Part shown: in pieces, positions 1 to 59,556 of the stretch | Layout: each line of letters begins with the position of its first letter | Position numbering within the stretch: the first letter of the stretch is position 1 | Program-made: the position numbers and the translations under genes | The notes under the pieces: model-generated | Database searches by the model: none | What the model saw: only the letters and a program-made list of their open reading frames with translations | Told to the model about the DNA's origin: nothing | DNA from: an uncultured virus (IMG/VR IMGVR_UViG_2687453727_000003) | Taxonomy: Duplodnaviria; Heunggongvirae; Uroviricota; Caudoviricetes | Strand: one strand, 5' to 3' | Length of the DNA stretch: 59,556 nt | Virus record (IMG/VR): IMGVR_UViG_2687453727_000003

Positions 1-41
1 TAAATTAGCAAAGAAATTCATCACAATTGTATTAAAACGAT

Positions 42-1085
42 TCATTTTTTTATATATTCCTCGTAAGGGAACGGAACTATAATTTCTCCATCAACAACAT
101 TATAGTTTGTATTTTCAGTAGGACTTAAATTGTTAACTAAATTCATTCCAACATTATAGAATACTTCTGCTAAAACTTTAGGGTCTTGAATAACAGTACC
201 AGTCATAAATCCTTTATCAATTAGAGATTTTGCTTCAGGAATTCCATCAATTCCAACAACAGCTATATTTTTTGATTTTTCACCCTTATTATAGCCGTAT
301 TTTTGAAGTGCCTCAACTGCCCCTATTGCCATATCATCATTATTTGAAATTATTGCCTCAATTTTACCATCATATCTAAGAAATAAGGATTCAATAGAAT
401 CTTTAGATAAGGTCTTAAGCCAATTAGCATTTACTAATGCTAATTGTTCTATATTTATCCCTGAATTACTAATTGTTGAAATAGCATATTTTGTTCTGTC
501 GATTGTGACTGGATCTTTAGCTTGACCATGTAATAGAACATATTGTAGAATGTTATCATTATTTTTATCTAGTGCACTCTTATCAGCATTCCATAGATTA
601 ACTAGGATATTACCTTGAACAGTGCCAGCTAAATCAGAATTTGCCAGTATAAAAGCAGCTTTATCATAATATTTAGAAACTTTAGACACTACTTCCGGAT
701 CTACATCTAAAAAAACTATTGGAAGATTTTTTGATTTAACTTTAAAAATAATATCTTCAACAAAGTTTTCACTTGTATCAGCTAGGTTTGCCAAAATTAA
801 ATCGAAATCATTTTGAGAAACGTAATCTATTGTTTCATTTTGTAGCGCTATATTGTTTTTTCCATCAAAAAAAGTAAATTTGATTTTATCAGAATTATCC
901 TTTTGGATATTTTCTAAACTTTGTTTAAGTGATGACATAAATGGATCGAATGTATATAGTAATACGGCAACATTTGTTATATTTTTATTGTTTAAATTTA
1001 GGTCGTAAAATGTACTAATTTTAATAAATTTTACTGTAATATTCATTAATAGTACTATAACTAATACTTTTTTTAATATCCACAT
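42..1085 (-). CDS. Galactose/sugar ABC transporter substrate-binding protein (MglB-like)
   Basis: Motifs IEAIISNNDDMAIGAVEAL and VVGIDG...MTGTVIQDP; GGAGG RBS upstream. Confidence 0.85.
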   Translation of the reverse strand: MWILKKVLVIVLLMNITVKFIKISTFYDLNLNNKNITNVAVLLYTFDPFMSSLKQSLENIQKDNSDKIKFTFFDGKNNIALQNETIDYVSQNDFDLILANLADTSENFVEDIIFKVKSKNLPIVFLDVDPEVVSKVSKYYDKAAFILANSDLAGTVQGNILVNLWNADKSALDKNNDNILQYVLLHGQAKDPVTIDRTKYAISTISNSGINIEQLALVNANWLKTLSKDSIESLFLRYDGKIEAIISNNDDMAIGAVEALQKYGYNKGEKSKNIAVVGIDGIPEAKSLIDKGFMTGTVIQDPKVLAEVFYNVGMNLVNNLSPTENTNYNVVDGEIIVPFPYEEYIKK

Positions 1086-1137
1086 TATAATCCTCCATTT
1101 AGGGTATTAGATTTAATGATATGATTTTCTTCTATTT

Positions 1138-1458
1138 TTATGAAATGTATACATCACCATCACCAACGATTACAATTCTGTAATCAGCTTTAAATGGAAT
1201 TAAATTATATTTTTGTGAGTTAGGAGATAAATATAAAGCTTGAACCGCAAGAAAATTTTTATCGAATATAACTATATAAGCATTTTTATCAGTTGAAACA
1301 TTTTGAACATTATATGTATTAGTGTTTATAGCGAAGTTTTTTAAATCGTCTGGGGTATATACGCCTTGCTTGTATATATTGCTTGGAGTAGGATCAGCTA
1401 AAGCTAGAGCAGGAAAAACACATAATAAAATTAATAATACAGCTATAATTTTTTTCAT
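1138..1458 (-). CDS. Secreted hypothetical protein (~106 aa)
   Basis: Signal peptide MKKIIAVLLILLCVFPALALA; AAAGGTGG RBS supports a start at 1458 rather than 1506. Confidence 0.75.
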   Translation of the reverse strand: MKKIIAVLLILLCVFPALALADPTPSNIYKQGVYTPDDLKNFAINTNTYNVQNVSTDKNAYIVIFDKNFLAVQALYLSPNSQKYNLIPFKADYRIVIVGDGDVYIS

Positions 1459-1479
1459 TTCAAAGCCACCTTTCATACT

Positions 1480-1508
1480 TAGTATGGCATCAAATTTAAA
1501 TAACATTC
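1480..1508 (-). promoter_or_regulatory. SigG-like promoter for the 1138-1458 gene
   Basis: GAATG-N17-CATACTA on the minus strand, matching the GHATR-N17/18-CATAHTA consensus. Confidence 0.55.
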
Positions 1509-1716
1509 CTTAAATATCATTGTATGAAAAAAGTAAAAGCAGCAACTAGAAGGAATCTAATTACCGCTTTTTGTGAATTAATATTATGCCAGTACTGTTG
1601 AGACTACTAGTTTTTTAGGAAATACTATTATATAACTAATATATCACAAATAAAGGAAAGTGTGTAAATTAAATAGAAAGTAGTTTGACTTTTGTTAAAA
1701 TATGTTATGATGTAAT

Positions 1717-1802
1717 TGAGAGAGTTAAGAGAATATGTTGGGTGCTCATTTAAGCATTTCGAAATAAAGGGAGTAGGGAGAAATCTTTATTCCCTTTATT
1801 CA
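1717..1802 (+). ncRNA. Candidate structured small RNA, copy 1 of 3
   Basis: Extended -10 TGtTATGAT (1703-1711); stem GGGTGCT-CATTTA-AGCATTT; long GAAA-tetraloop hairpin; paralogues at ~55855 and ~56383; no ORF. Confidence 0.55.
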
Positions 1803-1932
1803 TTACTGTATTAATAGCAGTAGTTAGGAGAGCTTTAACTGCTGCTTTTTTATTAAAACCCAAAAGTAAAAAAAATAATTACATAGTGTTATAGATTACT
1901 ATAATTTTTAATAAAGAAAGGGACCGTACATA

Positions 1933-3392
<1,460 letters not shown>

Positions 3393-3619
3393 ATAAAGTA
3401 CAACCCCTTTTAAGTATATATACATATACGGACCAAGAATACCCAACCACTATTATTATATTGGAAATTCTAAGAAAAAGAACAAAGTATATTAATTTTA
3501 TATAGCGAAATCTTACATTTTAGTTATTAATTAATATTTCTCATAGCAAATAAAATTTTAGTAATAAAATAGGATGAAATTTGATAAACTATTAGGATGG
3601 TAAAAGGAGAAATATAGAA

Positions 3620-3823
3620 ATGTATAACTTATATGTAAGAAAAATAATTACGGCTATTATAGAAAGTGATTATAAAACTATAATGGTTTATAAGAGTAGA
3701 TTAGCAGATGAAGAAATAAATTTAATAAATGAAATTGCATGTGAATACAGAAAAACAATTATTTTTGCATTTGTGAAAGATATCATTTTTAATACTGATG
3801 AAACTATATTGATTATAGAATAA
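3620..3823 (+). CDS. Hypothetical protein
   Basis: 67-aa ORF with AAAGGAG RBS. Confidence 0.65.
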   Translation: MYNLYVRKIITAIIESDYKTIMVYKSRLADEEINLINEIACEYRKTIIFAFVKDIIFNTDETILIIE

Positions 3824-4044
3824 TAGTTTTATCATCATTAAAAGGGTAATATATATGATAAAAAATTTATTATATGGAACAAAAGACAGCAAACTATTAA
3901 TTAATTTACTGTCTTTTGGCAACCTGCCAAGCTATAAAAGATTAGCAATTATAGTATTAGTAAATTACCAATATTTATACTATGGATTATTTGGGATTTA
4001 TGTAATATAATATCTCATAATAACATCAAGGTGGTGATTTTATT

Positions 4045-4194
4045 ATGAAAGATGTAACTATAGATACAATCAAAGATACAATAAGAGATCTTCCAGAAGG
4101 GGAACAAGAAGTAATATTATACTTAACAGAAATATTTAAAGGTGAAGAAGAGACTATTAATGAGTATATTAAGAATGAATTAATAGATAGATAA
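4045..4194 (+). CDS. Small acidic protein, 49 aa (not in ORF track)
   Basis: MKDVTIDTIKDTIRDLPEGEQEVILYLTEIFKGEEETINEYIKNELIDR; AAGGTGG RBS; frame-preserving paralogue at 56952-57113. Confidence 0.75.
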   Translation: MKDVTIDTIKDTIRDLPEGEQEVILYLTEIFKGEEETINEYIKNELIDR

Positions 4195-5155
4195 TATGGA
4201 ACTTTTTATATTAGTATGATAAAATGATAGAGATCCATTGAAAAAAACAAAAGTACATACAAGAAATGCAGCCTTTGAGTTGGCTGTATTTTCATTTATA
4301 TCATAATATAGAAGAAGGTTTAATTAATATAGATTATTCTATAATGGTATGTTATTATGATTATATCCACTCTATTGTCAACAAACACCAATAAAGGGTA
4401 GATTAAGTAAAAATACTTAGTCTACCCTTTATTTTACACCAAAATAGAGATAGCGAAAGAATCAGGTGCATGACAGTAAAGCTATCTCTTTTTTATGTTT
4501 AAATCCATAGATTGGAGCAGTTATATTATTAGCATAACATTAAGATTATATACATTGATTATAAGAAAACAAAAAAGCAGTAGTATTATTAATGAGGATA
4601 AATTAAAAAACTGACTATACTGGAAAAGTTGAATGGTGACATTAAATAGAGTAATAGTCACTTATTTTCATGATAATATGCTTATATACCATAAACCCTA
4701 AAGCATACATATAAAAATGCAGCCATTGATTCGACCGCATTTTTTGTCACTATTTACTTTATTGAAATATAATGGTAAAATGTGAATGTAAGTATTTTAA
4801 TATATCTATATGTCAATAGCAGCAGGCAAGTTTTTTGTTTGTTGCTATTTGATTTTGAAGAATTGTTCAGTTAAAAGATATTTAATTCAGAAGAAAAAAA
4901 TATAAAAATAGATATCAGAGGAAACGGAGAACTGCTATCTATTTTTACATATTTAAATTTGGACATTTATATTATTTCTAAATAATTAAAAAATATCCAC
5001 TAAAATTAATACATACTAACAATAAAATTACTACTCAATTTATTCTAATATGACTTTCTTTTATAATACAGCTAATAATTTAAATCTTATTATATTTGAC
5101 AAAGTTACCAAATAATATACAATTATATTTAGAAGAACATTTAGGGGGAATAATA

Positions 5156-5569
5156 ATGAAAAAAATACTTAATATTTTATTATGCAGCTTATTACTATTT
5201 ACTATAGTAGGTTGTGGGAGCTCAGCAAAGAAATATACAGCTGAAGAATATGGAAATAAGCTAAAAGATGCTGGAGTTACTATTGAGAATATGGAAGTCA
5301 CAACTACCGAAAATGATAAAAATCAGTTGTTGGGTAGACCAAATCAATATACATCTAAAGTAACTTTTACCAATGGTAGTATAGAGGTATTTGCTAATAA
5401 GGAAGACGCCACTAATAGAAAAGAATACATTGATAATATTGGTAAGAAAATGCCTTTAGTAGCTGAATATAACTACGCAAATGATACAGGAGCATTATTA
5501 AGACTTGATAAAAAATTAAATCCAGATGAGGCTAAAAAATATGAAGATGCATTTATGAAAATTAAATAA
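5156..5569 (+). CDS. Lipoprotein
   Basis: Lipobox IVGC; GGGGGA RBS supports a start at 5156. Confidence 0.8.
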   Translation: MKKILNILLCSLLLFTIVGCGSSAKKYTAEEYGNKLKDAGVTIENMEVTTTENDKNQLLGRPNQYTSKVTFTNGSIEVFANKEDATNRKEYIDNIGKKMPLVAEYNYANDTGALLRLDKKLNPDEAKKYEDAFMKIK

Positions 5570-5634
5570 TATTCTATATGCTAGGATTAATTTCCTAGCT
5601 TTATTTTTATGTATAAAAATATTTTAAAATAATT

Positions 5635-5709
5635 AAAAAAGCGGCAGCCATAGCTGCCACCAGTCCATTTTGCATAATTAGTATAACTCAAATTTATTAA
5701 TAAGGTCAA
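5635..5709 (-). ncRNA. Candidate ultra-short (~40 nt) sigmaA RNA with its promoter
   Basis: TTGACC-N18-TATACT, then GCAAAATGGACT, a GC hairpin and T6; paralogue at 57333-57406. Confidence 0.5.
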
Positions 5710-5759
5710 GAAGAGATATGTAGTTGTTTTATTAATATTACTTATATTAAAGGAGTGAA

Positions 5760-6023
5760 ATGTTTATGTCTAATTTTAGTATTAATGATAATCCATTTGG
5801 AATGATATTAATTATCTTTCCACTACTTACATTTATAATATCTCTAATTTTACAACTTTTAATTAAGAAAAAAGTAATTATTTTAAGTATTATTTTTATA
5901 GGGTATTTAATTGCTACATTTACTTTATTTAATTCAACTTTCCTAATATGGTGTTTTGTTTATACGGGTATATCATTAATCGGAACATTTAGTGCAGATT
6001 TAATTCTTAAACATAAGAGATAG
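5760..6023 (+). CDS. Small membrane protein (DUF2651/YbeF-like)
   Basis: Three hydrophobic segments; AAGGAG RBS. Confidence 0.7.
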   Translation: MFMSNFSINDNPFGMILIIFPLLTFIISLILQLLIKKKVIILSIIFIGYLIATFTLFNSTFLIWCFVYTGISLIGTFSADLILKHKR

Positions 6024-6199
6024 CTTACTTTATAATTTCTTTATAAATAGTAGATATATTACAATCGGTAATACTTATATTTATTAATTCTCATTAAACA
6101 CCATAATTTACTTGATATTATCAATCTCTATATTAAAGGAATTTAGAAGAAAATGTAGAAATTAAAGTATTGAAAGTAAAATTTAAGGGGGATGTTTTA

Positions 6200-6637
6200 A
6201 TGAAGAACTTTAAGAGATTGATAGCTAGTTTTGTTACATTAATAACAATATTAGCAGCAACACCGTTAGCAGCACATGCAGAATGGAAAAATAATTCTAA
6301 CGGATGGTGGTATACAGAAGGAAACTCATGGGCTACTGGATGGAGATACATAGATGGGAACTGGTATTATTTCTATTCTAATGGTTACATGGCTAAAGAT
6401 TGTTATATTGGAGATTATTATTTACGTGGAGATGGAGCGTGGACAACTCCTCCTTCAAAGAGTAGTAGTGGAAGTACGGCAAGCAATACTAATAATGATC
6501 AAAGTCAAACAGTGTATGTATCAAAGAATGGTATATATCATTCAAGTCCAACTGCACATGGTATGAAATATTATACTACTATGTCTTTAGCTGATGCTCA
6601 AAAGGCAGGGTATAGAGCTTGTGAAAAATGTTATTAA
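6200..6637 (+). CDS. Secreted cell-wall/choline-binding repeat protein with C-terminal Cys motif
   Basis: Signal peptide, GWWY...ATGWRYIDGNWYYF repeats, C-terminal AQKAGYRACEKC; SigH-like AAAGGAATTT...GTAGAAAT at 6135-6162. Confidence 0.85.
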   Translation: MKNFKRLIASFVTLITILAATPLAAHAEWKNNSNGWWYTEGNSWATGWRYIDGNWYYFYSNGYMAKDCYIGDYYLRGDGAWTTPPSKSSSGSTASNTNNDQSQTVYVSKNGIYHSSPTAHGMKYYTTMSLADAQKAGYRACEKCY

Positions 6638-6799
6638 TATAATAAAGGATAATATATAAAAAAATAGAGGTAGTACTAAATGTTTTTTTAGTACTATCCT
6701 CTATTTTTATTAGATGGAATAATTATGATTTCTTCAATAAATAATTATTGACACAATATAGAAAGAATATACAATAATAGTAGACAAAGGGGGATTAAA

Positions 6800-7759
6800 A
6801 TGACAAAAACTAAAAAAGTTATTAGCTTATTACTAACTTTATTATTTTCATTGTTTCTAATATCATGTGGGAAAAGTTCTCAAGTTAATAATGTTAATAA
6901 TACTAATAGTACAACAGCAGCTACTACAGAAACAAAAATAGAAACTCAAAAAACTTTAGAAGATTTAAAGATACATTATATAGATGTTGGACAAGGCGAT
7001 AGTGAATTAATTCAAATAGGAGATAAAAATATATTAATCGACGCAGGAACTAGTGATAAAAAGGCTTTAGATTATCTTAAATCAATTGGAATCACTACAA
7101 TAGATTATGCAATTGCAACTCATCCACATGAAGATCATATAGGTAGCATGGATGATGTTATCAATAATTTAAAAGTTGGAACTTTTTATGCACCTAAAGC
7201 AACAACAACAACTAAGACATTTGAGAATATGGTAGATGCTTTAAAAAACAAAAACTTGAAAATGAATGTACCAAAAGTAGGAGATCAAATTACGGTAGGA
7301 GACGCAACATTAACATTTTTAGCTCCTAATAGTGCTAAGTATGAAGATTTAAATAATTATTCTATTGTCTGCAAATTAAAATACGGTAATAATTCATTTA
7401 TATTTATGGGAGATGCGGAAGATGTAAGTGAGGGGGAGATACTACAAAAACAATTAGATATACAGGCTGATGTTCTAAAGGTTGGGCATCACGGAAGTCA
7501 TTCGTATACAACTCAAGCATTTTTAGATAAAGTAAACCCTAAATATGCAGTTATAAGTTGTGAAAAAGGTAATGATTATGGACACCCACACGAAGAAACT
7601 TTAGATAAACTAAATGCTAAAAATATTAATGTATTTAGAACAGATTTAGAGGGAACAGTAATAGCAACAAGTGATGGAACAAATATAACATTCAATGTTA
7701 AGCCAGTTGATAAGGCTAATGACATAGCTCCTAAAAAAACTAATAAAAAAGATAATTAA
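6800..7759 (+). CDS. ComEC/Rec2-type metallo-beta-lactamase-fold lipoprotein
   Basis: Lipobox LISC; DVGQGD, THPHEDHIG, KVGHHGS, YGHPH; paralogue of 58615-59556. Confidence 0.9.
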   Translation: MTKTKKVISLLLTLLFSLFLISCGKSSQVNNVNNTNSTTAATTETKIETQKTLEDLKIHYIDVGQGDSELIQIGDKNILIDAGTSDKKALDYLKSIGITTIDYAIATHPHEDHIGSMDDVINNLKVGTFYAPKATTTTKTFENMVDALKNKNLKMNVPKVGDQITVGDATLTFLAPNSAKYEDLNNYSIVCKLKYGNNSFIFMGDAEDVSEGEILQKQLDIQADVLKVGHHGSHSYTTQAFLDKVNPKYAVISCEKGNDYGHPHEETLDKLNAKNINVFRTDLEGTVIATSDGTNITFNVKPVDKANDIAPKKTNKKDN

Positions 7760-8012
7760 ATTTATAAATCAGTAGTCATTATGTCTGCTGATTTTTTATA
7801 TCCATATATTAATATTCTATAAAATAAATACAAATATAATTATGGGAAAATCATTAAGTTTCTATCATTTCATTTCGATAATTTGCATTATGTAATAATA
7901 TATTTTCTGGATAAAAACATATGAATTTAAAGAAAATAAATGATTATATGGAAAAAGTAAGAGGAAAATTTTCTTTACAAGATAACGAAGGTTAAATATA
8001 ATATATTTATGA

Positions 8013-8024
8013 GAACGTATGTTT
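8013..8024. promoter_or_regulatory. LexA (SOS) box-like site
   Basis: GAACGTATGTTT matches Firmicute GAAC-N4-GTTY, just downstream of a TATAAT. Confidence 0.5.
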
Positions 8025-8139
8025 GCATAAGACGTGGATTTTATTAAAGGAATCGAGAAAATATTGAACTTAAGTATGGTAGAAGGATGTAAGTGGATAC
8101 TATTTAAAATATGGTAAAGTTTATTTTTCTAATAATGTT

Positions 8140-8343
8140 GTGATAAAAGGAATGATAGCTATGGTAATAAAAGATAAAGAATTAGATATAAATTTAGTAA
8201 GTGCTGTGGAGAAATATTTAAAACTAAATTACAGTGATCTATATAATAAGAATAATTTAGGAATAGTATTTGAAGAAGCTAAGGAAGATGATGAACTTAA
8301 GTTAAAAATATTTAATTCAATAAGAAGATTTATAATGAATTAA
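8140..8343 (+). CDS. Hypothetical protein
   Basis: ORF; AAAGGA RBS suggests a start at 8161. Confidence 0.6.
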   Translation: MIKGMIAMVIKDKELDINLVSAVEKYLKLNYSDLYNKNNLGIVFEEAKEDDELKLKIFNSIRRFIMN

Positions 8344-8531
8344 CGTAAAAAGATATTTAATAACAAATTATCATTAGAAATTATATATTATGTTAAAATC
8401 AAATTGAAGATTTAGAGTTTTCTTAGAAATCACCCAATAACGTAATGTGATATTTTATATCAGTATTCGTTATTGGGATAAGTATATAGAAATTTTTATA
8501 GTAAATAAATTTATAATTCCTGGTATAGGAG

Positions 8532-8759
8532 ATGACACATATGATAAGAATTTGTTTATCTAGAGTATTAGGGGAAAAAAGATGGACTCAAGCTTATTTG
8601 GCTAAAAAAACTGAAATAAGGCCTAATACTATTTCGGAACTTTATCATGAATTAAATAATAGGGTGAATTTAGATCATATTGATAAAATATGTGAAGTGG
8701 TAGGATGTGATCTTACAGATATATTAAAATACGAACCTAATAAAAAGAAAACCGATTAA
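8532..8759 (+). CDS. Cro/C1-type HTH regulator
   Basis: WTQAYLAKKTEIRPNTISELY...IDKICEVVGCDLTDIL; upstream inverted repeat CCCAATAACG/CGTTATTGGG at 8433-8477. Confidence 0.85.
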   Translation: MTHMIRICLSRVLGEKRWTQAYLAKKTEIRPNTISELYHELNNRVNLDHIDKICEVVGCDLTDILKYEPNKKKTD

Positions 8760-8787
8760 TTCGTATTGCGAAAGTATTGGTTAATTA

Positions 8788-9874
8788 ACGTGAGTTCGAT
8801 GGAAAAATTTAAGGGATAAAAAATCCCATCAAAATGTTTTATTATATAAGTGCGACCAAATAAATAAAACAAAGGATGGGATTTTATGCAAAACTTATTA
8901 GTGGAAATATTTTATGATGTAGACAATTTTTGTATTGGATTTGAAAATTACTGTAAAAGTCATTTCCTAACGGAAAATAGCGACCGCAAATTTGCAATGA
9001 TTAAAAGTAAAACTTTATCATTAAGCGAAGTTATGACAATAACTATCTACTTTCATTTGTCAAATTACAGAACTTTTAAATCATACTATATTGAGCATGT
9101 GTCTACTGTTCTCAAACCGTATTTTCCTAAGCTTGTGAGCTACAATAGGTTTGTTGAATTAATGCAACAATCATTAGTTGCACTACTATTATACATGATG
9201 AAATTTAGAACTGGCAAGTGCACAGGAATTTCTTTTATCGATTCTACAACTTTGAATGTATGCCATAATAGAAGAATACACTCTCATAAGGTTTTTAAAG
9301 GAATTGCAGAACGTGGTAAAAGTTCAACGGGCTGGTTTTATGGTTTTAAGCTTCATCTTGTTGTTAACGATAAAGGGGATATTCTCTCTTTTTATCTAAC
9401 TCCGGGAAATGTAGATGATAGAGAAATTAAGACTATAGAAATATTAGCAAAAGATTTATTTGGAAAACTTTTTGGTGACAAAGGTTATTTATCTAAAAAG
9501 ATCTCCGATATTTTGTATTCCAAAGGCATTCAGCTTATAACAAAGATAAAGAAAAACATGAAAAATAAATTAATGTTAATGGAGGATAAAATTCTTCTTA
9601 GGAAAAGAGCTATCATTGAAACAATAAATGACCAACTAAAAAATATATGTCAGATAGAGCATAATCGACATAGAAGTTTTACTAATTTTGCGGTTAATAT
9701 AGTTTCAGGATTGATTTCATATAGTTTTCTTCCTAAGAAACCTTCTCTTAAGTTGGACAAATATCTAACTATGGAATAATTGGAATATCGAACCACAAGA
9801 TTACAAGGATACTTTTTTGCTTTTTTTCATAACCATATTTACCCATAAAATATTCTAGCTTTTCGAACTCACGT
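8788..9874 (+). mobile_element. IS982-family insertion sequence
   Basis: Terminal IR ACGTGAGTTCGA / TCGAACTCACGT; 6-bp TSD TAATTA at 8782-8787 and 9875-9880. Confidence 0.92.
8886..9779 (+). CDS. IS982-family transposase
   Basis: FIDST, GWFYGFKLHL, FGDKGY, RAIIETINDQLK. Confidence 0.95.
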   Translation: MQNLLVEIFYDVDNFCIGFENYCKSHFLTENSDRKFAMIKSKTLSLSEVMTITIYFHLSNYRTFKSYYIEHVSTVLKPYFPKLVSYNRFVELMQQSLVALLLYMMKFRTGKCTGISFIDSTTLNVCHNRRIHSHKVFKGIAERGKSSTGWFYGFKLHLVVNDKGDILSFYLTPGNVDDREIKTIEILAKDLFGKLFGDKGYLSKKISDILYSKGIQLITKIKKNMKNKLMLMEDKILLRKRAIIETINDQLKNICQIEHNRHRSFTNFAVNIVSGLISYSFLPKKPSLKLDKYLTME

Positions 9875-10101
9875 TAATTAGTAAATCTCTTGTATTTAGA
9901 TAATACGAGAGATTTTTTAGTTTGAATTTATAACGTTAGATTTGTATTTTGAAATTCGTAAAATTTGTACAACACGAACATTAATTCTAATATGCATCAT
10001 ATGAAGATTGAATAATGAGGTCCATAAAATAGTAGTTAGATACAAAATATGGTATAATATCCTAATATAGCAGAGGTAATAGGATGGAAGGAGTATAAAA
10101 T

Positions 10102-10779
10102 ATGAATGAACTATATTTAATGCAATTAGATTATTTATTAAGGCTCTTTATTGCTGCAATATGTGGGATGGCTATTGGATATGAAAGAAAGAATCGAATG
10201 AAAGAGGCTGGAATTAGAACACATTTTATTGTAGCTATAGGGGCAGCACTTATAATGATTATATCGAAATATGGATTTCAAGATCAGATAGGATGGCTCA
10301 ATATGTCTCTTGATCCATCACGTATAGCAGCTCAGGTTGTCACAGGAGTTGGATTCCTTGGTGCAGGGATAATTTTTATGCAAAAACAAACAATAGTAGG
10401 ATTAACAACGGCAGCAGGAGTTTGGGCTACAGCTGCTATAGGTTTAGCTATAGGTTCTGGACTTTATTTTGTTGGGATAGCAGCTACTGCTATTACTATA
10501 TTGGGACAAATACTTTTGCATGGTAAAATTAAATTTTTATCATCTCCAAGGACAGAGTCATTAGCGTTGCAGATTGTGGATGAGCCAGATGCTATTAAAT
10601 TTCTTCAAGAAATATTTGAAGATAATGAGATAACTATAATTAATTTAAAGAGCAAAAGAGATGAAAAATCCTTATTAATTGATTTGAAAATAGTGATAAG
10701 AATATATGAATCATTTAATATAATTAAATTCTTGAATATATTGCAAAGTAAAGATTTTGTAAAGTCTTTAGAATTTTAA
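10102..10779 (+). CDS. MgtC/SapB family membrane protein
   Basis: IGYER...AGIRTH, DPSRIAAQVVTGVGFLGAG, GLTTAAGVW. Confidence 0.92.
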   Translation: MNELYLMQLDYLLRLFIAAICGMAIGYERKNRMKEAGIRTHFIVAIGAALIMIISKYGFQDQIGWLNMSLDPSRIAAQVVTGVGFLGAGIIFMQKQTIVGLTTAAGVWATAAIGLAIGSGLYFVGIAATAITILGQILLHGKIKFLSSPRTESLALQIVDEPDAIKFLQEIFEDNEITIINLKSKRDEKSLLIDLKIVIRIYESFNIIKFLNILQSKDFVKSLEF

Positions 10780-11126
10780 GGGAAAATAAATTGTGCTAAT
10801 AAAGAATAAATTTAATGAAAATAATGGATATAAAAATACCGTAGTATTCAAAAATGAATTTGCGGTATTTTTTATAGTTTAAATATTATTTAACACTATG
10901 AACGTATGCAAATTTGTGTTCAGTGTATATTTAAAAATTTCTAAAATTACATATTTAGAAAAACTTTATATTTTTATACGCTTAAAATTAATAATAAAAT
11001 GTTATAGTATTTCTTATTTTGTTACTCTTCCACATAATATTAAGTGTTCATTAATGAATTATTAAACACTTAGACAATAAAGAGCATAATATAATCATAA
11101 GTTAATTTATGAACGGGGGAATATTA

Positions 11127-11528
11127 ATGGAGAATTCGACCATTGAAGAATTACAAGAACGAATTAGTTTATATAAAGATAAAATAGAGTTACTAACCAA
11201 AGATAATGTTAGACTATATAACGAAATAGAAGAAATAAAAGTTGATACAAATGTTATTAGCTCCAAGGAATATGATATTCTATTAGATAATATGGAATTA
11301 TTAAAATCGGAACTTGAAAAGTATAAGAATTTATATTTTCGCGAAAAACAGAAAAGTAAAGTTCATATAGTAAAGAAGTCAAAAATTGTTGGAAGAAAAC
11401 CTGTATCGGATGAATTAAGAAATAAAGTATTAGATTTAAAAAAGCAAGGATCAAATATAAGGAGCATTGCTAAGGAATTGAATATTGCGCTTGGTATTGT
11501 TCACAAAATAATTAATGAACAAAAATGA
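11127..11528 (+). CDS. Coiled-coil protein with C-terminal resolvase-like HTH
   Basis: GRKP...GSNIRSIAKELNIALGIVHKII; GGGGGA RBS. Confidence 0.75.
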   Translation: MENSTIEELQERISLYKDKIELLTKDNVRLYNEIEEIKVDTNVISSKEYDILLDNMELLKSELEKYKNLYFREKQKSKVHIVKKSKIVGRKPVSDELRNKVLDLKKQGSNIRSIAKELNIALGIVHKIINEQK

Positions 11529-11688
11529 TAAGTGAAATATCTATACAATGCTAAAATAGAATGTATGAAAAGGAGCATATCAGGATAATTAAAAATTATC
11601 TTAATATACTCCCTTTTGTTTTATTTTTCTAAATTAAATTACCATAAAAGTCTAAATATAAATTTTCCTACATTATAATATAAGAAAT

Positions 11689-11973
11689 TTAATCAAGATA
11701 ATTTTTAGGAAGATTGAATGCTTTAATTATTTTCTTCTTTGATGGCAAACTTGGATTAAAAATTCCTCTTTCCCATTGACCAATAGTGACTACTTTTCTA
11801 TTGATCTTTTTACCGAATTCAATCTGGGAAAGTCCGCTAAGATATCTAAGCTTACGAATTCTATTTGTTATATTATCTTCAAGGTCATTAAAAATAGCAT
11901 TAGCTAAAAATTCCCTATAATTAACAGTAAATAGCTCGAATACACTTTTAAATGTTGCACTTTTATACAGGTT
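11689..11973 (-). pseudogene. XRE-family HTH ORF lacking a start codon, 5'-truncated at the putative att junction
   Basis: 94 open codons including NRIRKLRYLSGLSQIEFGKKINRKVVTIGQWERGIFNPS; no in-frame ATG/GTG/TTG upstream of the HTH, hence absent from the ORF track. Confidence 0.8.
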
Positions 11974-12064
11974 GCAACCGGTTCTGGCAAAACTACTACA
12001 ATCTATACAATATTGAAAGAAATAGATTCCAAAGCTTTAAATATAACGACGTTGGAAGATCCAG
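11973..12064 (+). pseudogene. Internal fragment of a host GspE/PilB/ComGA-family secretion/pilus ATPase gene
   Basis: From 11974 reads ATGSGKTTTIYTILKEIDSKALNITTLEDP (Walker A plus Asp box); similarity stops at both ends. Confidence 0.85.
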
Positions 12065-12084
12065 AAAGTTTTAAATTGCACTAA

Positions 12085-13530
12085 CTAATAAATCAAGAGA
12101 TTATCACCATCCCATACTAATTTATCGAAAATTATGTTTATCAAATTTTGTTTATCCTCTAAATTTATTTTATTAAAATGTTTTACAAATTCATTTTTAG
12201 CTAGTTCTTTGTTTTTAAGCATTTCATCCTTTTTGCTTTTGTTATTTAGAACTATTTGATATTTGGTGTATTGCACATTTAGTTCTTCGATTTCGAGTGA
12301 GAGCTGTTCTGCTTTGTCTAACATAGATTTTGCAACAGCAGTTGAAGCAAGAGCAGACTTTTCCAAAAAACCATCATACATCTTTTTCTTTTTCTTAAGT
12401 TGTTTTTCTATATTTTCAGCAATATTAAATTCAATATTTTCATCATTTTTATTTAAGATTTTTTCAAGATTTCCGTTTTTTAAAGTAGAAAAAATTTTAT
12501 CTTCTATTTCATCAACTCTTATTCCTGAAAAACAATTTTTCTTGCATCTAAAATACATAGGCCTAGTTCCGTCTTTTCTTATGCTTCCATAGTTTATGCT
12601 CATTATTTTATTACATTGTTTACATATGATTTTATGTGCTAGCCAACTTTTAGTAGATATTCTAGGTGGTACATGTTCCAATGCCCTTAGCCTTTCTCTA
12701 ACTTTTATCCAAAGAGTAGAGTTTATTATTCCTTTATTTTGTGTTATTACCGCCAAATTAACCATTTTATCTTTTATAAACTTGTTGTATTTATAAGTCA
12801 TATAGCCATTACCATTAGGTTCTCCAATTACTTTATATCCAATAGTGGACAGGTATTTGTTGGAAATTTCATCTGATATTAAATAAATAGGATTTCTCAA
12901 AACAGTTCCTAAATTTCTAGGTGTTATTCCAGTTTCCTTAGAAATCGTCCACATAGAGTTACCAATAGAAAATTGGTTAAAAATATATAGGATTTCTTCT
13001 TTTTTCTCGATTTCCAAATACTTACCTCCAATTCCTTCAGAAGCAACACAACCATAAGGAGGAGTTCCTCCGCTCCAGCGACCTTGTTTAGCTAAACTAT
13101 ACATACCATCAATAGCACGTCTTTTAATATTTTCTCTTTCCATTTCAGCTAAAGAAGCTAATAACGTCATCATCATTTTTCCAGCAGGAGTTCTGGGATC
13201 ATAATTATCCTGAACACAAACCAAATCGACTCCAATTTTTTTTAACTCCTCAAATGTATTAAGGAAATCTAGAGTATTTCTAGCCATCCTATCAAGCTTA
13301 TAACAAGCAACAACATCAAATTCATTATTATGAGCATTAGCTATCATTTGTTTAAATGCCGGTCTGTTTATGCTTCCGCCGCTAAACCCATCATCAGTAT
13401 ATACAACAAACTTGCAGTTTTCTTTATTGAAATAATTTTTTATTATTTCAAGTTGCGCATCTATTGAAATACTATTTTCATCCCCTTTTACAGACTTTCT
13501 TAAATATGCTGCGATTTTCATAAAATTCAC
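12085..13530 (-). CDS. Large serine integrase
   Basis: AAYLRKS catalytic Ser, DDGFSG, RP, LDRMARN, recombinase domain, CxxC...YFRC zinc ribbon, coiled coil; stop 20 bp from the junction. Confidence 0.95.
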   Translation of the reverse strand: MNFMKIAAYLRKSVKGDENSISIDAQLEIIKNYFNKENCKFVVYTDDGFSGGSINRPAFKQMIANAHNNEFDVVACYKLDRMARNTLDFLNTFEELKKIGVDLVCVQDNYDPRTPAGKMMMTLLASLAEMERENIKRRAIDGMYSLAKQGRWSGGTPPYGCVASEGIGGKYLEIEKKEEILYIFNQFSIGNSMWTISKETGITPRNLGTVLRNPIYLISDEISNKYLSTIGYKVIGEPNGNGYMTYKYNKFIKDKMVNLAVITQNKGIINSTLWIKVRERLRALEHVPPRISTKSWLAHKIICKQCNKIMSINYGSIRKDGTRPMYFRCKKNCFSGIRVDEIEDKIFSTLKNGNLEKILNKNDENIEFNIAENIEKQLKKKKKMYDGFLEKSALASTAVAKSMLDKAEQLSLEIEELNVQYTKYQIVLNNKSKKDEMLKNKELAKNEFVKHFNKINLEDKQNLINIIFDKLVWDGDNLLIY

Positions 13531-13589
13531 CCTTTCGAATGTATGTTCTTTTTTGCGTATAGAAAATTCAGTCTAACCTAAACTTGTGA

Positions 13590-13892
13590 TTAGATTACAT
13601 TAGTTGCAAATTGGATTAAGCGTTGCAAAGCTATTGGGTTATTTTCAAATTCAATAGCTTCGCTTTCACATTCAGGAGTTTCTAAGTCGCTATTAAAATG
13701 TCTTAAGTGAATTAATTCATGTAGTAATTTCTTTATATTATATTCATAAGTCAAATTCGAATTTAGAATAATAACTTTTTGCCCGTTGTTGTCAATTGTT
13801 GCCCCTGTGAAAGTACATTCTAAATTAGTAAAAACAACTCTCAATTCTCCACAATCAATCATCTTTTTTGCATTTTTCATTATGTTAACCAT
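13590..13892 (-). CDS. ImmA/IrrE-like metallopeptidase (anti-repressor)
   Basis: LLHELIH...ESEA; lies between repressor and integrase. Confidence 0.75.
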   Translation of the reverse strand: MVNIMKNAKKMIDCGELRVVFTNLECTFTGATIDNNGQKVIILNSNLTYEYNIKKLLHELIHLRHFNSDLETPECESEAIEFENNPIALQRLIQFATNVI

Positions 13893-13906
13893 AGTAATAC
13901 CACCCT

Positions 13907-14266
13907 TTAGCTTTCTGTTTCTTCCTCAAACATCTCAATCATTTTTATTATTTTATTTTTATCTTTTTCAGTTAATTTTTCAAATTTGGAGAAGAATATC
14001 TTATTTTTTTCTATGTATTCATCAAGCTTATTAGTTTTAGATATGTCTTCTGAATCAGAAATATCACTTTCAAAAAATTCATTTACAGAAACATTAAAAG
14101 CTTTTGCAAGAAGTTCAAGAGAATCAGTTTCTATTTTTCTTTTTCCGTTCTCCATTTTACTTATAGTAGACTGAGGGATTCCTGTTAATTCGGATACATC
14201 ATAGGTTGTCAAATTTCTATTTAATCTTAAAAGTTTTAGCTTCTCATGAGGTTTCATTAAAATCAC
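13907..14266 (-). CDS. CI/ImmR-like XRE repressor
   Basis: HTH LTTYDVSELTGIPQSTISKMENGKR; divergent from cro. Confidence 0.9.
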   Translation of the reverse strand: MILMKPHEKLKLLRLNRNLTTYDVSELTGIPQSTISKMENGKRKIETDSLELLAKAFNVSVNEFFESDISDSEDISKTNKLDEYIEKNKIFFSKFEKLTEKDKNKIIKMIEMFEEETES

Positions 14267-14284
14267 CTTTCTATTTTCCTGTTT

Positions 14285-14437
14285 AATTCTATTTTAGAAT
14301 AATTCAAAAATAGAATTATGTCAAGCATTTTGAAGAAAAACGGAGCAATAGCGAGCTAGTTTAAGTATTTAATTCTAAAATGGAATTGTAAACGAAAAGA
14401 TTTAATTCTATAATGTAATTAATTCGAAAATGGAATT
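14285..14437. promoter_or_regulatory. Lysis/lysogeny switch: five 17-bp AATTC-N7-GAATT-like operators overlapping divergent sigmaA promoters
   Basis: Operators at 14285, 14301, 14371, 14404 and 14421; rightward TTGTAA-N17-TATAAT (14386-14414); leftward TTGACA-N17-TATTCT (14324-14296). Confidence 0.8.
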
Positions 14438-14448
14438 GAGGTGAGAAA

Positions 14449-14643
14449 ATGGAAGTAGGAAATAGAATTAAAGAACTAAGAAAACAAAAAAATATGTCAC
14501 AAAACAGCCTAGCAAAAAAAATAAAGAATTTAAACCAGTCTCAAATATGCAAAATCGAAAATGGAGATAGATCTATTAAAGCAGACGAGCTTAAAGAAAT
14601 TGCACACGCTTTGAATATTCCAGTTTCAGAATTATTAAATTAA
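14449..14643 (+). CDS. Cro-like XRE regulator
   Basis: RIKELRKQKNMSQNSLAKK...ICKIENG. Confidence 0.9.
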   Translation: MEVGNRIKELRKQKNMSQNSLAKKIKNLNQSQICKIENGDRSIKADELKEIAHALNIPVSELLN

Positions 14644-14661
14644 ATAGGGAGCTGAGTATTT

Positions 14662-14787
14662 ATGAATAAAAAAAAGAAGGAAATAAATTTAATATGGATG
14701 ATTACAAAGGAAGAGTTCGATAAAAGGTTTACCTTAGCAGTACAAGAATATTTCAAGAACTATACAGCTGAGGAGACTCAAAACTGA
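14662..14787 (+). CDS. Small protein, 41 aa (not in ORF track); RDF candidate
   Basis: MNKKKKEINLIWMITKEEFDKRFTLAVQEYFKNYTAEETQN; AGGGAG RBS; directly after cro. Confidence 0.55.
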   Translation: MNKKKKEINLIWMITKEEFDKRFTLAVQEYFKNYTAEETQN

Positions 14788-14983
14788 AATTGTGATTTCC
14801 AGATCACCCGAAAAGTCTTACTAAACTACGCAACATAATTTTCAAATAGTTAAGCAAGAAATTTAATTAATATAACAAATCTTATTTATCATATCTCACA
14901 ACTCGAAGCAATTACATTCAGTAATTTTCAGCTAAGAGTAAATATTAAATTTAAGTATAGAAGGAAGTGAGGAAATTATAAAA

Positions 14984-16063
14984 ATGAATGATTTAACTAT
15001 TGACAATGAGTTTAAAGACTTACTACCTCCATTATCAGAGGAACAAAAGGAAGAGCTCGAAAAAGACATAATTAAAAATGGTTGCATAAATTCACTAACT
15101 GTATGGAAGAACATTTTGATAGATGGCCATCACAGGCATGAGATATGCACAAGGAATAATATTCAATTCGATATAGTTGAAATGGAATTTAAGGACAGGC
15201 TCGAGGCTATGGAATGGATTTGGATGAATCAAAAAAATAGAAGAAATTTAACTAAGTATGAGTTAGCACAAATAGCACTGAAGTTTAAGCCAGTAATAGA
15301 AGCTAAAGCTAAAGAAAATCAATTATCAACACTTAAACAAAATACCGTTTTGACGAAATCATCAAAACGGGAAGATGAAAGAAAAGAGTCTGTTGAAGAA
15401 AACACCAACCTAGTTGATTCTGATGGAAATCAACCGATAGATGGACAAATTGATTTTACAGAAATAAATGAAGAAAAAGTGAAAAAGGTAGAGCCTATAA
15501 ACACTAGAAAGGAGATAGCAAAAATAGCAGGAGTTTCAGAGGATACAATCCATAAGGTTGAAGTTATCGAAGAAAAAGCTCCAGAAGAAATTAAGCAGCA
15601 AGTGAAGAAGGGAGACATAACAATTAATAGTGCTTATGTTCTTACTAAATCAGCTATAGAGGCAGACAAAAAGAACGCTGAATATGAAAAAGAGTACCAG
15701 GAGCAGTTGGAAAAAGAACAGCAAGAGAATGAAGAAAAGAAGAAGTTAGAAGAAATTCAAAAGAACCTTCCAGAAAATGCAGTTGTATTAGATAAATTCA
15801 GGAAACCAAAAGAAGCTCATATTTTTGGAATTGAAGACTTCAATAACCTAACAATGGATCAATTTAATGATTGTATAAAGCATTCTAAAAAATATCGTGA
15901 TGCAATTAGTAAAGTTGCATTATTAAGTACAGATATAGAGGCATTAATGGCATGGGGAGCAATAGCCAATACTCCAGATATTGTAGAAATAGAGCTACAA
16001 GATATTAATTCAGCTATCCAAAATTTAATTAAGATACAGAACTATTTTAAAGGAGGCAAGTAA
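14984..16063 (+). CDS. ParB/Srx N-terminal-domain protein with HTH
   Basis: LPPLSEEQKEELEKDI...LIDGHHR...NQKNRRNLT; TRKEIAKIAGVSEDTI. Confidence 0.8.
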   Translation: MNDLTIDNEFKDLLPPLSEEQKEELEKDIIKNGCINSLTVWKNILIDGHHRHEICTRNNIQFDIVEMEFKDRLEAMEWIWMNQKNRRNLTKYELAQIALKFKPVIEAKAKENQLSTLKQNTVLTKSSKREDERKESVEENTNLVDSDGNQPIDGQIDFTEINEEKVKKVEPINTRKEIAKIAGVSEDTIHKVEVIEEKAPEEIKQQVKKGDITINSAYVLTKSAIEADKKNAEYEKEYQEQLEKEQQENEEKKKLEEIQKNLPENAVVLDKFRKPKEAHIFGIEDFNNLTMDQFNDCIKHSKKYRDAISKVALLSTDIEALMAWGAIANTPDIVEIELQDINSAIQNLIKIQNYFKGGK

Positions 16064-16064
16064 T

Positions 16065-16466
16065 ATGAGTGAAGCATTAGAAAAAAAGGCCAAAGAAAAG
16101 ATACTAGAACAGATGGACGAGCTTGGCGGAGAAATAACTACAGATGACGTTGTAGAGCTATTAAGACCACACTATATATTTAATATCCGTAAGCTTAGGG
16201 AACAAGCGTTAAGAAGGACAGCCAATAACTTAATGGCAACATACCGTGATAATAAAGGTGTTAGAACTTGTTTTAGCTGTAAGGATGATAGCGGAAATTC
16301 AAAATATTTTAATATCGAAACTACAACTGATTTAAAAGCATTAAAAAACATTGAAATCCAGTTAAATAAAAAATATAAAGGTCTTAATATTTCTAAGAAA
16401 AAAGTTCAAAGAAGAAGAGACGAGCTTTCAGGACAAGTATCATTTAAAGAAGTTGAAAATTCATAG
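16065..16466 (+). CDS. Hypothetical phage protein
   Basis: ORF with AGGAGG RBS, coupled to the ParB-like gene. Confidence 0.75.
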   Translation: MSEALEKKAKEKILEQMDELGGEITTDDVVELLRPHYIFNIRKLREQALRRTANNLMATYRDNKGVRTCFSCKDDSGNSKYFNIETTTDLKALKNIEIQLNKKYKGLNISKKKVQRRRDELSGQVSFKEVENS

Positions 16467-16485
16467 ATTGAGGAGGAATTATAAG

Positions 16486-16926
16486 ATGCAAAAATACAGA
16501 TTACACGTTGATGAGACAATAAACAGATTAAACTTCATTGATATTGAAACAGAGCTAAATGAAAAAGAAGTTGATGCATTACTTACTAAAATTGAAAAAG
16601 AGGATATTACAAGTGCATTAGATTTAAAGCGAAGATTAGAGACACAAGGTGTGCAAGTAAAATCAATAAGAGTAGATAATGGACCTTATTACAGAAGAGC
16701 TGAAACATTGGAAATTGAGGAGCTAGAAGATGTCAAAAGGAAAGGAATTATGGTTAAGTTCAAAGCTTGTGATTTAAGCAAATCAATAATTGAACAAGCT
16801 ATCGATGAACTAAGGGAAAGGATGCATATTAGTATTTCAGTAAATGGGCCACAGTCTGACACAACTATTAAAATAAGTCAGCAACTGGATGAATTGATTG
16901 TTGTAGAAATGAGGTCTAGGATATGA
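16486..16926 (+). CDS. Phage protein with C-terminal Spo0E-like domain
   Basis: IDELRERMH...TIKISQQLDELIV (SQELD-like); GAGGAGG RBS; internal RBS plus ATG at 16750. Confidence 0.7.
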   Translation: MQKYRLHVDETINRLNFIDIETELNEKEVDALLTKIEKEDITSALDLKRRLETQGVQVKSIRVDNGPYYRRAETLEIEELEDVKRKGIMVKFKACDLSKSIIEQAIDELRERMHISISVNGPQSDTTIKISQQLDELIVVEMRSRI

Positions 16927-17111
16927 AAAAATGTGAAGATTGTGATGAATGCACATATATAGGCGAAGGTGATTATGTCTGCATTAAGGATGAACCTAAA
17001 ATTGTTATTACTGAATTTATTATTGCAACAGATGATTATGGACAATGTGGAAATAAAAAAGCTACCAAGAACCCCGACCAAAGCGTTCAAAGTAGCTACA
17101 ATAAGTTTTGA
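16923..17111 (+). CDS. Cys-rich small phage protein
   Basis: CEDCDECTYIGEGDYVC. Confidence 0.7.
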   Translation: MKKCEDCDECTYIGEGDYVCIKDEPKIVITEFIIATDDYGQCGNKKATKNPDQSVQSSYNKF

Positions 17112-17154
17112 AAATATTTCAAGAACATTATAACACATGAGAGGAGGAATTCAA

Positions 17155-17376
17155 GTGTTAGTTAGATGTCAGTGGAAAACTTGCATTAATTACAAGGATG
17201 GAATGTGTAAAGCTCCTGCAATAGAACTTAAGAGCTTTGACTATGAAGAAGATAATGAGGAACTTGAGGGATTAAAATGCGACAGTTATAAATATGATTC
17301 CTTTTGGATGTGTAAAGAAGGTAGAGAAGTTGACTCTAAAGATTTTAATAAGGAGGCTGATGTAGTTGGCAAATAA
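17155..17376 (+). CDS. Cys-rich small protein (DUF1540-like)
   Basis: VRCQWKTCINYKDGMCKA; GGAGG RBS before GTG at 17155. Confidence 0.65.
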   Translation: MLVRCQWKTCINYKDGMCKAPAIELKSFDYEEDNEELEGLKCDSYKYDSFWMCKEGREVDSKDFNKEADVVGK

Positions 17377-18199
17377 TCAGATACAAGCATATGTGATAGG
17401 TGCATTAAATGAGAAATTAACTAGTATGTTAGAAATAGAAAAGAAGGCACTCCCAGAAGGTTTTAATGGACTTAGGTTTAAGCAAAATGTTCTAAGGGTT
17501 TTAAATACTGTTAACTTAGAAAATATGAAAGGGCAGGAGTTTAACCTTGCTAAATGTATAATGCGTGGAGCATATCTGGACTTAGATTTTGCTAACAATG
17601 AATGCTATGTAATTACCTACAAGGGCAAACCGGAATTTATGACAGATTACAAAGGCGAAACCAAGCTTGTTAGGAAGTTTAGTTCTAAAAAAATTAAAGA
17701 TATTTATGCAAAGCTAGTTCGTTATGGTGATGAGTTTGAAGAAGGTGTTGACCATGGTAAGCCATATGTAAACTTTAAGCCAAAGCCATTTAATAATGAT
17801 GATATTACGGGAGTTTTTGCAGTTGTTTATTACGAAGATGGTGCGATGGAATACGAAACAATGTCTAAGGAAGAGGTTGAGTATATTCGAGACAATTGGA
17901 GCAAAAAGGATAAGTATGGGAAGTTTTCTGCTGCATGGGTAAAGAGCTTTGGTGAAATGGCAAAAAAGACTGTTTTGAGAAGACTTTGCAAACATATAAA
18001 TATTGATTTTGATAACATTAAGCAGCTTGAAGCATGGGAAGAAGGTTCGGATATGGAATTTGAAAATGAAAAACCCAAAGAAGCTGCTACAGAAAAAAGT
18101 GATCTTGAAAAAGAATTAGAGGAGAATGAGGACATTGTTAAACAAACTGATTTTGTAGATACTCCATTTGAGGAGGTTAATGAATATGGTGATAACTAA
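17366..18199 (+). CDS. recT: RecT-family single-strand annealing protein
   Basis: ECYVI...DYKGE, LVRYGDEF, W...FGEMAKKTVLRRLCK. Confidence 0.9.
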   Translation: MANNQIQAYVIGALNEKLTSMLEIEKKALPEGFNGLRFKQNVLRVLNTVNLENMKGQEFNLAKCIMRGAYLDLDFANNECYVITYKGKPEFMTDYKGETKLVRKFSSKKIKDIYAKLVRYGDEFEEGVDHGKPYVNFKPKPFNNDDITGVFAVVYYEDGAMEYETMSKEEVEYIRDNWSKKDKYGKFSAAWVKSFGEMAKKTVLRRLCKHINIDFDNIKQLEAWEEGSDMEFENEKPKEAATEKSDLEKELEENEDIVKQTDFVDTPFEEVNEYGDN

Positions 18200-18953
18200 A
18201 GAGAATTATTACAGCATAGAAGCCGATTTAAGCACTATGTCAGTATCACAGTACAAACTATTTAAGCAATGTGAATTAATGGCTATGGCAAAGCTAAAAG
18301 GGGAATATAAACAGAGTGAAAGTGATGCATTCCTATTAGGCAAATATATTCATTCATGGAGTGAAGGAACTTTAGATGATTTTAAAAAAGAAAATCCAAG
18401 CTTATATTCAACTCAAGGCAAAACTAAAGGGGAATTAAAATCAACTTTTAAAGTAGCTGAAACAATGGTTAAGTCCTTAGCAGATGATTCGAATTGTATG
18501 AAATTTTTGCAAGGCAAAAAAGAAGTAATCATTCAAGGCGAATTATTTGGTATTAAGTGGCGTGGAATGGTTGATGTATTGAACTTAGAAAAAGGATTCT
18601 TTACAGATTTAAAGACAACCCAAGGAATCCATAAAAAATATTGTGGATTGACCTTTATTGAGCATTACGGGTATATAGAACAAATGGCAATTTATAGAGA
18701 GTTAATTAAACAACAATTTGGCAAAGACTTAATTCCATACATTGTTGCAATAGAAAAGAATGATAATCCGCTTAAAGCAATAATTAAAGTAGATGAAAGG
18801 TACACCACACCAAAGCTTGAGGAAATTGAGTACAACATCGGGCGCATTATAAAAGTTAAAAGTGGAGAAGAAAATCCAATTGCGTGTGGTTTATGTGATT
18901 ATTGCAGAGCTAATAATAAGGTAACTCAAATTTTAACAATAGAAGAATTGTAG
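18180..18953 (+). CDS. PD-(D/E)XK exonuclease (RecT partner)
   Basis: MSVSQYK, WRGMVDVL...DLKTT, YIEQMAIY, CGLCDYCR. Confidence 0.85.
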   Translation: MNMVITKENYYSIEADLSTMSVSQYKLFKQCELMAMAKLKGEYKQSESDAFLLGKYIHSWSEGTLDDFKKENPSLYSTQGKTKGELKSTFKVAETMVKSLADDSNCMKFLQGKKEVIIQGELFGIKWRGMVDVLNLEKGFFTDLKTTQGIHKKYCGLTFIEHYGYIEQMAIYRELIKQQFGKDLIPYIVAIEKNDNPLKAIIKVDERYTTPKLEEIEYNIGRIIKVKSGEENPIACGLCDYCRANNKVTQILTIEEL

Positions 18954-18961
18954 GTGATTGA

Positions 18962-19756
18962 ATGGCTAAAGTGTACTATTGGCTTAAATTAAATAAGGAT
19001 TTTTTCAAAGGTAAAGAAATTAAGAAACTAAGGAAAATAGCTGGTGGAGATACTTACACAATAATATATTTGAAGCTTCAATTACTTAGTCTTAAGGATG
19101 AAGGAAAGCTGTATTTTGATGGAATAGAAGAAACATTTGCGGAAGAATTAGCCTTAGAACTAGATGAAGATTCAGACAATGTAAGTTTTGTATTAATGTA
19201 TCTAAAAAAGTGCGGATTACTGAAAGAAATTTCAGATTCAGAGTTACTTTTGAATGAGGTTCCAACGTCAATAGGAAAAGAGACAGATAAGGCTCAACTA
19301 ATGAGAAATAAACGCTTTAAGAATAAAAAATTAATAGAAAGTGGTAACAATGTTACCGAAGAGTTACCACCTGTTACTTTTTGTTACACAGAGATAGAGA
19401 TAGAGAAAGAGATAGAGAAAGATATAGATATAAATAAAAAAACTAAAAAAAGAAAAATAACTTCGATTGATTCTTTAATTAACAACTATACCAGTAATGA
19501 AGAATTGAGAAATACTTTAGTTGATTTTATAAAAATGAGAAAGTCAATTAAAAAACCTATGACGGATAGAGCTTTACAGATAATGCTTAAGAAGCTAAAG
19601 GGCTTATCGGAAAATGAAGAAATACAAATTAAAATTTTAGAAAATAGCATAGAGCATTGTTGGCAAGGCATATTCGAACTTAAAGAAGACCATAAGAACC
19701 AGACAACTATATCTAACAATAAAAAACAATATGATGCATTTCAATTTGATGAATAG
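18962..19756 (+). CDS. Phage replication initiator (replisome organiser N-terminal domain)
   Basis: YYWLKLNKDFF...IKKLRKIAGGDTYTIIYLKL. Confidence 0.9.
   Translation: MAKVYYWLKLNKDFFKGKEIKKLRKIAGGDTYTIIYLKLQLLSLKDEGKLYFDGIEETFAEELALELDEDSDNVSFVLMYLKKCGLLKEISDSELLLNEVPTSIGKETDKAQLMRNKRFKNKKLIESGNNVTEELPPVTFCYTEIEIEKEIEKDIDINKKTKKRKITSIDSLINNYTSNEELRNTLVDFIKMRKSIKKPMTDRALQIMLKKLKGLSENEEIQIKILENSIEHCWQGIFELKEDHKNQTTISNNKKQYDAFQFDE
19343..19430. repeat. Putative phage origin: phased iterons inside the initiator gene
   Basis: GGTAAC-AAT-GTTACC palindrome; GTTAC at 19352, 19363, 19373 and 19383 (10-11 bp spacing); followed by GAGATA repeats and an A-rich tract. Confidence 0.65.
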
Positions 19757-19774
19757 CTAAATAGAGGTGATTAG

Positions 19775-21088
19775 ATGGATACAGAACAGTTACAAATACT
19801 ACCGCAAAATATAAGAGCTGAACAAGAACTCTTATCAGGTATATTTTATAACCCTAAGATAATAGTACAAGCAGTAAATGAGTTGAAAACAAATGATTTT
19901 TATAGATCAAGCCATCAATTAATATTTAACGCAATGTGTGCATTATTTGCAGACGGGAAAGAAATAGGAATAACGCCCATTATAGAGGTTTTAGGAAAAG
20001 ACAGTCTAGTATACGTCGGAGGGGTTTCATACCTCACAGAACTAATGACAGGTGGGTTTAAATTAAATGTAAAACAATACGTGGACATTATAAAAGATAA
20101 GTCCTTCAGAAGAAAGGCGATAAAATCATTAAATTCAGCTATGAATGCATTGTATGACGATAAAATTAAACCAGATGTTTCAATTAGTAAAATGTCAAAT
20201 GAATTAAGCCAAACAGAAGACAAAAGCCAAATACTAAATGATACGCAGTTACTTAATGCCACAATATCAAAGATAGAAGAAAGATATGCTAATGGTGGAG
20301 ATATTCCAGGCATGAAAACAGGATTTCATGACTTTGATAGAGCAACAAATGGAATGAATAAAGGAGACTTATTTGTAATCGGTGCTCGTCCATCAATGGG
20401 GAAAACAGTTACTGCTTTAAACATAGCTGACGGACTAGCGAAAAACGGTAATAATGTGCTTGTATTTGAAATGGAAATGGTAGAAACAGCATTGGGAAAT
20501 AGGAGATTGGCTTTCAATTCAAATGTTGAAGCACAGAAATTAAAAACAGGAAAACTTAATGCAGAAGAGTTTGAAAGAATACTTATGGCAGCTAACAAAT
20601 TATCTAAGAGAAATGGAATATTTACAGATTGCAGCAGCTACCAAAACACATTAACTATAAAAGCTAAGACTAAAGCAGTAAAACAAACTCATGGTTTAGA
20701 TGTGGTAATTGTAGATCACTTAACGTTAATGGACATACCTAACACTGGAAATAGATCGTCAGATATTGGTGAAGTTACAAGACAATTAAAGATGATGGCT
20801 AAAGAATTAGAAGTAACAGTAATCGTATTATCACAATTATCTAGAAAAGTTGAAGAGAGGGCAGATAAGAGACCAACATTGGCGGATTTAAGAGAATCTG
20901 GGAATATTGAACAAGATGCAGACTTGATAATGTTCTTGTATCGTGATGAATATTACAACAAAGAAACAGAAGACAGAAATATTATTGAATGGATAATAGC
21001 GAAGCAAAGAGATGGAGCAGTTGGAACACTTAAATTCTATTACTTGGATAAGCTCCAAAAGATCGCAAATATAGATTGTTTAAGGTAA
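19775..21088 (+). CDS. dnaB: Replicative DNA helicase
   Basis: GARPSMGKT, VIVDHL, LSQLSR, DLRESGNIEQDAD, IAKQRDG. Confidence 0.95.
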   Translation: MDTEQLQILPQNIRAEQELLSGIFYNPKIIVQAVNELKTNDFYRSSHQLIFNAMCALFADGKEIGITPIIEVLGKDSLVYVGGVSYLTELMTGGFKLNVKQYVDIIKDKSFRRKAIKSLNSAMNALYDDKIKPDVSISKMSNELSQTEDKSQILNDTQLLNATISKIEERYANGGDIPGMKTGFHDFDRATNGMNKGDLFVIGARPSMGKTVTALNIADGLAKNGNNVLVFEMEMVETALGNRRLAFNSNVEAQKLKTGKLNAEEFERILMAANKLSKRNGIFTDCSSYQNTLTIKAKTKAVKQTHGLDVVIVDHLTLMDIPNTGNRSSDIGEVTRQLKMMAKELEVTVIVLSQLSRKVEERADKRPTLADLRESGNIEQDADLIMFLYRDEYYNKETEDRNIIEWIIAKQRDGAVGTLKFYYLDKLQKIANIDCLR

Positions 21089-21099
21089 AGGAGAAATAA

Positions 21100-21495
21100 A
21101 TGGTAGTAGTTGAAGGAACAATAAAAGGTAAAGGACGGCCTAGATTTTTTAATGGACATGCAACAACTCCTGGAGATACAGTGACTTATGAAAATTGGGT
21201 AAGAATTTGTTATCAGCAGCAGGATAGAAGGTATTTAGAAGGTTCTATAAAGGCAACAATTATAGCTTACTACAAAATACCTAAGAGTTATTCAAAGAAA
21301 AGGTTAGAAGCGATAAGGGCGGGGATAGAGCGTCCACAGAAGAAACCTGATATTGATAATGTAGCTAAGGTTATTTTGGATAGTTTAAATAAAATTGCCT
21401 ATAAGGACGATAGCCAGATCACAGAATTGATTGTTAAGAAAGTATTTACTGAAGAATTAGAAAGAGTCGAATTTGAATTGGAGGTAATAAGATAA
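21100..21495 (+). CDS. rusA: Holliday junction resolvase
   Basis: KGRPRF; KKPDIDNVAKVILDSLNKIAYKDDSQI. Confidence 0.92.
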   Translation: MVVVEGTIKGKGRPRFFNGHATTPGDTVTYENWVRICYQQQDRRYLEGSIKATIIAYYKIPKSYSKKRLEAIRAGIERPQKKPDIDNVAKVILDSLNKIAYKDDSQITELIVKKVFTEELERVEFELEVIR

Positions 21496-21920
21496 TGGGT
21501 AAAACAAGTGAATTAGTGGATTTAAGTAAGAGAGTATTAAGTATAGATATTGATAGTCCTGTATTTAATGCAATGTTAACTGATTTAAATGAGGAAATAC
21601 AAAGAGTTATAAAAAGTGTATATAATGGTGAATTTGCAAGTGGGGAAATATCTTTAAAATTGGATTTAAAAATAAGAGATGCTTATAAGGAAATACCTGC
21701 AACAGATGATTACGGGAATATAATAAATGATAAATATGAATATAAAAAACCTACTTTTGAACACAAGATAACATCAACTTTAAAGAAGCAATATAATTCA
21801 AAAGGTTGCTATGACGAGAATAAAGAAGTTGTATGGGATGATATAAATGGAAAATATGTAGTGCAACCACTAATAAATCCTCAAATGAATTTCATGGATA
21901 TAAATAAGAACAGAGGGTAA
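21495..21920 (+). CDS. Hypothetical phage protein
   Basis: ORF coupled to rusA; GGAGG RBS. Confidence 0.75.
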   Translation: MGKTSELVDLSKRVLSIDIDSPVFNAMLTDLNEEIQRVIKSVYNGEFASGEISLKLDLKIRDAYKEIPATDDYGNIINDKYEYKKPTFEHKITSTLKKQYNSKGCYDENKEVVWDDINGKYVVQPLINPQMNFMDINKNRG

Positions 21921-22027
21921 GTGAGTTCTTGCAGGACTAGGAGTGTTAGCAGCAGGGATTACAATTGCTAATGTTAAGGTTACTGCAAATTAAGAGGGGA
22001 TTATTCCCCTCAACATAATAAATTGAG

Positions 22028-22684
22028 GTGAGAATATTGGAAAAACCAATTTTATTTAATACAGATATGGTTAAGGCAATTCTTGAAGGAAGAAAAACAA
22101 CCACGAGAAGAATTATAAAGAATGTTGGGAATAGAGAACTACTAGAACATGAAGGCGAATATTACAAATTTGGATATAGATCTAATGCAGTTGCTGGAAC
22201 AATATACAGTGCTATTAATTGGTGCAAACCCAAGTTTGAAATTGGAGACATACTTTATGTTAGAGAAACATGGTTGGCGCATTCAAGAGGAGTTAATACA
22301 CTAGCTTTTAAATATAAGGCAGATAGTGAGGTTAATGATTGTATATCTTTTACAAAAGAGAGATTTAATAAATTCTATAAATTTGCAGATCAAGAAAAGT
22401 GGCAGCCGTCATTATTTATGCCGAAAGAAGCAGCAAGGATATTTCTAAAAATAAAAAAGATTTATCCTGAAAGATTAAAAATGATTGAAGCAGGTGAATG
22501 TAAAAAGGAAGGAATAAAGCTAGATTTTGAAATTACTGACTCATTTACTGCAAGTGAATATATATCAGCTTTTGAAGATTTATGGAATAGCACTCTAAAT
22601 AAATCTCAAGTCAAATATATGTGGCATGAAAATCCTTGGGTATGGGTAATTGAATTTGAAAGGGTGGGGAAATATGAAATTTAA
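22028..22684 (+). CDS. ASCH-like phage protein
   Basis: PILFNTDMVKAILEGRKTTTRR, GDILYVRETW, NPWVWVIEF. Confidence 0.8.
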   Translation: MRILEKPILFNTDMVKAILEGRKTTTRRIIKNVGNRELLEHEGEYYKFGYRSNAVAGTIYSAINWCKPKFEIGDILYVRETWLAHSRGVNTLAFKYKADSEVNDCISFTKERFNKFYKFADQEKWQPSLFMPKEAARIFLKIKKIYPERLKMIEAGECKKEGIKLDFEITDSFTASEYISAFEDLWNSTLNKSQVKYMWHENPWVWVIEFERVGKYEI

Positions 22685-22925
22685 AATCGAATTAGAAGAA
22701 AAAGTAGTTTACAGACATACTTTAACAGTTGAAGCTGACTCAGATGTTGAAGTAGAGTATGCGTTAGATGTTTTGGAAAGAGACGGTATGCATCCAGATG
22801 ATATTGAGGGATATTTAAGCGATAACAATGTGAAAATACTTGAATTTGATAAGGACGAAAGTGGAGAAGTTGAGTTTGAAGGTACAGATCTAGAAGAAAT
22901 TAATAAAAATGAGGAAAAGGAATAA
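22674..22925 (+). CDS. Acidic hypothetical protein
   Basis: ORF, start refined to MKFKI. Confidence 0.7.
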   Translation: MKFKIELEEKVVYRHTLTVEADSDVEVEYALDVLERDGMHPDDIEGYLSDNNVKILEFDKDESGEVEFEGTDLEEINKNEEKE

Positions 22926-23100
22926 GGTTATGAAAAAGTTATTTGTAGAATGCAATGATGGGAGTAAAACAACTTATACTATAAAAAACAACGTGGACCA
23001 TATGCAATATGTAAATAGACATATAAATTACAGTTATGTGAAGTCTATTATATTGCAACAATATCCTAAGAAAGATAATGAACCAATAATATATAAGTAA
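22909..23100 (+). CDS. Hypothetical protein
   Basis: Short ORF within the operon. Confidence 0.55.
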   Translation: MRKRNKVMKKLFVECNDGSKTTYTIKNNVDHMQYVNRHINYSYVKSIILQQYPKKDNEPIIYK

Positions 23101-23125
23101 TGTTCAATCTGTAGAAAATGAGTAC

Positions 23126-23741
23126 AAAAAATGCCCCAATAAAGGGGCGTATATGTATGTGATAATTAATATATGTGGGGTATTTATATTATACGTTAAT
23201 ATATCTTAAATAATACGTAATTAAAATATCATATTCCCACATTAAATGGATTGAAAATGGAGTACTGATCTGATTATGAAGACATCCTTAGCTTATGAGT
23301 ATTTTATGAAATTATTCATGATAAGAATAATAAAAGCTCCTTAAATTTAAGGAGCTCAAAAGTGAATGGACAAAAGTATAAAGATCTACAAAAAGAGAGT
23401 AACTATAAGATAAAAAATAATAATCAAGAGGTTTCCTTTCATTATATGAAGGATAAGTACAAATAATTCTAACAACTATAATTATTTATATAAAAAGACT
23501 CCAATTAAGGAGTCAAAAATGGATTTCTATAAATAGTAATATTAATGGATTCTATAAACAATAACATAACTAATGTCAATTATATTATGTACAATTTTAA
23601 AATAAGTATTCAAATAATTTAATTCACAATGCTAAAATTAAACGCAAAATATGCCCTAATTAAAGGGCACATAATGGATTCTATAAATAATAATATAATC
23701 AACAACTAATTATATTATGTACAATTTTAAAACAAGTATTC
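23126..23741 (-). ncRNA. Array of 4-5 antisense promoter-short transcript-terminator cassettes
   Basis: GAATA-N17-CATAATA at 23611-23583 and 23741-23713, GTATT-N18-TATAATA at 23216-23187, GAATT-N16-CATATAAT at 23469-23441; each has a GC hairpin plus T-run 60-110 nt downstream. Confidence 0.6.
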
Positions 23742-23789
23742 AGATGATTTTATTAAGATTACAAAAAACTAAAGAAAGGATTTGATAAT

Positions 23790-24797
23790 ATGAGCAACCT
23801 AAATGAAGAAGCCAGTATAAGATTGTTAGGAAAATTAACTTTGTTATTACCAGTTTTAGAACAAAATTTGAGTTTGCAATTAGAGGTTAAAAAGACAATT
23901 GATGAAACTTTATATGATTATGAAGTTTCATCGAAATGTACTGATCTAGTGGCAAGCGATATAGAAGAAAAATCAGCTATATATTTAGCTTGTAAAAAGT
24001 TAGAAGGTTTAAGCCAAAAGACATTAGATAATTATAGATTATTTCTAAATAAATTAGAGCGATTTTTTACAAAACCATGTTCTACTATATCTACTATGGA
24101 TTTGAGAATGTTCTTGGCCTTTATGGGAAAAGAAAAACAAGCTACCACAGTTAACGGATATATAACAATGCTTAAAGGCTTTTTCGGATGGTTGCAAGCA
24201 GAAGAATATATAATTAAAAATCCTGCATTTAAATTGAAACAAACTAAAGTACCACGTGTGATATTACAACCTTATCAACCAGAAAATTTGGAGAGGTTAA
24301 GAGAAGCGTGTATAACTGAAAGAGAAAAAGCTCTATTTGAACTTTTAGACAGTACTGCGTGCAGAATATCGGAACTAGATAATATCAAATTAAAAGATAT
24401 AAATTGGCAGGAGAGAAGTATAAAAGTATTTGGAAAAGGAAGTAAGGAGAGAATAGTTTTCTTTTCTACAAGAGCTAAGTTACACATGCAGGGCTATTTA
24501 AAATCAAGAGAAGGAGAATCAGAATACTTATTTATATCAGAGAGAGGTTCACATAATCATATAAAAGTAAGAGCATTACAATTAATAATAGCAAAGATAA
24601 AGGATAGAGCTGGAGTAGGTGAAAGGGTACATTGCCATAAATTTAGACGTACCCAAGCAACTAGGTTATTAAATTCAGGAATGAGAATTGAAGGTGTGCA
24701 GGGCATTCTTGGACATACTACCCCAAGTACAACTCAAATATATGCGCAACTATCTCAAGAAAACCTTAAAAATGAATATAGAAGATTGGTTGTGTAA
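23790..24797 (+). CDS. Tyrosine recombinase (XerC/D-like)
   Basis: STACRISE, GKGSKER, HKFRRT, LGH...TTQIY. Confidence 0.93.
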   Translation: MSNLNEEASIRLLGKLTLLLPVLEQNLSLQLEVKKTIDETLYDYEVSSKCTDLVASDIEEKSAIYLACKKLEGLSQKTLDNYRLFLNKLERFFTKPCSTISTMDLRMFLAFMGKEKQATTVNGYITMLKGFFGWLQAEEYIIKNPAFKLKQTKVPRVILQPYQPENLERLREACITEREKALFELLDSTACRISELDNIKLKDINWQERSIKVFGKGSKERIVFFSTRAKLHMQGYLKSREGESEYLFISERGSHNHIKVRALQLIIAKIKDRAGVGERVHCHKFRRTQATRLLNSGMRIEGVQGILGHTTPSTTQIYAQLSQENLKNEYRRLVV

Positions 24798-24877
24798 CTA
24801 ATAATATGGTAAATAACACTATAATTATAAAGCTTCATTATCATATGAAAATCAAGTGAAAAAGAAGGTGAGATAAT

Positions 24878-25585
24878 TTGAAAAAAATAATTGTGTTAGA
24901 AGGGCAAATTGATTTATTTAATATGCCAATTCAAGAACCTATTATCAAGCCTAAAGAAAAAGTTATAGTTGATAAACAAGAGACGAAGGAAGATCACTTC
25001 CAGAAGATAATAAACCTTTATAAAGAGAGCTGTAATAGAATCATAAAAACTGTTTCAGGAGCATTACTTGTTGAATTAGAAGATAAGACAAAGTATTTTA
25101 ATGGACAAGGGGTGCATGAATTTGATTTAGGTGCAAATGTTGGTCTAATGCCAGCTGATGAAATACTATTCGTCAATAAAGATAAAGAACTCAATGATCT
25201 GCAGCTTAAAAAATTAAATGATATGAAGGTAACACAATACATTAAACGTAAAGGTGATTCTAACGTCATAATACCGGGGGAAAAAACGGTTGTTATAAAT
25301 TATAAAGGATGGGTCATTGAATATGAACAAAAGCCTAAATATCACGAAAATGAGCTTTTCGTTACAGAAATGGTTAAAGAAATTACGGATTTGGATAATA
25401 AAGTTACAAAAATGGATACAAACATCACAGAATTTGAAATTGATGATCTTGTTGAAATTGAATACAAAGGAATCAAAGCAACTGGTAAGGTAGTAAGAGT
25501 TTATAACAATGGTGAAACAATAAATGTAGTTTGGGAAGGTAAAAGAACAGCATTTTATTATAAATGTGTAAAGAAAATAGCATAG
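24878..25585 (+). CDS. Hypothetical phage protein with C-terminal SH3/KOW-like barrel
   Basis: ORF ending GKVVRVYNNGETINVVW. Confidence 0.7.
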   Translation: MKKIIVLEGQIDLFNMPIQEPIIKPKEKVIVDKQETKEDHFQKIINLYKESCNRIIKTVSGALLVELEDKTKYFNGQGVHEFDLGANVGLMPADEILFVNKDKELNDLQLKKLNDMKVTQYIKRKGDSNVIIPGEKTVVINYKGWVIEYEQKPKYHENELFVTEMVKEITDLDNKVTKMDTNITEFEIDDLVEIEYKGIKATGKVVRVYNNGETINVVWEGKRTAFYYKCVKKIA

Positions 25586-25596
25586 GAGGGCTGCTA

Positions 25597-26265
25597 ATGA
25601 GATATAAGTTTACAGAAAAAGAAATAAAAGAATTATTGGATAAAATGGTTGTATTAGTAGATACAAGAGAGCAAGCAAATCAGCATGTAATTCAATGGTT
25701 AAATAAGAGGAAAAAGCCTTTTAAGACACAAAAACTTGACTATGGAGATTATTCATGCATGTTACCAATAGGAAGCTTTAAGGGACAAACAAGGGATATT
25801 TATTTCACTGATGAAATAGTGATTGAAAGAAAGTTTTGTATTGATGAGTTGGCAATGAATTTAAAGGATAATAAGACTAATATCAATGAAATTAAAGAAG
25901 AAATAATCGAGTTGCTTGGAGAAAAGTATCTGGAAAAGGTTCTTAAGACTGATTATAACAGGCTAAAATACGAATTTGCCACCCTGAATAAATACAATAT
26001 AAAGTTCTTCATTTTTTTAGAGGATAAAAATTTTGATATAAATATAAGAGATTCATCTAGTTATAGATCACAATATGAGCCAGATAGATTATACAAAAGG
26101 CTTAAAGGCCTACAAAGTGAGTTTAATACTCAAATAAGGCCAATAGATAAGGAATTTATAGGATGCGAAATATATAATACTCTGAGATATGAAGTGAGAA
26201 ATATATTAGTTCATAGGGGATATATAGAGGAGACAGATTTGTTTTTAGAAGAATCAGCTTTATAA
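25597..26265 (+). CDS. ERCC4-domain nuclease
   Basis: VDTREQ...LDYGDY...IERK. Confidence 0.85.
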   Translation: MRYKFTEKEIKELLDKMVVLVDTREQANQHVIQWLNKRKKPFKTQKLDYGDYSCMLPIGSFKGQTRDIYFTDEIVIERKFCIDELAMNLKDNKTNINEIKEEIIELLGEKYLEKVLKTDYNRLKYEFATLNKYNIKFFIFLEDKNFDINIRDSSSYRSQYEPDRLYKRLKGLQSEFNTQIRPIDKEFIGCEIYNTLRYEVRNILVHRGYIEETDLFLEESAL

Positions 26266-26313
26266 AAAAGATGATTACATTGGGGAAACATAGTTTGAAA
26301 GCTAGGTGAGTAA

Positions 26314-26727
26314 ATGAATAATACTATATATAAAATACGAAGATATAAAGAATTTTTAGCGGATATACAAGAAATAGATATAAGAGTTCAGGAGCTAGAA
26401 GAAGAAATCCTAGGGATAAGTGGACAAGGGACTGAAGAAAGAACGGGAAAAACTTATAAGATTACTTCAAGTGTAGAACAGCAAGCCGAAAAATTGATGG
26501 AGAGAAAAGAAGAACTATATAGGGAGCAGGCAGCCAAAAGAAGACAGCTACAGCGAATAGATAATGCAATGAGTGTATTAACTGATGAAGAAAGAGAAGT
26601 AATTCAAGTTATTCATATAGAGCATAAGAGATATTGGAGACTTGAAGAAAAGTTAAATCTCTCATATCGAAGAGTAAAACAAATCGAAAATGAAGCCATA
26701 CAAAAGATGAAAAAATACATTAGGTAG
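26314..26727 (+). CDS. ArpU/RinA-like late transcription regulator (sigma region 4-type HTH)
   Basis: IDNAMSVLTDEEREVI...LNLSYRRVKQIENEAIQKM; at the end of the early region. Confidence 0.85.
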   Translation: MNNTIYKIRRYKEFLADIQEIDIRVQELEEEILGISGQGTEERTGKTYKITSSVEQQAEKLMERKEELYREQAAKRRQLQRIDNAMSVLTDEEREVIQVIHIEHKRYWRLEEKLNLSYRRVKQIENEAIQKMKKYIR

Positions 26728-26730
26728 AAA

Positions 26731-26862
26731 AATTTCATGATAATTTCATGATAATTGCAGAAAGATTGCAAGAAAACTGTAAAATAAGGTGTATAATTAA
26801 TATTGTCAAGAATTTCATTAAAGCCCTTTTAGAAGGCATTCATTAAGTTGGGTGCCTTTTTT
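26731..26862 (+). promoter_or_regulatory. Putative late promoter: four 11-bp phased repeats, -10 box and proximal terminator
   Basis: AATTTCATGAT x2, AATTGCAGAAA, GATTGCAAGAA (26731-26774); TATAAT at 26792-26797; hairpin AAGGCATTCA...TGGGTGCCTT plus T-run at 26833-26862. Confidence 0.55.
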
Positions 26863-26910
26863 GCGTGGTAAATAATGTAATCTTAGATTCAACGAAAGGA
26901 GATTTAGAAC

Positions 26911-27093
26911 ATGGCTAAAAGAAAGAAAGTTAAATTGAATGTGAGATTTAAAGAAGGAAAAATAATATGCGCTAAGTCTCCGGATGAATGCAAAGATTGC
27001 GAAAAAGAATGTGAGAAGATGGACTTTTATTATTATCCATTCAATAATAGAGACCTAATGGAATGCTTTAAAAATAATGAAAAAAGAAGATGA
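26911..27093 (+). CDS. Cys-rich small protein
   Basis: AAAGGAG RBS; CKDCEKEC. Confidence 0.7.
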   Translation: MAKRKKVKLNVRFKEGKIICAKSPDECKDCEKECEKMDFYYYPFNNRDLMECFKNNEKRR

Positions 27094-27743
27094 AAGTTTG
27101 CAGGAATGAATTAAAAGATTTATTAGATATTAATCTTAATGCTCTAAAGCAAATTGAAAGGCGCAATACATTAGAAAAAAGGCTATTAGAAAAAGGCTAT
27201 ATATTGCTGAATAAATCCATTGAGAATAAAAAGACAATATACGAGTTGGGAATAAGCAAAGATAAGCAGATAATTAATAAACTCTATAATATTAGCAAAA
27301 CTGATTGCTTTATTAATTATTTCAATATAAGAACAGCCGAAGAGCCCGACACAATAGACTATATAGCGAGCAAAGTAAAGATAAATAAAAACACTGTTAT
27401 TAAGTGGGATAATACGCTCCAGGATAAAAAGATAATTTCAAAGGATGGTTATTATTACTTTAAATTGGATAAAGCGCTAGGAGAACTGGCTCAAGTAACG
27501 ATTGAAGAATATAAATCATTTTGGAAGAATAAAGCGTATGTTAATGCATTTAAGAAACTACAAGATAAATATACACGGAGTGAAATAACTCTTGCTGAAT
27601 TGCAATTAGCCAAAGGAGAATTGGACGTAATAATAAGAACTATAGAAAATAAATATTATTACAAGGTTAAGAAATATAAAGTCAACAAAGATAACAAACT
27701 TTATATTGACACGATGAATTTAATCAGGGGGTACGATGAGTAG
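27090..27743 (+). CDS. Hypothetical basic protein, possible HTH
   Basis: TIDYIASKVKINKNTVIKW; followed by a large palindrome. Confidence 0.65.
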   Translation: MKVCRNELKDLLDINLNALKQIERRNTLEKRLLEKGYILLNKSIENKKTIYELGISKDKQIINKLYNISKTDCFINYFNIRTAEEPDTIDYIASKVKINKNTVIKWDNTLQDKKIISKDGYYYFKLDKALGELAQVTIEEYKSFWKNKAYVNAFKKLQDKYTRSEITLAELQLAKGELDVIIRTIENKYYYKVKKYKVNKDNKLYIDTMNLIRGYDE

Positions 27744-27783
27744 TACATATATATTAATATATATCTCCTAGTGACCGTACCCC
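27728..27783. repeat. Nested inverted repeat / palindrome
   Basis: GGGGTACG...CGTACCCC arms around the perfect 18-bp palindrome ATATATATTAATATATAT (27747-27764). Confidence 0.8.
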
Positions 27784-27979
27784 TTTAATGAGTGAATAAT
27801 AATATCTGTTTCAATGTACTTATTAGGCGCATAGAAAGGTTTTGTTTGAATGTGAAAGAGTACTCAAGAATTTGAATAAAACCTGACAGTGAAGACGATA
27901 GATATATAAAACGGGTAATGTTATGTAAGGTTTATATATAATTTGATGTAAAGATGTAAAAAGGGGTGATTATGATAAT

Positions 27980-28414
27980 ATGGCTACTAAAGAATTAAAT
28001 GATAAGCAGCTAAGAGCAATTGAATTATTGGTTGAAGGTGAGAGTGTTAATGATGTTGCAACAGCTATTGGAGTAAGTAGACAAACAGTATCGACATGGA
28101 AGAATAAAGATGAGTTGTTTAAGGCCGAGCTTGACAAATGCAGACAGGGTTTAAAATCTGAGGTTGATGGTAGGTTATTAACGCAAGTTGTTCCACTAAC
28201 AGATAAACTTATTAAGATTGCTCTTAAGAGCAGCAGTGACAAGACCTCACTAGATGCTATAATATACGCAATCAATAGACTTTGTGGTACTCCTACTAAC
28301 AAGATACAGGACGTAAGCAATGATAAAGATACTAACATCGAGATTGATATAGATCAGTTAGTTAATGAGATTAAAAGTGATAACAATGTGATAGATATTT
28401 CCCAAGCTAAATAA
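27980..28414 (+). CDS. Terminase small subunit (HTH type)
   Basis: LNDKQLRAIELL...VATAIGVSRQTVSTWK; upstream of terL. Confidence 0.75.
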   Translation: MATKELNDKQLRAIELLVEGESVNDVATAIGVSRQTVSTWKNKDELFKAELDKCRQGLKSEVDGRLLTQVVPLTDKLIKIALKSSSDKTSLDAIIYAINRLCGTPTNKIQDVSNDKDTNIEIDIDQLVNEIKSDNNVIDISQAK

Positions 28415-28875
28415 TTCCTAAAGGCTGAAATATTCAAAGTTATTTCGCAAAGTTATCATTTAGCGAAATAATTAAAGGATAACGAAATATTTAAGAATGA
28501 GTGTATAACTAGTATTGAGGTTAATTTGAATAAAATTACACTTTGAAATTAGAGAAATGAATAAAAATATATGAATAAAAGATGTATATTTATTATTTTA
28601 TACATGAGTTTGTGTATAAATATTACAAAATTATTTCCCGTATATTTAGTTGGGCTATAACTATGTTTTACCATATAAATGGCCGAATTCAGGGAATGGG
28701 GTACCTTCTAATTTGGAGAGTGCTCAAAGTGGCGTCATCCAGTTCCACAAATTTTGTAATATTTTTTAAAAAGCCGAAAATTTAATTAGGGGGCTTTAGT
28801 TGTTTTGATTATTTAATCAATTTAATATCAGATCGAAAAAGATAAAGACACTAGTAAATGCTAGTGTCTATTATA

Positions 28876-29634
28876 TTAACCTGCTAACCATTTAATAATG
28901 GCGGTCGCAATGGGGCCTGTAATCCACGAATTTTTTTGTAGGACTTCACTGAATCTAGCAAAAACGCCTTTTTGAACAGGAATATTATTTTCTGTAATGG
29001 CTTTCAACATAGATACTAACTCTTTTAACTGTTCATTTTCCTGTTGATCTATAACTTTATTATTTATTACTTCAATTAAGTCATCTAAATTATTAGAATT
29101 ATTTATAGTTGCATTGGTTTGATTTCCAATTATTGAATCATTGGCATTTTCGATATTATAAATTACAGCTCCAGAAGTAGAAGTAATTGAATTATTGTTT
29201 ATCAATTTAGTTAATTGTAGATTGATATATTTTATTAATTTACCAAAAATATCTTTGGTGCCAATATGTGTTAATTGGTTTATATCATCAGTTGACGGGT
29301 GTAGAAACCATAGGGCGTAATTGTACATATTACTTGCTGAAAGCATATCAATATTAAGTAGATCAATTGCAACTTTAACAAATTCTTCACGTTTTTTTGG
29401 TTTTGCAAATTCTTCGGAGTTGCATAATGGACTTGACACATTATTAAAATATTCAATTCCGTTAAAGTTTATATCCAGAATTGGTTTAATAATTGATTTT
29501 ACAATATCATTGGATTCACAGAAGTACTTAAAACTTAGTAAGTTTGCATCAAATGAATTGATGGAAGCGTTTAAAAGGTCATTGGATAATGAGTAAAATT
29601 CTTCTTGGGTATTTATTAATTCCTGATACTTCAT
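28876..29634 (-). CDS. Hypothetical moron protein (~252 aa)
   Basis: AAGGAGGT RBS before MKYQEL; opposite strand to the late genes; terminator-like hairpin at 28843-28870. Confidence 0.75.
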   Translation of the reverse strand: MKYQELINTQEEFYSLSNDLLNASINSFDANLLSFKYFCESNDIVKSIIKPILDINFNGIEYFNNVSSPLCNSEEFAKPKKREEFVKVAIDLLNIDMLSASNMYNYALWFLHPSTDDINQLTHIGTKDIFGKLIKYINLQLTKLINNNSITSTSGAVIYNIENANDSIIGNQTNATINNSNNLDDLIEVINNKVIDQQENEQLKELVSMLKAITENNIPVQKGVFARFSEVLQKNSWITGPIATAIIKWLAG

Positions 29635-29761
29635 ATAATTACCTCCTTCTATAATTATATAAGTTCTATTTAGTATATAAATTACCTTTAATTTAGTAAA
29701 AAATATGAATGGAAATCTTATTAGTATATAATTAATTATATTAAAGGAGGAGAAATTAATC

Positions 29762-30259
29762 ATGAAAGATAAAAATGAAATAGACCCAAAATCAATTTAC
29801 ATGTATGGAATGCAGTTTTCAAAGATATGCGATAGAATACAAGGTAGTCAAAATTTAGAAAATAAATCAGAAAGTGAAAAGTATGCAATAATTGTAGATA
29901 CAATAATTCCAGAATTAGTTAATGGTTCTTTGGCTATAGAGCTCTATTTAAAAGCATTAATAGTTAAGGAAGGGCATAGTTATAGGAATATTCACAAAAT
30001 AGATAGTTTATTTGAAATGTTGAATGAAAACACAAAAAGAGAAATAAAAGGCATATTTTTAGAGGGATTCAAATCTATTCATAAAAAAGAATATGGTTTA
30101 TGCTTTGAGAAAAAATTAAAAGAAAACAGTAACGTATTTGTGGAATTTAGATATGCCTATGAAAAAGCAAACTCTGCTGATTATGAATTTATTAAAATGC
30201 TAGAGCTTGTTATGAGAACATATGCTAGATGTGAATTTGAAAAGCAACATACTATTTGA
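29762..30259 (+). CDS. HEPN-domain protein
   Basis: NGSLAIELYLKAL...HKIDSLF...FVEFRYAYE. Confidence 0.75.
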   Translation: MKDKNEIDPKSIYMYGMQFSKICDRIQGSQNLENKSESEKYAIIVDTIIPELVNGSLAIELYLKALIVKEGHSYRNIHKIDSLFEMLNENTKREIKGIFLEGFKSIHKKEYGLCFEKKLKENSNVFVEFRYAYEKANSADYEFIKMLELVMRTYARCEFEKQHTI

Positions 30260-30432
30260 AGAATAAACAAAATATATGAAGATAAGAAGAGTCTTTAAAG
30301 AGTATTTATAAAAGTGATATGAATGGATCTATCTTATGATAGTTTTAGCTAAATTATTATATAAAGATGTGATTTTTAGAAGGATTATACCAACTTTTGT
30401 ATAATTGTATTATATGGAAGGAGATGAAATGT

Positions 30433-30639
30433 ATGGCTGATAACATAAAAGTAGAACCAACACCAATTCAAAGAAATAGAAGAGATATTGCATTTGAATT
30501 ATTAAGCTTAAGGTTACATTATGATAGAAACAGAGCTGATTATACTGAAGATCAAATTGTTGCATTGTATAATAAATTCTATGCTAATGCCGCTGTAATT
30601 GAGAATGAAAGTGTAGAAGATTTAAAAAAGTATTTATAA
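30433..30639 (+). CDS. Hypothetical moron protein
   Basis: Own promoter (GAAGGATT...GTATAAT), RBS and terminator (30646-30673). Confidence 0.7.
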   Translation: MADNIKVEPTPIQRNRRDIAFELLSLRLHYDRNRADYTEDQIVALYNKFYANAAVIENESVEDLKKYL

Positions 30640-30740
30640 AAGGAAAAGAGAACTCTAGAAATAGGGTTCTTTTAATTTAAATAAAGGATTATAACTCTTT
30701 CTGTAGAATATTGTATTTGTATGAAGGGAGTTGATTTTAA

Positions 30741-31034
30741 ATGATTATTAATGCCAAAAATATAGCGATGCAATTAGATAATAGCATAAGTTTATATGAA
30801 AATGTTTTGGAAGTTACAGAAGAAATTGTTAAATCAATCAACAATAATTCTGAAAAGGGTTCATTATCATTACATAATACACATCCAAACATAAATATAA
30901 CTATAAATCCATTTGACATCGATATAATTATTAATTGTGAGAAAGTAAAACAATCAATGAAAAGCTATAATGTGGATATGAATACTGCCATTATGGATTT
31001 TATTTATGAAGGAATAAATAAAATTTATAAGTAG
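30741..31034 (+). CDS. Hypothetical moron protein
   Basis: SigH-like AAAGGATT-N12-GTAGAAT (30683-30709); AAGGGAG RBS. Confidence 0.7.
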   Translation: MIINAKNIAMQLDNSISLYENVLEVTEEIVKSINNNSEKGSLSLHNTHPNINITINPFDIDIIINCEKVKQSMKSYNVDMNTAIMDFIYEGINKIYK

Positions 31035-31051
31035 TTAGGAGGGGATAAAGC

Positions 31052-32846
31052 ATGTTAATACCATTTGAATTTCCCTAGCGATAAAGCACGTGATAAATGG
31101 CTGATTTATCACTATCTTAAAAAGTCCTATACTGATATAGGGATTCAAGAAGATAAAGCTGATGAACTAACCGAAAATAGAATGATTGAAAACTCTAAGA
31201 ATTTGTTTGGGTTCCATGGATTAGCATGGCAGCTTGGGCAAATATCCTTAGAGTTTTTTTGTAACTATTTTTTGCAGGATATATACCTGCCTAAAGAAGA
31301 TAATGCTGCAGCTCCAATAGCAAAAGTTCATGAAGAGCTGTGGCATGATATCCAGGAATCAATTATTGGAAATGGACCTGAACAATTAGGAAGAGTCCTT
31401 CCTAGAGGGACTGGTAAAAGTGCTTTTGGTACTTTGGGTCCTACATGTTGGAGCGTAGCTTATAAGCATAAAACTTATGTACTTATCTGTTCTGATATAG
31501 GAAGTACTGCTGAAAAGTTCATCAAAGATATCAAGGATAACATGATTGAAAATGAGTATATCGAAAATGCTTTTGGTAAGCTCCTTGATGATAAGAACAG
31601 AAACTTTATTTGTAATGCAACTCAATTAGAGTTTATAAACCATACTTTTGTTGAAGCTATTTCATCTACTTCGCCAATGAGAGGTAGAAAATATAAGAAT
31701 GTTAGACCAGATCTTATCATTCTTGATGATTATCAATCAGAAGATGATGTTAGAACCGAAGAAGCTAGAGAAAAGAAATGGAAAAGGTATTCTGATGATG
31801 TTAAGTTCGCAAAACAAAGACCAGTAAAGAGAAATGGTAAGGTTGTTAAAAAAGGTACTGTTCTTATGGCTTGGGGAACTCAACAACATAAAGAATGTTT
31901 CTATTCCAGGTTAATGAAATCTGCAACATGGACCTTTAAAAAGGAAAAAGGTGTATTAGTTGATGATTTCATAGATGAAGATGGTAAAAAGGTAAATGGT
32001 GTAGATCATTTATTTACTACAGGTTTATGGAAAGAGTTTAAGGATATTCTTTTTGACTTTAAAAATGATACAAGGCAAGAAGATGCCAAAGAGTTTTATT
32101 ATGAACATGAAGAAGAAATGCAGTTCCCTATGTTATGGGAAGAATTTTGGACTTGTTTAGAACTAGCAATGGACTATTATGAAAATCCAAATTCATTTAA
32201 GCAAGAGGTTCAAGGTGATGTTGATTCCATAGGAGAAAAATGGTTCAAATATATAAGAACTGAAAACAGAGAAGAAATTGAAACTCACGATTTTATTAAA
32301 ACAATGCTTTTAGCTGATCCGGCTGCAAGTGGTGGTAAAAGGAATGACTATAGTGCTTTTTTAGTTGGTTCAAGTGCTACTAATGGTAATAAGTATGCAA
32401 GAAAAGCTGAATTAGCCAAAATTAATGCTAGAAAAGAGTTTGATAAATATGTTGGCCATATGATTGAATTATTACTTGAATATCCTGAAGTAAGCCATGT
32501 GAGTATTGAAAAAAATACTTTTAATGGAGCAGATGCCTTTACATTAGAAAAGCTGATTAATGAACATCCAATTTTAAAATATAGAGGTATAGAAATTATA
32601 AATGAACAGCAAAAGAAAAATAAGGATGATAAGATCTCAACATCAATACCATATGTAAACAAAGGAGAAATTATTTTTGCTAAAGAAGATGAGGAATTTA
32701 CAGATCAAGTAATGGAATTTGCAGGGCAAAAGTTTACTGTGCATGATGATGCTGCCGACGTAATGTCTGAATTTATTCAAAGAATTGACCAGGTTGAGGT
32801 TATTAGTACAATTCAAATATTAGACAGAAAAGCATTTGGTCTATAG
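31052..32846 (+). CDS. terL: Terminase large subunit, with a +1 frameshift at codon 8
   Basis: PRGTGKS, IILDD, ADPAAS, HDDAAD; the RBS-linked ATG at 31052 stops at CCC-TAG (31073-31078) and the body continues in the +1 frame. Confidence 0.85.
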
Positions 32847-32849
32847 GAG

Positions 32850-34205
32850 GTGATAAATTTGAATTTTAGTAATTTAATAAGGCAATTAGTTACAAAACAA
32901 GTAATTCTAGATTTAAATATTCCAGATCATTTATCATTGGTTAAGAAAATTTATGGGACCTATTATACGTATAAACAAATTTACAATAAGATGTATAGCT
33001 ATTATAAAGGTGATACTGATGCAATGAAAAAGTATTTGTTTGTAACGGAAAGGTCTAATCTCAAGATTAATACTAATTTTATCAAGAAATTTATTAAAGA
33101 AGAGGTATCTTATACTGTTGGAAATCCGATAACCTATGAATCTAGAAATGATAACTCTGATGTAATTAAGGATATTGAATACTATACAGCTCACTGGGAT
33201 GAACTTCACGATACTGATCTTATGAAGTACTTGATTATATTTACTAAAGTGTATGAAATATATTATTTAGATGGTAATGCAGATTTCTGCAGTAAAATTA
33301 TAAAACCTACTGAAGGTTATGCATATGTTGATAATGCTTCAGGTAAGGTTTTATTTTTTATTCATGCATTCAAAAATGATTTTGACACTATAAATACTTA
33401 CGTTGATGTTTATACTGATGAATTTATTTATCATTACGATGGACGTTTTAATGAAATTATGAAGCCAACAGAAAATATATTTGGAGAAGTTCCAGTAAGT
33501 GTTGGTAAATTAACATTAGAAGAATATCATGATAGCTTATATAAAGATATCAAAGGATTGCAAGATGCATTTGAAACTAACTTTAGCGATATAAGTAATG
33601 AAATAAGTGACTTTAGAAACGCTTATTTAGTTTTCATGGGGTGTCAAGTTGATGAAAAGCAAATTCCTAATATGAAAAAGTTGGGTGTACTAAATACTAA
33701 GGATAAAAATAGTGTTATTCAATGGCTTGTTAAAAATATTAATGATACTTTCATCCAAAACACACTTGATAGGCAGGTTGATACAATGTATCAAATAGCT
33801 TGCCATATAAACCATAATGAGAAGTTGCAAAGTAATCTGAGTGGAATAACCCTAAGATCACGTTTAATAGCACTAGAGAATAAATGCAATTTAGAGATTA
33901 AGGCTCATACAAATATAATTAAAAGTAGAAATAGATTCTTATGTATATATTTAAATCTAAAGAAAAGTAAGAATTACGATTATAAAGATATCAAAGCCCT
34001 ATATACCCCAAACATTCCAACGGATGATTTAGCGACAGCTCAGATGTTTAATCAAACGCCTGAAGGAGTTATTTCTAAAGATACAATGAGGAGTAGATTT
34101 AGTTTTATTACCAATAAAGTTGCAGAGGCTGAAAAAGTTAAAAAAGAGCAACAAGAAGATTGGCCAAAGACAAGTTTGGATAAGGTAGTTGGTAATAATG
34201 GATAA
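32850..34205 (+). CDS. Portal protein (SPP1-type)
   Basis: YYKG...NFIKKFIKEEVSYTVGNPI, NLSGITL; follows terL. Confidence 0.9.
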   Translation: MINLNFSNLIRQLVTKQVILDLNIPDHLSLVKKIYGTYYTYKQIYNKMYSYYKGDTDAMKKYLFVTERSNLKINTNFIKKFIKEEVSYTVGNPITYESRNDNSDVIKDIEYYTAHWDELHDTDLMKYLIIFTKVYEIYYLDGNADFCSKIIKPTEGYAYVDNASGKVLFFIHAFKNDFDTINTYVDVYTDEFIYHYDGRFNEIMKPTENIFGEVPVSVGKLTLEEYHDSLYKDIKGLQDAFETNFSDISNEISDFRNAYLVFMGCQVDEKQIPNMKKLGVLNTKDKNSVIQWLVKNINDTFIQNTLDRQVDTMYQIACHINHNEKLQSNLSGITLRSRLIALENKCNLEIKAHTNIIKSRNRFLCIYLNLKKSKNYDYKDIKALYTPNIPTDDLATAQMFNQTPEGVISKDTMRSRFSFITNKVAEAEKVKKEQQEDWPKTSLDKVVGNNG

Positions 34206-35694
34206 GAATAAACTTACTCTAGAGCAACAATTTTTTAGTGATAAAACTTTAGAATTTGCTAAAGAACTTTATGATCAGACGGAAAGTAAATTAAAAGAAG
34301 CTTATAATGGGCAAATAAAAAATAGAAATGATTTACTAAACCAAATCGCAAAGATATTATTATCTTATAATATTGATGATAATATTTTAAATATAAATGC
34401 AGCTGATAAGAAGAAGTTATATTTAGAATTAAGTGATTTAATCATTAAGAATATTAAGTCGGAGCTTAATGTTGAAACAATTCTAACCAAAGACATTTTA
34501 ACAAATGCTGCTAAAGAGAAATTCAATACTAATAATTATGTGTATAGCCTAGGGGCAGATTTCGAAATTACTCAACTAAGTGATGAGGTATTAGAGAAAA
34601 TAATTAGTACTAAGGTTGATGATAAGTTATGGTCAGATAGATTGTATGATAATAAAAATGAAATGTGCAATGTATTACAAAAAGAAGTTGAAAAGTTTCT
34701 TAAGGGTGAAACAAATGTAAATCAAATTGGGCAAAAAATTACAAATAAATATGACATTAATGCACATGAAACCAAAAGATTAGTTCAGGATAATATATGC
34801 AGAGTGCAGGAGGGTGCTAATGATGTATGGCAGCATGAGCATGGAATAAAGAAAGTTATGTATATGGCGACTCTTGATGGAAAAGTGTGTTCAAGGTGTG
34901 CTAAATATGATACTGAAGTATTTGATACTGATGAAAAGCCTGTACAAATACCGCAGCATCCATTTTGTAGATGTGTTTATATATCATTAACGAATAAAGA
35001 TTGGCATCCTAAGATGCGACTTGATAATGAAACTAAGAAAAATGTTAATTGGCAAAGCTATGAAGATTGGAAAGAAAATAATAGCATTATAAAAAGTAAT
35101 GGTAAAGAAATTAAATCTTCAAATTATGAAAAAGTAGAGTCAAATATAAAATGGGATAATTATATAGATATATCAAAAGAAAGTTCAAATAAATTAAATG
35201 AAATTCATACAAATCTTAATAAATTTATGATTGAACAGGGAAAAGAAAAACTTAGTTTATTAGAGCTAAGTGGAAATAAAATATGCATTGAGCAGGTTGG
35301 AGAAGAAGAAAATGTTAAATTGTCAAAAGAGACTGTAAAAATATTGAAAGAGTCAGATGCTAATGATATAATATTTGTACACAATCATCCTGGTAAGACA
35401 ACATTTTCTAGAGATGATATTGAGAAAATAATAACATATAAATCTATAAATGCAATGACACTTGAATGTGAGGATGGAAGTAAATATATAATACAAAGAG
35501 GGACTTATAAGAGTTCAAGTGTAAAAGGGTATTTATTCTATAATAAATATGAAAACATAAGGCGAAAGGTAGCACGAAATTATCCTGAATTAGAGGATGA
35601 CGTGAAAATTTATGAGGTTTGGGATAAGTACATGAATGAAGTGGCTACAGCAGTATGTAATGATTATGGATTAATTTATAAGAAGGTGAAATAA
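34198..35694 (+). CDS. MuF/gp7-like minor head protein with C-terminal JAB-like extension
   Basis: ATLDGKVCSRC...PQHPFCRC, then FVHNHPGKTTFSRDD. Confidence 0.85.
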   Translation: MDKNKLTLEQQFFSDKTLEFAKELYDQTESKLKEAYNGQIKNRNDLLNQIAKILLSYNIDDNILNINAADKKKLYLELSDLIIKNIKSELNVETILTKDILTNAAKEKFNTNNYVYSLGADFEITQLSDEVLEKIISTKVDDKLWSDRLYDNKNEMCNVLQKEVEKFLKGETNVNQIGQKITNKYDINAHETKRLVQDNICRVQEGANDVWQHEHGIKKVMYMATLDGKVCSRCAKYDTEVFDTDEKPVQIPQHPFCRCVYISLTNKDWHPKMRLDNETKKNVNWQSYEDWKENNSIIKSNGKEIKSSNYEKVESNIKWDNYIDISKESSNKLNEIHTNLNKFMIEQGKEKLSLLELSGNKICIEQVGEEENVKLSKETVKILKESDANDIIFVHNHPGKTTFSRDDIEKIITYKSINAMTLECEDGSKYIIQRGTYKSSSVKGYLFYNKYENIRRKVARNYPELEDDVKIYEVWDKYMNEVATAVCNDYGLIYKKVK

Positions 35695-35695
35695 A

Positions 35696-35908
35696 ATGTA
35701 TAATGAAACTCTTGATGGTTTCCCAGAATGGAAGGATATGCAAAAAGAAGGTATGACATTAGATGAGTATAATAAATTTGCTAAAAAAAAGACTATTCAA
35801 ATAATGAAGGATAAATTAGAAGCCAGTAAGGATGAATTAACTAAAGATGAAGTTGAAGAGATAGAAGAGGCAATAAAGGAAGCTGAATTAGAACTTACTG
35901 AAATGTAA
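35696..35908 (+). CDS. Small acidic protein, candidate MuF immunity protein
   Basis: Starts 1 bp after the muF stop; followed by a terminator at 35910-35947. Confidence 0.6.
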   Translation: MYNETLDGFPEWKDMQKEGMTLDEYNKFAKKKTIQIMKDKLEASKDELTKDEVEEIEEAIKEAELELTEM

Positions 35909-36137
35909 AAGCACTTACTTAATTTAAAAAGGTAGGTGCTTTTATTATACCTAAAATTAAGGAGTCAATATTGTGGGACTATTAAATTAATTAAAGATTA
36001 GTAAAAGCTAGTCTTTTTATTTTGCTTAAATTACGTCTTGTGGACGATTTGTGTACAAGGAGTAACAAAAATATTTAAATTACAAAATAATGTGTTCTAG
36101 GGCACGTTTGATGGTCTAGAGTATAGGAGGAATAAAG

Positions 36138-36773
36138 ATGTTAAAAAAAGATTTGTTAGAAAAAATTAAAAATGCTAAAGATGAAGAAGACATAAATTCA
36201 TTACTTGCTGGAACTGATATTGAAGAACAATTTAAAGGACCTGAACCAACTTTAGATGTTTTCAAGCAAAAAATTAAAGCTGATAAAGTATTCCAACAAT
36301 TTATGGACAGTGAAAGAGATACTTATCATTCAAAGGCAATAAAAACCATGAAGGAAAAGGGAACGTGGGAATCTGAATTTGGAGACGTATTAACTCAAAA
36401 GTACCCAGATTTAGTTACAGATCCAACTCAAAAGAAATTACTAGATTTAGAAAAACAATTAGCGGAGGAAAAGGCTGCTAATGTAAAAAAAGATTTATTA
36501 GCAGAAGCAATGAAATATGCAAATGAAAAAGGAATAAAATTAAAATCCATTGATAAATATCTTGGTGAAGATTTCGATTCAACTAAGGCTAATTTAGACG
36601 ATTTAGCTGAAGATTGGTCAAAAGGATTAGAAGCTATGGTTAATGAAAAAATGAAAGCAAATTCATACGTACCTGGAACTGGTGACGATGGAAAACCAAT
36701 TAGTATTGGAGCATCATTGGCCGCCGAAGCAAATAAGACAAGTACAGCTGCAAGTGATCCTTGGGCTAAATAA
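36138..36773 (+). CDS. Capsid scaffold protein
   Basis: Charged coiled-coil; lies before decoration and capsid genes. Confidence 0.8.
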   Translation: MLKKDLLEKIKNAKDEEDINSLLAGTDIEEQFKGPEPTLDVFKQKIKADKVFQQFMDSERDTYHSKAIKTMKEKGTWESEFGDVLTQKYPDLVTDPTQKKLLDLEKQLAEEKAANVKKDLLAEAMKYANEKGIKLKSIDKYLGEDFDSTKANLDDLAEDWSKGLEAMVNEKMKANSYVPGTGDDGKPISIGASLAAEANKTSTAASDPWAK

Positions 36774-36788
36774 TAAGGAGGTAATATT

Positions 36789-37163
36789 ATGTATATAAAA
36801 TCAGAAACTTATCAAAATGAAATGGAGATATTGTATAGTGATGCAAATTTAGCTACTTTTAGTGGAACTGTTTTAGCATCAAATGTTGATGAAGGTGATG
36901 AACATGGGAAAAAATATGTAGTTGCTGGGAGTTTGATAGATAAAGATGGTAAGATTGTTACTCAAACTGGGGCCAGTGGATCAGAAACATTAACGACAAT
37001 ACCTGTTGGAATTGTATATAGAACTGTAGATCTAACTAATGGAGATCAACCATGTTCATTAATTGTTGAAGGATATCTAAGGGCAGATAGGGTTTTAGAT
37101 GGATTTGCAGACAAAGCAATAGCCGCAATTAAAACAGCATTACCAAATATAACATTTAGATAA
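36789..37163 (+). CDS. Head decoration protein
   Basis: GKKYVVAGS...ALPNITFR; position. Confidence 0.7.
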   Translation: MYIKSETYQNEMEILYSDANLATFSGTVLASNVDEGDEHGKKYVVAGSLIDKDGKIVTQTGASGSETLTTIPVGIVYRTVDLTNGDQPCSLIVEGYLRADRVLDGFADKAIAAIKTALPNITFR

Positions 37164-37180
37164 TAAGGGAGGAATTAATA

Positions 37181-38209
37181 ATGCCAAGAGTAGATGAAGT
37201 ATTTAACACAAAGGAATTAATTAATTATTTTGCAGAAAGACAAACGGCATCAATGCTAGGAGAAGCTCTATTTCCAGAAAGGAAAATCCAAGACATTGAA
37301 TTTGAAATGATTTTAGGCAGGGGAGGATTGCCAGTTAGTGCAACAGTACATGCATTAGATACTAAAACTCAAATTGCAAGCAGACAAGCAATCCAAAAAG
37401 GTGCACAAGAATTAGCACTCATTAAAAGACAAATTCCAATGAGAGAAAAGGACATTATAAAAGTTCAGAGTCCAAGAAATGATGCAGAATTAAAATTTGT
37501 GCTTTCTCAACTTTATAATGATGCTGAAGATATGAAAGAATCAGTAAAAGTTAGAGTTGAAGCTATGAGAATGGAGTTACTTTCTACTGGAAAGATTAAA
37601 ATCGAAGAAAATGGAGTTAAAGTTACTTTAGATTATGGAGTTCCCGCAGGAAACCAAAAGTCTGTAACGTGGAAAACCCCAGATACAGATAAGCCACTAG
37701 ATGATATAAAAACACTTGTTAAGGCAGTTAAAACTTCAAGTGGTTCAACTTCAACTAGAGCTTTAACTTCGGATACTATAATTGATACAATTTGCAACTG
37801 CACAAGTGTAAGAAAAGCTATATTTGGAGTAAACTCCGATATGGTTCCAACATTAGATGATTTGAATAATTTAATGTCTAGAATGAAATTGCCTAAGTTT
37901 GTTACTTATGATGAACTTTACAAAGTGGAGACTGCTAAAGGATATGAAACTAAGAGATATTATCCTGAGAATAAAATAACTATTTTTAGTTCAAATAATC
38001 CAGGAGAAACTATTTATGGTTTAACTGCTGAGGAAATCAAAATGATAGGAAATAATCAAATGGATGAAGCTGCAATGGTCGGAAATATATTTGTCGGAAC
38101 TTATTCAAAACCTGATCCAGTGGTTGAATATACGAAAGCTGTAGCAACAGCTCTTCCATCTTGTCCTCATGCAGATGAAATTGGAATTATGTCTATAACA
38201 TTAAGTTAG
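37181..38209 (+). CDS. Major capsid protein
   Basis: LGEALFPERK, RVEAMRMELLSTGK, LDYGVP, KAVATALP. Confidence 0.9.
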   Translation: MPRVDEVFNTKELINYFAERQTASMLGEALFPERKIQDIEFEMILGRGGLPVSATVHALDTKTQIASRQAIQKGAQELALIKRQIPMREKDIIKVQSPRNDAELKFVLSQLYNDAEDMKESVKVRVEAMRMELLSTGKIKIEENGVKVTLDYGVPAGNQKSVTWKTPDTDKPLDDIKTLVKAVKTSSGSTSTRALTSDTIIDTICNCTSVRKAIFGVNSDMVPTLDDLNNLMSRMKLPKFVTYDELYKVETAKGYETKRYYPENKITIFSSNNPGETIYGLTAEEIKMIGNNQMDEAAMVGNIFVGTYSKPDPVVEYTKAVATALPSCPHADEIGIMSITLS

Positions 38210-38251
38210 ATTAGAGAGATATAAAGTCTCTCTTTTAACTATAATTAAGAG

Positions 38252-38533
38252 GTGATTAATTTGGTTGTAATTACTGATGAAGAATATGAACAAATGGCAA
38301 TACAGGCTATAAGAGAATATAAAAATAAAGATCTTAAAGATGAAGAAATCAAGCAAAGATATTCATTAGCTATAAAATTAATAGTAGAAAATATAAAACA
38401 ATCTCAAAAGGTTGATAAAAATATTAAGAGCGAAACTCAAGGTGCACGCAGTAAAACTTATAAGGATGATATTGTTATAATTGATAACAATATTGAATTA
38501 CTTTTAGGAAGCTCTTATGTAAGGATGTATTAG
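38252..38533 (+). CDS. Head-tail connector
   Basis: IKSETQGARSKTY; position. Confidence 0.75.
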   Translation: MINLVVITDEEYEQMAIQAIREYKNKDLKDEEIKQRYSLAIKLIVENIKQSQKVDKNIKSETQGARSKTYKDDIVIIDNNIELLLGSSYVRMY

Positions 38534-38534
38534 C

Positions 38535-38876
38535 ATGTTTTACGATAATAAAGAAATTCAAATTTATACTTATGGAGATCAGGATGATGAACATGGAATA
38601 AGCAGGACAGGTTATAAATTATTAATAACACAGAATCCAATTATGGTAGATATACAGCCTTATAGTACTGAAAAAGCTAAGAAAGATTATGGATATGATA
38701 TTGAGTGTACAAGAAGAATGTTTTGTAACATTATTCAAGAGATTACTGAAGATTGCATTATAAAGTATAAGGATAAATTTTATGAAATTACTGGGATCCC
38801 TTGGGATGATGATTACTTAGATGTTATGCTGCTAGAGAAAAAAGATGTGATAATTGTAGAAAATGGTGAGCAGTAG
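38535..38876 (+). CDS. Head closure protein
   Basis: VDIQPYS...DYG; position. Confidence 0.7.
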   Translation: MFYDNKEIQIYTYGDQDDEHGISRTGYKLLITQNPIMVDIQPYSTEKAKKDYGYDIECTRRMFCNIIQEITEDCIIKYKDKFYEITGIPWDDDYLDVMLLEKKDVIIVENGEQ

Positions 38877-39280
38877 TGTTGAGTTTTAATGACTTTAAGA
38901 AAAAAATGATGACAAAGTTTAGTAGGGTAAGCGGAATAATTATTGAAGAGATGGAAGAAAAGTCAACCATGTGTATCGGTGAGATTCAAAGTAGAACACC
39001 TGTGAAAAGTGGTAATTTAAGAAGGTCAATGACTCATGGCAAGGTAGAAATAGTTAAATTTAAGACTTACAAAATTAGAATAGGGAGTGCTCTTCCTTAT
39101 GCTCAAGCAGTTGAAGAAGGGCATTTTCAAGAAGTAGGAAGGTATGTCCCTGCTATTGGCAAAAAATTAGTAAAAAGCTTTGTACCTGGGAGACATATGA
39201 TTGGTGATAGTATAGAAATTTATCAAAGAGAGCTTCAGAAAAGTATTAAAGATAGAATTAGAAATGAGGTGTTTAAATGA
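38876..39280 (+). CDS. HK97 gp10-family protein
   Basis: TPVKSGNLRRS, YAQAVEEGH, FVPGRHM. Confidence 0.85.
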   Translation: MLSFNDFKKKMMTKFSRVSGIIIEEMEEKSTMCIGEIQSRTPVKSGNLRRSMTHGKVEIVKFKTYKIRIGSALPYAQAVEEGHFQEVGRYVPAIGKKLVKSFVPGRHMIGDSIEIYQRELQKSIKDRIRNEVFK

Positions 39281-39711
39281 TTAAATATGTTGAGCTTTTA
39301 TATAATACAACTGTTTTACTTAAAAAAACTTTTGGGTATAAAATTTCAATTAAAAAGAATGAACAGGAAGTAAAGAACCCTACATTTTTTGTATCGGTAA
39401 CACCTTTAACAACTGATCCTTATTTAAGATATAATGAGAAACTTGTTAATATCTCTATAACTTTTACTGACAAAGTAGTTACCGAGGAGCAATTGCTTGA
39501 TATGCAGGACCAATTAAATGAATTATTTGATATATACTTGGACATAGGAAGTAGAAAACTGGTATTTGGTAAGAAGAAATATAATAAAGCTGATGAGTTT
39601 GTCACATTAATATTGACGTTAAATTACTTAGATGGCAAAACTACTATTCCGGATCAAGAAAAGTACACTAAATTAATGGAAGAATTAATATACAGGGACG
39701 GTGATAAATAA
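39277..39711 (+). CDS. Tail terminator protein
   Basis: PTFFV motif; lies before the sheath gene. Confidence 0.7.
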   Translation: MIKYVELLYNTTVLLKKTFGYKISIKKNEQEVKNPTFFVSVTPLTTDPYLRYNEKLVNISITFTDKVVTEEQLLDMQDQLNELFDIYLDIGSRKLVFGKKKYNKADEFVTLILTLNYLDGKTTIPDQEKYTKLMEELIYRDGDK

Positions 39712-40797
39712 ATGGCGATGCAAAAAATTATGATTATGCTTAAAGCACTTGCTGAAAGTGGATCCAGTAGAAGTAAAAGAGGTATTGTGTGTTTAATATT
39801 AGATGATCCTAAGGTGACTGGATTGCATACTTACACAAGATTACGAAATGTAAAGGAAGAATACTCAGCAGATAATAAAGCTATAATTACTAGGTGTTTT
39901 AGTGATAGAGGTGTTAAGAATCTAAAAGTAGCATGCTTTAATTCAGCAGCTCAAACTCCAGAGACTATAGAAAAGGCACTTACAATATTAAATGATGTTA
40001 AATTTAATTACATGGCATGTCCTACAGTATCGGATAATAATGATAAATTGAAAATTGCTCAGTTTATTAAGGATCAAAGAAAGAATAATAATATATTAGT
40101 AAAAGCAGTCCTTCACGATTACGCTGGTGATTATGAGGGGCTTATTAATTTTATAAATAATAAAATTAATATGTCAGATGGAACAACAACTTATACAGGA
40201 TTAGAATTTACAGTTGACATTGCTTGTTTAGCTGCTAATTGTGGTTTAGATAGTTCACTTACTAATATGGTAGTAGATGGAGTTAAATCAGTTGATGTTG
40301 TTGGCGATGATTTAGATACTTTAGTTGATGAAGGAAAGCTATTCTTATTCTATGATAATGATTTAGAATCAGTAGTTTTGTCTAAGGGTGTTAATTCTAA
40401 AGTAACTATTGGGGCTGATGAAAAGGACTCACTAAAAAAGATTAGAGTAGTTGATATTTTCGATATGATTAGAGATGATCTAAAAGTAACTTTTAAGAAG
40501 AGTTATCAAGGTAAAGTTAATAATTCTTTAAGCAAAAAAAGACTACTCGTATCAGCTTTTAATTCTTATATGAGGACCATGGTTAAGCAAGGGGCTCTAA
40601 ATGATGGTGAAACGTCTGAAACTTGGCTAGATGTGGAAGCACAGAAGGATTATTTAGAAGATCAAAAGGGTTATGATTGCTCAAACATGAAAGATGAAGA
40701 AATACTAGCATGTGATACAGATGAAAAAGTATTTGTTAAAGGAAGAGTCTATGTTGTTGATGCTATGGAAGATTTAGACCTTATCTTAAATTATTAG
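39712..40797 (+). CDS. Contractile tail sheath (XkdK-like)
   Basis: SKRGIVCLIL, KGVNS, KKIRVVDIFDMIRDD, VDAMEDL. Confidence 0.9.
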   Translation: MAMQKIMIMLKALAESGSSRSKRGIVCLILDDPKVTGLHTYTRLRNVKEEYSADNKAIITRCFSDRGVKNLKVACFNSAAQTPETIEKALTILNDVKFNYMACPTVSDNNDKLKIAQFIKDQRKNNNILVKAVLHDYAGDYEGLINFINNKINMSDGTTTYTGLEFTVDIACLAANCGLDSSLTNMVVDGVKSVDVVGDDLDTLVDEGKLFLFYDNDLESVVLSKGVNSKVTIGADEKDSLKKIRVVDIFDMIRDDLKVTFKKSYQGKVNNSLSKKRLLVSAFNSYMRTMVKQGALNDGETSETWLDVEAQKDYLEDQKGYDCSNMKDEEILACDTDEKVFVKGRVYVVDAMEDLDLILNY

Positions 40798-40813
40798 TAG
40801 AGGAAGTGATTAG

Positions 40814-41239
40814 ATGGAAAAGTTTGAAGCTAAGGACGTCATTAATGGCAAGTTTTTTTCATTATGGCTAGATGGTGATATGTATGCAGAAGTAAAAGCA
40901 GCTTCAGCAGAATCATCACTAACAACCGAAAAGATTCCTATAGCTGGTCAGTTGGGAAATGGTACAGTTGTAACTGGAGCAGAAGGAACAGGGACAATAA
41001 CATTCCATAAAGTCTTTAGTGATTTGCCAAGTAGAATCAATGATAAAATTAAGGCGGGTTTACCATTCAATTTTGATTTGATTTCAGAATTAAATGATCC
41101 AAGCCAAGATGGTGTTGAAAGAGTTATGATAGAAGATTGCACACTAACAAAATTCAAAGTCATAGATGCTGATATAACTAAAATGTTAGAGAGTACCTAT
41201 GACTTTTCTTATGATCCATGTAAAGTAACATACGAATAG
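40814..41239 (+). CDS. Tail tube (XkdM-like)
   Basis: VINGKF...LWLDG, GTGTITFHKV, SELNDP. Confidence 0.88.
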   Translation: MEKFEAKDVINGKFFSLWLDGDMYAEVKAASAESSLTTEKIPIAGQLGNGTVVTGAEGTGTITFHKVFSDLPSRINDKIKAGLPFNFDLISELNDPSQDGVERVMIEDCTLTKFKVIDADITKMLESTYDFSYDPCKVTYE

Positions 41240-41255
41240 AAAGGATGATATTGAT

Positions 41256-41657
41256 ATGGCAATTAAAATAGAGGACCTACTTAAGAATAAAGGTATTTTA
41301 GATAAGAAGATAAGTGAAAAGACAAAGGAATTAACAATTAAGTCTTTAAAGGAAAACGGAATCGGAGATGGCAAAATAATAATTAAATCATTAGATATGG
41401 ATACAATACAAAGCGCCATTAGAGAAGCAAAAGGTGATATGTATAAATCTAGTATAATTGCATGCTATAAAGGTATAGTTGAGCCAAATTTAAAAGATAA
41501 AAAATTGCATGAGGGATATGGATGTAAAACTAATCCTCATGGGATTGTTAACCACTTTTTAGATCCAAGTGAAGTTAAAGCAGTTTCAGATGAAATATCA
41601 GCATTAAGTGGTGTTGGTAGAGATGCAAGTGAAGTAATTGAAGAGATAAAAAAGTAA
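41256..41657 (+). CDS. Tail assembly chaperone (XkdN-like)
   Basis: VEPNLKD...LSG...EEIKK. Confidence 0.85.
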   Translation: MAIKIEDLLKNKGILDKKISEKTKELTIKSLKENGIGDGKIIIKSLDMDTIQSAIREAKGDMYKSSIIACYKGIVEPNLKDKKLHEGYGCKTNPHGIVNHFLDPSEVKAVSDEISALSGVGRDASEVIEEIKK

Positions 41658-41836
41658 TAAAAAAAGACCGAGAATTCAGAATGATTTCTTACTACATAGA
41701 TAGAGGACATGAAATCAAAGAATTACTTGGGCTTTCTTATTATGAAAGACTGTTTTATATAGCAAGTATGGAATTAAATCATGAAGAAGATTTAGATGAG
41801 AAAATATCATTGAATCCATTTATAAAGAAAAAGTGA
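41648..41836 (+). other. -1 programmed frameshift site and chaperone extension (G/GT type)
   Basis: A AAA AAG at 41648-41654 just before the stop; -1 frame open to TGA at 41834-41836, immediately before the tape measure gene. Confidence 0.8.
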
Positions 41837-41847
41837 GGTGAGTAATT

Positions 41848-43671
41848 ATGGAGGATTTCTTTGGAGGGAGCCTGTTAATTAAAGATGCTTTTTCAAATAC
41901 ATTTAATCAGTTTGATAATTCTGTTTCTAAAGCATCGAATGGATTTAAAATGTTTACTAGTTCAATAGGTCAAAGTGAAAGAGCAAATAGGTTAGCTACT
42001 CAAAATATGAAAAGCCAAATTGCTCAACTTTCACAGACTTATACTAAAGAAGGTTATACTATGGGGCAGGCAATCAGAAAGGCTACAAGTGAAATTTCCA
42101 GAGAAGCTCCGAAGAGCGGTAATTCGTGGGTTGATGCTTTTGGACGTATAAAACAAGTTGGTGTTGATGCATTCACAGGGATAGGAAATAAAATGCAAGC
42201 TTTTAGTAATTCCACGTTAGGAATGGTGGCTAAAATAACAGGAGGCCTTATTTCCTTAAAAGCTGCTAAAGAAGGATTAGGTGAAGGCTTTAAAACTGCT
42301 ATGGAATTTCAGGATAGCAGGATGACTCTTGATACATTGTATGGGAGTGCCACTAAAGGTGGAGAAAAGTTTAAAATGGCAACAGATTTTGCGAATGAAA
42401 CACCTTGGGAAGAATCTGAAACAGTTGGGTCTCTAGTTAAAATGAAAGCTTATGGATTAGATGATAGTAAAAAAATGATGACTATGATGTCAGATCTAGG
42501 AGCGACATTTAAAAGTATGGGACAAAACATGGATACAGCTACAGAGGCTTATGCAGACATGATAAATGGCCAATGGGAACGTATGACCCAATTTGGAATT
42601 AAACGTGAAACGTTAGATAAGTTTGCAAAAGATAATGGTATGAAAGCTTTTGATAATAAGCAAGGACAAATTACAGACAAGGATGCATTAGCAAAAGTAT
42701 TTGAACAATATATGAAAGATAAAAATTATACTGGAATGACAGATAAGTTAAGTCAAACTGCTAGTGGAAAGTTATCTACTATGACTGGAAATCTAAAGAA
42801 GTCTTTAGCTGAATTAGTTGGTATCGCTGAGGATGGAGGTGTTAAGAGTGGATCATTATTCGAGAGATTTATAAATGGAATGCAAAACTTTATTAGCAAA
42901 ATGGATTCATTTGCTGGAAGTGAAAACTTTAATAAAATTTCAAATGCTCTTGGAGATATAGGTGGAGCAATTTCAACTGGATTTGGTTACTTAATGGAGC
43001 ATCCGGAAATCGCCTCGAGTTTGATAAAACTTAGTATTGGTATGTGGGGATTAGGAAAAGTAAGCTCAATAATAACAACATTTACTGGAGTAATAGGCTC
43101 ATTTTCAGAAGGCGGAATATTGGCTGGGTTAGTTCCGGCATTAGCCCCCATAGCTCCATATGTACTTGCCATAGGTGGTGGATTTTTAGTGCTGAAATCA
43201 TTACTTTCTCCAGATGGAATGTTAAACAGAGGTCTTAGCTGGTTAATAGGTAAAATTCCTGTTTTTGGAGAAGAATTACAAAAAGGCTGGGATGAGAATT
43301 CAAATGCTTTAGCGGAATTCTTTAATGAGGCCAAAGAAGGTTGGGAGTTAATACTAGGAATTAAAAGTCCAGACGATATATTTAATAAGCAAGATGAAAA
43401 TGTAGATCCAAGCACCTTGAAGTGGTATGGAGGTAAGGATGGTAAAACATTAATAACTGATAATTCGAATGTCAAGTTTGCTACTGCAGGTGATTTGATG
43501 AAAAGCGGAGCTATAACAAAAACAAATGCTAGTAATCAATCTAATAATAAAACTGAGGTTAATTTTAATATTAATAAAGTTGAAAAAACTGCCGATATTG
43601 ATGAATTCATGGAGGAAGCAGTAAAGAGAATAGATAAACATTCACAAATAAGAAATAACTTAGATGATTAG
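41848..43671 (+). CDS. Tape measure protein
   Basis: FANETPWE, GQWERMTQFGI; position. Confidence 0.88.
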   Translation: MEDFFGGSLLIKDAFSNTFNQFDNSVSKASNGFKMFTSSIGQSERANRLATQNMKSQIAQLSQTYTKEGYTMGQAIRKATSEISREAPKSGNSWVDAFGRIKQVGVDAFTGIGNKMQAFSNSTLGMVAKITGGLISLKAAKEGLGEGFKTAMEFQDSRMTLDTLYGSATKGGEKFKMATDFANETPWEESETVGSLVKMKAYGLDDSKKMMTMMSDLGATFKSMGQNMDTATEAYADMINGQWERMTQFGIKRETLDKFAKDNGMKAFDNKQGQITDKDALAKVFEQYMKDKNYTGMTDKLSQTASGKLSTMTGNLKKSLAELVGIAEDGGVKSGSLFERFINGMQNFISKMDSFAGSENFNKISNALGDIGGAISTGFGYLMEHPEIASSLIKLSIGMWGLGKVSSIITTFTGVIGSFSEGGILAGLVPALAPIAPYVLAIGGGFLVLKSLLSPDGMLNRGLSWLIGKIPVFGEELQKGWDENSNALAEFFNEAKEGWELILGIKSPDDIFNKQDENVDPSTLKWYGGKDGKTLITDNSNVKFATAGDLMKSGAITKTNASNQSNNKTEVNFNINKVEKTADIDEFMEEAVKRIDKHSQIRNNLDD

Positions 43672-43685
43672 AAAGGTGTGAGAAT

Positions 43686-44312
43686 ATGAGTGATTTAAGA
43701 AAGGTATGGATTAAAAGTTTTACTGAAAATCTAGAAATTGTATTACCTATCACGCCTTTTCCTAAATTTAAAGAAAGTATGTCCACTAACGTTCAAGAGT
43801 TATTTGGATTTGGGGAAATAGATTCAGGATCAAATGTTAAGTTAGATACCTGGACATGTGAAAGCTTTTTTCCAGATGAAAATAATAATTATAGCTTTGA
43901 TGTTTCTTATATAAAGTATGCTCCAGAATATTATGTTGAAGTTTTGTCTAGATGGATGAAACAGGAGCAGGTACTTGAATTTCAATATTATACTGCTAAC
44001 AAAACTTTAAATGCATATTACTGCAAAATAGTAGGCTTTGATCATGAAGAAAGGAATGGAAGTAAGAATGTTTATTATACATTGTATTTTAGAGAACATA
44101 AAGAATTAAACGTAGAATACCAAGGTTCTGTTAATAGTGCTGCAATTGCAGCTAGCTATGGAAGTGATACTTATTATGTAGCTGAAGGAGATACCTTAAT
44201 AACTATTGCTGCAAAGATATATGGAGATAGCACAAAGTGGAGTTATTTAATGAATAAGAATAATCTCAAAAATCCATTAGATATAACTGCTGGACAAAGT
44301 TTGAAATTGTGA
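43686..44312 (+). CDS. LysM tail-tube initiator (XkdP-like)
   Basis: YYVAEGDTLITIAAKIYGD...NPLDITAGQSL. Confidence 0.88.
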   Translation: MSDLRKVWIKSFTENLEIVLPITPFPKFKESMSTNVQELFGFGEIDSGSNVKLDTWTCESFFPDENNNYSFDVSYIKYAPEYYVEVLSRWMKQEQVLEFQYYTANKTLNAYYCKIVGFDHEERNGSKNVYYTLYFREHKELNVEYQGSVNSAAIAASYGSDTYYVAEGDTLITIAAKIYGDSTKWSYLMNKNNLKNPLDITAGQSLKL

Positions 44313-44322
44313 GGTCTATATT

Positions 44323-46362
44323 ATGAATGATTTAAAATTGCAAGTACGGAAGTGGAATGATACAGCGAATTATCATTATATACAAGATTATTGTACGTCA
44401 ATAAAATTACCTAAGAGTTTTAGCCAAATTGCTGCAGAGTTGAGTTTTGAAGTACCATATGCAACATTATCGGCCTCATTATTGGCTTTAAATATTGAGA
44501 TGGGAGATTTAGTAACTTTATTTTATAAAGAAACTCAAATATTTAATGGAAAAGTTATTGATACAAATCTAAAAGGTAAAGCTCAAACATTATCAGTAAA
44601 CTGCTATGACTATACATGGTGGGTTTGTAAATCTAATATAACTAGAAATTTTAGTAAAATATCAGTTAGGGATGCATTAATAGATATTTATAAATCGCTT
44701 GGAGCAAGTTATCAAATCGATAGTGAGCTTGGTGACAATGGAAATATTATTATAGATAGTCATTTGGTTAAAAATAAACCAGCTTCAAAGGTTTTATATG
44801 CAATATATAGTGAAGTTACTAAGGCCAAATCTGGTGTTTATTATTACATGCATACAGAGGGTGATGGATCAACACTTACTATTACTGAGGCGGATAAGTA
44901 TTATAGTGGATTAACAATACAAGCTCCGACATCTAAGAATTCAGCAGATGGTAATTTGATTGATTATGAAATAAGCGAATCAATGCAAAACATGATTACA
45001 ACCATTGAATTTCATAAGACCAATGGTGAGGTATACAGTGAGATTGGGAAAGGTGGAGCAATATCTTTACCTGATGATGATATCAAGAGATATGGTACTA
45101 TTCAGGAAAATATTGAGGTAGATGACGATGATACAAAGGCCATAAAAGCACAAGAGGAAGGCAACCAAAAGTTAAGTGTACAAGGTAAGCCATCAGAAGA
45201 TCTTGAAGTCACTTGCATAGGTGATATAGGATATCAAGTAGCTTATGGAGTAATGGTAAAGATTCCAGGGACTAATTATTATGATAAGTTCATGTATATA
45301 GTTTCAAGTGAATGGAGCTGGGCTAAGAATAGCAAATTTGATAAAGAATTTAAATTTATAAGTAAATTAACTCTATCACCAAGTAAAAATCAAAATTTAA
45401 CTGAGTGGACAGATATTGAAGAGAAACAAGATAGTAATTCCAATAATATTGGCACATCAAGTGATTTGGTAAATAGAATTATCGCCGAGTTAAAGAGACA
45501 TTTAGGTTTAGCTTATAAATGGGCAGGTAAATCTCCAGCAGATGGAGGAATGGATTGCTCTGGATATATAGCTTATGTTTATAATCAGTTTGCAAGTGAG
45601 CTTGAAATAAAATCTAGTGATGGTAATTTATATTCTCAAACAGAAGTTATGATGACCGAGGGAAAAGATGTAACTAGTGATTTTCCTGATAAAGTTAGAG
45701 CATGTGATATTATATTCCCTAATCCAGGACATGTTGTAGCTTATATTGGAAATAACCAAATCATAGAAGAGCCTAATAGTAAGAGCGTATGCAGAATTGT
45801 TAATATGTCAGAAGATAGTAGATTTAAAGAAGTTACTAAAGTTATAAGAGTAGTTCCAGATAGCGCGTGGGAAGCAAACTCAGGAAGTGCTAATGGTAGT
45901 AGTGGAAAATATTCTAGTAAATTAGTTGAATTTACTGAATCATGGGAAGGATTCAGAAGCAGTGTTTATTATGATTCAGGAGGAGTTGCGACTATAGGCT
46001 ATGGAACTACTGCGCAGGCTGAAGGCGGCATTGGAACTACTGCAATATCAAAAGGAACCTGTACAGAGGAAGAAGCTGAAATGTGGTTAAAGGTTGAAAT
46101 GGATGCAGTATCGAAGCAAATAGAAAAAACTTGTTTAAATAAGGGTGTTACTTTGAATCAATTCTTTTTTGACTGTATATGCGATTTATGTTATCAATGG
46201 GGATGGCCTACAATCTTAAACAGTGATAAACATAATATATTTTCTAGTTTGTGCAATGGTGACGTATCTACAGCTAAATCAGGAATCATGTCATTAGGGT
46301 ATGGAAGAAGAGATAGTGCTAGATGTGATGTGTTATCAGGAACTTATACTTTGAATGATTAG
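44323..46362 (+). CDS. Baseplate hub (XkdQ-like) fused to NlpC/P60 and GH24-like lysozyme domains
   Basis: YKWAG...MDCSG...GHV; WEGFRSSVYYDSGGVATIGYGT. Confidence 0.88.
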   Translation: MNDLKLQVRKWNDTANYHYIQDYCTSIKLPKSFSQIAAELSFEVPYATLSASLLALNIEMGDLVTLFYKETQIFNGKVIDTNLKGKAQTLSVNCYDYTWWVCKSNITRNFSKISVRDALIDIYKSLGASYQIDSELGDNGNIIIDSHLVKNKPASKVLYAIYSEVTKAKSGVYYYMHTEGDGSTLTITEADKYYSGLTIQAPTSKNSADGNLIDYEISESMQNMITTIEFHKTNGEVYSEIGKGGAISLPDDDIKRYGTIQENIEVDDDDTKAIKAQEEGNQKLSVQGKPSEDLEVTCIGDIGYQVAYGVMVKIPGTNYYDKFMYIVSSEWSWAKNSKFDKEFKFISKLTLSPSKNQNLTEWTDIEEKQDSNSNNIGTSSDLVNRIIAELKRHLGLAYKWAGKSPADGGMDCSGYIAYVYNQFASELEIKSSDGNLYSQTEVMMTEGKDVTSDFPDKVRACDIIFPNPGHVVAYIGNNQIIEEPNSKSVCRIVNMSEDSRFKEVTKVIRVVPDSAWEANSGSANGSSGKYSSKLVEFTESWEGFRSSVYYDSGGVATIGYGTTAQAEGGIGTTAISKGTCTEEEAEMWLKVEMDAVSKQIEKTCLNKGVTLNQFFFDCICDLCYQWGWPTILNSDKHNIFSSLCNGDVSTAKSGIMSLGYGRRDSARCDVLSGTYTLND

Positions 46363-46372
46363 AGGTGATTAA

Positions 46373-46717
46373 ATGAGTAAATGGGAAGAAAAATGGATAA
46401 AACATGTTGAAAAAGCATCCAAGAATGCTATTGATTTAAAAGAGATAGAGATGGGAAGAATTGTTTCAGTAAATCCATTAGAGATTATAAATGGAGATTT
46501 ATCTTTGTTTGAAGATAATTTATACATAAATCCTAATTTATTAGATCATACAAGAGAATTTAATGTTTTAACAGGAACTATTGGAGGTAGTACAACTACT
46601 ATTTCTGATGGTTTTATTTATTTTAAATCAGAATTAAATCAAGATGATCTAGTTGCATTGATAAAACTAAATAAAAAGAAATATTTGGTTTTATGTAAGA
46701 TAGGAGGAGTGCAATGA
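46373..46717 (+). CDS. Baseplate protein (XkdR-like)
   Basis: GRIVSVNPL...KYLVLCKI. Confidence 0.8.
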   Translation: MSKWEEKWIKHVEKASKNAIDLKEIEMGRIVSVNPLEIINGDLSLFEDNLYINPNLLDHTREFNVLTGTIGGSTTTISDGFIYFKSELNQDDLVALIKLNKKKYLVLCKIGGVQ

Positions 46718-47151
46718 GCATTTTCCCAAGAGATTATAACCAAGCAAGTAATAAAAGCAAAAATGTAATAACTAAATCAGAATCTCTACCTTTGTTAAAA
46801 GAATATGCGATTGATTTTGATAGTGGTGAAATTTTAACAGATGAAAAAGGAAAGTTTTATATAGTTGATGGAATTGAAGCTGTAAAAGTTAGGTGTTGGT
46901 TAGCATTAAAAATTCAAAAGGGAAGGTATTTGATTTATCCTAATGAAGGCAATAATCTTAAAAGTTTAATAGGAAAAGATATTACTTACGTAAATAAAAG
47001 TATTCAATCGATATTAAATGAAGCATTAGTTGATGGTATGTATGTAACATCCGTAAATAATATAAGTATTGAACAAAATGGAGATACATTTACAACAGAA
47101 TTTACAATAAACTCTATCTATGGTTCCTATAATAAGGAAGAAAGTTGGTGA
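46714..47151 (+). CDS. Baseplate wedge / sheath initiator (XkdS-like)
   Basis: EYAIDF...GIEAVKV...RYLIY. Confidence 0.82.
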   Translation: MSIFPRDYNQASNKSKNVITKSESLPLLKEYAIDFDSGEILTDEKGKFYIVDGIEAVKVRCWLALKIQKGRYLIYPNEGNNLKSLIGKDITYVNKSIQSILNEALVDGMYVTSVNNISIEQNGDTFTTEFTINSIYGSYNKEESW

Positions 47152-47155
47152 TAAA

Positions 47156-48250
47156 ATGGCCTTCTATAAAAGTGCAGAAGATTATTATAAAGAAATGACG
47201 AGTACCATAACAGACGTTGATACATCAGAACATAGTCTTATATATGCAGCTCTTATGCCAGCATGTTATGAATTATCTTATCAATCTTTAATGCTAGATG
47301 AAGTTACTAAAAGAGTATTTGCTAAAAGTGCACTAGAAAATGGTTATTATGATGATTTAAGAAATAGATGCTTAGAAATGGGGATAGAGCAAAAGCTTGC
47401 TACTACAGCTACTGGAACTATTAAAATTACTGGGAAAATAAATTCAAAACTTCCAAGTGGAGTATTAGTTTCAACAGCACTCGGAATAACATATTTAACT
47501 CAATCAGATGTAATAGTCAATTCTGAAGGCATAGGATATACAGGAATTATAGCAAGTGATAAGGGAAGTAAATATAATGCTAATGTTGGAGATGTTAGCT
47601 TATTACCAGTTAAATATGAAGGGATATATGGAGTTACTAATGAATCAAAAATTGATAATGGTTATGATGATGAAACCTATGAAGCATTATATCAGAGATA
47701 TTTAACAAAGGTACAAACTCCAGCTACCAGTGGAAATAAATATCACTATAAAAATTGGGCTCTTGAGGTAACTGGTGTTGGCAGTGCTGATGCTATTCCA
47801 CTATGGGATAAAAGCAATGGATTAAATGGTAATGGTACTGTTAAAGTGATTATTACAAATAGTAATTATAGAGCTGCAGGTGCTGATTTGATAAAGGCCG
47901 TATATGATCATATTGAAGAAGAAAGACCTATAGGTCCAATAGTAACTGTAGTTTCAGCAGAGGAGCTTATATTAAATATTTGTGCGAAAATCGAGTTTGA
48001 TTCGGCTACTTATGATTCTAATACTTTAAAAAATAATATATCAAGTATAGTATCTGATTATTTAAAGAACGGTGTGTCGTTACCTAAGAAATTAAAAGAG
48101 ATAAGTATAATGAAGATAGGGGCATTAATTCTGAGTGCTACTGGAGTAGATGATTGTACAAGTGTATCCATAAATTCTTCAACTGTAAATATTCCTATAG
48201 CTGATAATCAATTACCTGTATTAGGTGAGGTGATGTTTAATGTTACTTAG
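47156..48250 (+). CDS. Baseplate J-like protein (XkdT-like)
   Basis: GYDDE, TPATSGNKYHYKNWALEVTGV, GNGTVKV, RPIG. Confidence 0.92.
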   Translation: MAFYKSAEDYYKEMTSTITDVDTSEHSLIYAALMPACYELSYQSLMLDEVTKRVFAKSALENGYYDDLRNRCLEMGIEQKLATTATGTIKITGKINSKLPSGVLVSTALGITYLTQSDVIVNSEGIGYTGIIASDKGSKYNANVGDVSLLPVKYEGIYGVTNESKIDNGYDDETYEALYQRYLTKVQTPATSGNKYHYKNWALEVTGVGSADAIPLWDKSNGLNGNGTVKVIITNSNYRAAGADLIKAVYDHIEEERPIGPIVTVVSAEELILNICAKIEFDSATYDSNTLKNNISSIVSDYLKNGVSLPKKLKEISIMKIGALILSATGVDDCTSVSINSSTVNIPIADNQLPVLGEVMFNVT

Positions 48251-48854
48251 AGAATATGTACCACCAGTTTTGTGTAATGAAAAAATATTTAGCAGAATAT
48301 ATTCAACACAACAAGAAAAAGTTGATGGCATAAATAATGATATACAAGATTTAATAAATCAATGCTTTATAGATACTGCCACATGGAGCTTATCAATATG
48401 GGAAGAGGAATACGGACTTAAAACAGTAATAGACGATACTTATGAAAATAGAAGAAATAGGATTAGAGCCAAGAAACGAGGTACAAGAACAACAACAAAA
48501 GAAGTAATTAGAGGTATATGTAATAGCTTTGTTGATAAAACAATAATTACAGAATACGGTCCACAGTACTATTTTGACTTATTGTTAAAAAGTTATAGCG
48601 GATTTCATAATTATTTACAGGATCTTATGGAGATTATTGAAGAATTAAAGCCAGCTCATTTAGGAGTTACATATCATTTGATGGCCGTAACTCAATCTAA
48701 TCTGTATATTGCATTAGCTGGATTTTCAGGAGAAATTATTAAAACATATCCATGGACACCGAATGACATAGAATCTAAACTAGACTATTATGTTCCAACA
48801 TTCCAGCCTTCTAGTTTAGAGAAAATAAAAACATATCCTAAGGAGGCGATTTAA
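48240..48854 (+). CDS. Baseplate protein (XkdU/YmfQ-like)
   Basis: FIDTATWSLSIWEEEYG, LKPAHL. Confidence 0.88.
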   Translation: MLLREYVPPVLCNEKIFSRIYSTQQEKVDGINNDIQDLINQCFIDTATWSLSIWEEEYGLKTVIDDTYENRRNRIRAKKRGTRTTTKEVIRGICNSFVDKTIITEYGPQYYFDLLLKSYSGFHNYLQDLMEIIEELKPAHLGVTYHLMAVTQSNLYIALAGFSGEIIKTYPWTPNDIESKLDYYVPTFQPSSLEKIKTYPKEAI

Positions 48855-50905
48855 TGTCAGAGAAATTCTATAGCTTGCTGACTAATATAGGAAAAGCAAA
48901 AATTGCTAATAGTGTTGGGCTTGGAACAAAAATTAATTTTTCGATAATGAAGGTAGGTGATGGAGGAGGCTCATACTACGATCCCACTGAAGATCAAACA
49001 GATTTAAAAAATGTTGTTTGGCAAGGAAATATAAATCATGTTGAAATTGATGAGGAGAACCCAAATTGGATAAATATTGAGGTGATGATACCTTCAACAG
49101 TCGGAGGATTTACCATACGGGAATATGGGGCCTTTGATGAAGAAGGAAATATGCTAGGAATATGTAAGTGTGCTGAAACTTATAAACCTGTGATTGCAGA
49201 TGGCTCAACAAAGGAATTACTTTTGAATTTGGTATTAGCAATTTCTAATACTAGTACTGTTAGTCTTAAAGTAGATCCAACGATAATATTTGCTAAGAAG
49301 TCAGAAGTTGAGCAACTAAGAGCAGATATTAATACACAATTGTCAGATATGGTGTATCAAACAGCAGGAGGATCTGCCACAGTAATAACACTTACAATTA
49401 AAGGAACGCTAGTAACTGGATATCCAATAACGTTTATAGCAAGTGCAAACAATGGTGGAGTTGCTACTAAAATAAATGGAAAATCAGTATACAAACCTGG
49501 AACAACTACACCACCAAATTTTATTAAAGATAAAGCATATACTGTATGGTATAACTCGATAAGTGATTGTTTTTTTATCAAAGCTAGTGCAGAGGGGACT
49601 GCTGTAGCCACCAATGTACTAGCAGGAACGACTTTTAGTAATGATATCGATACTGGTATTCCTGGCGGAATGGCTAATAATGGAGCTGTTTCATCTACGT
49701 TAACAAACAATAATCAAGAATATGTAATACCGGCAGGATTTCATAATGGGTTAGGAAAAATTAAGGCAATAATAACTAATTTAGCAGCTGCAGTTATAAA
49801 GGCTGGCACAACTGTAGGAGGAATAGTTGGCACATTTACGTCAGATGCAACCGCAGTCGCAGCCGACATCATAAATGGTAAAACAGCATATGTAAATAGT
49901 AATAAGATTACAGGAAACGCAACGATAAAGAGCTTAGGGGGATATGGAGTGGGAGATATAATAGATGCTGAAAGCTTATCATATAGCTTTACGAGCATAA
50001 GAAGCACCACAGATTATAAAAACATTCCGAAGATGGTACATGATAGCTCTGGTAATTACTATATACTAGATGGCACATATGTAAGAAAATTTAATTCTAG
50101 TGGTACGTTGCAATGGTCTTATAATTGTGGGAATACAGTAATGGATATAGCAATAAATATTTTAGGTACTTATATTTATATAGCAGATGGGAATGCCAAC
50201 AGCAATATTAATGGTAATATCAGAAAAATAAGTTCTAGTGGTGTGCAAGCATGGGCTTACCCTGTTACTAGTTATTACATGGACTCATTAGATATAGATA
50301 GTACAGAAAATGTTTATGCATCAAGTAATAGTAGCTCCAATTATGGATATATATATAAAATCAATTCTAGTGGCACTTTACAATGGTCTGTTTCTGTTTA
50401 TGGCGCAGGAGCTAGGGCTTTGGTATTGGATAGTTCTGCAAACATTTATCTAGCGGTGTTTAGTAGTAGCTATAGTAGTGCTACTATTTACAAATATAAT
50501 TCAAATGGAACAATGTTAGCACCAACATCTGGTGTAGGGATAAGTTATTTCTCTAAGATATGTATAGATAGTGCAAATAATATATATGTTTTAGTAGAAA
50601 CAGGTTCATTAGCTGTTCTATATAAATACGATACTAATTTAAATATAATAAAATCACTAAATTTTAGTAATGATAATGTACAGGAAATAACAGTAAATAA
50701 AGCAAAAAATACATTAAGGTTAGCTCATTATGATACAGGGAGAATTTCAAGATTAGATTCTGATTTCAATATACTAAGTACTATACAGACAGGTATAAAA
50801 TCAACTCCAATATATAGTGTAAACATGGTTGCTGATAATGTTGTAGCATTAAGTAATTCAATTCAAACAATATTCTATAAAGAACAATTTACAATAACAT
50901 CATAG
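48854..50905 (+). CDS. Tail fibre / receptor-binding protein with C-terminal beta-propeller repeats
   Basis: LTNIGKAKIAN, GGFTIREYG, ETYKP; repeated K(F/I)NSSGTLQW. Confidence 0.88.
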   Translation: MSEKFYSLLTNIGKAKIANSVGLGTKINFSIMKVGDGGGSYYDPTEDQTDLKNVVWQGNINHVEIDEENPNWINIEVMIPSTVGGFTIREYGAFDEEGNMLGICKCAETYKPVIADGSTKELLLNLVLAISNTSTVSLKVDPTIIFAKKSEVEQLRADINTQLSDMVYQTAGGSATVITLTIKGTLVTGYPITFIASANNGGVATKINGKSVYKPGTTTPPNFIKDKAYTVWYNSISDCFFIKASAEGTAVATNVLAGTTFSNDIDTGIPGGMANNGAVSSTLTNNNQEYVIPAGFHNGLGKIKAIITNLAAAVIKAGTTVGGIVGTFTSDATAVAADIINGKTAYVNSNKITGNATIKSLGGYGVGDIIDAESLSYSFTSIRSTTDYKNIPKMVHDSSGNYYILDGTYVRKFNSSGTLQWSYNCGNTVMDIAINILGTYIYIADGNANSNINGNIRKISSSGVQAWAYPVTSYYMDSLDIDSTENVYASSNSSSNYGYIYKINSSGTLQWSVSVYGAGARALVLDSSANIYLAVFSSSYSSATIYKYNSNGTMLAPTSGVGISYFSKICIDSANNIYVLVETGSLAVLYKYDTNLNIIKSLNFSNDNVQEITVNKAKNTLRLAHYDTGRISRLDSDFNILSTIQTGIKSTPIYSVNMVADNVVALSNSIQTIFYKEQFTITS

Positions 50906-50922
50906 AAAGGTGGTAATTTTAG

Positions 50923-51234
50923 ATGATATTTTTAGGGCTCGAGAAAATAGATGATACAAAAGCTAAGGTGGTTCTAATTCATTATTTTCCTGATCAATTA
51001 ACAGAAGAAGAGAAAAGCAAAGGTGTACTTGTAGAGAGTTTGCCTATAGATGAAGGAAATAAGGATGGAAAACTGAAAGAACTTCGTTACAGTTATGAGA
51101 GTAATACAGCTTATTATGAATATGTAGATATTCCAAAATCAGAATTAGAACTTTTAAAGGAACAAGTAAATGACTTAGCACAAGCAAATGCAGAGCTAAC
51201 AAGTATAGTAGCAATGGGAAAAACCAATGCTTAG
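50923..51234 (+). CDS. Putative tail fibre chaperone
   Basis: Position; YYEYVDIP followed by a coiled coil. Confidence 0.7.
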   Translation: MIFLGLEKIDDTKAKVVLIHYFPDQLTEEEKSKGVLVESLPIDEGNKDGKLKELRYSYESNTAYYEYVDIPKSELELLKEQVNDLAQANAELTSIVAMGKTNA

Positions 51235-51442
51235 TATAATAAATTTAATTTTAAGGAGAGTGTTTAGAATGCAATTTAATAAAAATAGCGGATGCGTAAA
51301 AGTATGGGTAACATTAATAGTAGGAGGTACTTATGAATATAAAGATGTTCCTAATCTTTTGAATTTACAAGAACAAGTAAAATTAGTTCTTGTAGATATG
51401 GGAATTAAAGAAGATTCAACAGCAGAAAGTAGTGCATCATAG
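51227..51442 (+). CDS. Small tail-associated protein
   Basis: VKVWVTLIVGGTYEYKDVPNL; probable start ~51269 after AAGGAG. Confidence 0.65.
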   Translation: MLSIINLILRRVFRMQFNKNSGCVKVWVTLIVGGTYEYKDVPNLLNLQEQVKLVLVDMGIKEDSTAESSAS

Positions 51443-51649
51443 GAAACTAGGAAGTAGTAAATAAAAGGATATAAGCAATAGATCAGCACCAATGAGGTGT
51501 TTTTTTACTGCTTATATAAAAGTATTGACTTTAGAAAGATTATATTTATATATGTAAAAAATTACTTCATTTTGAATATATAAAAGAATTTGTATTACGA
51601 TTTTCCTTGGATTAAATTGGTATAGCAGTTACTATAAATATAGAGAAAA

Positions 51650-51661
51650 GAACGCGCGTTC
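51650..51661. promoter_or_regulatory. Perfect LexA-box-like palindrome upstream of the Ig-domain genes
   Basis: GAACGCGCGTTC, 40 bp upstream of the ATG. Confidence 0.55.
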
Positions 51662-51700
51662 ATTTATTGTTCAAATTATTTAATAAGGGAGAAATGATAA

Positions 51701-52894
51701 ATGAAAAATTACTTTAAAAACTTTAGTATAATGTTTATTATGATATTAGCTATTGTGGGTGTTGGAATATTTAAAGACGGAATTATGGCTAATGCTGCTA
51801 CAATTGGACAACAATTATTAGAACCAGAAACTGGTTGGAGACGATATGAAGATTCAAATAGTGAAATAAATTATACAGGTACTTGGTATGTAGGTGATAT
51901 TCATAATACATCCCCATATGGAGCATCTGACAGTATTACTGGTTCTTCAGCAAAACTTAATTTTGATTTCTATGGATCAAAATTAAGAATTATAACATAT
52001 GCTGATCCAAATGGTAGCAAGAATGTAAAAATTACTATAGACGGAACTATATATGATGCGTTTACATCTTATAATAATAGCAATATGACTAAACGTTTAT
52101 CATATGAGATAACAGGTTTAGGTTTTGGTAAACATACTGTTTTAATTGAGAATCAATCAAATAACTCTTTGTATTTTGATGCTATAGATATAGATAAAGA
52201 AGGATATTTATTACCATATAATGAACAAGTTGAATCGATGTCATTAGATAAATCAACCATGAATTTAATAGAAGGAGATTCATCACAATTAACAGCTACA
52301 ACAACTCCAGAAGCAGTAGGAGTAACATGGAAGTCAAGCGACCCTTCAATAGCAACTATAGAGGTAGATCCTACCAATGGTAAAATCACAAAAGTAAATG
52401 CACTGAAAGAAGGAACTAGCACTATAACAGCAACTACAGCAGATGGAAGTAATTTGAGTGCATCATGTATTATAAATGTAACTAAAAAAGATGTTCCTCA
52501 ACCTACAGAACCAACAGGAACAGATAATATAGTTAATATTGCTCATGCAAAAGGTGATAACACTAATAATGCTGGTGGAGATGTTACAATTATATTTCAT
52601 GGAGCAGCTGATACTACATTAAGTGTAGTAAAAACAGCAGATGTAAAGGAAGTATGGGTAGGAGACAATTTTACTTATACTATAGTAGTAACTAATACTG
52701 GCACAAAGACAGCTAAAGCAGTAGTAGTAAATGATCCAGCTCCTAATCATATTGATTTTTTAGTTAATGGTGTAACAAGTACTCAAGGTAAAATTGATCC
52801 AAGCTCAACATCTAAAAATATTATAGTTAATGTTGGGGATATTGCTCCAGGTGCAACAGTTACAATAAAAATACCTGCAACAGTAATTCTTTAA
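51701..52894 (+). CDS. Secreted Big_2 Ig-like plus DUF11-like adhesion protein
   Basis: Signal peptide; WKSSDPSIAT; VGDNFTYTIVVTNTG. Confidence 0.85.
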   Translation: MKNYFKNFSIMFIMILAIVGVGIFKDGIMANAATIGQQLLEPETGWRRYEDSNSEINYTGTWYVGDIHNTSPYGASDSITGSSAKLNFDFYGSKLRIITYADPNGSKNVKITIDGTIYDAFTSYNNSNMTKRLSYEITGLGFGKHTVLIENQSNNSLYFDAIDIDKEGYLLPYNEQVESMSLDKSTMNLIEGDSSQLTATTTPEAVGVTWKSSDPSIATIEVDPTNGKITKVNALKEGTSTITATTADGSNLSASCIINVTKKDVPQPTEPTGTDNIVNIAHAKGDNTNNAGGDVTIIFHGAADTTLSVVKTADVKEVWVGDNFTYTIVVTNTGTKTAKAVVVNDPAPNHIDFLVNGVTSTQGKIDPSSTSKNIIVNVGDIAPGATVTIKIPATVIL

Positions 52895-52940
52895 ATATAT
52901 GTTTCAACAGAAGGAAGAAAAAATAAGGGAGAAATTATAA

Positions 52941-54020
52941 ATGAAAAATTATTTTAAAAGATTCAGTGTGATGTTATTAATGACTTTGATATTAGCGCTT
53001 GGGATTTGTGTAGGCGCTTTTGCTGATGATACTGGAGTAGTTGGAACTAAGAATCTAAATAGTACTGGTGAAAATAGTGCTAATATTGGGGATCAATTAA
53101 TAGTACCAGAAATAGGATGGAAAAGATATGATGATACTAATTCAAGAATTAATTTTTCAGATGGTTGGACTAGGGCGGATAATAATCAAACAGACAGTTA
53201 TCGTTTATCTAACTCATATAAGAAACCGACTAATGATTTAGATACTATAAAATTTTCTTTTTATGGTTCAAAAATAAGAATTATAAATTATGCATTTAGT
53301 GCATACGCAAAAGGGCAAACTATAATAATAGATGGTATAAAACATGATTTTGATGAGAATAGAACTAATGCTCAAGGAACAACGTTGTCATTTCAACTAT
53401 TAGGATTAGAAAAAGCAAAACATAATGTAATTATAGTTTCTCCTAAAGCAGATGGATATACTGGATTGGATGCTGTGGATATTGATGAAGATGGAGAATT
53501 ATTACCATATAATGAATCAATAACGTTAGATAAAGCAGCAATTAATATTACAGAGGGTGATTACGAACAGCTAACGGCCATAACAACTCCTGCGGCAGTA
53601 GAAGTTATATGGAAATCAAGTGATCCTTCAATAGCATCTATAGAAGTTGATCCTAGTAATGGTAAACTTATAAAAGTAAATGCACTTAAAGAAGGAACTT
53701 GTACCATAACAGCAACCACAGCAGATGGAAGTAATTTGAGTGCGTCATGTACAGTAAATGTCAATAAAAAAGATATTCCTATTCCTAATACGGATACAAA
53801 AACAGGAGCAATATTAATAATAAATTTAACAGATGGAGAAACCAAAGTATTTGATGTTTCATATTCAGAAGTGAGTAAATTTAAACAATGGTATAATACT
53901 AAATCAGAGTTTGAAAATAAACTTACATACGAATTTAGTAAAACAGTTAATTCAAATATTTCAATAGAAGAAGATGTTGTACATGACCAAATAACATCTT
54001 ACGAAATAAGAAAATATTAA
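52941..54020 (+). CDS. Secreted Big_2 Ig-like protein (paralogue)
   Basis: Signal peptide MKNYFK; shared PE.GW.RY.D domain and Ig domain. Confidence 0.85.
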   Translation: MKNYFKRFSVMLLMTLILALGICVGAFADDTGVVGTKNLNSTGENSANIGDQLIVPEIGWKRYDDTNSRINFSDGWTRADNNQTDSYRLSNSYKKPTNDLDTIKFSFYGSKIRIINYAFSAYAKGQTIIIDGIKHDFDENRTNAQGTTLSFQLLGLEKAKHNVIIVSPKADGYTGLDAVDIDEDGELLPYNESITLDKAAINITEGDYEQLTAITTPAAVEVIWKSSDPSIASIEVDPSNGKLIKVNALKEGTCTITATTADGSNLSASCTVNVNKKDIPIPNTDTKTGAILIINLTDGETKVFDVSYSEVSKFKQWYNTKSEFENKLTYEFSKTVNSNISIEEDVVHDQITSYEIRKY

Positions 54021-54095
54021 AAATGTATATTAGAGCACTTGCAGAAATGCAGGTGTTTTTTGCATATAAAAAATTTGAAATAGGGTAGGTGTAAT

Positions 54096-54332
54096 ATGAA
54101 TGAAGAATTAATTAGACACGAAATAGAAACTCACGACAAAAGGCTTAATAATCATGGAGATAGGCTTGATAAACTTGAACAGGATGGGAGGGAATTAAAG
54201 ACAGAATTAAAGAACTTATGTGAAAATCTGAAAAACTTAACTAGTATGATGAAGTGGTTTATAACTGCAATTGGAGGAGCTTTAATAAGCTTCTTTTTTT
54301 ATGCAGTTCAAACAGGAATATTTAATAAATAA
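54096..54332 (+). CDS. XhlA-family lysis protein
   Basis: HDKRLNNHGDRLDKLE coiled coil plus C-terminal transmembrane helix. Confidence 0.85.
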   Translation: MNEELIRHEIETHDKRLNNHGDRLDKLEQDGRELKTELKNLCENLKNLTSMMKWFITAIGGALISFFFYAVQTGIFNK

Positions 54333-54347
54333 TTGGAGGTATGGAAA

Positions 54348-54785
54348 ATGATAAAAGCTATTTTAAAATTATTAATCGAAGTATTAGGCAAGAGAGCAAT
54401 TAAAGCAGGATTAGAAGAAACATTATTAAAAAATCAAAATTATATTACGGCAGCCAAACAAATTTGGAATGTGGTTGAAGAAAACTTTAGAATCACTAAG
54501 ACTGTTGAAGAAAAAATTGCAAGCAAAGCAGATGAATTCGATAAAATGTTACTTGCCAAATTCCCAGAATTAACTCAGAACGATATATCTGAATTAAGAC
54601 AGGCAATTGCTGGTGAAGTAAATCAAGGGAAAGATGCTGCTTTAAGTGAAGTGGCTGCATTAAAGATACTACAAGATAGAAATGTAGAATTACAAACTGA
54701 GAATGCAAGTTTAAAAGATCAATTAAGCAAATTCAAATTGCTTGCGGCAGCAACAGCAAACACAGATGTACAGCAAACAGTATAA
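54348..54785 (+). CDS. Putative holin / lysis accessory protein
   Basis: Lies between XhlA and the endolysin. Confidence 0.55.
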   Translation: MIKAILKLLIEVLGKRAIKAGLEETLLKNQNYITAAKQIWNVVEENFRITKTVEEKIASKADEFDKMLLAKFPELTQNDISELRQAIAGEVNQGKDAALSEVAALKILQDRNVELQTENASLKDQLSKFKLLAAATANTDVQQTV

Positions 54786-54850
54786 GAATAGTTTTTAGAG
54801 TAGCCTTTATAGGTTGCTCTTATTTTTTTATTATAGAAAGGAAGATATAA

Positions 54851-55636
54851 ATGAAAGGTATAGATGTAAGTAATCATAACGGAAATATAAATTTTAATCA
54901 GGTAAAAGCTTCGGGAGTAGAAGCAGTTTACATTAAAGCTACAGAAGGAACAACTTTTAAAGATAGTTATTTAGACACTAATTATTCTAATGCACATTAC
55001 GTAGGATTGAAGACAGGATTCTATCATTTTCTAGTTGGGACTAGTGCGCCGGAAACTCAGGCCAATAGTTTTTATAATGCTATAAAAGATAAAGCCAGTG
55101 ATCTTATTCCAATGCTAGATGTAGAAACTAATTTTGATGGATTAATGGACTATATATTAAGATTTATTGCTAAATTTAAAGAGCTATCTAATATACAAAT
55201 TGGTATTTATACTTACACTAGTTTCATGGATAACTTAGATAATAGGATTGCTGATTATCCATTATGGGAAGCTAATTACAACAATAATCCATGGCAATTA
55301 AATTCTAATTTCTTTACCAATAGAGTAGGGCATCAATATAGCGAAACAGGATCAGTAAGTGGAATAAATACTGATTGTGATATGAATGAGTTTAATGAAG
55401 GAATATTAAATAAGACCACTGGATATGTTGTTACAAACTATCTACCTAATGGGTACCAAGGAAATAATGAATTTGAAGGTGTTGATTCTGATTATGTACT
55501 TCAATATTTTAAAGGGGTTAGGTGTTATTTTAGGGGAAACGAAAATGGTGTGTGGATTGAAACTCAGAATCTATCTATGAGCAGATGCTTAGAATTAAAG
55601 GAAACTTTGGGAAGTTGGTTTTATGATATAAAATAA
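54851..55636 (+). CDS. GH25 endolysin
   Basis: GIDVSNHNG, IKATEG, GFYHF, LDVE, HQYSETG...DMN. Confidence 0.95.
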   Translation: MKGIDVSNHNGNINFNQVKASGVEAVYIKATEGTTFKDSYLDTNYSNAHYVGLKTGFYHFLVGTSAPETQANSFYNAIKDKASDLIPMLDVETNFDGLMDYILRFIAKFKELSNIQIGIYTYTSFMDNLDNRIADYPLWEANYNNNPWQLNSNFFTNRVGHQYSETGSVSGINTDCDMNEFNEGILNKTTGYVVTNYLPNGYQGNNEFEGVDSDYVLQYFKGVRCYFRGNENGVWIETQNLSMSRCLELKETLGSWFYDIK

Positions 55637-55854
55637 TATAGTTTTGTTCAACTAAAGAAGTAGTAGCTAGTAGAGATCAAGCTACCACTCTGTTTTATGT
55701 CAGTACTTTAATGTTAAGAACAGAATTAGGAAATATACTATTATATAAATAATATATTATAAATTAGAGAGTGTGTGATAAAAAATAGAAAAGATAGCGA
55801 ATGAATTCATATAAATATCTTTTTACATTTTTTGGGAAAGGATTATAATATAAT

Positions 55855-55945
55855 TAGAAGAGTTAATAGGATTAGTTGGGTGTTCATTTAAACATTTCTG
55901 AATAAGGGAAGTAGAGAGAAATAATTATTCCCATTTCCCTTATTC
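55855..55945 (+). ncRNA. Candidate structured small RNA, copy 2
   Basis: TTTACA-N16-TATAAT; GGGTGTT-CATTTA-AACATTT (compensatory change relative to copy 1); 3' hairpin. Confidence 0.55.
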
Positions 55946-56382
55946 TCGGATATGCAAATATAAAAGCTAGAATATTTACATACAAATTAATATAAGATAC
56001 CATAGAAATTATTAATATAAATTATGTTTTTAATTTTAAAAGCAGTAGCTAGAAGCAATCTAACTACTGCTTATTTTCTTAACACGGAGAAATATACGAC
56101 GATATAAATTCTTATATCACTTTAATATATTATGGCACTGGGAAAATGCTACTAGAATATTCAAATATATTAGTGCATGAAAAAATAAAAACAGTAATTA
56201 GGGTGAAGCTAATTACTGTTTTTTGAAATTGATATTATACTAGTATTTTAAGAATAATAACTTTTCAGGAAATATTACTATAATAACAATATACTATAAG
56301 TTAAAGAAATCGTTACAACTGTAGGAGTGTAAATTAAATAAAAATAGTTCATATTTGCAATTAAAGAGTGTTATAATATTTA

Positions 56383-56466
56383 TGAGACAATTAATAAAAA
56401 AATGTTGGGTACTCATTTAAGCATTTTAGAGTAAAAGGAATAGAGAGAAATCTTTATTCTTTTTAT
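56383..56466 (+). ncRNA. Candidate structured small RNA, copy 3
   Basis: TGtTATAAT; GGGTACT-CATTTA-AGCATTT; GAAA-loop hairpin plus T-run. Confidence 0.5.
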
Positions 56467-56951
56467 GTTAACGGATATATAATAACAGCAGTCAGGAGGT
56501 TTCTAACTGCTGCTTCTTTATAAAAACGAAAGGTAATATAATTTTTTTATAAATGCATATAAAAATTAACACGACATGGAGAAAATGCCGCTTATATTAA
56601 TTAATATATTGTAGAGTAGAAAGAAATGTTACAGAAAAAAATTTATAGTTTTGTAAATGGCTATAATTTTCAATAGATATAGGGATCATATAAAAAATAC
56701 AATCCCTTTAAGTATATATATATATATGAACCAATACCCAATCACTATTATTATATTCGGTATTTGAGAAAAGAAGAACAAAAGGCAGTAAATTTTCAAT
56801 TAATTCACTGTCTCTTTATAATTTGCCAAACCATGAAAAAGTAATCAATTATAGTGTTAGTAAATTTCTACTATTTATACTATGGATTATTTGAGTTTCA
56901 TATAATATAATATAATATTCCACAACAGCATTAAGGTGGTGATTTTATTTT

Positions 56952-57113
56952 ATGAAAGATGTAACTATAGATACAATCAAAGATACAATCAAAGATACAA
57001 TAAGAGATCTTCCAGAAGAGGAGCAAGAAACGATATTACATTTAGCAGAAATATTTGAGGGTGAAGAAGATACCATTAATGAATATATTAAGAATGAATT
57101 GCTTGATGTATAG
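56952..57113 (+). CDS. Small acidic protein, 53 aa (paralogue of 4045-4194)
   Basis: MKDVTIDTIKDTIKDTIRDLPEEEQETILHLAEIFEGEEDTINEYIKNELLDV; one extra in-frame 12-bp GATACAATCAAA unit. Confidence 0.75.
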   Translation: MKDVTIDTIKDTIKDTIRDLPEEEQETILHLAEIFEGEEDTINEYIKNELLDV

Positions 57114-57332
57114 GAGAATAATTGATATAATATGTTCGATTAGATTGCACAAATACTAGTTTTAAAGGTAGATTAGGTAAAAATACTTAGTCTACCTTTT
57201 ATTTTTTGCGCAAAATAGAGATAGCAGAAGGTCAGGCGAATGACAGTCGAGCTATCTCTATTTGATTAATGTAGCGGTACGTTTTAATTATTAGCAGTAT
57301 TTGAATAAATTATGCATAAGATTATAAAGAAT

Positions 57333-57406
57333 AAAAAGGCAGCAGCCGAAGCCACCACCAGTCCATTTTGCAATTTTATTATACCTATAAAAAATACTTA
57401 ATTCAA
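57333..57406 (-). ncRNA. Candidate ultra-short sigmaA RNA, copy 2
   Basis: TTGAAT-N17-TATAAT; GCAAAATGGACT, UUCG-loop hairpin and T5. Confidence 0.5.
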
Positions 57407-57703
57407 GAGGAAACAAATATTAAAAAGAGATAGCTGGGAGACTGAGAAATTGCTATCTCTTTCTGTGCGTATAAATTTTACATTTGAGCAGTTATATTAT
57501 CTGCAGAACATAAAAAAATATACATCTAATATAACTTTTTTTCATACTACAGTTTATGTAGAAAGTGTGCAGTAAGAAATAAAAATAATGTTCTTTGAAA
57601 ATTGAATAATACGACTCTTACAAAATATGCTATAATTAATACAGAATAGTAAATCATGACGGAGTAAGCGTTATTTAACTAAAGTAAGTATGGAGGAACA
57701 TTT

Positions 57704-58420
57704 ATGTGCACAAGTTTTATTTATCGAGGGAAAGATACAATTATTGGAATGAATTTTGATAACAATGGCATGAAATATTCTATTGATACTAAAGATCCTA
57801 ACTGGTTTATTGTACAAGTTGATGGAGGGCGCGGAAAATATCCATCATTTGGAGTGGATTGTTCTGGTAGGTTTTTTAATAATCTTGTAGTTAATTCAAA
57901 TGGAAAAGGTTTATACAGAAGACCAAGCAAAAAAGTTACTCATACAACTAAACTTATAGTAGATATACTAAATGGAGCTATTTGCACTGAAAACTTGGAA
58001 GAATATTTAAGAAATGTTGAAGTTGTTAATACACCAGATTGTAGTTGTCATAATATGATTTGCGATTCTAACGGCAGTGTTTGGATAGTAGAACCTGGTC
58101 GTGGAAATATAAGTAATCCACCAAAATCTTCACAATTTTTTGTTATGACAAATTTCTCATTATGGGATTATTTACATGAAAATGTTGAATGTAATTGTGA
58201 TAGATTTAAAGCGGTATCAAGTGCATTTGAAAAAGCAGAACAAGTAAATGTTGAAAAAGCATTTAGTATACTTGACTCTGTAAGTCAAAGAAATGGAGGA
58301 TGGGTTACTACATTTTCCATGGTCTACTCAAAGAATTTTAATACAGTATATTATTGTTTAAATGGTAATTTTAATGAACGGTTTGAATATAAGTTTTTAT
58401 GTGACAAAAATGAATCATAG
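57704..58420 (+). CDS. Ntn-hydrolase (choloylglycine hydrolase / penicillin V acylase-like)
   Basis: N-terminal MCTS nucleophile, GMNFD, FGV, H...D.NG..WIVE, VMTNF. Confidence 0.75.
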   Translation: MCTSFIYRGKDTIIGMNFDNNGMKYSIDTKDPNWFIVQVDGGRGKYPSFGVDCSGRFFNNLVVNSNGKGLYRRPSKKVTHTTKLIVDILNGAICTENLEEYLRNVEVVNTPDCSCHNMICDSNGSVWIVEPGRGNISNPPKSSQFFVMTNFSLWDYLHENVECNCDRFKAVSSAFEKAEQVNVEKAFSILDSVSQRNGGWVTTFSMVYSKNFNTVYYCLNGNFNERFEYKFLCDKNES

Positions 58421-58614
58421 TTAGTGCACAACATTCTTAAGTTGAGTAGTAAAAATTAAACTATGTTAAAGGTATAAAAATAGAGGTAGTACTAACTGTT
58501 TCAAAGTACTATCCTCTATTTTTATTAGATGGAATAATTATGATTTCTTCAGTAAATAATTATTGACACAATATAGAAAGAATATACAATAATAGTAAGC
58601 AAAGGGGGATTAAA

Positions 58615-59556
58615 ATGACAAAAACTAAAAAAGTCATAAGCTTATTACTAACTTTACTATTTTCATTGTTTTTAATATCGTGTGGTAAGAGCTCACAAGT
58701 CAATAATACTAATAGTACAGCTGCTACTGCAGAAACAAAAACAGAAACTCAAAAAGCATTAGGAGATTTAAAGATACATTATATAGATGTTGGACAAGGT
58801 GACAGTGAATTAATTCAAATAGGAGATAAAAATATATTAATTGATGCGGGTACAAGTGATAAAAAGGCTTTAGATTATCTTAAATCAATTGGAGTCACTA
58901 CAATTGATTATGCAATTGCAACTCATCCACATGAGGATCATATAGGTAGCATGGATGATGTAATAAAAGCCTTTAATATTGGAAAATTCTATGCTCCAAA
59001 GGCTACAGCTAATACAAAAACTTTTAGTAATATGATAGATGCTCTAAAGAGCAAAAATATGCAAATAACTGCACCTAAAGTTGGAGATACGATAACAATT
59101 GGAGATGCAACATTAACATTTTTAGCGCCTAATAGTGCTAAGTATGATGATTTAAATAATTATTCTGTGGTTTGCAAGCTAAAGTATGGTAACACTAGCT
59201 TTATATTTATGGGAGATGCTGAAGATATAAGTGAGGGCGAGATACTACAAAAACAATTAGATATACAGGCTGATGTTTTAAAGGTTGGGCACCATGGAAG
59301 TCATTCGTCTACAACTCAAGCATTTTTAGATAAAGTAAAACCTAAATATGCAGTTATAAGTTGTGAAAAAGGTAATGATTATGGACACCCACACGAAGAA
59401 ACTTTAGATAAACTAAATGCTAAGAATATTAACGTTTTTAGAACAGATTTAGAGGGGACAATAATAGCAACAAGCGATGGAACCAATATAACATTCAATG
59501 TTAAGCCAGTTGATAAAGCCAACGATATACCTGGTGGAAGTAGTAAGAAAAAATAG
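58615..59556 (+). CDS. ComEC/Rec2-type MBL-fold lipoprotein (paralogue of 6800-7759)
   Basis: Same motifs; upstream terminator/promoter block 58473-58614 nearly identical to 6656-6799. Confidence 0.9.
   Translation: MTKTKKVISLLLTLLFSLFLISCGKSSQVNNTNSTAATAETKTETQKALGDLKIHYIDVGQGDSELIQIGDKNILIDAGTSDKKALDYLKSIGVTTIDYAIATHPHEDHIGSMDDVIKAFNIGKFYAPKATANTKTFSNMIDALKSKNMQITAPKVGDTITIGDATLTFLAPNSAKYDDLNNYSVVCKLKYGNTSFIFMGDAEDISEGEILQKQLDIQADVLKVGHHGSHSSTTQAFLDKVKPKYAVISCEKGNDYGHPHEETLDKLNAKNINVFRTDLEGTIIATSDGTNITFNVKPVDKANDIPGGSSKKK

Follow-up and report, generated by a model that had tools for sequence, protein, structure and literature searches.

An XRE helix-turn-helix frame at an element-host junction as the probable attR-side half of an attP-crossing frame in clostridial large-serine-integrase elements

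In the 59,556-nucleotide stretch of DNA analyzed here (IMG/VR record IMGVR_UViG_2687453727_000003; hereafter, the window), a minus-strand frame for an XRE helix-turn-helix (HTH) begins at an element-host junction. We propose, with a probability of about 0.65, that this frame (11692-11973; hereafter, the tail) forms the attR side of a longer frame that spans attP in clostridial elements with a large serine integrase. The initial annotation had regarded it as the body of a gene split by integration, with the start of the same gene beside the neighboring integrase. The HTH is severed at an element-host junction, and the corresponding frame is continuous in the relatives CP51 and G009 and split in G005, G007 and G013. 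However, the window does not contain two halves of a single gene: the tail and the neighboring integrase are parts of two different elements, E1 (left) and E2 (the right prophage).

The order before recombination would be integrase, 16-nt P' arm, 20-nt spacer with the crossover, 16-nt P arm and XRE HTH, as is seen in CP51 and G009. The arms would be translated as M/K-L-x-F ... x-K-x-A/T-T, and in CP51 and G009 the integrase ends in the HTH as a C-terminal tail. Stop-separated forms (E2; at the protein level also P0163 and P0091) would start translation of the tail within the P' arm, beside the integrase stop. After integration, attL would retain the integrase with its P' arm and attR the tail, as is seen in integrated relatives. 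Thus, insertion into a chromosome at attP would sever the tail from its beginning. In the window, the tail belongs to E1, whose insertion site is the Walker A codons of pilB, and the integrase next door belongs to the related second prophage E2.

The tail frame and its start

11692-11973, minus strand: tail frame of E1, 94 codons, stop at 11689-11691; putative attR-side half of the attP-spanning frame of the left element
11968-11970, minus strand: first tail codon, CTG; ATG at the equivalent site in P0002, P0013, P0057, P0093, CP51 and G009, and ATA in L042

Translation of the minus strand from 12090 to 11686 gives Y-stop-LVQFKTFWIFQRRYI-stop-SFGIYFFQYCIDCSSFARTGCNLYKSATFKSV...NLPKNYLD-stop. 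Positions 12036-11692 form a stop-free frame of 115 codons, which ends at the stop at 11689-11691 and carries the XRE HTH at its C-terminus. The initial annotation had described an HTH frame that reads from the left junction with neither a start nor a ribosome-binding site, and this description stands: the first ATG, GTG or TTG is codon 96 of 115 and there is no Shine-Dalgarno-like run. In this region, the ORF list has nothing on the minus strand that starts with ATG, GTG or TTG and reaches 40 aa. Among the 84 stop-to-stop frames of at least 90 codons in the window, three, including the tail frame, are without a start in their first 80 codons. The openness by itself is not significant, since stop-free frames of at least 115 codons number 1.55 on average in mononucleotide shuffles. 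We regard the frame as real because of a Pfam HTH_3 match, homologues and dN/dS values, not because of its openness alone. The HTH_3 (PF01381) match scores 32.9 bits against a cut-off of 23 (E 6.6e-8) and runs over residues 60-114 and profile positions 1-55 of 55. The homologues include P0001 (97% identity) and P0002 (61%). The dN/dS value is 0.22 against the L042 copy (64% identical, dS about 1.1) and 0.35 against the L041 copy. Conserved coding begins at the junction (11973/11970); upstream of it lie 22 codons of antisense host pilB. Within the tail, an N-terminal linker of about 17 residues precedes the HTH. In the AlphaFold model, pLDDT is below 50 at residues 1-10 and above 90 over the HTH, and five helices are formed. 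The first 10 residues are thus predicted to be disordered, which fits a sequence "xKxATF" that is kept as an integrase-binding site and read as a linker.

The tail might instead be a complete small XRE regulator at the edge of the element, which is translated in the lysogen from its first codon (ATG in most relatives, and the rare starts CTG in the window and ATA in L042) whatever the state of excision. We consider this unlikely. An own start for the tail is possible because the first codon is ATG in P0002 and in four of the seven family representatives fetched (P0013, P0057 and P0093, and internally in P0044). In addition, ORF callers give proteins of 90-93 aa from the first tail codon, the tail is under purifying selection, and the tail ORF has ATG codons at attR of CP51-like prophages. 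However, the tail opens with CTG in the window, G002 and L041 and with ATA in L042; two lineages are without a canonical start. The 14 nt preceding the first tail codon contain no Shine-Dalgarno-like purine run in the window, L042 or L104. In alignment A3, which includes the CP51 tail, the first residue varies between M, L and I, as an internal hydrophobic position does. Moreover, the first codons coincide with a predicted integrase-binding arm, and CP51 and G009 read the same sequence as part of the integrase.

We therefore keep to the attP-crossing frame as the preferred reading, in which the E1 tail is most likely not translated while E1 is integrated, because its first codon is CTG, no Shine-Dalgarno sequence precedes it and the DNA upstream is antisense pilB. 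The NCBI records of the 90% cluster of the tail have six protein lengths (56, 72, 95, 105, 112 and 131 aa). A scan for promoters and terminators was not above chance (5 promoters found against 6.7 expected), and Rfam has no family match in the window. The RNA runs X3-X6 contain all sampled words of window positions 11500-12600, although such words do not tell strand, level or start.

Two elements within one host pilB gene

1514-11974, no strand: right arm of E1, with two IS elements, genes for an MBL-fold lipoprotein, HTH proteins of 67 aa and 75 aa, MgtC and a 139-aa protein, and the tail frame at its end
11975-12064, plus strand: 90-bp piece of the host pilB/gspE-type ATPase gene (…TGSGKTTTIYTILKEIDSKALNITTLEDP) between the two insertions; Pfam T2SSE, E 3.3e-8
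11975-11984, plus strand: 10-bp stretch CAACCGGTTC common to both ends of E1, the crossover region inside the pilB Walker A codons
12055-12064, plus strand: 10-bp crossover stretch GAAGATCCAG of E2, at the pilB codons for LEDP and VE
12065-59556, no strand: prophage E2, with integrase, immunity, structural and lysis genes and a right arm; it extends past the end of the window, and its attR is outside
12085-13530, minus strand: large serine integrase of E2, 481 aa, with its own stop TAG (12085-12087) before the P' arm
12037-12081, minus strand: short frame MQFKTFWIFQRRYI followed by a stop; an element-derived leader (to about 12065), then antisense pilB

Both elements lie within one pilB/gspE-type ATPase gene, E1 at the Walker A codons and E2 90 bp downstream, between LEDP and VE. 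The intact host gene encodes P0005 (454 aa), and L040 is the host DNA. Host homology begins at 11975 and ends at 12064. In sequencing run X1, one contig, with the N-terminal part of pilB, matches L040 as far as 1751, and another, with the 90-bp piece, matches from 1742; in run X14, the 90-bp piece matches up to 1831 and the contig with the C-terminal part matches from 1822. In close strains the 90-bp piece differs at 3-7 positions, and none of these differences alters the pilB protein, whereas each one changes a residue in the antisense frame. The piece was also considered as a component of attP, which was rejected because it evolves as pilB. A circular phage-plasmid was considered for the window as well and dropped.

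These junctions bear on the literal form of the initial annotation, in which excision joins two halves of one gene, the HTH body (11692-11973) and the leader that starts with GTG next to the E2 integrase. The leader itself was read correctly: at the attL of E2, the sequence after the integrase is TAG TTA GTG CAA TTT AAA ACT TT, so that a GTG (12079-12081) follows 3 nt past the stop, and in the integrated state it yields only MQFKTFWIFQRRYI. No Shine-Dalgarno sequence precedes this GTG. Both pieces do translate in one minus-strand frame, and the P' arm of E2 and the P arm of E1 are related (10/16 as inverted repeats). However, 90 bp of host pilB, evolving as pilB, separates the two elements, and the common frame of tail and leader is therefore a coincidence. 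The crossover stretches of E1 and E2 are unlike. Furthermore, each junction is found without the other. In L041 and L042, the same tail is joined at Walker A to an otherwise continuous C-terminal part of pilB, followed by pilC and pilins, which is the E1 junction without E2. In P0004, the N-terminal part of pilB with an intact Walker A is joined at LEDP to an E2-type arm, an attL-type junction of E2 without E1. Since excision of neither element would join these two pieces, we regard the literal form as extremely improbable.

The right arm of E1 is colinear with window positions 55726-59553 (68-88% identity), and the same arm adjoins pilB in L041, L042 and G002. The attL side of E1 was sought in sequencing runs. 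In three of the four runs compared, a contig spans the N-terminal part of pilB to L040 position 1751 and then continues into other DNA, for 7,897 nt in X1, 2,903 nt in X14 and 43 nt in X2. In X1 and X2, L040 positions 1864-1932 are uncovered, a hole that proves nothing. P0171 has a near-identical tail (CN followed by LYKSATF) beside another flank, ...CCFTRPCC, which we read as the antisense of the Walker A of another ATPase. If this reading of the flank is right, E1-type elements have inserted more than once. P0013 (a tail that begins MYKSATF) and P0183 (the C-terminal part of pilB, called from MPNINQ) each come from a single contig of 4,860 nt. This pair hints at a tail-carrying element at the site between LEDP and VE, although equal size is no proof of one contig.

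IMG/VR scans with the C-terminal and N-terminal parts of pilB found 5 loci in 4 records, all tyrosine-integrase prophages, at two further pilB sites; none of these 5 loci is the attL of E1 or the attR of E2. In a tblastn search with pilB (113 loci), no pilB piece adjoined a CP51-type integrase. If the reading proposed here is right, at least four different integrases would use this pilB gene as a hot spot.

Over its 12 kb in the window, E1 has an IS3-family and an IS982-like transposase together with genes for a sugar-binding protein, an MBL-fold lipoprotein and MgtC, but phage structural genes are absent. From this content E1 looks decayed, and the copy in the window may never rejoin. The tail in this genome could accordingly be a relic of a decayed, immobile E1 that is open through recent descent, which would be compatible with the family-level explanation. 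Besides the gene content, the difference of just 3 substitutions between the window and G002 tails is in line with such a relic. Against it are the dN/dS values of 0.22 (at dS about 1.1) and 0.35, the near-identical tail beside a different flank in P0171 and the attL-side junction in three of the four runs. We judge the relic to be quite unlikely.

E2 encodes a GH25 lysin and a separate repressor-like gene (13907-14266). G001 is 100% identical over window positions 40000-59556, yet has a tyrosine integrase. The E2 integrase matches Resolvase (PF00239) with 132.6 bits (E 1.5e-38), above the cut-off; Zn_ribbon_recom scores 19.7 bits, below its cut-off of 25.3, and there is no Recombinase (PF07508) match at E of 0.01 or less. 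Copies in G002 and G003 are 96% and 95% identical, and the CP51 integrase is 30% identical over 424 aa. The length of 481 aa together with this identity to CP51 is consistent with the large serine recombinase family. The sole complete relative of the E2 integrase that we found, in G004 (45% identity), has attP directly after its stop and no tail. Among GenBank phages, megablast gave no match to window positions 11600-13600; distant blastn with the right arms gave just the MBL gene of phage c-st and one short match.

Fused and split relatives and the geometry of attP

11952-11967, minus strand: predicted P arm of E1, 16 nt (TATAAAAGTGCAACAT), also the codons for Y-K-S-A-T-(F)
12069-12084, minus strand: predicted P' arm of E2, 16 nt (TTAGTGCAATTTAAAA), immediately after the integrase stop; includes the GTG at 12079-12081

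The integrase of the free Clostridium phage vB_CpeS-CP51 (NC_021325, phiCP51_0029, annotated "integrase") has 655 aa and is continuous across attP. In BLASTP, the tail matches its last 58 aa (residues 596-653) with 38% identity and an E value of 5e-10. P0091 links the two, since 97% of its length matches the CP51 integrase (40% identity, E 9e-11). Among 35 IMG/VR loci with a CP51-related integrase, 11 stop matching at residue 570-572, nine of them at the end of the fetched locus. An uninterrupted integrase-tail frame occurs in 2/35, CP51 itself and G009 (667 aa). L078 seemed to match over the full length and was rejected as a fusion: its integrase has 553 aa and ends at a host junction.

Among the records with a cut integrase, five were searched for the tail. 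G005, G007 and G013 carry it by itself at or near the opposite prophage end, on the integrase strand; in G006 no tail was found, and G008 gave a weak match alone. In the DNA alignment, attP of CP51 equals attL plus attR of G005 around ATGTCCAG(T/C)AT. In CP51-like prophages, the duplicated core gives an ATG for the tail at attR, so that the tail is not necessarily silent in a lysogen. The layout is seen whole in G005, G007 and G013; in the window, L041, L042 and G002, the tail starts at the E1-pilB junction and reads inward from it.

The protein search used a database of 1.84 billion representatives, of which the best 150 matches were considered. Among these, all matches whose best-scoring stretch covers the N-terminal part of the tail have at most 107 aa; the five long matches fetched are multi-HTH proteins. 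Fused or attP-form DNA from a close relative (above 45% integrase identity) was not found. Genome contigs scanned with the tail alignment gave 12 loci, all distant HTH proteins with 28-65% identity over parts, and an IMG/VR scan with P0163 gave no relative.

In the fused forms CP51 and G009, 16-nt inverted arms are 20 nt apart, and P' agrees with the reverse complement of P at 15/16 and 16/16 positions. Where an element is integrated, the site of the absent arm scores 2-7/16. The half-sites in the window, one arm per element, lie at the same distances as in CP51 and G009. The E1 P arm has the position and outer motif TGCAACAT of the CP51 and G009 P arms, and the E2 P' arm is identical to the reverse complement of the E1 P arm at 10/16 positions. 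The spacer centers fall within the 10-bp stretches, between 11977 and 11978 in E1 and between 12058 and 12059 in E2. Because 16 + 20 = 36 nt is 12 codons, the arms can be read as codons, and this geometry would hold the E2 P' arm in frame with a tail. The E2 P' arm reads L-V-Q-F, the counterpart being M-L-Q-F in G009 and K-L-S-F in CP51; at the position of the GTG, the relatives have ATG TTG or AAG TTG (M-L-Q/H-F, K-L-S-F). An IMG/VR scan with the arm motif ATGTTGCA-N36-TGCAACAT gave 30 loci, one of which (G009) has integrase and tail; the others are chance or other sequences.

We infer from these relatives that the E1 and E2 frames would each be completed in frame. The attL of E1 would be expected to carry a P'-like arm, approximately ATGTTGCACTTTTATA, 10 nt from the crossover. 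As for function, the tail is likeliest to be an extra DNA-binding module that is active only on the circle, in integration or in control of its own transcription. More tentatively, the tail may be a sensor of the circular state. In stop-separated elements of the E2 type, ribosomes might restart 3 nt after the integrase stop, within the P' arm, and read through the crossover into a circle-only XRE regulator that sets re-integration against replication. Recombination site, start codon and linker would then be one 52-nt sequence. This is possible, but we hold it as a doubtful extension.

Significance and comparison with known systems

If the attP-crossing frame is real, small HTH "regulators" of inconsistent length beside broken genes may be halves of integrase-linked frames. 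Such an HTH ORF would pinpoint attR of a serine-integrase element to the exact base, and the 16-20-16 geometry would be a simple means to locate both prophage ends. There would also be two natural forms of one integrase, long or tail-coupled on the circle and short in the lysogen, which would bear on the open question of how serine integrases avoid mistimed re-integration and excision. These integrases would be relevant to genome engineering because their attP arms would tolerate being codons.

Truncation of an integrase through integration is already in print in a related case, the SPbeta-like Bacillus phage vB_BsuS-Goe14. For Goe14, Kohm et al. (bioRxiv 10.1101/2021.11.22.469490) report that integration shortens the integrase by 131 aa and splits host spoVK, that a 97-aa ORF left after integration matches the lost integrase end, and that the extension is unlike any known structure. 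Compared with this account of Goe14, the tail here is an XRE HTH, stop-separated forms exist and the arms themselves are read as codons. The target also differs from spoVK, being a pilB-type ATPase gene with two elements 90 bp apart.

CP51 shares the tail family (38% over the HTH; linker MNKKTTL against LYKSATF) and the arm-spacer-arm geometry, and its integrated relatives are split exactly at the first codons of the tail. In contrast, the integrase body is only 30% identical, and the CP51 frame is fused with a core ATG at attR, whereas the tail in the window has CTG and the neighboring integrase has its own stop. In the literature on the vB_CpeS-CP51 integrase, judged by title and abstract, we found no paper on its split.

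In myxophage Mx8 (IntP/IntX) and in archaeal viruses with SSV1-type integrases, attP lies inside the integrase gene, and integration changes or splits the gene. Those enzymes are tyrosine recombinases and are not known to have an HTH tail or symmetric arms read as codons. In mycobacteriophage BPs and its relatives, which have a tyrosine integrase, the att site is in the repressor gene, and the repressor of the lysogen loses a C-terminal degradation tag and is active. As in BPs, an att site inside a gene would here make the product depend on integration. However, the part removed here is the N-terminal side, with the start or the integrase body, and a lysogen would be expected to lack the product; in addition, the recombinase is a serine recombinase and the repressor-like gene is separate. 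Integration-dependent immunity, as defined for BPs, is not what the window encodes. In the clostridial serine-recombinase elements Tn4451 and Tn4453, a promoter for the recombinase TnpX is formed on the circular intermediate. There, as proposed here, joined ends create an expression signal that exists only on the circle; the signal is a promoter in Tn4451 and Tn4453, whereas it would be a reading frame in the elements described here.

The HTH frame at the E1-pilB junction

Translation of the minus strand from 12090 gave Y*LVQFKTFWIFQRRYI*, followed by 115 open codons to NLPKNYLD*. This open frame contains no ATG, GTG or TTG until codon 96, and HTH_3 was matched at residues 60-114 (E 6.6e-8, above the Pfam cut-off). 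Thus, the initial annotation was right that a startless HTH frame lies here. We call it the tail. It forms the end of E1, the left element. The adjoining integrase belongs to E2, the right prophage.

Integrase adjoining the frame
12085-13530, minus strand: integrase ORF of 481 aa; catalytic domain of resolvase type at E 1.5e-38, zinc ribbon matched weakly

Plus-strand 11965-12078 matches positions 150-179 of the T2SSE ATPase profile (E 3.3e-8), a stretch reaching from Walker A as far as LEDP. The closest full-length protein is P0005, a 454-aa GspE/PulE family protein from sources named Clostridium beijerinckii, which contains ...GLILISGPTGSGKTTTIYTILKEIDSKALNITTLEDPVEIVMPNINQ... Its DNA is present in the fetched locus L040, where the gene is unbroken from its start as far as the point, further downstream, at which a tyrosine-integrase prophage interrupts it. 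Alignment to this gene limits the host-like part of the window to 11975-12064. In this 90-bp piece, the 3 to 7 differences among the window, L040, the metagenome contig L041 and the record G002 are all synonymous in the pilB frame and all non-synonymous in the antisense frame. Therefore, the piece is pilB, and the candidate that it encodes part of the HTH protein was rejected. The N-terminal extensions in some database records of the tail protein (MDFLQYC..., MYFFQYC...) come from antisense pilB.

The pilB/gspE-type gene is an insertion hot spot with at least four points (window 11975-12064; L040 1063-1992; loci L056, L057 and L058).

Insertion points in pilB
Walker A: E1 type
LEDP|VE: E2 serine integrase
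LRSILRQD|: 361-362-aa tyrosine integrases, L056 and L058
DEETA|: 386-399-aa tyrosine integrases, L040 and L057

Two separate insertions of related elements

In the metagenome contigs L041 and L042, the tail (90% identity to the window in L041; 57% over the 115-codon query in L042) is joined to pilB at the same Walker A position as in the window. There, pilB is uninterrupted past LEDPVEIV up to its end, and pilC and pilin genes come after it; these contigs hold the left junction without the right prophage. The protein P0004 represents the right junction without the left element: its pilB N-part, with Walker A intact and ending ...LEDPVRFKVHLLIN, gives way at LEDP to the sequence equivalent to ...LEDPESFKLH*LIN in the window. 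Therefore, E1 and E2 are separate insertions into different targets 90 bp apart. The initial annotation had treated the E2 leader and the E1 tail as halves of one gene; this pairing does not hold, and their common frame is a by-product of the intervening 90 bp. Approximately 10 bases are common to both flanks of each insertion (CAACYGGTTC for E1, GAAGATCCAG for E2). In P0171 (named C. beijerinckii), a near-identical tail has a different flank, ...CCFTRPCCN|LYKSATF, which we read as the putative antisense of another ATPase's Walker A.

We placed Logan contigs from four sequencing runs on L040 (1-2050). In three of the four (X1, X2 and X14), the pilB N-part and its upstream neighbours are covered to 1751, where the contig enters other DNA (7,897 nt in X1, a run from which the window may derive). 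Thus, E1 has an attL side in these genomes. The contig carrying the 90-bp piece fits L040 1742 to 1831, and a third contig in X14 fits from 1822 onward.

E1 and E2 are kin: window 1514-7750 and 55726-59553 are colinear (68-88% identity). Therefore, the last 10 kb of E1 corresponds to the E2 region after the lysin. G002 has the E1 arm, with its tail, 139-aa gene, MgtC and 75-aa HTH, after a 96% identical integrase; its immunity genes differ from those of the window. Several further features were observed. Non-coding repeats of 80-380 nt (68-84% identity) with hairpin-like inverted repeats are shared by the right arms (1514-5688 and 55726-57534); no Rfam family matched anywhere in the window. 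Each right arm has one MBL-fold lipoprotein gene (6800-7759 and 58615-59556, 88% identical), with sub-threshold matches to anti-Pycsar Apyc1 (about 20 bits, cut-off 50), and Clostridium phage c-st has a gene 67% similar. An IS982-like DDE transposase (8886-9779) lies between the 75-aa HTH gene and MgtC, a place where G002 and L041 have none, and an IS3-family transposase (2018-3352) breaks the left part of the E1 arm. The 139-aa protein (11109-11528) combines a coiled coil with a C-terminal HTH resembling that of resolvases and transposases, all below Pfam cut-offs; its gene adjoins the tail in G002 and L041 and is absent in L042. The provirus G001 matches window 40000-59556 at 100% identity and 14963-20000 at 97%. 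In G001, a tyrosine integrase resembling the one at DEETA| in L040 replaces the serine integrase and immunity genes, as if the integrase module had been swapped between prophages that are identical elsewhere.

The tail as a probable severed end, as in CP51-type integrases

A tblastn search of GenBank phages matched the tail to the 3' end of a gene annotated as integrase in Clostridium perfringens phage vB_CpeS-CP51 (CP51). Of its 655 residues, the first ~420 share 30% identity with the window integrase and the last 58 share 38% with the tail (E 5e-10). A 102-aa tail relative, P0091, can be aligned along 97% of its length with CP51 residues ~560-654. Among 35 IMG/VR loci related to the CP51 integrase, the match ends at CP51 residue 570-572 in 11 (in 9 of these, the fetched locus itself ends there), and the whole frame is present in two, CP51 itself and a 667-aa ORF of the record G009. 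L078 was considered as a third fused frame and rejected; its 553-aa integrase ends at a host junction.

We looked for the tail in five records whose integrase is cut. In G005 it falls in the final 260 nt at the opposite end and has the strand of the integrase, and in G007 and G013 it lies near the opposite end; G006 gave no tail and G008 a weak match only. At the DNA level, CP51 ...CACACAGCATGTCCAGCATGAATAAAAAG... equals G005 attL (...CACACAGCATGTCCAGTATCTAA) plus G005 attR (ATGTCCAGTATGAATAAAAAA...). In the CP51-type family, integration severs the HTH tail from the integrase and circularisation restores it. The initial proposal stands in kind: a frame becomes complete only across attP, where attL contributes integrase read-through or a start and attR contributes the body of the HTH. 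It does not hold for the two pieces seen side by side in the window, and for E1 and E2 themselves, as for any regulatory role, it is a candidate reading. As a side observation, L078 (5077-5898) and L104 (2497-2982) hold two family relatives at different positions in the same host gene, by its motifs a putative TrmFO/Gid-like FAD enzyme.

In the fused forms (CP51 and G009), a 16-nt arm and a 20-nt spacer precede the first tail codon. The upstream arm is an inverted repeat of the 16 nt after that codon (15/16 in CP51, 16/16 in G009), and the arms read as K/M-L-S/Q-F-... and N-K-K/T-T/A-T. Because 36 nt are 12 codons, the frame is kept across arm and spacer. At integrated junctions, host DNA occupies the position of the missing arm (2-7/16).

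Predicted arms in the window
11952-11967: E1 P arm, TATAAAAGTGCAACAT, read as Y-K-S-A-T
12069-12084: E2 P' arm, TTAGTGCAATTTAAAA, read as L-V-Q-F-K, directly after the integrase stop

As inverted repeats, these two arms agree at 10/16. The spacer centres, 11977|11978 (E1) and 12058|12059 (E2), both fall within the 10-bp shared stretches, and the predicted half-sites fit the 16-20-16 pattern of CP51 and G009. The conserved xKxATF at the start of the tail is best read as a predicted integrase-binding arm. A structure model agrees: residues 1-10 have pLDDT <50 and the five-helix HTH >90. Separately, the IMG/VR loci L115, L121, L125 and L129 have inverted arms (12-13/16) with the same outer motif, ATGTTGCA...TGCAACAT; the upstream frame ends ...LDLII* in the first three. 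By tblastn, these four loci have no integrase like that of E2 or G009, and they may serve a different group of recombinases as attachment sites.

Starts of the tail and known systems

Over 91 codons, the window and L042 tails gave dS 1.1 and dN 0.24. Because the ratio is 0.22, the frame is under selection. The window, G002 and L041 have CTG as the first tail codon, L042 has ATA, and the fused forms and four database proteins (P0002, P0013, P0057 and P0093) have ATG. The window, L042 and L104 all lack a purine-rich ribosome-binding run ahead of this codon. Record lengths in the tail's 90% cluster at NCBI are 56, 72, 95, 105, 112 and 131 aa. From the sequences we conclude that the E1-lineage tail would have no start of its own and would rely on sequence upstream on the circle; an own start is possible in the ATG lineages.

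The E2 integrase ends ...NLLIY* (...IVIY* in a 45% relative in G004). The P' arm is immediately 3' of its stop, with GTG as second codon. P0163 and P0091 start with MLHF, putatively encoded by the outer arm motif (ATGTTGCA...), and the first tail codon lies eleven codons further on; in P0044, the ELIYS ahead of MLHF resembles an integrase end that lacks a stop. At the protein level, all three look like attP-form frames and match the proposed layout, in which the integrase side supplies a start and the opposite side supplies the body. However, complete G004 has attP after the integrase stop and no tail. The window ends before E2 attR. P0013 (tail, MYKSATF) and P0183 (pilB called from MPNINQ), each on a single 4,860-nt contig, hint at an element at the LEDP|VE site that carries a tail. 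We estimate roughly even odds that the attR of E2 carries a tail.

For Bacillus phage Goe14, integration into spoVK is reported to shorten the integrase by 131 aa and to leave a 97-aa ORF with homology to the part that was lost (Kohm et al., bioRxiv 10.1101/2021.11.22.469490). Therefore, the principle is already in print. The titles and abstracts searched gave no account of a split integrase for CP51, of an XRE tail, or of arms read as codons. Parallels are found in Mx8 IntP/IntX, SSV1-type integrases, BPs-type integration-dependent immunity and the Tn4451 circle promoter.

Follow-up and report, generated by a model that had tools for sequence, protein, structure and literature searches.

Prophage junctions 90 bp apart on either side of a Walker A fragment of a GspE/PilB/ComGA-superfamily ATPase gene in the Clostridium beijerinckii group

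How does a 90-nucleotide piece of a host gene come to stand between two prophages, and could the gene to which it belonged be put together again? The question is raised by one stretch of DNA of 59,556 nucleotides (the window), an IMG/VR record of an uncultured virus whose host is a member of the Clostridium beijerinckii group. The piece, which we refer to as a micro-exon, is the following:

11975 to 12064, plus strand: 90-nt micro-exon of a GspE/PilB/ComGA-superfamily ATPase gene (29/29 amino acids, 89/90 nucleotides, Pfam T2SSE)

The reading frame from 11950 translates as KCCTFIQVATGSGKTTTIYTILKEIDSKALNITTLEDPESFKLH followed by a stop, and the remnant within it is in frame and corresponds to residues 228-256 of a 454-residue protein, the GSGKT of Walker A included. 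Its peptide belongs to the Pfam family T2SSE (PF00437), with 33.8 bits against a cut-off of 24.9 bits (E=1.9e-8, profile positions 148-180 of 370), and a GspE/PulE protein of 454 residues (P0001) matched it at 29/29 residues in a tblastn search (11977-12063, E=1e-11). The rest of P0001 was not found by tblastn anywhere in the 59.5-kb window, all other matches having E>1; the window thus holds residues 228-256 only and not a complete, translatable ATPase gene. When compared with the intact gene of genome G023 (L060 in the coordinates below), the DNA is identical at 89/90 nucleotides over 11975-12064, the single mismatch being synonymous. Because the DNA match spans exactly these positions they are taken as the true extent of the remnant; a first-pass annotation of the window had recognised the in-frame Walker A piece of about 90 bp, which is confirmed here, and had placed it one base off, at 11974-12063. 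The sharp loss of similarity that it described on both sides is also borne out, GP giving way to VA on the left and PVE to PES on the right.

The elements that cut this gene are accessory, since the gene is intact and unoccupied in the nearest genomes (G023, G121, G005 and G006). G023 is itself a C. beijerinckii-group genome, and in the intact relatives the ATPase gene is followed by a T2SSF (GspF-type platform) gene and a prepilin (N_methyl) gene. Judged by its scores against the NCBIfam equivalog models for GspE (366 bits, cut-off 630), PilB (346 bits, cut-off 676) and ComGA (288 bits, cut-off 300), the intact gene is a member of the superfamily only and does not qualify as a GspE, PilB, TfpB or ComGA equivalog. 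The whole window contained no Rfam family (0) and no tRNA gene (0).

Misjoined assemblies classically arise where one genome carries related prophages, and an assembly chimera, in which the flanks were brought together through short shared sequence, is therefore one explanation to weigh. We find it scarcely credible. The double junction is present in an independent IMG/VR provirus record, L072, which lacks the IS and differs at 3.1% of nearby positions. It is found again when public runs are compared with the intact G023 gene (n=4: X1, X2, X7 and X10), in contigs of X1 (5088 nt), X2 and X10, with X7 showing the two outer junctions; X1 and X2 may be the window's own source and so are not independent of it. 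A loose end beginning GTGAATAAAAGTGCAAC was found behind L060 position 770 in 4/4 runs, the left flank of the window before L060 position 761 in 3/4 and its right flank behind L060 position 850 in 4/4. Double occupancy of the gene recurs in several strains and studies, which is something that a useful arrangement would also predict.

To the left of the micro-exon lies the end of a prophage designated phiA, with these features:

1 to 11974: right-hand (post-lysis) cargo end of phiA (Pfam; paralogy; layout of G006 and G022)
11692 to 11970, minus strand: last phiA gene, an HTH_3 (XRE-type) open reading frame that runs through the P arm (HTH_3, E=3.8e-8)
11954 to 11970: P arm of the phiA attP kept in attR(A), GTTGCACTTTTATACAG (15/17 to the attL(A) arm)
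11975 to 11984: common core of site A, CAACCGGTTC, in attL(A) and attR(A) (contig overlap; G022 and G077 junctions)

The cargo comprises a periplasmic binding protein, an IS3-family transposase (2018-3352), DUF2651, a choline-binding repeat protein, a metallo-beta-lactamase-fold protein, HTH_26, an IS (8782-9881), MgtC, a DUF6115/HTH protein and the HTH_3 reading frame. Positions 1514-7750 are paralogous (68-88%) to 55726-59553, which follow the endolysin of the right-hand prophage; in G006 the 3' end of an endolysin directly precedes a binding-protein gene that is 94% identical, and a site A prophage in G022 carries homologues of the phiA cargo in the same order. The HTH_3 reading frame has no ATG, GTG or TTG start, a start-less layout that is the same in G022 and G077, and a modelled attP circle of the G022 prophage offers the HTH gene just two TTG codons, without a ribosome-binding site. 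A 122-residue reading frame at 1138-1506 was considered as a homologue of the 122-residue reading frame upstream of the G022 gene and the two proved non-homologous, and with this a deletion extending into the host flank was no longer entertained.

The occupied form of site A is best seen in G022, where an insert of 62.5 kb splits the ATPase gene at residues 230/223. A serine integrase of 551 residues adjoins the 5' part, and the right end of the insert (HTH gene and arm) is homologous to window positions 11659-11975. When the G022 attL and attR are joined by eye at AACTGG they read N-G-P-T-G-S-G-K-S, in frame. An A-type integrase adjoins the 5' part in 3/3 genomes checked (G022, G077 and G087), with 72% identity to that of G022 in G077 and 62% in G087 over the 152 residues before the contig end. 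The P arm occurs also in the attR of G022 and G077, and its partner arm in the attL of G022, G077 and G087. In the run contigs, those covering L060 1-770 and 761-850 share an overlap of 10 nt, which is the site A core. From these junctions the phiA crossover is placed inside CAACCGGTTC, in the Walker A codons P-T-G-S, and not at 11973-74 as was first proposed; the symmetric centre of the core would be the AC at 11977-78.

Integrases of the phiC31, Bxb1 and A118 type recombine at an attP some 50 bp long, in which imperfectly inverted arms enclose a short common core. The phiA attP has the same build, since the P arm in the window agrees at 15/17 positions with the first 17 nt of the X1 loose end at attL(A), taken as reverse complement, so that imperfect inverted-repeat arms surround a 10-nt core, and the integrase gene adjoins the att site. 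Unlike those systems, the integrases at this locus are only distant relatives of the studied ones: the best matches in the phage database have 29-38% identity for the integrase of the right-hand prophage and 49% for the A-type integrase of G022. Megablast of 11000-13600 against the phage collection gave no match, and inspection of the ends of phage HM T showed nothing on this ATPase gene.

The probable source genome does contain the 5' part of the gene, with its end in the attL of phiA, and this bears on whether the micro-exon is a host remnant at all. That no other part of the gene is in the window would agree with a fragment carried by a phage, 90 bp having been picked up by phiB (or phiA) through aberrant excision, with an intact host gene elsewhere. 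Yet the 5' part ends exactly at site A in the phiA attL and overlaps the micro-exon by the 10-nt core, the left flank is homologous to the attR end that abuts the full 3' part in G022 and G077, and no contig bridging the sites was among those listed for the runs; we consider a phage-carried fragment very improbable.

The first-pass annotation had further described the two flanks of the micro-exon as related inverted arms. A match of 10/13 does exist between 11956-11968 and the reverse complement of 12068-12080, but the arms are not each other's partners, the partner of the left arm being the phiA attL arm (15/17), and as a meaningful pair they were rejected. Since 14.7% of 3000 random pairs of 40-nt window stretches reach a match of at least 10/13, the arms by themselves are no more than chance, and the repeat search did not report them.

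On the right the micro-exon abuts a second prophage, phiB, for which the following features can be listed:

12058 to 12064: end of host-gene homology, GATCCAG (codons D-P-V), the site B crossover region (comparison with G023 and G002)
12065 to 12084: P' arm of the phiB attP kept in attL(B), TGCAATTTAAAAC on the minus strand (G002 arms)
12085 to 13530, minus strand: large serine integrase of phiB, 481 residues (Resolvase domain, E=1.5e-38)
12065 to 14962: integration/immunity module of phiB, with integrase, M78-like peptidase and two HTH regulators (absent from G001)
14963 to 59556: body and cargo of phiB common to provirus G001 (99.7% identity)

The phiB crossover, located by comparing the attL in the window with the intact G023 gene and with the attL and attR of G002, lies 80-90 nt downstream of that of phiA. 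The integrase gene stops 20 nt from the end of the host-gene homology, just as the first-pass annotation had it. Its product is a large serine recombinase, with the Resolvase domain at residues 6-152, a Zn_ribbon_recom match that is weak and below the cut-off (E=0.0011) and distant matches to CcrB, CcrA and XisF; it is 95-96% identical to integrases in two IMG/VR records and 61% identical to the one that stands beside the split gene in G002. There, at site B (LEDP|VE), the serine integrase abuts a 5' gene part that ends at residue 257 (residues 3-257 lie beside the integrase and residues 250-450 on another contig), and attL and attR joined by eye at the shared CCA read E-E-P-V-E-V, in frame. 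The attP arms of G002 carry TGC(T)ATTTA(A/G)A and are inverted repeats of each other. The partner of the phiB attL arm is not in the window, because no second copy of the P' arm is present there.

Sites A and B are occupied separately elsewhere (A in G022, G077 and G087, B in G002), and the same sites are seen empty and occupied in related genomes with an integrase adjoining. This supports the earlier proposal that two elements entered at distinct attB sites about 90 bp apart. It had been suggested in addition that the pair forms an AND gate, in which phiA and phiB could both excise and the gene would be rebuilt only after both had left, giving a regulated active-lysogeny switch for pilus formation or competence. 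Several observations are in keeping with such a switch: both junctions are clean serine-integrase att sites, each site heals in frame in single-occupancy genomes as read from the junctions, a 5' part exists and runs into attL(A), the pieces of the gene show no decay, the micro-exon varies only synonymously, and several strains are doubly occupied. However, the partner arm of the phiB attL is absent from the window, no excision joint was reported among the contigs of the public runs, and the 3' part of the gene does not begin where the switch needs it to begin.

In two of the four runs (X1 and X2) a contig spans L060 985-1601 and carries a foreign loose end ahead of position 985. The 3' gene part in these runs accordingly starts at L060 985, near residue 302, and not at 851, and the gap between site B and the 3' part is 134 nt, a length not divisible by 3. 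The junction at L060 985 is in the same place as the attR(D) core of G083, a tyrosine-phage-type junction at a third site, site D, which lies 134 nt past site B and is used elsewhere by tyrosine-integrase phages. In G039 and G083 a tyrosine integrase of 385/386 residues adjoins a 5' part ending near residue 308. An apparent break at residues 268-289 in G063 was looked at as a further site and was not counted, being at or near contig ends. In X7 and X10 there was no contig matching after L060 position 850, and contigs over L060 851-984 were found in none of X1, X2, X7 and X10 (depth 0, bins 865-972). It is because L060 851-984 is uncovered that a reading with this segment missing is favoured, the hole itself not being counted as evidence. 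The 30-nt loose end before L060 985 had no match (allowing up to 3 mismatches) in the window and 130 genus genomes, nor any in IMG/VR contigs and metagenome contigs, and the 31-nt gene stretch just after site B had no match in IMG/VR contigs.

A 5' part was expected, and is present, ending at the attL of phiA; a 3' part starting VE/IE after the right-hand prophage was expected and was not found. An absent part or a join out of frame had been named as what would speak against the AND gate, and this was in part what was seen, in the 3' part that starts at site D. The two halves would not join in frame here, as they do by reading for the single sites in G022 and G002. With the 3' part 134 nt off, a switch restored by double excision is not supported, and we regard it as quite unlikely. 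A 3' part that begins only at site D makes rebuilding doubtful, and restoration of the gene by two excisions is probably impossible here.

What, then, is the right-hand prophage? The part of the window at 14963-59556 encodes replication, packaging, a contractile tail, XhlA, holin and a GH25 endolysin (54851-55636), followed by post-lysis cargo; the window ends with the stop codon of a metallo-beta-lactamase-fold gene. It is 99.7% identical to G001 over 44.6 kb, the differences lying all in 14963-19341 and the 40.2 kb of 19342-59556 being 100% identical. The integration module of G001 is unlike the serine integrase module of phiB in that it has a tyrosine integrase, 57.7% and 56.6% identical to those of G039 and G083; G001 had no match to window 11400-12400 and contained no piece of the ATPase gene. 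Given a 3' part that starts at site D and a body 100% identical to G001 over 40 kb, the right-hand prophage is most likely a recombinant of phiB with a prophage phiD of site D. Since phiB extends past the window and its right end was not observed, this hybrid history is one that we infer.

The account that we consider moderately probable overall is therefore that phiA and phiB trapped the piece between them, that the right-hand prophage is a phiB/phiD recombinant and that the gene is permanently broken, with no switch. The two phages each entered the ATPase gene by conservative site-specific recombination with their own large serine integrase, and the piece between sites A and B would merely have been trapped, with too little time to decay. 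At one stage phiB and phiD may have stood in tandem, and homologous recombination between them would have deleted the gene stretch from B to D together with attR(B), attL(D) and the tyrosine integrase. On this recombinant reading the 134 nt that are missing are not a multiple of 3 and therefore leave the ATPase gene off, probably for good. The micro-exon would then be left over from repeated integration into a preferred target, and would not be part of an evolved two-key switch.

It is also conceivable that three prophages, phiA, phiB and a G001-like phiD, still lie in tandem, with a second small piece of the gene (residues 257 to about 301) between phiB and phiD, which the end of the window would fall short of. 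The site D junction in X1 and X2 would be explained, G001 is a full provirus with a site D-type integrase and a body identical to that of phiB, and the 5088-nt contig of X1 (micro-exon at 2872-2961) ends near window 14935, where the homology to G001 starts. The break near 14935 could, however, equally reflect similarity between phiA and phiB, and neither the second piece nor attR(B) was found; three residents in a row appear to us unlikely.

With regard to decay, the listed differences of the gene from G023 fall at third codon positions with two exceptions, X1 shows no indels, and the micro-exons of the two double-occupied lineages have three differences, all synonymous. This lack of decay is also compatible with a gene that continues to be rebuilt and used.

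Comparison with known systems helps to set this locus in context. The prophages and prophage-like elements with large serine recombinases that split genes in spore formers (PMC4191935, PMC5499854, PMC5595907, PMC5025042 and PMC10747680), namely SPbeta in spsM (SprA/SprB), skin in sigK, gin in gerE and yin in yabG of C. botulinum, have in common with it an integrase at one element end, a position inside coding sequence, clean att junctions and in-frame healing at a single site. They differ in that their targets are sporulation genes, whereas a pilus/competence-type ATPase gene is hit here, by two elements at once and 90 bp apart, with rebuilding made doubtful by the start at site D. The real precedent for an 'AND gate' is found in the multiply interrupted nif genes of heterocystous cyanobacteria, such as nifBHDK of Calothrix sp. 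NIES-4101, described as divided into 13 parts and restored by several excisions and inversions (PMC11249958, PMC4874684); there too one gene is cut by more than one recombinase element and several events are needed, but the nif elements are domesticated and developmentally excised, whereas full prophages and evidence for loss of a segment are found here.

Genes for DNA uptake and pili are targets in their own right, comK of Listeria being one in which prophages reside. Prophages that target comGA of Staphylococcus pseudintermedius, comYC of streptococci and pilQ of A. baumannii are reported in PMC12378983, and as at our locus the coding sequence of an uptake or pilus gene serves as attB and is knocked out. 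What differs is that at least three phage families, with different integrases, use different spots of the gene here, and two of them together leave an internal piece. Neither prophages in this Clostridium gene nor two prophages 90 bp apart in one gene were found in CC-licensed PMC and bioRxiv articles.

The ATPase gene is a multi-site landing pad, and in other species its Walker A codons are the target of still further elements. A stronger form of this idea, which we put forward tentatively and think doubtful, is that of a dedicated landing pad where at least four kinds of recombinase act within about 230 bp and stacked lysogens form a combinatorial lock on pili or DNA uptake. The recombinases in question, each having evolved an attB of its own on this reading, would be two to three serine families (at or near the Walker A codons and at LEDP|VE), the tyrosine integrase of site D and a defence island with three tyrosine recombinases in G017. 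If this were true, temperate phages of solventogenic clostridia would be rivals for a single gene, stacking up in it and recombining through it; where att pairs are complete, all residents would have to leave before the gene could be rebuilt, and exclusion of superinfection or of transformation would be possible.

Several unrelated integrases converge on one conserved gene, and where they meet an internal remnant of the gene is left. The resident prophages have probably recombined, and neither integrase would now be able to remove the result cleanly. At least two serine integrases, whose targets are 90 bp apart, come with natural attB/attP pairs here, and these are candidate orthogonal tools for clostridial genome engineering. 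The arrangement also bears on prophage stability and on the loss of pili and DNA uptake in the industrial C. beijerinckii group, and should excision and rebuilding take place where strains have complete att pairs, the Firmicutes would have their first case of several prophages gating one gene.

The micro-exon lying between the two prophage ends (window 11975-12064) is a true piece of a host gene. Its frame on the plus strand, read from 11950, gives KCCTFIQVATGSGKTTTIYTILKEIDSKALNITTLEDPESFKLH and then a stop, a stretch of 44 aa that matches Pfam T2SSE (E=1.9e-8, 33.8 bits against a cut-off of 24.9). The window peptide is identical at 29/29 positions to residues 228-256 of P0001, a 454-aa GspE/PulE family protein labelled Clostridium beijerinckii by its source. 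At the DNA level 89/90 nt agree with the intact gene of genome G023, the sole mismatch being synonymous, and homology to the host gene ends abruptly at both the left and right borders, which upholds the first-pass annotation of an in-frame ATPase-gene piece with sharp ends. The rest of the gene is absent from the whole window, as judged by tblastn of the full-length proteins P0001, P0002 and P0003, for which all other hits had E>1. The flanking arms had also been read as a related inverted pair; the 10/13 match is present, but of 3000 pairs of 40-nt stretches taken at random from the window 14.7% do as well or better, and the arms are therefore weightless by themselves. P0001 scores below every NCBIfam equivalog cut-off (GspE, 366 bits against 630; PilB, 346 against 676; ComGA, 288 against 300). 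In G023 the genes after that of the ATPase encode a T2SSF platform protein and a protein with a prepilin N-methylation motif; the ATPase thus serves as motor for a filament that is either type IV pilus-like or of the competence type.

To the right of the micro-exon lies the prophage phiB, whose integrase gene, as first described, stops 20 nt from the end of the homology.
12085-13530, minus strand: large serine integrase of phiB (481 aa; Resolvase domain, E=1.5e-38)
The stretch from 12085 to a GH25 endolysin (54851-55636) codes for a complete phage with a contractile tail, including RecT, DnaB, RusA, portal, capsid, sheath, baseplate J, tail fibre and XhlA. In genome G002 (Clostridium sp. 1001275B_160808_H3) an integrase 61% identical to that of phiB is convergent with the 5' part of the ATPase gene (residues 3-257) and 25 nt from it, while the 3' part (residues 250-450) is on a separate contig, preceded by 1.1 kb of foreign DNA. 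When the junction halves are merged at their common CCA (strings joined by eye) the product is in-frame E-E-P-V-E-V. This integrase-abutted split, together with the in-frame rejoining, shows that the LEDP/VE codon end of the micro-exon, site B, is a real attB of the phiB-type integrase family. The body of phiB also carries a gene with a Spo0E-like domain (16453-16926, plus strand; E=3e-10), which could modulate the host sporulation phosphorelay, and, in the region shared with provirus G001 and distant from both prophage ends, a second recombinase, a 335-aa tyrosine recombinase (23790-24797, plus strand; Phage_integrase, E=2.9e-35). Between the early and packaging genes a 295-aa minus-strand ORF matching no family and a 165-aa ORF with a HEPN domain stand back to back (28876-30259) and may form a defence or toxin-antitoxin pair.

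The left 12 kb of the window belongs to the prophage phiA, inserted at the Walker A codons (site A).
41-1134: periplasmic-binding-protein gene
2018-3352: IS3-family transposase, phiA cargo region
Window 1514-7750 and the post-endolysin region of phiB (55726-59553) are diverged, colinear paralogues (68-88%), and in genome G006 a 94%-identical counterpart of the periplasmic-binding-protein gene starts no more than 30 nt after the 3' end of an endolysin gene. Paralogy and gene order together identify the left 12 kb as the post-lysis, cargo-bearing end of a phage that has taken up two IS copies. One of these (8782-9881; a 297-aa DDE_Tnp_1_3 transposase) has several 99%-identical copies in G005 and G121; the otherwise matching provirus record L072 lacks it (window 8788-9872), so its insertion into the phiA cargo region is recent. 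In G022 the parts of the ATPase gene (residues 3-230 and 223-454) are separated by 62.5 kb. The 5' part adjoins a serine integrase of 551 aa that shares 30% identity with that of the window. The right end of the insert, an HTH gene and the arm GTTGCGCTTTTATA, borders on the 3' part and has its homologue in window 11659-11975. Integrases beside the 5' part in G077 and G087 are 72% and 62% identical, respectively, to that of G022, with the partner arm GTATAAAAGTGCAAC. The G022 halves merged at AACTGG (again joined by eye) give in-frame N-G-P-T-G-S-G-K-S.

In the site A prophages the terminal gene is an XRE-type HTH ORF (window 11692-11970, minus strand; also in G022 and G077, L053-L056 and L059). 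Its N-terminal extension, (L/I)Y(K/E)SATF..Y(R/K)EFL, is conserved; the ORF crosses the attP arm and has no ATG, GTG or TTG start in three elements; a conserved GAAGAT followed by an ATA, ATT or ATC codon is a candidate start. In the double lysogen this ORF is immediately downstream of the phiB integrase on the same strand. Some 2 kb after the phiB endolysin (55640-57700) lack ORFs of at least 60 aa and contain repeated units with terminator-like hairpins, of which a diverged copy is found in the end of the left prophage (1514-4500); neither region matched an Rfam family. Host-like cargo is present at both prophage ends, including an MgtC-family protein in phiA (10102-10779) and one metallo-beta-lactamase-fold gene per prophage (6800-7759 and 58615-59556), 88% identical to each other, the stop codon of the second ending on the last base of the window.

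The double junction recurs. L072, an IMG/VR provirus of another isolate, has the identical flank-micro-exon-flank layout, with 96.9% identity to window 9873-13536 and a 96%-identical integrase. Its micro-exon differs at three positions, all third-codon and synonymous, while 60 nt on the left and 40 nt on the right are identical to the window. A search of sequencing runs for window 11500-12600 returned 24 runs from 11 studies, part of the region being present in 20 and at least half of the sampled words in 11; 3/24 runs were flagged as a possible source of the window. Contigs of four runs were aligned to L060, the G023 locus with the intact gene at 82-1443, and gave the following junctions.
attL(A) end behind L060 770: 4/4 runs
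window left flank before L060 761: 3/4 runs
window right flank behind L060 850: 4/4 runs
junction before L060 985: 2/4 runs (X1, X2)
Of the X1 contigs, one of 9595 nt spans L060 1-770 and continues into GTGAATAAAAGTGCAAC, whose reverse complement agrees with the window left arm at 15/17 positions and is similar to the G022 attL; a 5088-nt contig covers L060 761-850 with both window flanks as loose ends; and a 33087-nt contig covers L060 985-1601 with a foreign loose end ahead of 985. The 5' part of the ATPase gene is thus present and connected to phiA. The contigs that reach attL(A) overlap the micro-exon contig by 10 nt, and this overlap, CAACCGGTTC, is the site A core. The 3' part starts 134 nt past site B (X1 and X2 contigs), at what we call site D. 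Since the window could itself derive from X1 and X2, this junction describes the genome of the window and carries no independent weight.

Site D is used by other phages. In G039 and G083 a tyrosine integrase of 385/386 aa comes after the 5' part, which stops near residue 308, and the foreign DNA before the G083 3' part (residues 300-454) ends at the core position of the X1 junction. G039 has only a 5' part (residues 4-308; C1:2906657-2907571, L063) adjoining its tyrosine-integrase prophage, with no 3' part anywhere in the genome at E<=1e-10. Provirus G001, the nearest record found, is 99.7% identical to window 14963-59556, the differences being confined to 14963-19341 and the final 40.2 kb identical. 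Where the window has its serine-integrase module (12065-14962), G001 carries a tyrosine integrase that shares 57.7% identity with the one in G039 and 56.6% with the one in G083. The right end of phiB was not found in sequence searches of the window, IMG/VR contigs, 130 genus genomes and metagenome contigs; as it lies beyond the window, we infer the history of the right prophage. In the simplest account, phiB at site B and a G001-like phage, phiD, at site D would once have stood in tandem, and recombination between their near-identical bodies might have led to the loss of all in between, including the B-to-D stretch of the gene.

We surveyed occupancy of the gene in 130 genomes of the genus of G002, of which 122 were scored and 8 unscored. 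Splits at or next to Walker A occur in at least five of the 122 (G022, G077, G087, G017, G027), at site B in at least one (G002) and at site D in at least two (G083, and G039 without its 3' part), while among the matches listed the gene is unsplit in the four closest genomes (G023, G121, G005 and G006). The element in G027 sits at CCAACTGG, the same site as the G022 element; its serine recombinase is a different one, with 27% identity to that of G022. In G017 a 19.7-kb island lies a few nt past the Walker A codons (L066/L067, G017:C22:45500-68000), with tyrosine recombinases of 310, 684 and 677 aa in a row and PLD-nuclease, TIR/SEFIR, AAA_21 and HATPase_c genes, and has the look of a defence island borne by a recombinase-trio element. 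The ATPase gene is a landing pad targeted by further elements.

That two elements use two sites of one ATPase gene is borne out by the site B split of G002 and the site A splits of G022, G077 and G087. The outer gene parts had been expected to meet the prophages directly, which holds for the 5' part at phiA, but not for the 3' part at site B. The proposal that the gene forms a two-key switch, restored only when both elements leave, is consequently unsupported for this genome and probably wrong there, with the 3' part starting 134 nt too late. The gene pieces are undecayed, so the events are recent. Prophages in comGA (S. pseudintermedius), comYC and pilQ (PMC12378983) likewise use a competence or pilus gene as attB, and PMC11249958 and PMC4874684 describe cyanobacterial genes cut by several elements and rebuilt through several recombinations. 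Gene-splitting serine-recombinase elements that exit at sporulation are known as well. Searches of openly licensed PMC articles and bioRxiv, main texts only, turned up no paper in which this Clostridium gene is a prophage target or two prophages sit 90 bp apart within one gene. In strains with complete att pairs, a gated version of the ATPase may exist.

Follow-up and report, generated by a model that had tools for sequence, protein, structure and literature searches.

A prophage-borne cluster of short promoter-to-terminator units with chromosomal homologues in Clostridium, predicted to encode spore-stage small RNAs

The DNA analyzed here, a 59,556-nucleotide stretch of an uncultured virus record (hereafter the window), contains a cluster of five short minus-strand promoter-to-terminator units of three to four types. 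We read it as a host-derived cassette whose units would give rise to small RNAs (sRNAs) at the spore stage, the type-A RNA pairing with the start codon of a Spo0E-like gene (possibly also that of sleC) and blocking translation. We put the chance that this reading is right at close to even, if slightly below.

The virus record from which the window comes is 121,556 bp long and includes two prophages; the window makes up its second half. The prophage in the window runs from a serine recombinase gene (12085-13530) into replication, head, contractile-tail and lysis genes, and one of its genes (16453-16926, plus strand) codes for a protein whose C-terminal domain is Spo0E-like. Sequence resemblance identifies the host as a Clostridium, presumably of the C. 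beijerinckii group. The cluster lies in an ORF-free gap of 689 bp (23101-23789; 22.9% GC), which the initial annotation had put at about 690 bp; it is bounded by an ORF at 22909-23100 and an integrase-like ORF at 23790-24797, and contains no ORF of at least 35 aa. The latter, a tyrosine-recombinase-like gene on the plus strand with 87% relatives in a C. puniceum genome, was not counted as part of the cluster because most of its relatives have no units upstream. Contigs of two RNA runs join position 23115 to 23763 by 891 other letters, and the slot at 23116-23762 therefore accepts other cargo. The whole window gave no match to Rfam 15 at the gathering score. Within the gap there was also no repeat-spacer pattern of a CRISPR array or RNA anti-CRISPR, nor, within or adjoining it, a conserved small ORF as in type I or III toxin-antitoxin RNAs.

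All five units lie on the minus strand. Unit 1 (type A, 23643-23741) has GAATA at 23741-23737 and CATAATA at 23719-23713, a terminator stem at 23672-23649 and a predicted RNA of ~60 nt; its seed (23674-23687) is an exact 14-nt complement of a Spo0E-like gene, counted from the AUG. Unit 2 (23490-23611), a type-A unit with a doubled motif, has its promoter at 23611-23583, a terminator at 23514-23497 and a predicted RNA of ~88 nt. Its first seed (23545-23561) is an exact 17-nt complement of the same Spo0E-like gene, again from the AUG, and its second (23518-23541) is predicted to pair with the sleC start region in a 5 + 11 bp duplex. Unit 3 (type B, 23327-23469) has the SigE-like, promoter-like boxes GAATT...CATATAAT, with CATATAAT at 23448-23441, a terminator at 23357-23334 and a pyrimidine-rich predicted RNA of ~110 nt. 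Unit 4 (23126-23317) starts from GAATA-N17-TAAGCTA (23317-23289) and has a predicted RNA of ~160 nt with two UCCAUU motifs; its terminator (23148-23133) also serves unit 5 (23126-23216), which starts from the internal promoter GTATT-N18-TATAATA (23216-23187) and has a predicted RNA of ~55 nt lacking the motif. Units 1 and 2 are the only close duplicates, unit 5 shows a weak relationship, and units 3 and 4 represent other types. The UCCAUU motif is nevertheless common to the otherwise unlike units 1-4.

All the features that the initial annotation had described in the gap were recovered at the stated places, among them the two near-identical GAATA-N17-CATAATA promoters 130 bp apart (at 23741 and 23611), the GTATT-N18-TATAATA promoter at 23216, the four minus-strand hairpin terminators, and AATGGA at exactly six positions (23245, 23256, 23365, 23518, 23544, 23673). 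The six copies are all on the plus strand, with none on the minus strand, and 300 dinucleotide shuffles reached a maximum of 4; part of this excess comes from the duplication of units 1 and 2. Minus-strand terminators numbered 4, compared with 0.6 +/- 0.8 in shuffles, and generic sigma-70 sites were not enriched in the gap (10 vs. 14.1). As in trans-acting sRNAs, the units have their own promoter and an intrinsic terminator, and reading frames are not conserved among homologues. The seed is conserved and accessible: apart from the terminator the RNAs are predicted to be mostly unstructured, with seeds unpaired or weakly paired, and some decayed chromosomal or prophage copies lack TCCAT.

The sigmaG promoter consensus of B. 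subtilis is GNATA-N17/18-CATNNTA, and the boxes of units 1, 2, 4 and 5 fit this B. subtilis-derived pattern, with ATA-N17-CATA also fitting sigmaE; their homologues keep G-[ATC]-AT-[AT]-N17/18-YA[TA]NNTA. The C. difficile sigmaG consensus is similar to that of B. subtilis (PMC3789822). A sporulation sigma factor, most likely sigmaG, may read these four units. Two promoters had initially been called SigE-like, and both boxes, CATATAAT and CATAAGCT, are present; however, the CATAAGCT of unit 4 is better taken as sigmaG-type, because homologues turn it into CGCAAACT or CACAAACT yet keep GAATA-N17-[CT]AA[AG]CTA. The unit 3 promoter, whose CATATAAT is kept in homologues, appears SigE-like.

Genes for small acid-soluble proteins (SASPs) are sigmaG-dependent in C. 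difficile (PMC3789822). None of the ten SASP genes in a related Clostridium genome (G008) has GAATA-N17-CATAATA near its start; most have a GGTTAA-extended box, and the sigmaG pattern matched one, 149 nt upstream. The exact GAATA-N17-CATAATA box, searched for in 2.4 Mb of G008, precedes members of a family of secreted 105-aa proteins in six of seven genes. Both results make the sigmaG assignment less certain. Two RNA runs searched as raw reads yielded 38 and 55 reads at the array, in both orientations and without common ends; none reached 99% identity, and they were therefore assigned to chromosomal paralogues. Contigs of two other RNA runs contain the array without differences, which speaks for its presence only and not for transcription.

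Homologues of the cluster are found in the chromosomes of related hosts. BLAST with units 1-2 gave matches in 8 of 129 scored genomes of the genus, and a sequence-only model at E 0.01 gave them in 18 of 130, strong ones (E < 1e-14) being confined to G008, G009, G026 and G121. In three of these (G008, G026, G121), a DUF6143 gene is followed by type A, unit 3 and units 4-5, arranged as in the window and in a non-phage context; G009 has units 3-5 followed by the same downstream genes as in G008, where the neighbors are AraC regulators, transporters and enzymes. A second copy in G008, 90% identical to units 3-5 of the window, is separated by ~22 kb from a small group of phage-like genes. The window and the core chromosomal copies share 79-81% identity and, for the most part, the promoter boxes, motif and stems. 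The core copies are 89-96% alike among themselves, against 91-94% for a neighboring intergenic stretch, i.e., without excess conservation, and several copies have decayed through loss of promoter, motif or terminator. Solo chromosomal relatives exist for unit 3 (L344-L347) and unit 5 (L340, L341). Among 188 host terminators, just three have TCCAT within the 16 nt upstream, and two of the three are these units. Because the core copies are syntenic, transfer probably went from host to phage. The initial proposal of a phage-amplified family is not supported by these results, given that the cluster is chromosomal in related hosts and that duplication extends closely only to units 1 and 2.

Two further kinds of chromosomal relative were seen. 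A shorter type-A-like unit, with ATCCAC for ATCCAT, precedes a gene for a sugar-binding protein in four genomes (L328, L329, L331, L333). Unit-5-like or type-A-like matches also occur 2-3.5 kb from a second Spo0E-like paralogue (G009:C1:286318-288796; G026:C8:5463-9049; G051:C4:10379-13973).

Relatives of the downstream recombinase gene were found at 37 loci, 34 of them with upstream DNA. Of these 34, two match the window exactly, L003 has unit 1 alone, in the same place, and two have a similar promoter before unrelated sequence; the remaining loci have no such unit upstream. An earlier scan of viral contigs required ATCCATT and returned 104 distinct matches, 12 with a terminator. Because that requirement selects for the motif, the scan was repeated with a promoter and a terminator loop but without requiring TCCAT. 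It gave 29 matches, 21 of which are homologous loci in 16 contigs (15 distinct sequences). TCCAT precedes the stem in all 21 (15/15 distinct sequences) and is absent from the eight unrelated loci, and in 15 of 15 the homologues' spacer consists of an AU tract of constant length together with TCCAT. This retention supports the view, put forward in the initial annotation, that these are short promoter-terminator genes with a conserved motif. Covariation of the terminator is blurred by two stem registers.

The viral type-A relatives are single units among reverse-oriented genes for ~105-aa secreted proteins with the same promoter box; a double unit resembling unit 2 occurs in L211 and L234. The only viral contigs with the unit 3 pattern were two that are identical to this phage. 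Scanning viral contigs for a 15-nt motif returned 120 stretches, taken as mostly chance, and an annotated phage collection gave one match, also chance. A metagenome scan produced 108 distinct matches, three of which passed a hairpin filter, none with the motif, and two others had the motif; this filter missed one true class and so yields no usable count.

Several other elements accompany these loci. The secreted ~105-aa proteins form a large family present both as prophage morons and on the chromosome (L187, L211, L234, L235, G008; e.g., L396:10895-11209), nearly all behind the GAATA-N17-CATAATA box; they match no named Pfam or NCBIfam family, and their Atlas clusters are unnamed. Reverse-oriented spore-coat-like genes, with no Pfam or NCBIfam match, adjoin units in other prophages (L011:1781-2128, L304, L326, L327). 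A conserved inverted repeat of the ATACCGCA...TGCGGTAT type lies 3' of many cassettes (L307, L317, L319, L322, L324, L011) and could mark a route of cassette insertion. Elsewhere in the window, ~2 kb 3' of the endolysin gene (55640-57700) has few ORFs and several hairpins and probably spans the right end of the prophage. It includes a short minus-strand element (57330-57400) with a sigma-A-like promoter, a GGTGG...GCTGCC hairpin and a U-run; hairpins of a similar type immediately precede integrase-like genes at five loci (L022, L023, L024, L032, L037) and once in G008, and the element is probably a separate leader or antisense element.

The search for targets covered 2218 start regions in 2.4 of the 5.88 Mb of one relative, G008, rather than the window's own host chromosome. 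The best candidate for type A is a 54-aa gene at G008:3704218, which matches PF09388 with 32 bits (cut-off 23), has the signature aspartate (S-Q-Q-L-D) and is classified here as Spo0E-like, a predicted phosphatase. Spo0E dephosphorylates Spo0A~P (PMC7206700). The gene's promoter box is of the SASP type, and G008, G009, G026 and G121 do not differ over its first 26 nt. Its start is the exact complement of 17 nt of unit 2 and 14 nt of unit 1, from the A of the AUG, and in 1.6 Mb of G008 this single 17-mer is the longest exact complement to unit 2. Shuffled sequences reached 17 nt in any start region in 27 of 2000 cases (p ~0.01, unanchored) and anywhere in the sequence in 254 of 1000. If the unit 2 match is anchored on motif and start codon the figure is ~2.5e-4, from a test picked after the match was seen, and the 14-nt match of unit 1 was equaled by 378 of 2000 shuffles.

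By duplex energy, the Spo0E-like gene ranked first of 2218 start regions for the unit 1 seed and the first unit 2 seed; for the unit 1 seed it had also come first of 1495. Over 18 distinct type-A seeds it came third by mean, with ranks from 1 to 1106 of 2218; for most other prophage type-A variants it ranks 15-1106, and for G008's own chromosomal type-A copy only 483 of 2218. A close orthologue was found only in G008, G009, G026 and G121 among 122 scored genomes, the same four that have strong type-A matches, a co-occurrence confounded by kinship. The second Spo0E-like paralogue, absent from G008, ranks 9-23 for three of the four seed-orthologue pairs of unit 1 and the first unit 2 seed, and 174 for the fourth.

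The second candidate, sleC, encodes a homologue of the spore cortex-lytic enzyme (PDB 9h68_A, E 7e-121), and its start ranks first of 2218 for the second motif of unit 2. Over the 18 distinct type-A seeds it has the best mean score, with ranks of 1-97 and a place in the top 10 for 10 of them, an agreement that is not independent because the seeds are homologues. Variable seed bases fall in the loop of the sleC duplex, in contrast to the Spo0E-like duplex, where they lie inside. No more than 5 kb of G008 (G008:3702414-3707176) contains sleC together with the Spo0E-like gene and a SASP gene, and units 3-5 occur as a copy ~30 kb away.

Taken alone, energy rank is not significant: for 60 control 24-mers from upstream of other terminators the median best z was -5.2, with 11 of 60 at or below -6, and the seeds (-3.9 to -6.5) score no better. 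What sets the seeds apart is their fixed AUGGA register, the exact 17-mer and the fact that both top targets are spore genes. The suggestion in the initial annotation that the RNAs pair with AUGGA start regions has thus gained two named candidates but no support from energy ranks. Neither the Spo0E-like gene nor sleC ranks high for the seeds of units 3 and 4, and the 2218 start regions of G008 held no convincing target for these two units and no clear one for unit 5. The rest of the phage record contains no exact complement of at least 11 nt to the first bases of either seed. A degenerate complement pattern gave weak coding matches (spmB-like and others), none at a start codon of interest, and ranking duplexes of the whole RNAs brought up mainly long pairings with many gaps; both were set aside.

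Under the proposed mechanism, the phage would have taken up the cassette from a host chromosome, and late in sporulation the units would yield short U-rich RNAs. Type-A RNA would then pair over the AUG of the Spo0E-like mRNA, and perhaps also that of sleC, reducing translation. The prophage copy, a better match than G008's own, would strengthen this repression, and altered Spo0A~P levels, spore maturation or germination might benefit the lysogen.

An unlikely but serious alternative is that the units are hitch-hiking debris, the promoters and terminators of the mobile 105-aa secreted-protein morons after gene loss, with any RNA incidental and the complementarity due to chance. The same promoter box stands before the secreted-protein genes that flank many units, decayed copies exist, conservation shows no excess and the slot is swappable. 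However, a constant-length AU tract with TCCAT was kept in 15 of 15 homologues with no ribosome-binding site or coding remnant seen, cluster order is kept in four genomes and across paralogues ~80% alike, and the 17-nt match begins exactly at an AUG. Silencing in cis, in which antisense transcription from the prophage units, or interference by them, would hold down the early lytic operon in sporulating cells, seems distinctly unlikely to us. The lambda OOP RNA offers an analogue, and the units do face against the early operon here and in five other prophages (L003, L187, L211, L234, L235). Protein-coding morons at these places are oriented alike, though, chromosomal copies lie outside any phage operon, and each RNA stops at its own terminator before any gene; nor would a conserved seed be necessary in cis.

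More doubtful still is that the RNAs act through a protein bound at UCCAUU or the AU tract, or that the promoters are sigma-factor decoys. A motif common to otherwise unlike units, RNAs largely unstructured outside the terminator and the lack of a clear target for units 3-5 would all suit such a role. Against it, there is no candidate protein, the changes to UCUAUU and UUCAUU retain G-U pairing to AUGGA, and a few extra promoters would presumably make a weak decoy. We consider it very improbable that type A is simply an inverted piece of a Spo0E-like gene, so that the match would record origin and not present regulation. Past the first 17 nt, the opposite strand of unit 1 aligned with the second Spo0E-like paralogue better than any of 300 shuffles did. 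This was one of four such tests, however, and the remaining three, two of which used the matching gene itself, gave chance-level results; the alignment has many gaps and a high AT content, and such an origin is compatible with regulation. Hardly credible, finally, is that the units encode or protect tiny peptides, or that they sponge the RNA at 57333-57372, as the initial annotation had suggested. Short frames exist on both strands, but their lengths vary between homologues; the 57.3-kb element contains AAUGGA, but its complementarity to the units is ~7 nt by inspection, and it resembles the hairpin before integrase-like genes elsewhere.

A stronger form of the start-codon pairing proposal, which we regard as unlikely, is that clostridial prophages capture and retune host spore-stage sRNAs. 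The two type-A copies would have been refined until, as antisense RNAs, they matched a Spo0A brake almost perfectly, and a second seed would be directed to SleC, so that entry into and exit from dormancy would be steered by RNA alone. If the start-codon pairing holds, the cluster would represent an undescribed spore-stage sRNA family in solvent-producing clostridia with targets in the Spo0A switch and germination, and a case of a temperate phage influencing dormancy through host regulatory RNAs, not proteins. Control by Spo0A couples sporulation to solvent production in solvent-producing clostridia, and the finding would therefore be relevant to strain engineering. Our literature search, mostly outside subscription papers, turned up neither an account of these RNAs nor any report of an sRNA that targets Spo0E or sleC; supplementary sRNA tables of solventogenic clostridia may list them. 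The main text of PMC8102284 mentions Spo0E once and sRNA never, and 'Spo0E' is absent from the main text of the SpoX/SpoY paper (PMC10267692).

Phage morons are self-contained promoter-gene-terminator cassettes set against the operon direction, and temperate phages are known to carry host-derived sporulation functions. These familiar examples are proteins, whereas the cargo in the window is predicted to be RNA. The statement in the initial annotation that there is no described equivalent was too strong, as NsiR1 of Nostoc PCC 7120 is a comparable tandem array of ~60-nt sRNAs, each with a differentiation-specific promoter, which act on translation starts of differentiation genes and whose divergent copies have different targets (PMC9045159). 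The clusters are alike in their tandem units with own promoters, but here only units 1 and 2 are close copies. NsiR1 belongs to cyanobacterial heterocysts and is described as 12 near-identical, exclusively chromosomal copies (PMC9045159); the window's cluster has three to four unit types with sporulation-type boxes and is prophage-borne. No sequence relation to NsiR1 was found (Rfam negative), and nothing in our results points to membership in the NsiR1, SpoY or Bvs196 families. SpoX and SpoY of Clostridioides difficile are likewise clostridial sRNAs that act in trans by pairing at the start of the mRNA for a sporulation regulator, but they are single genes and target spo0A itself (PMC10267692). 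SR1 of Bacillus subtilis also modulates sporulation, in its case by blocking translation of kinA, which belongs to the Spo0A pathway, but its target is a kinase and it is a chromosomal, dual-function RNA (PMC8501984). The Bacillus forespore sRNAs CsfG and Bvs196 differ in being single-copy, longer (294 nt for Bvs196) and of conserved structure, and the account in PMC9147052 does not describe them as prophage-borne (CsfG as cited there and in PMC9045159). By analogy, the cluster is built like NsiR1 and would work like SpoY or Bvs196.
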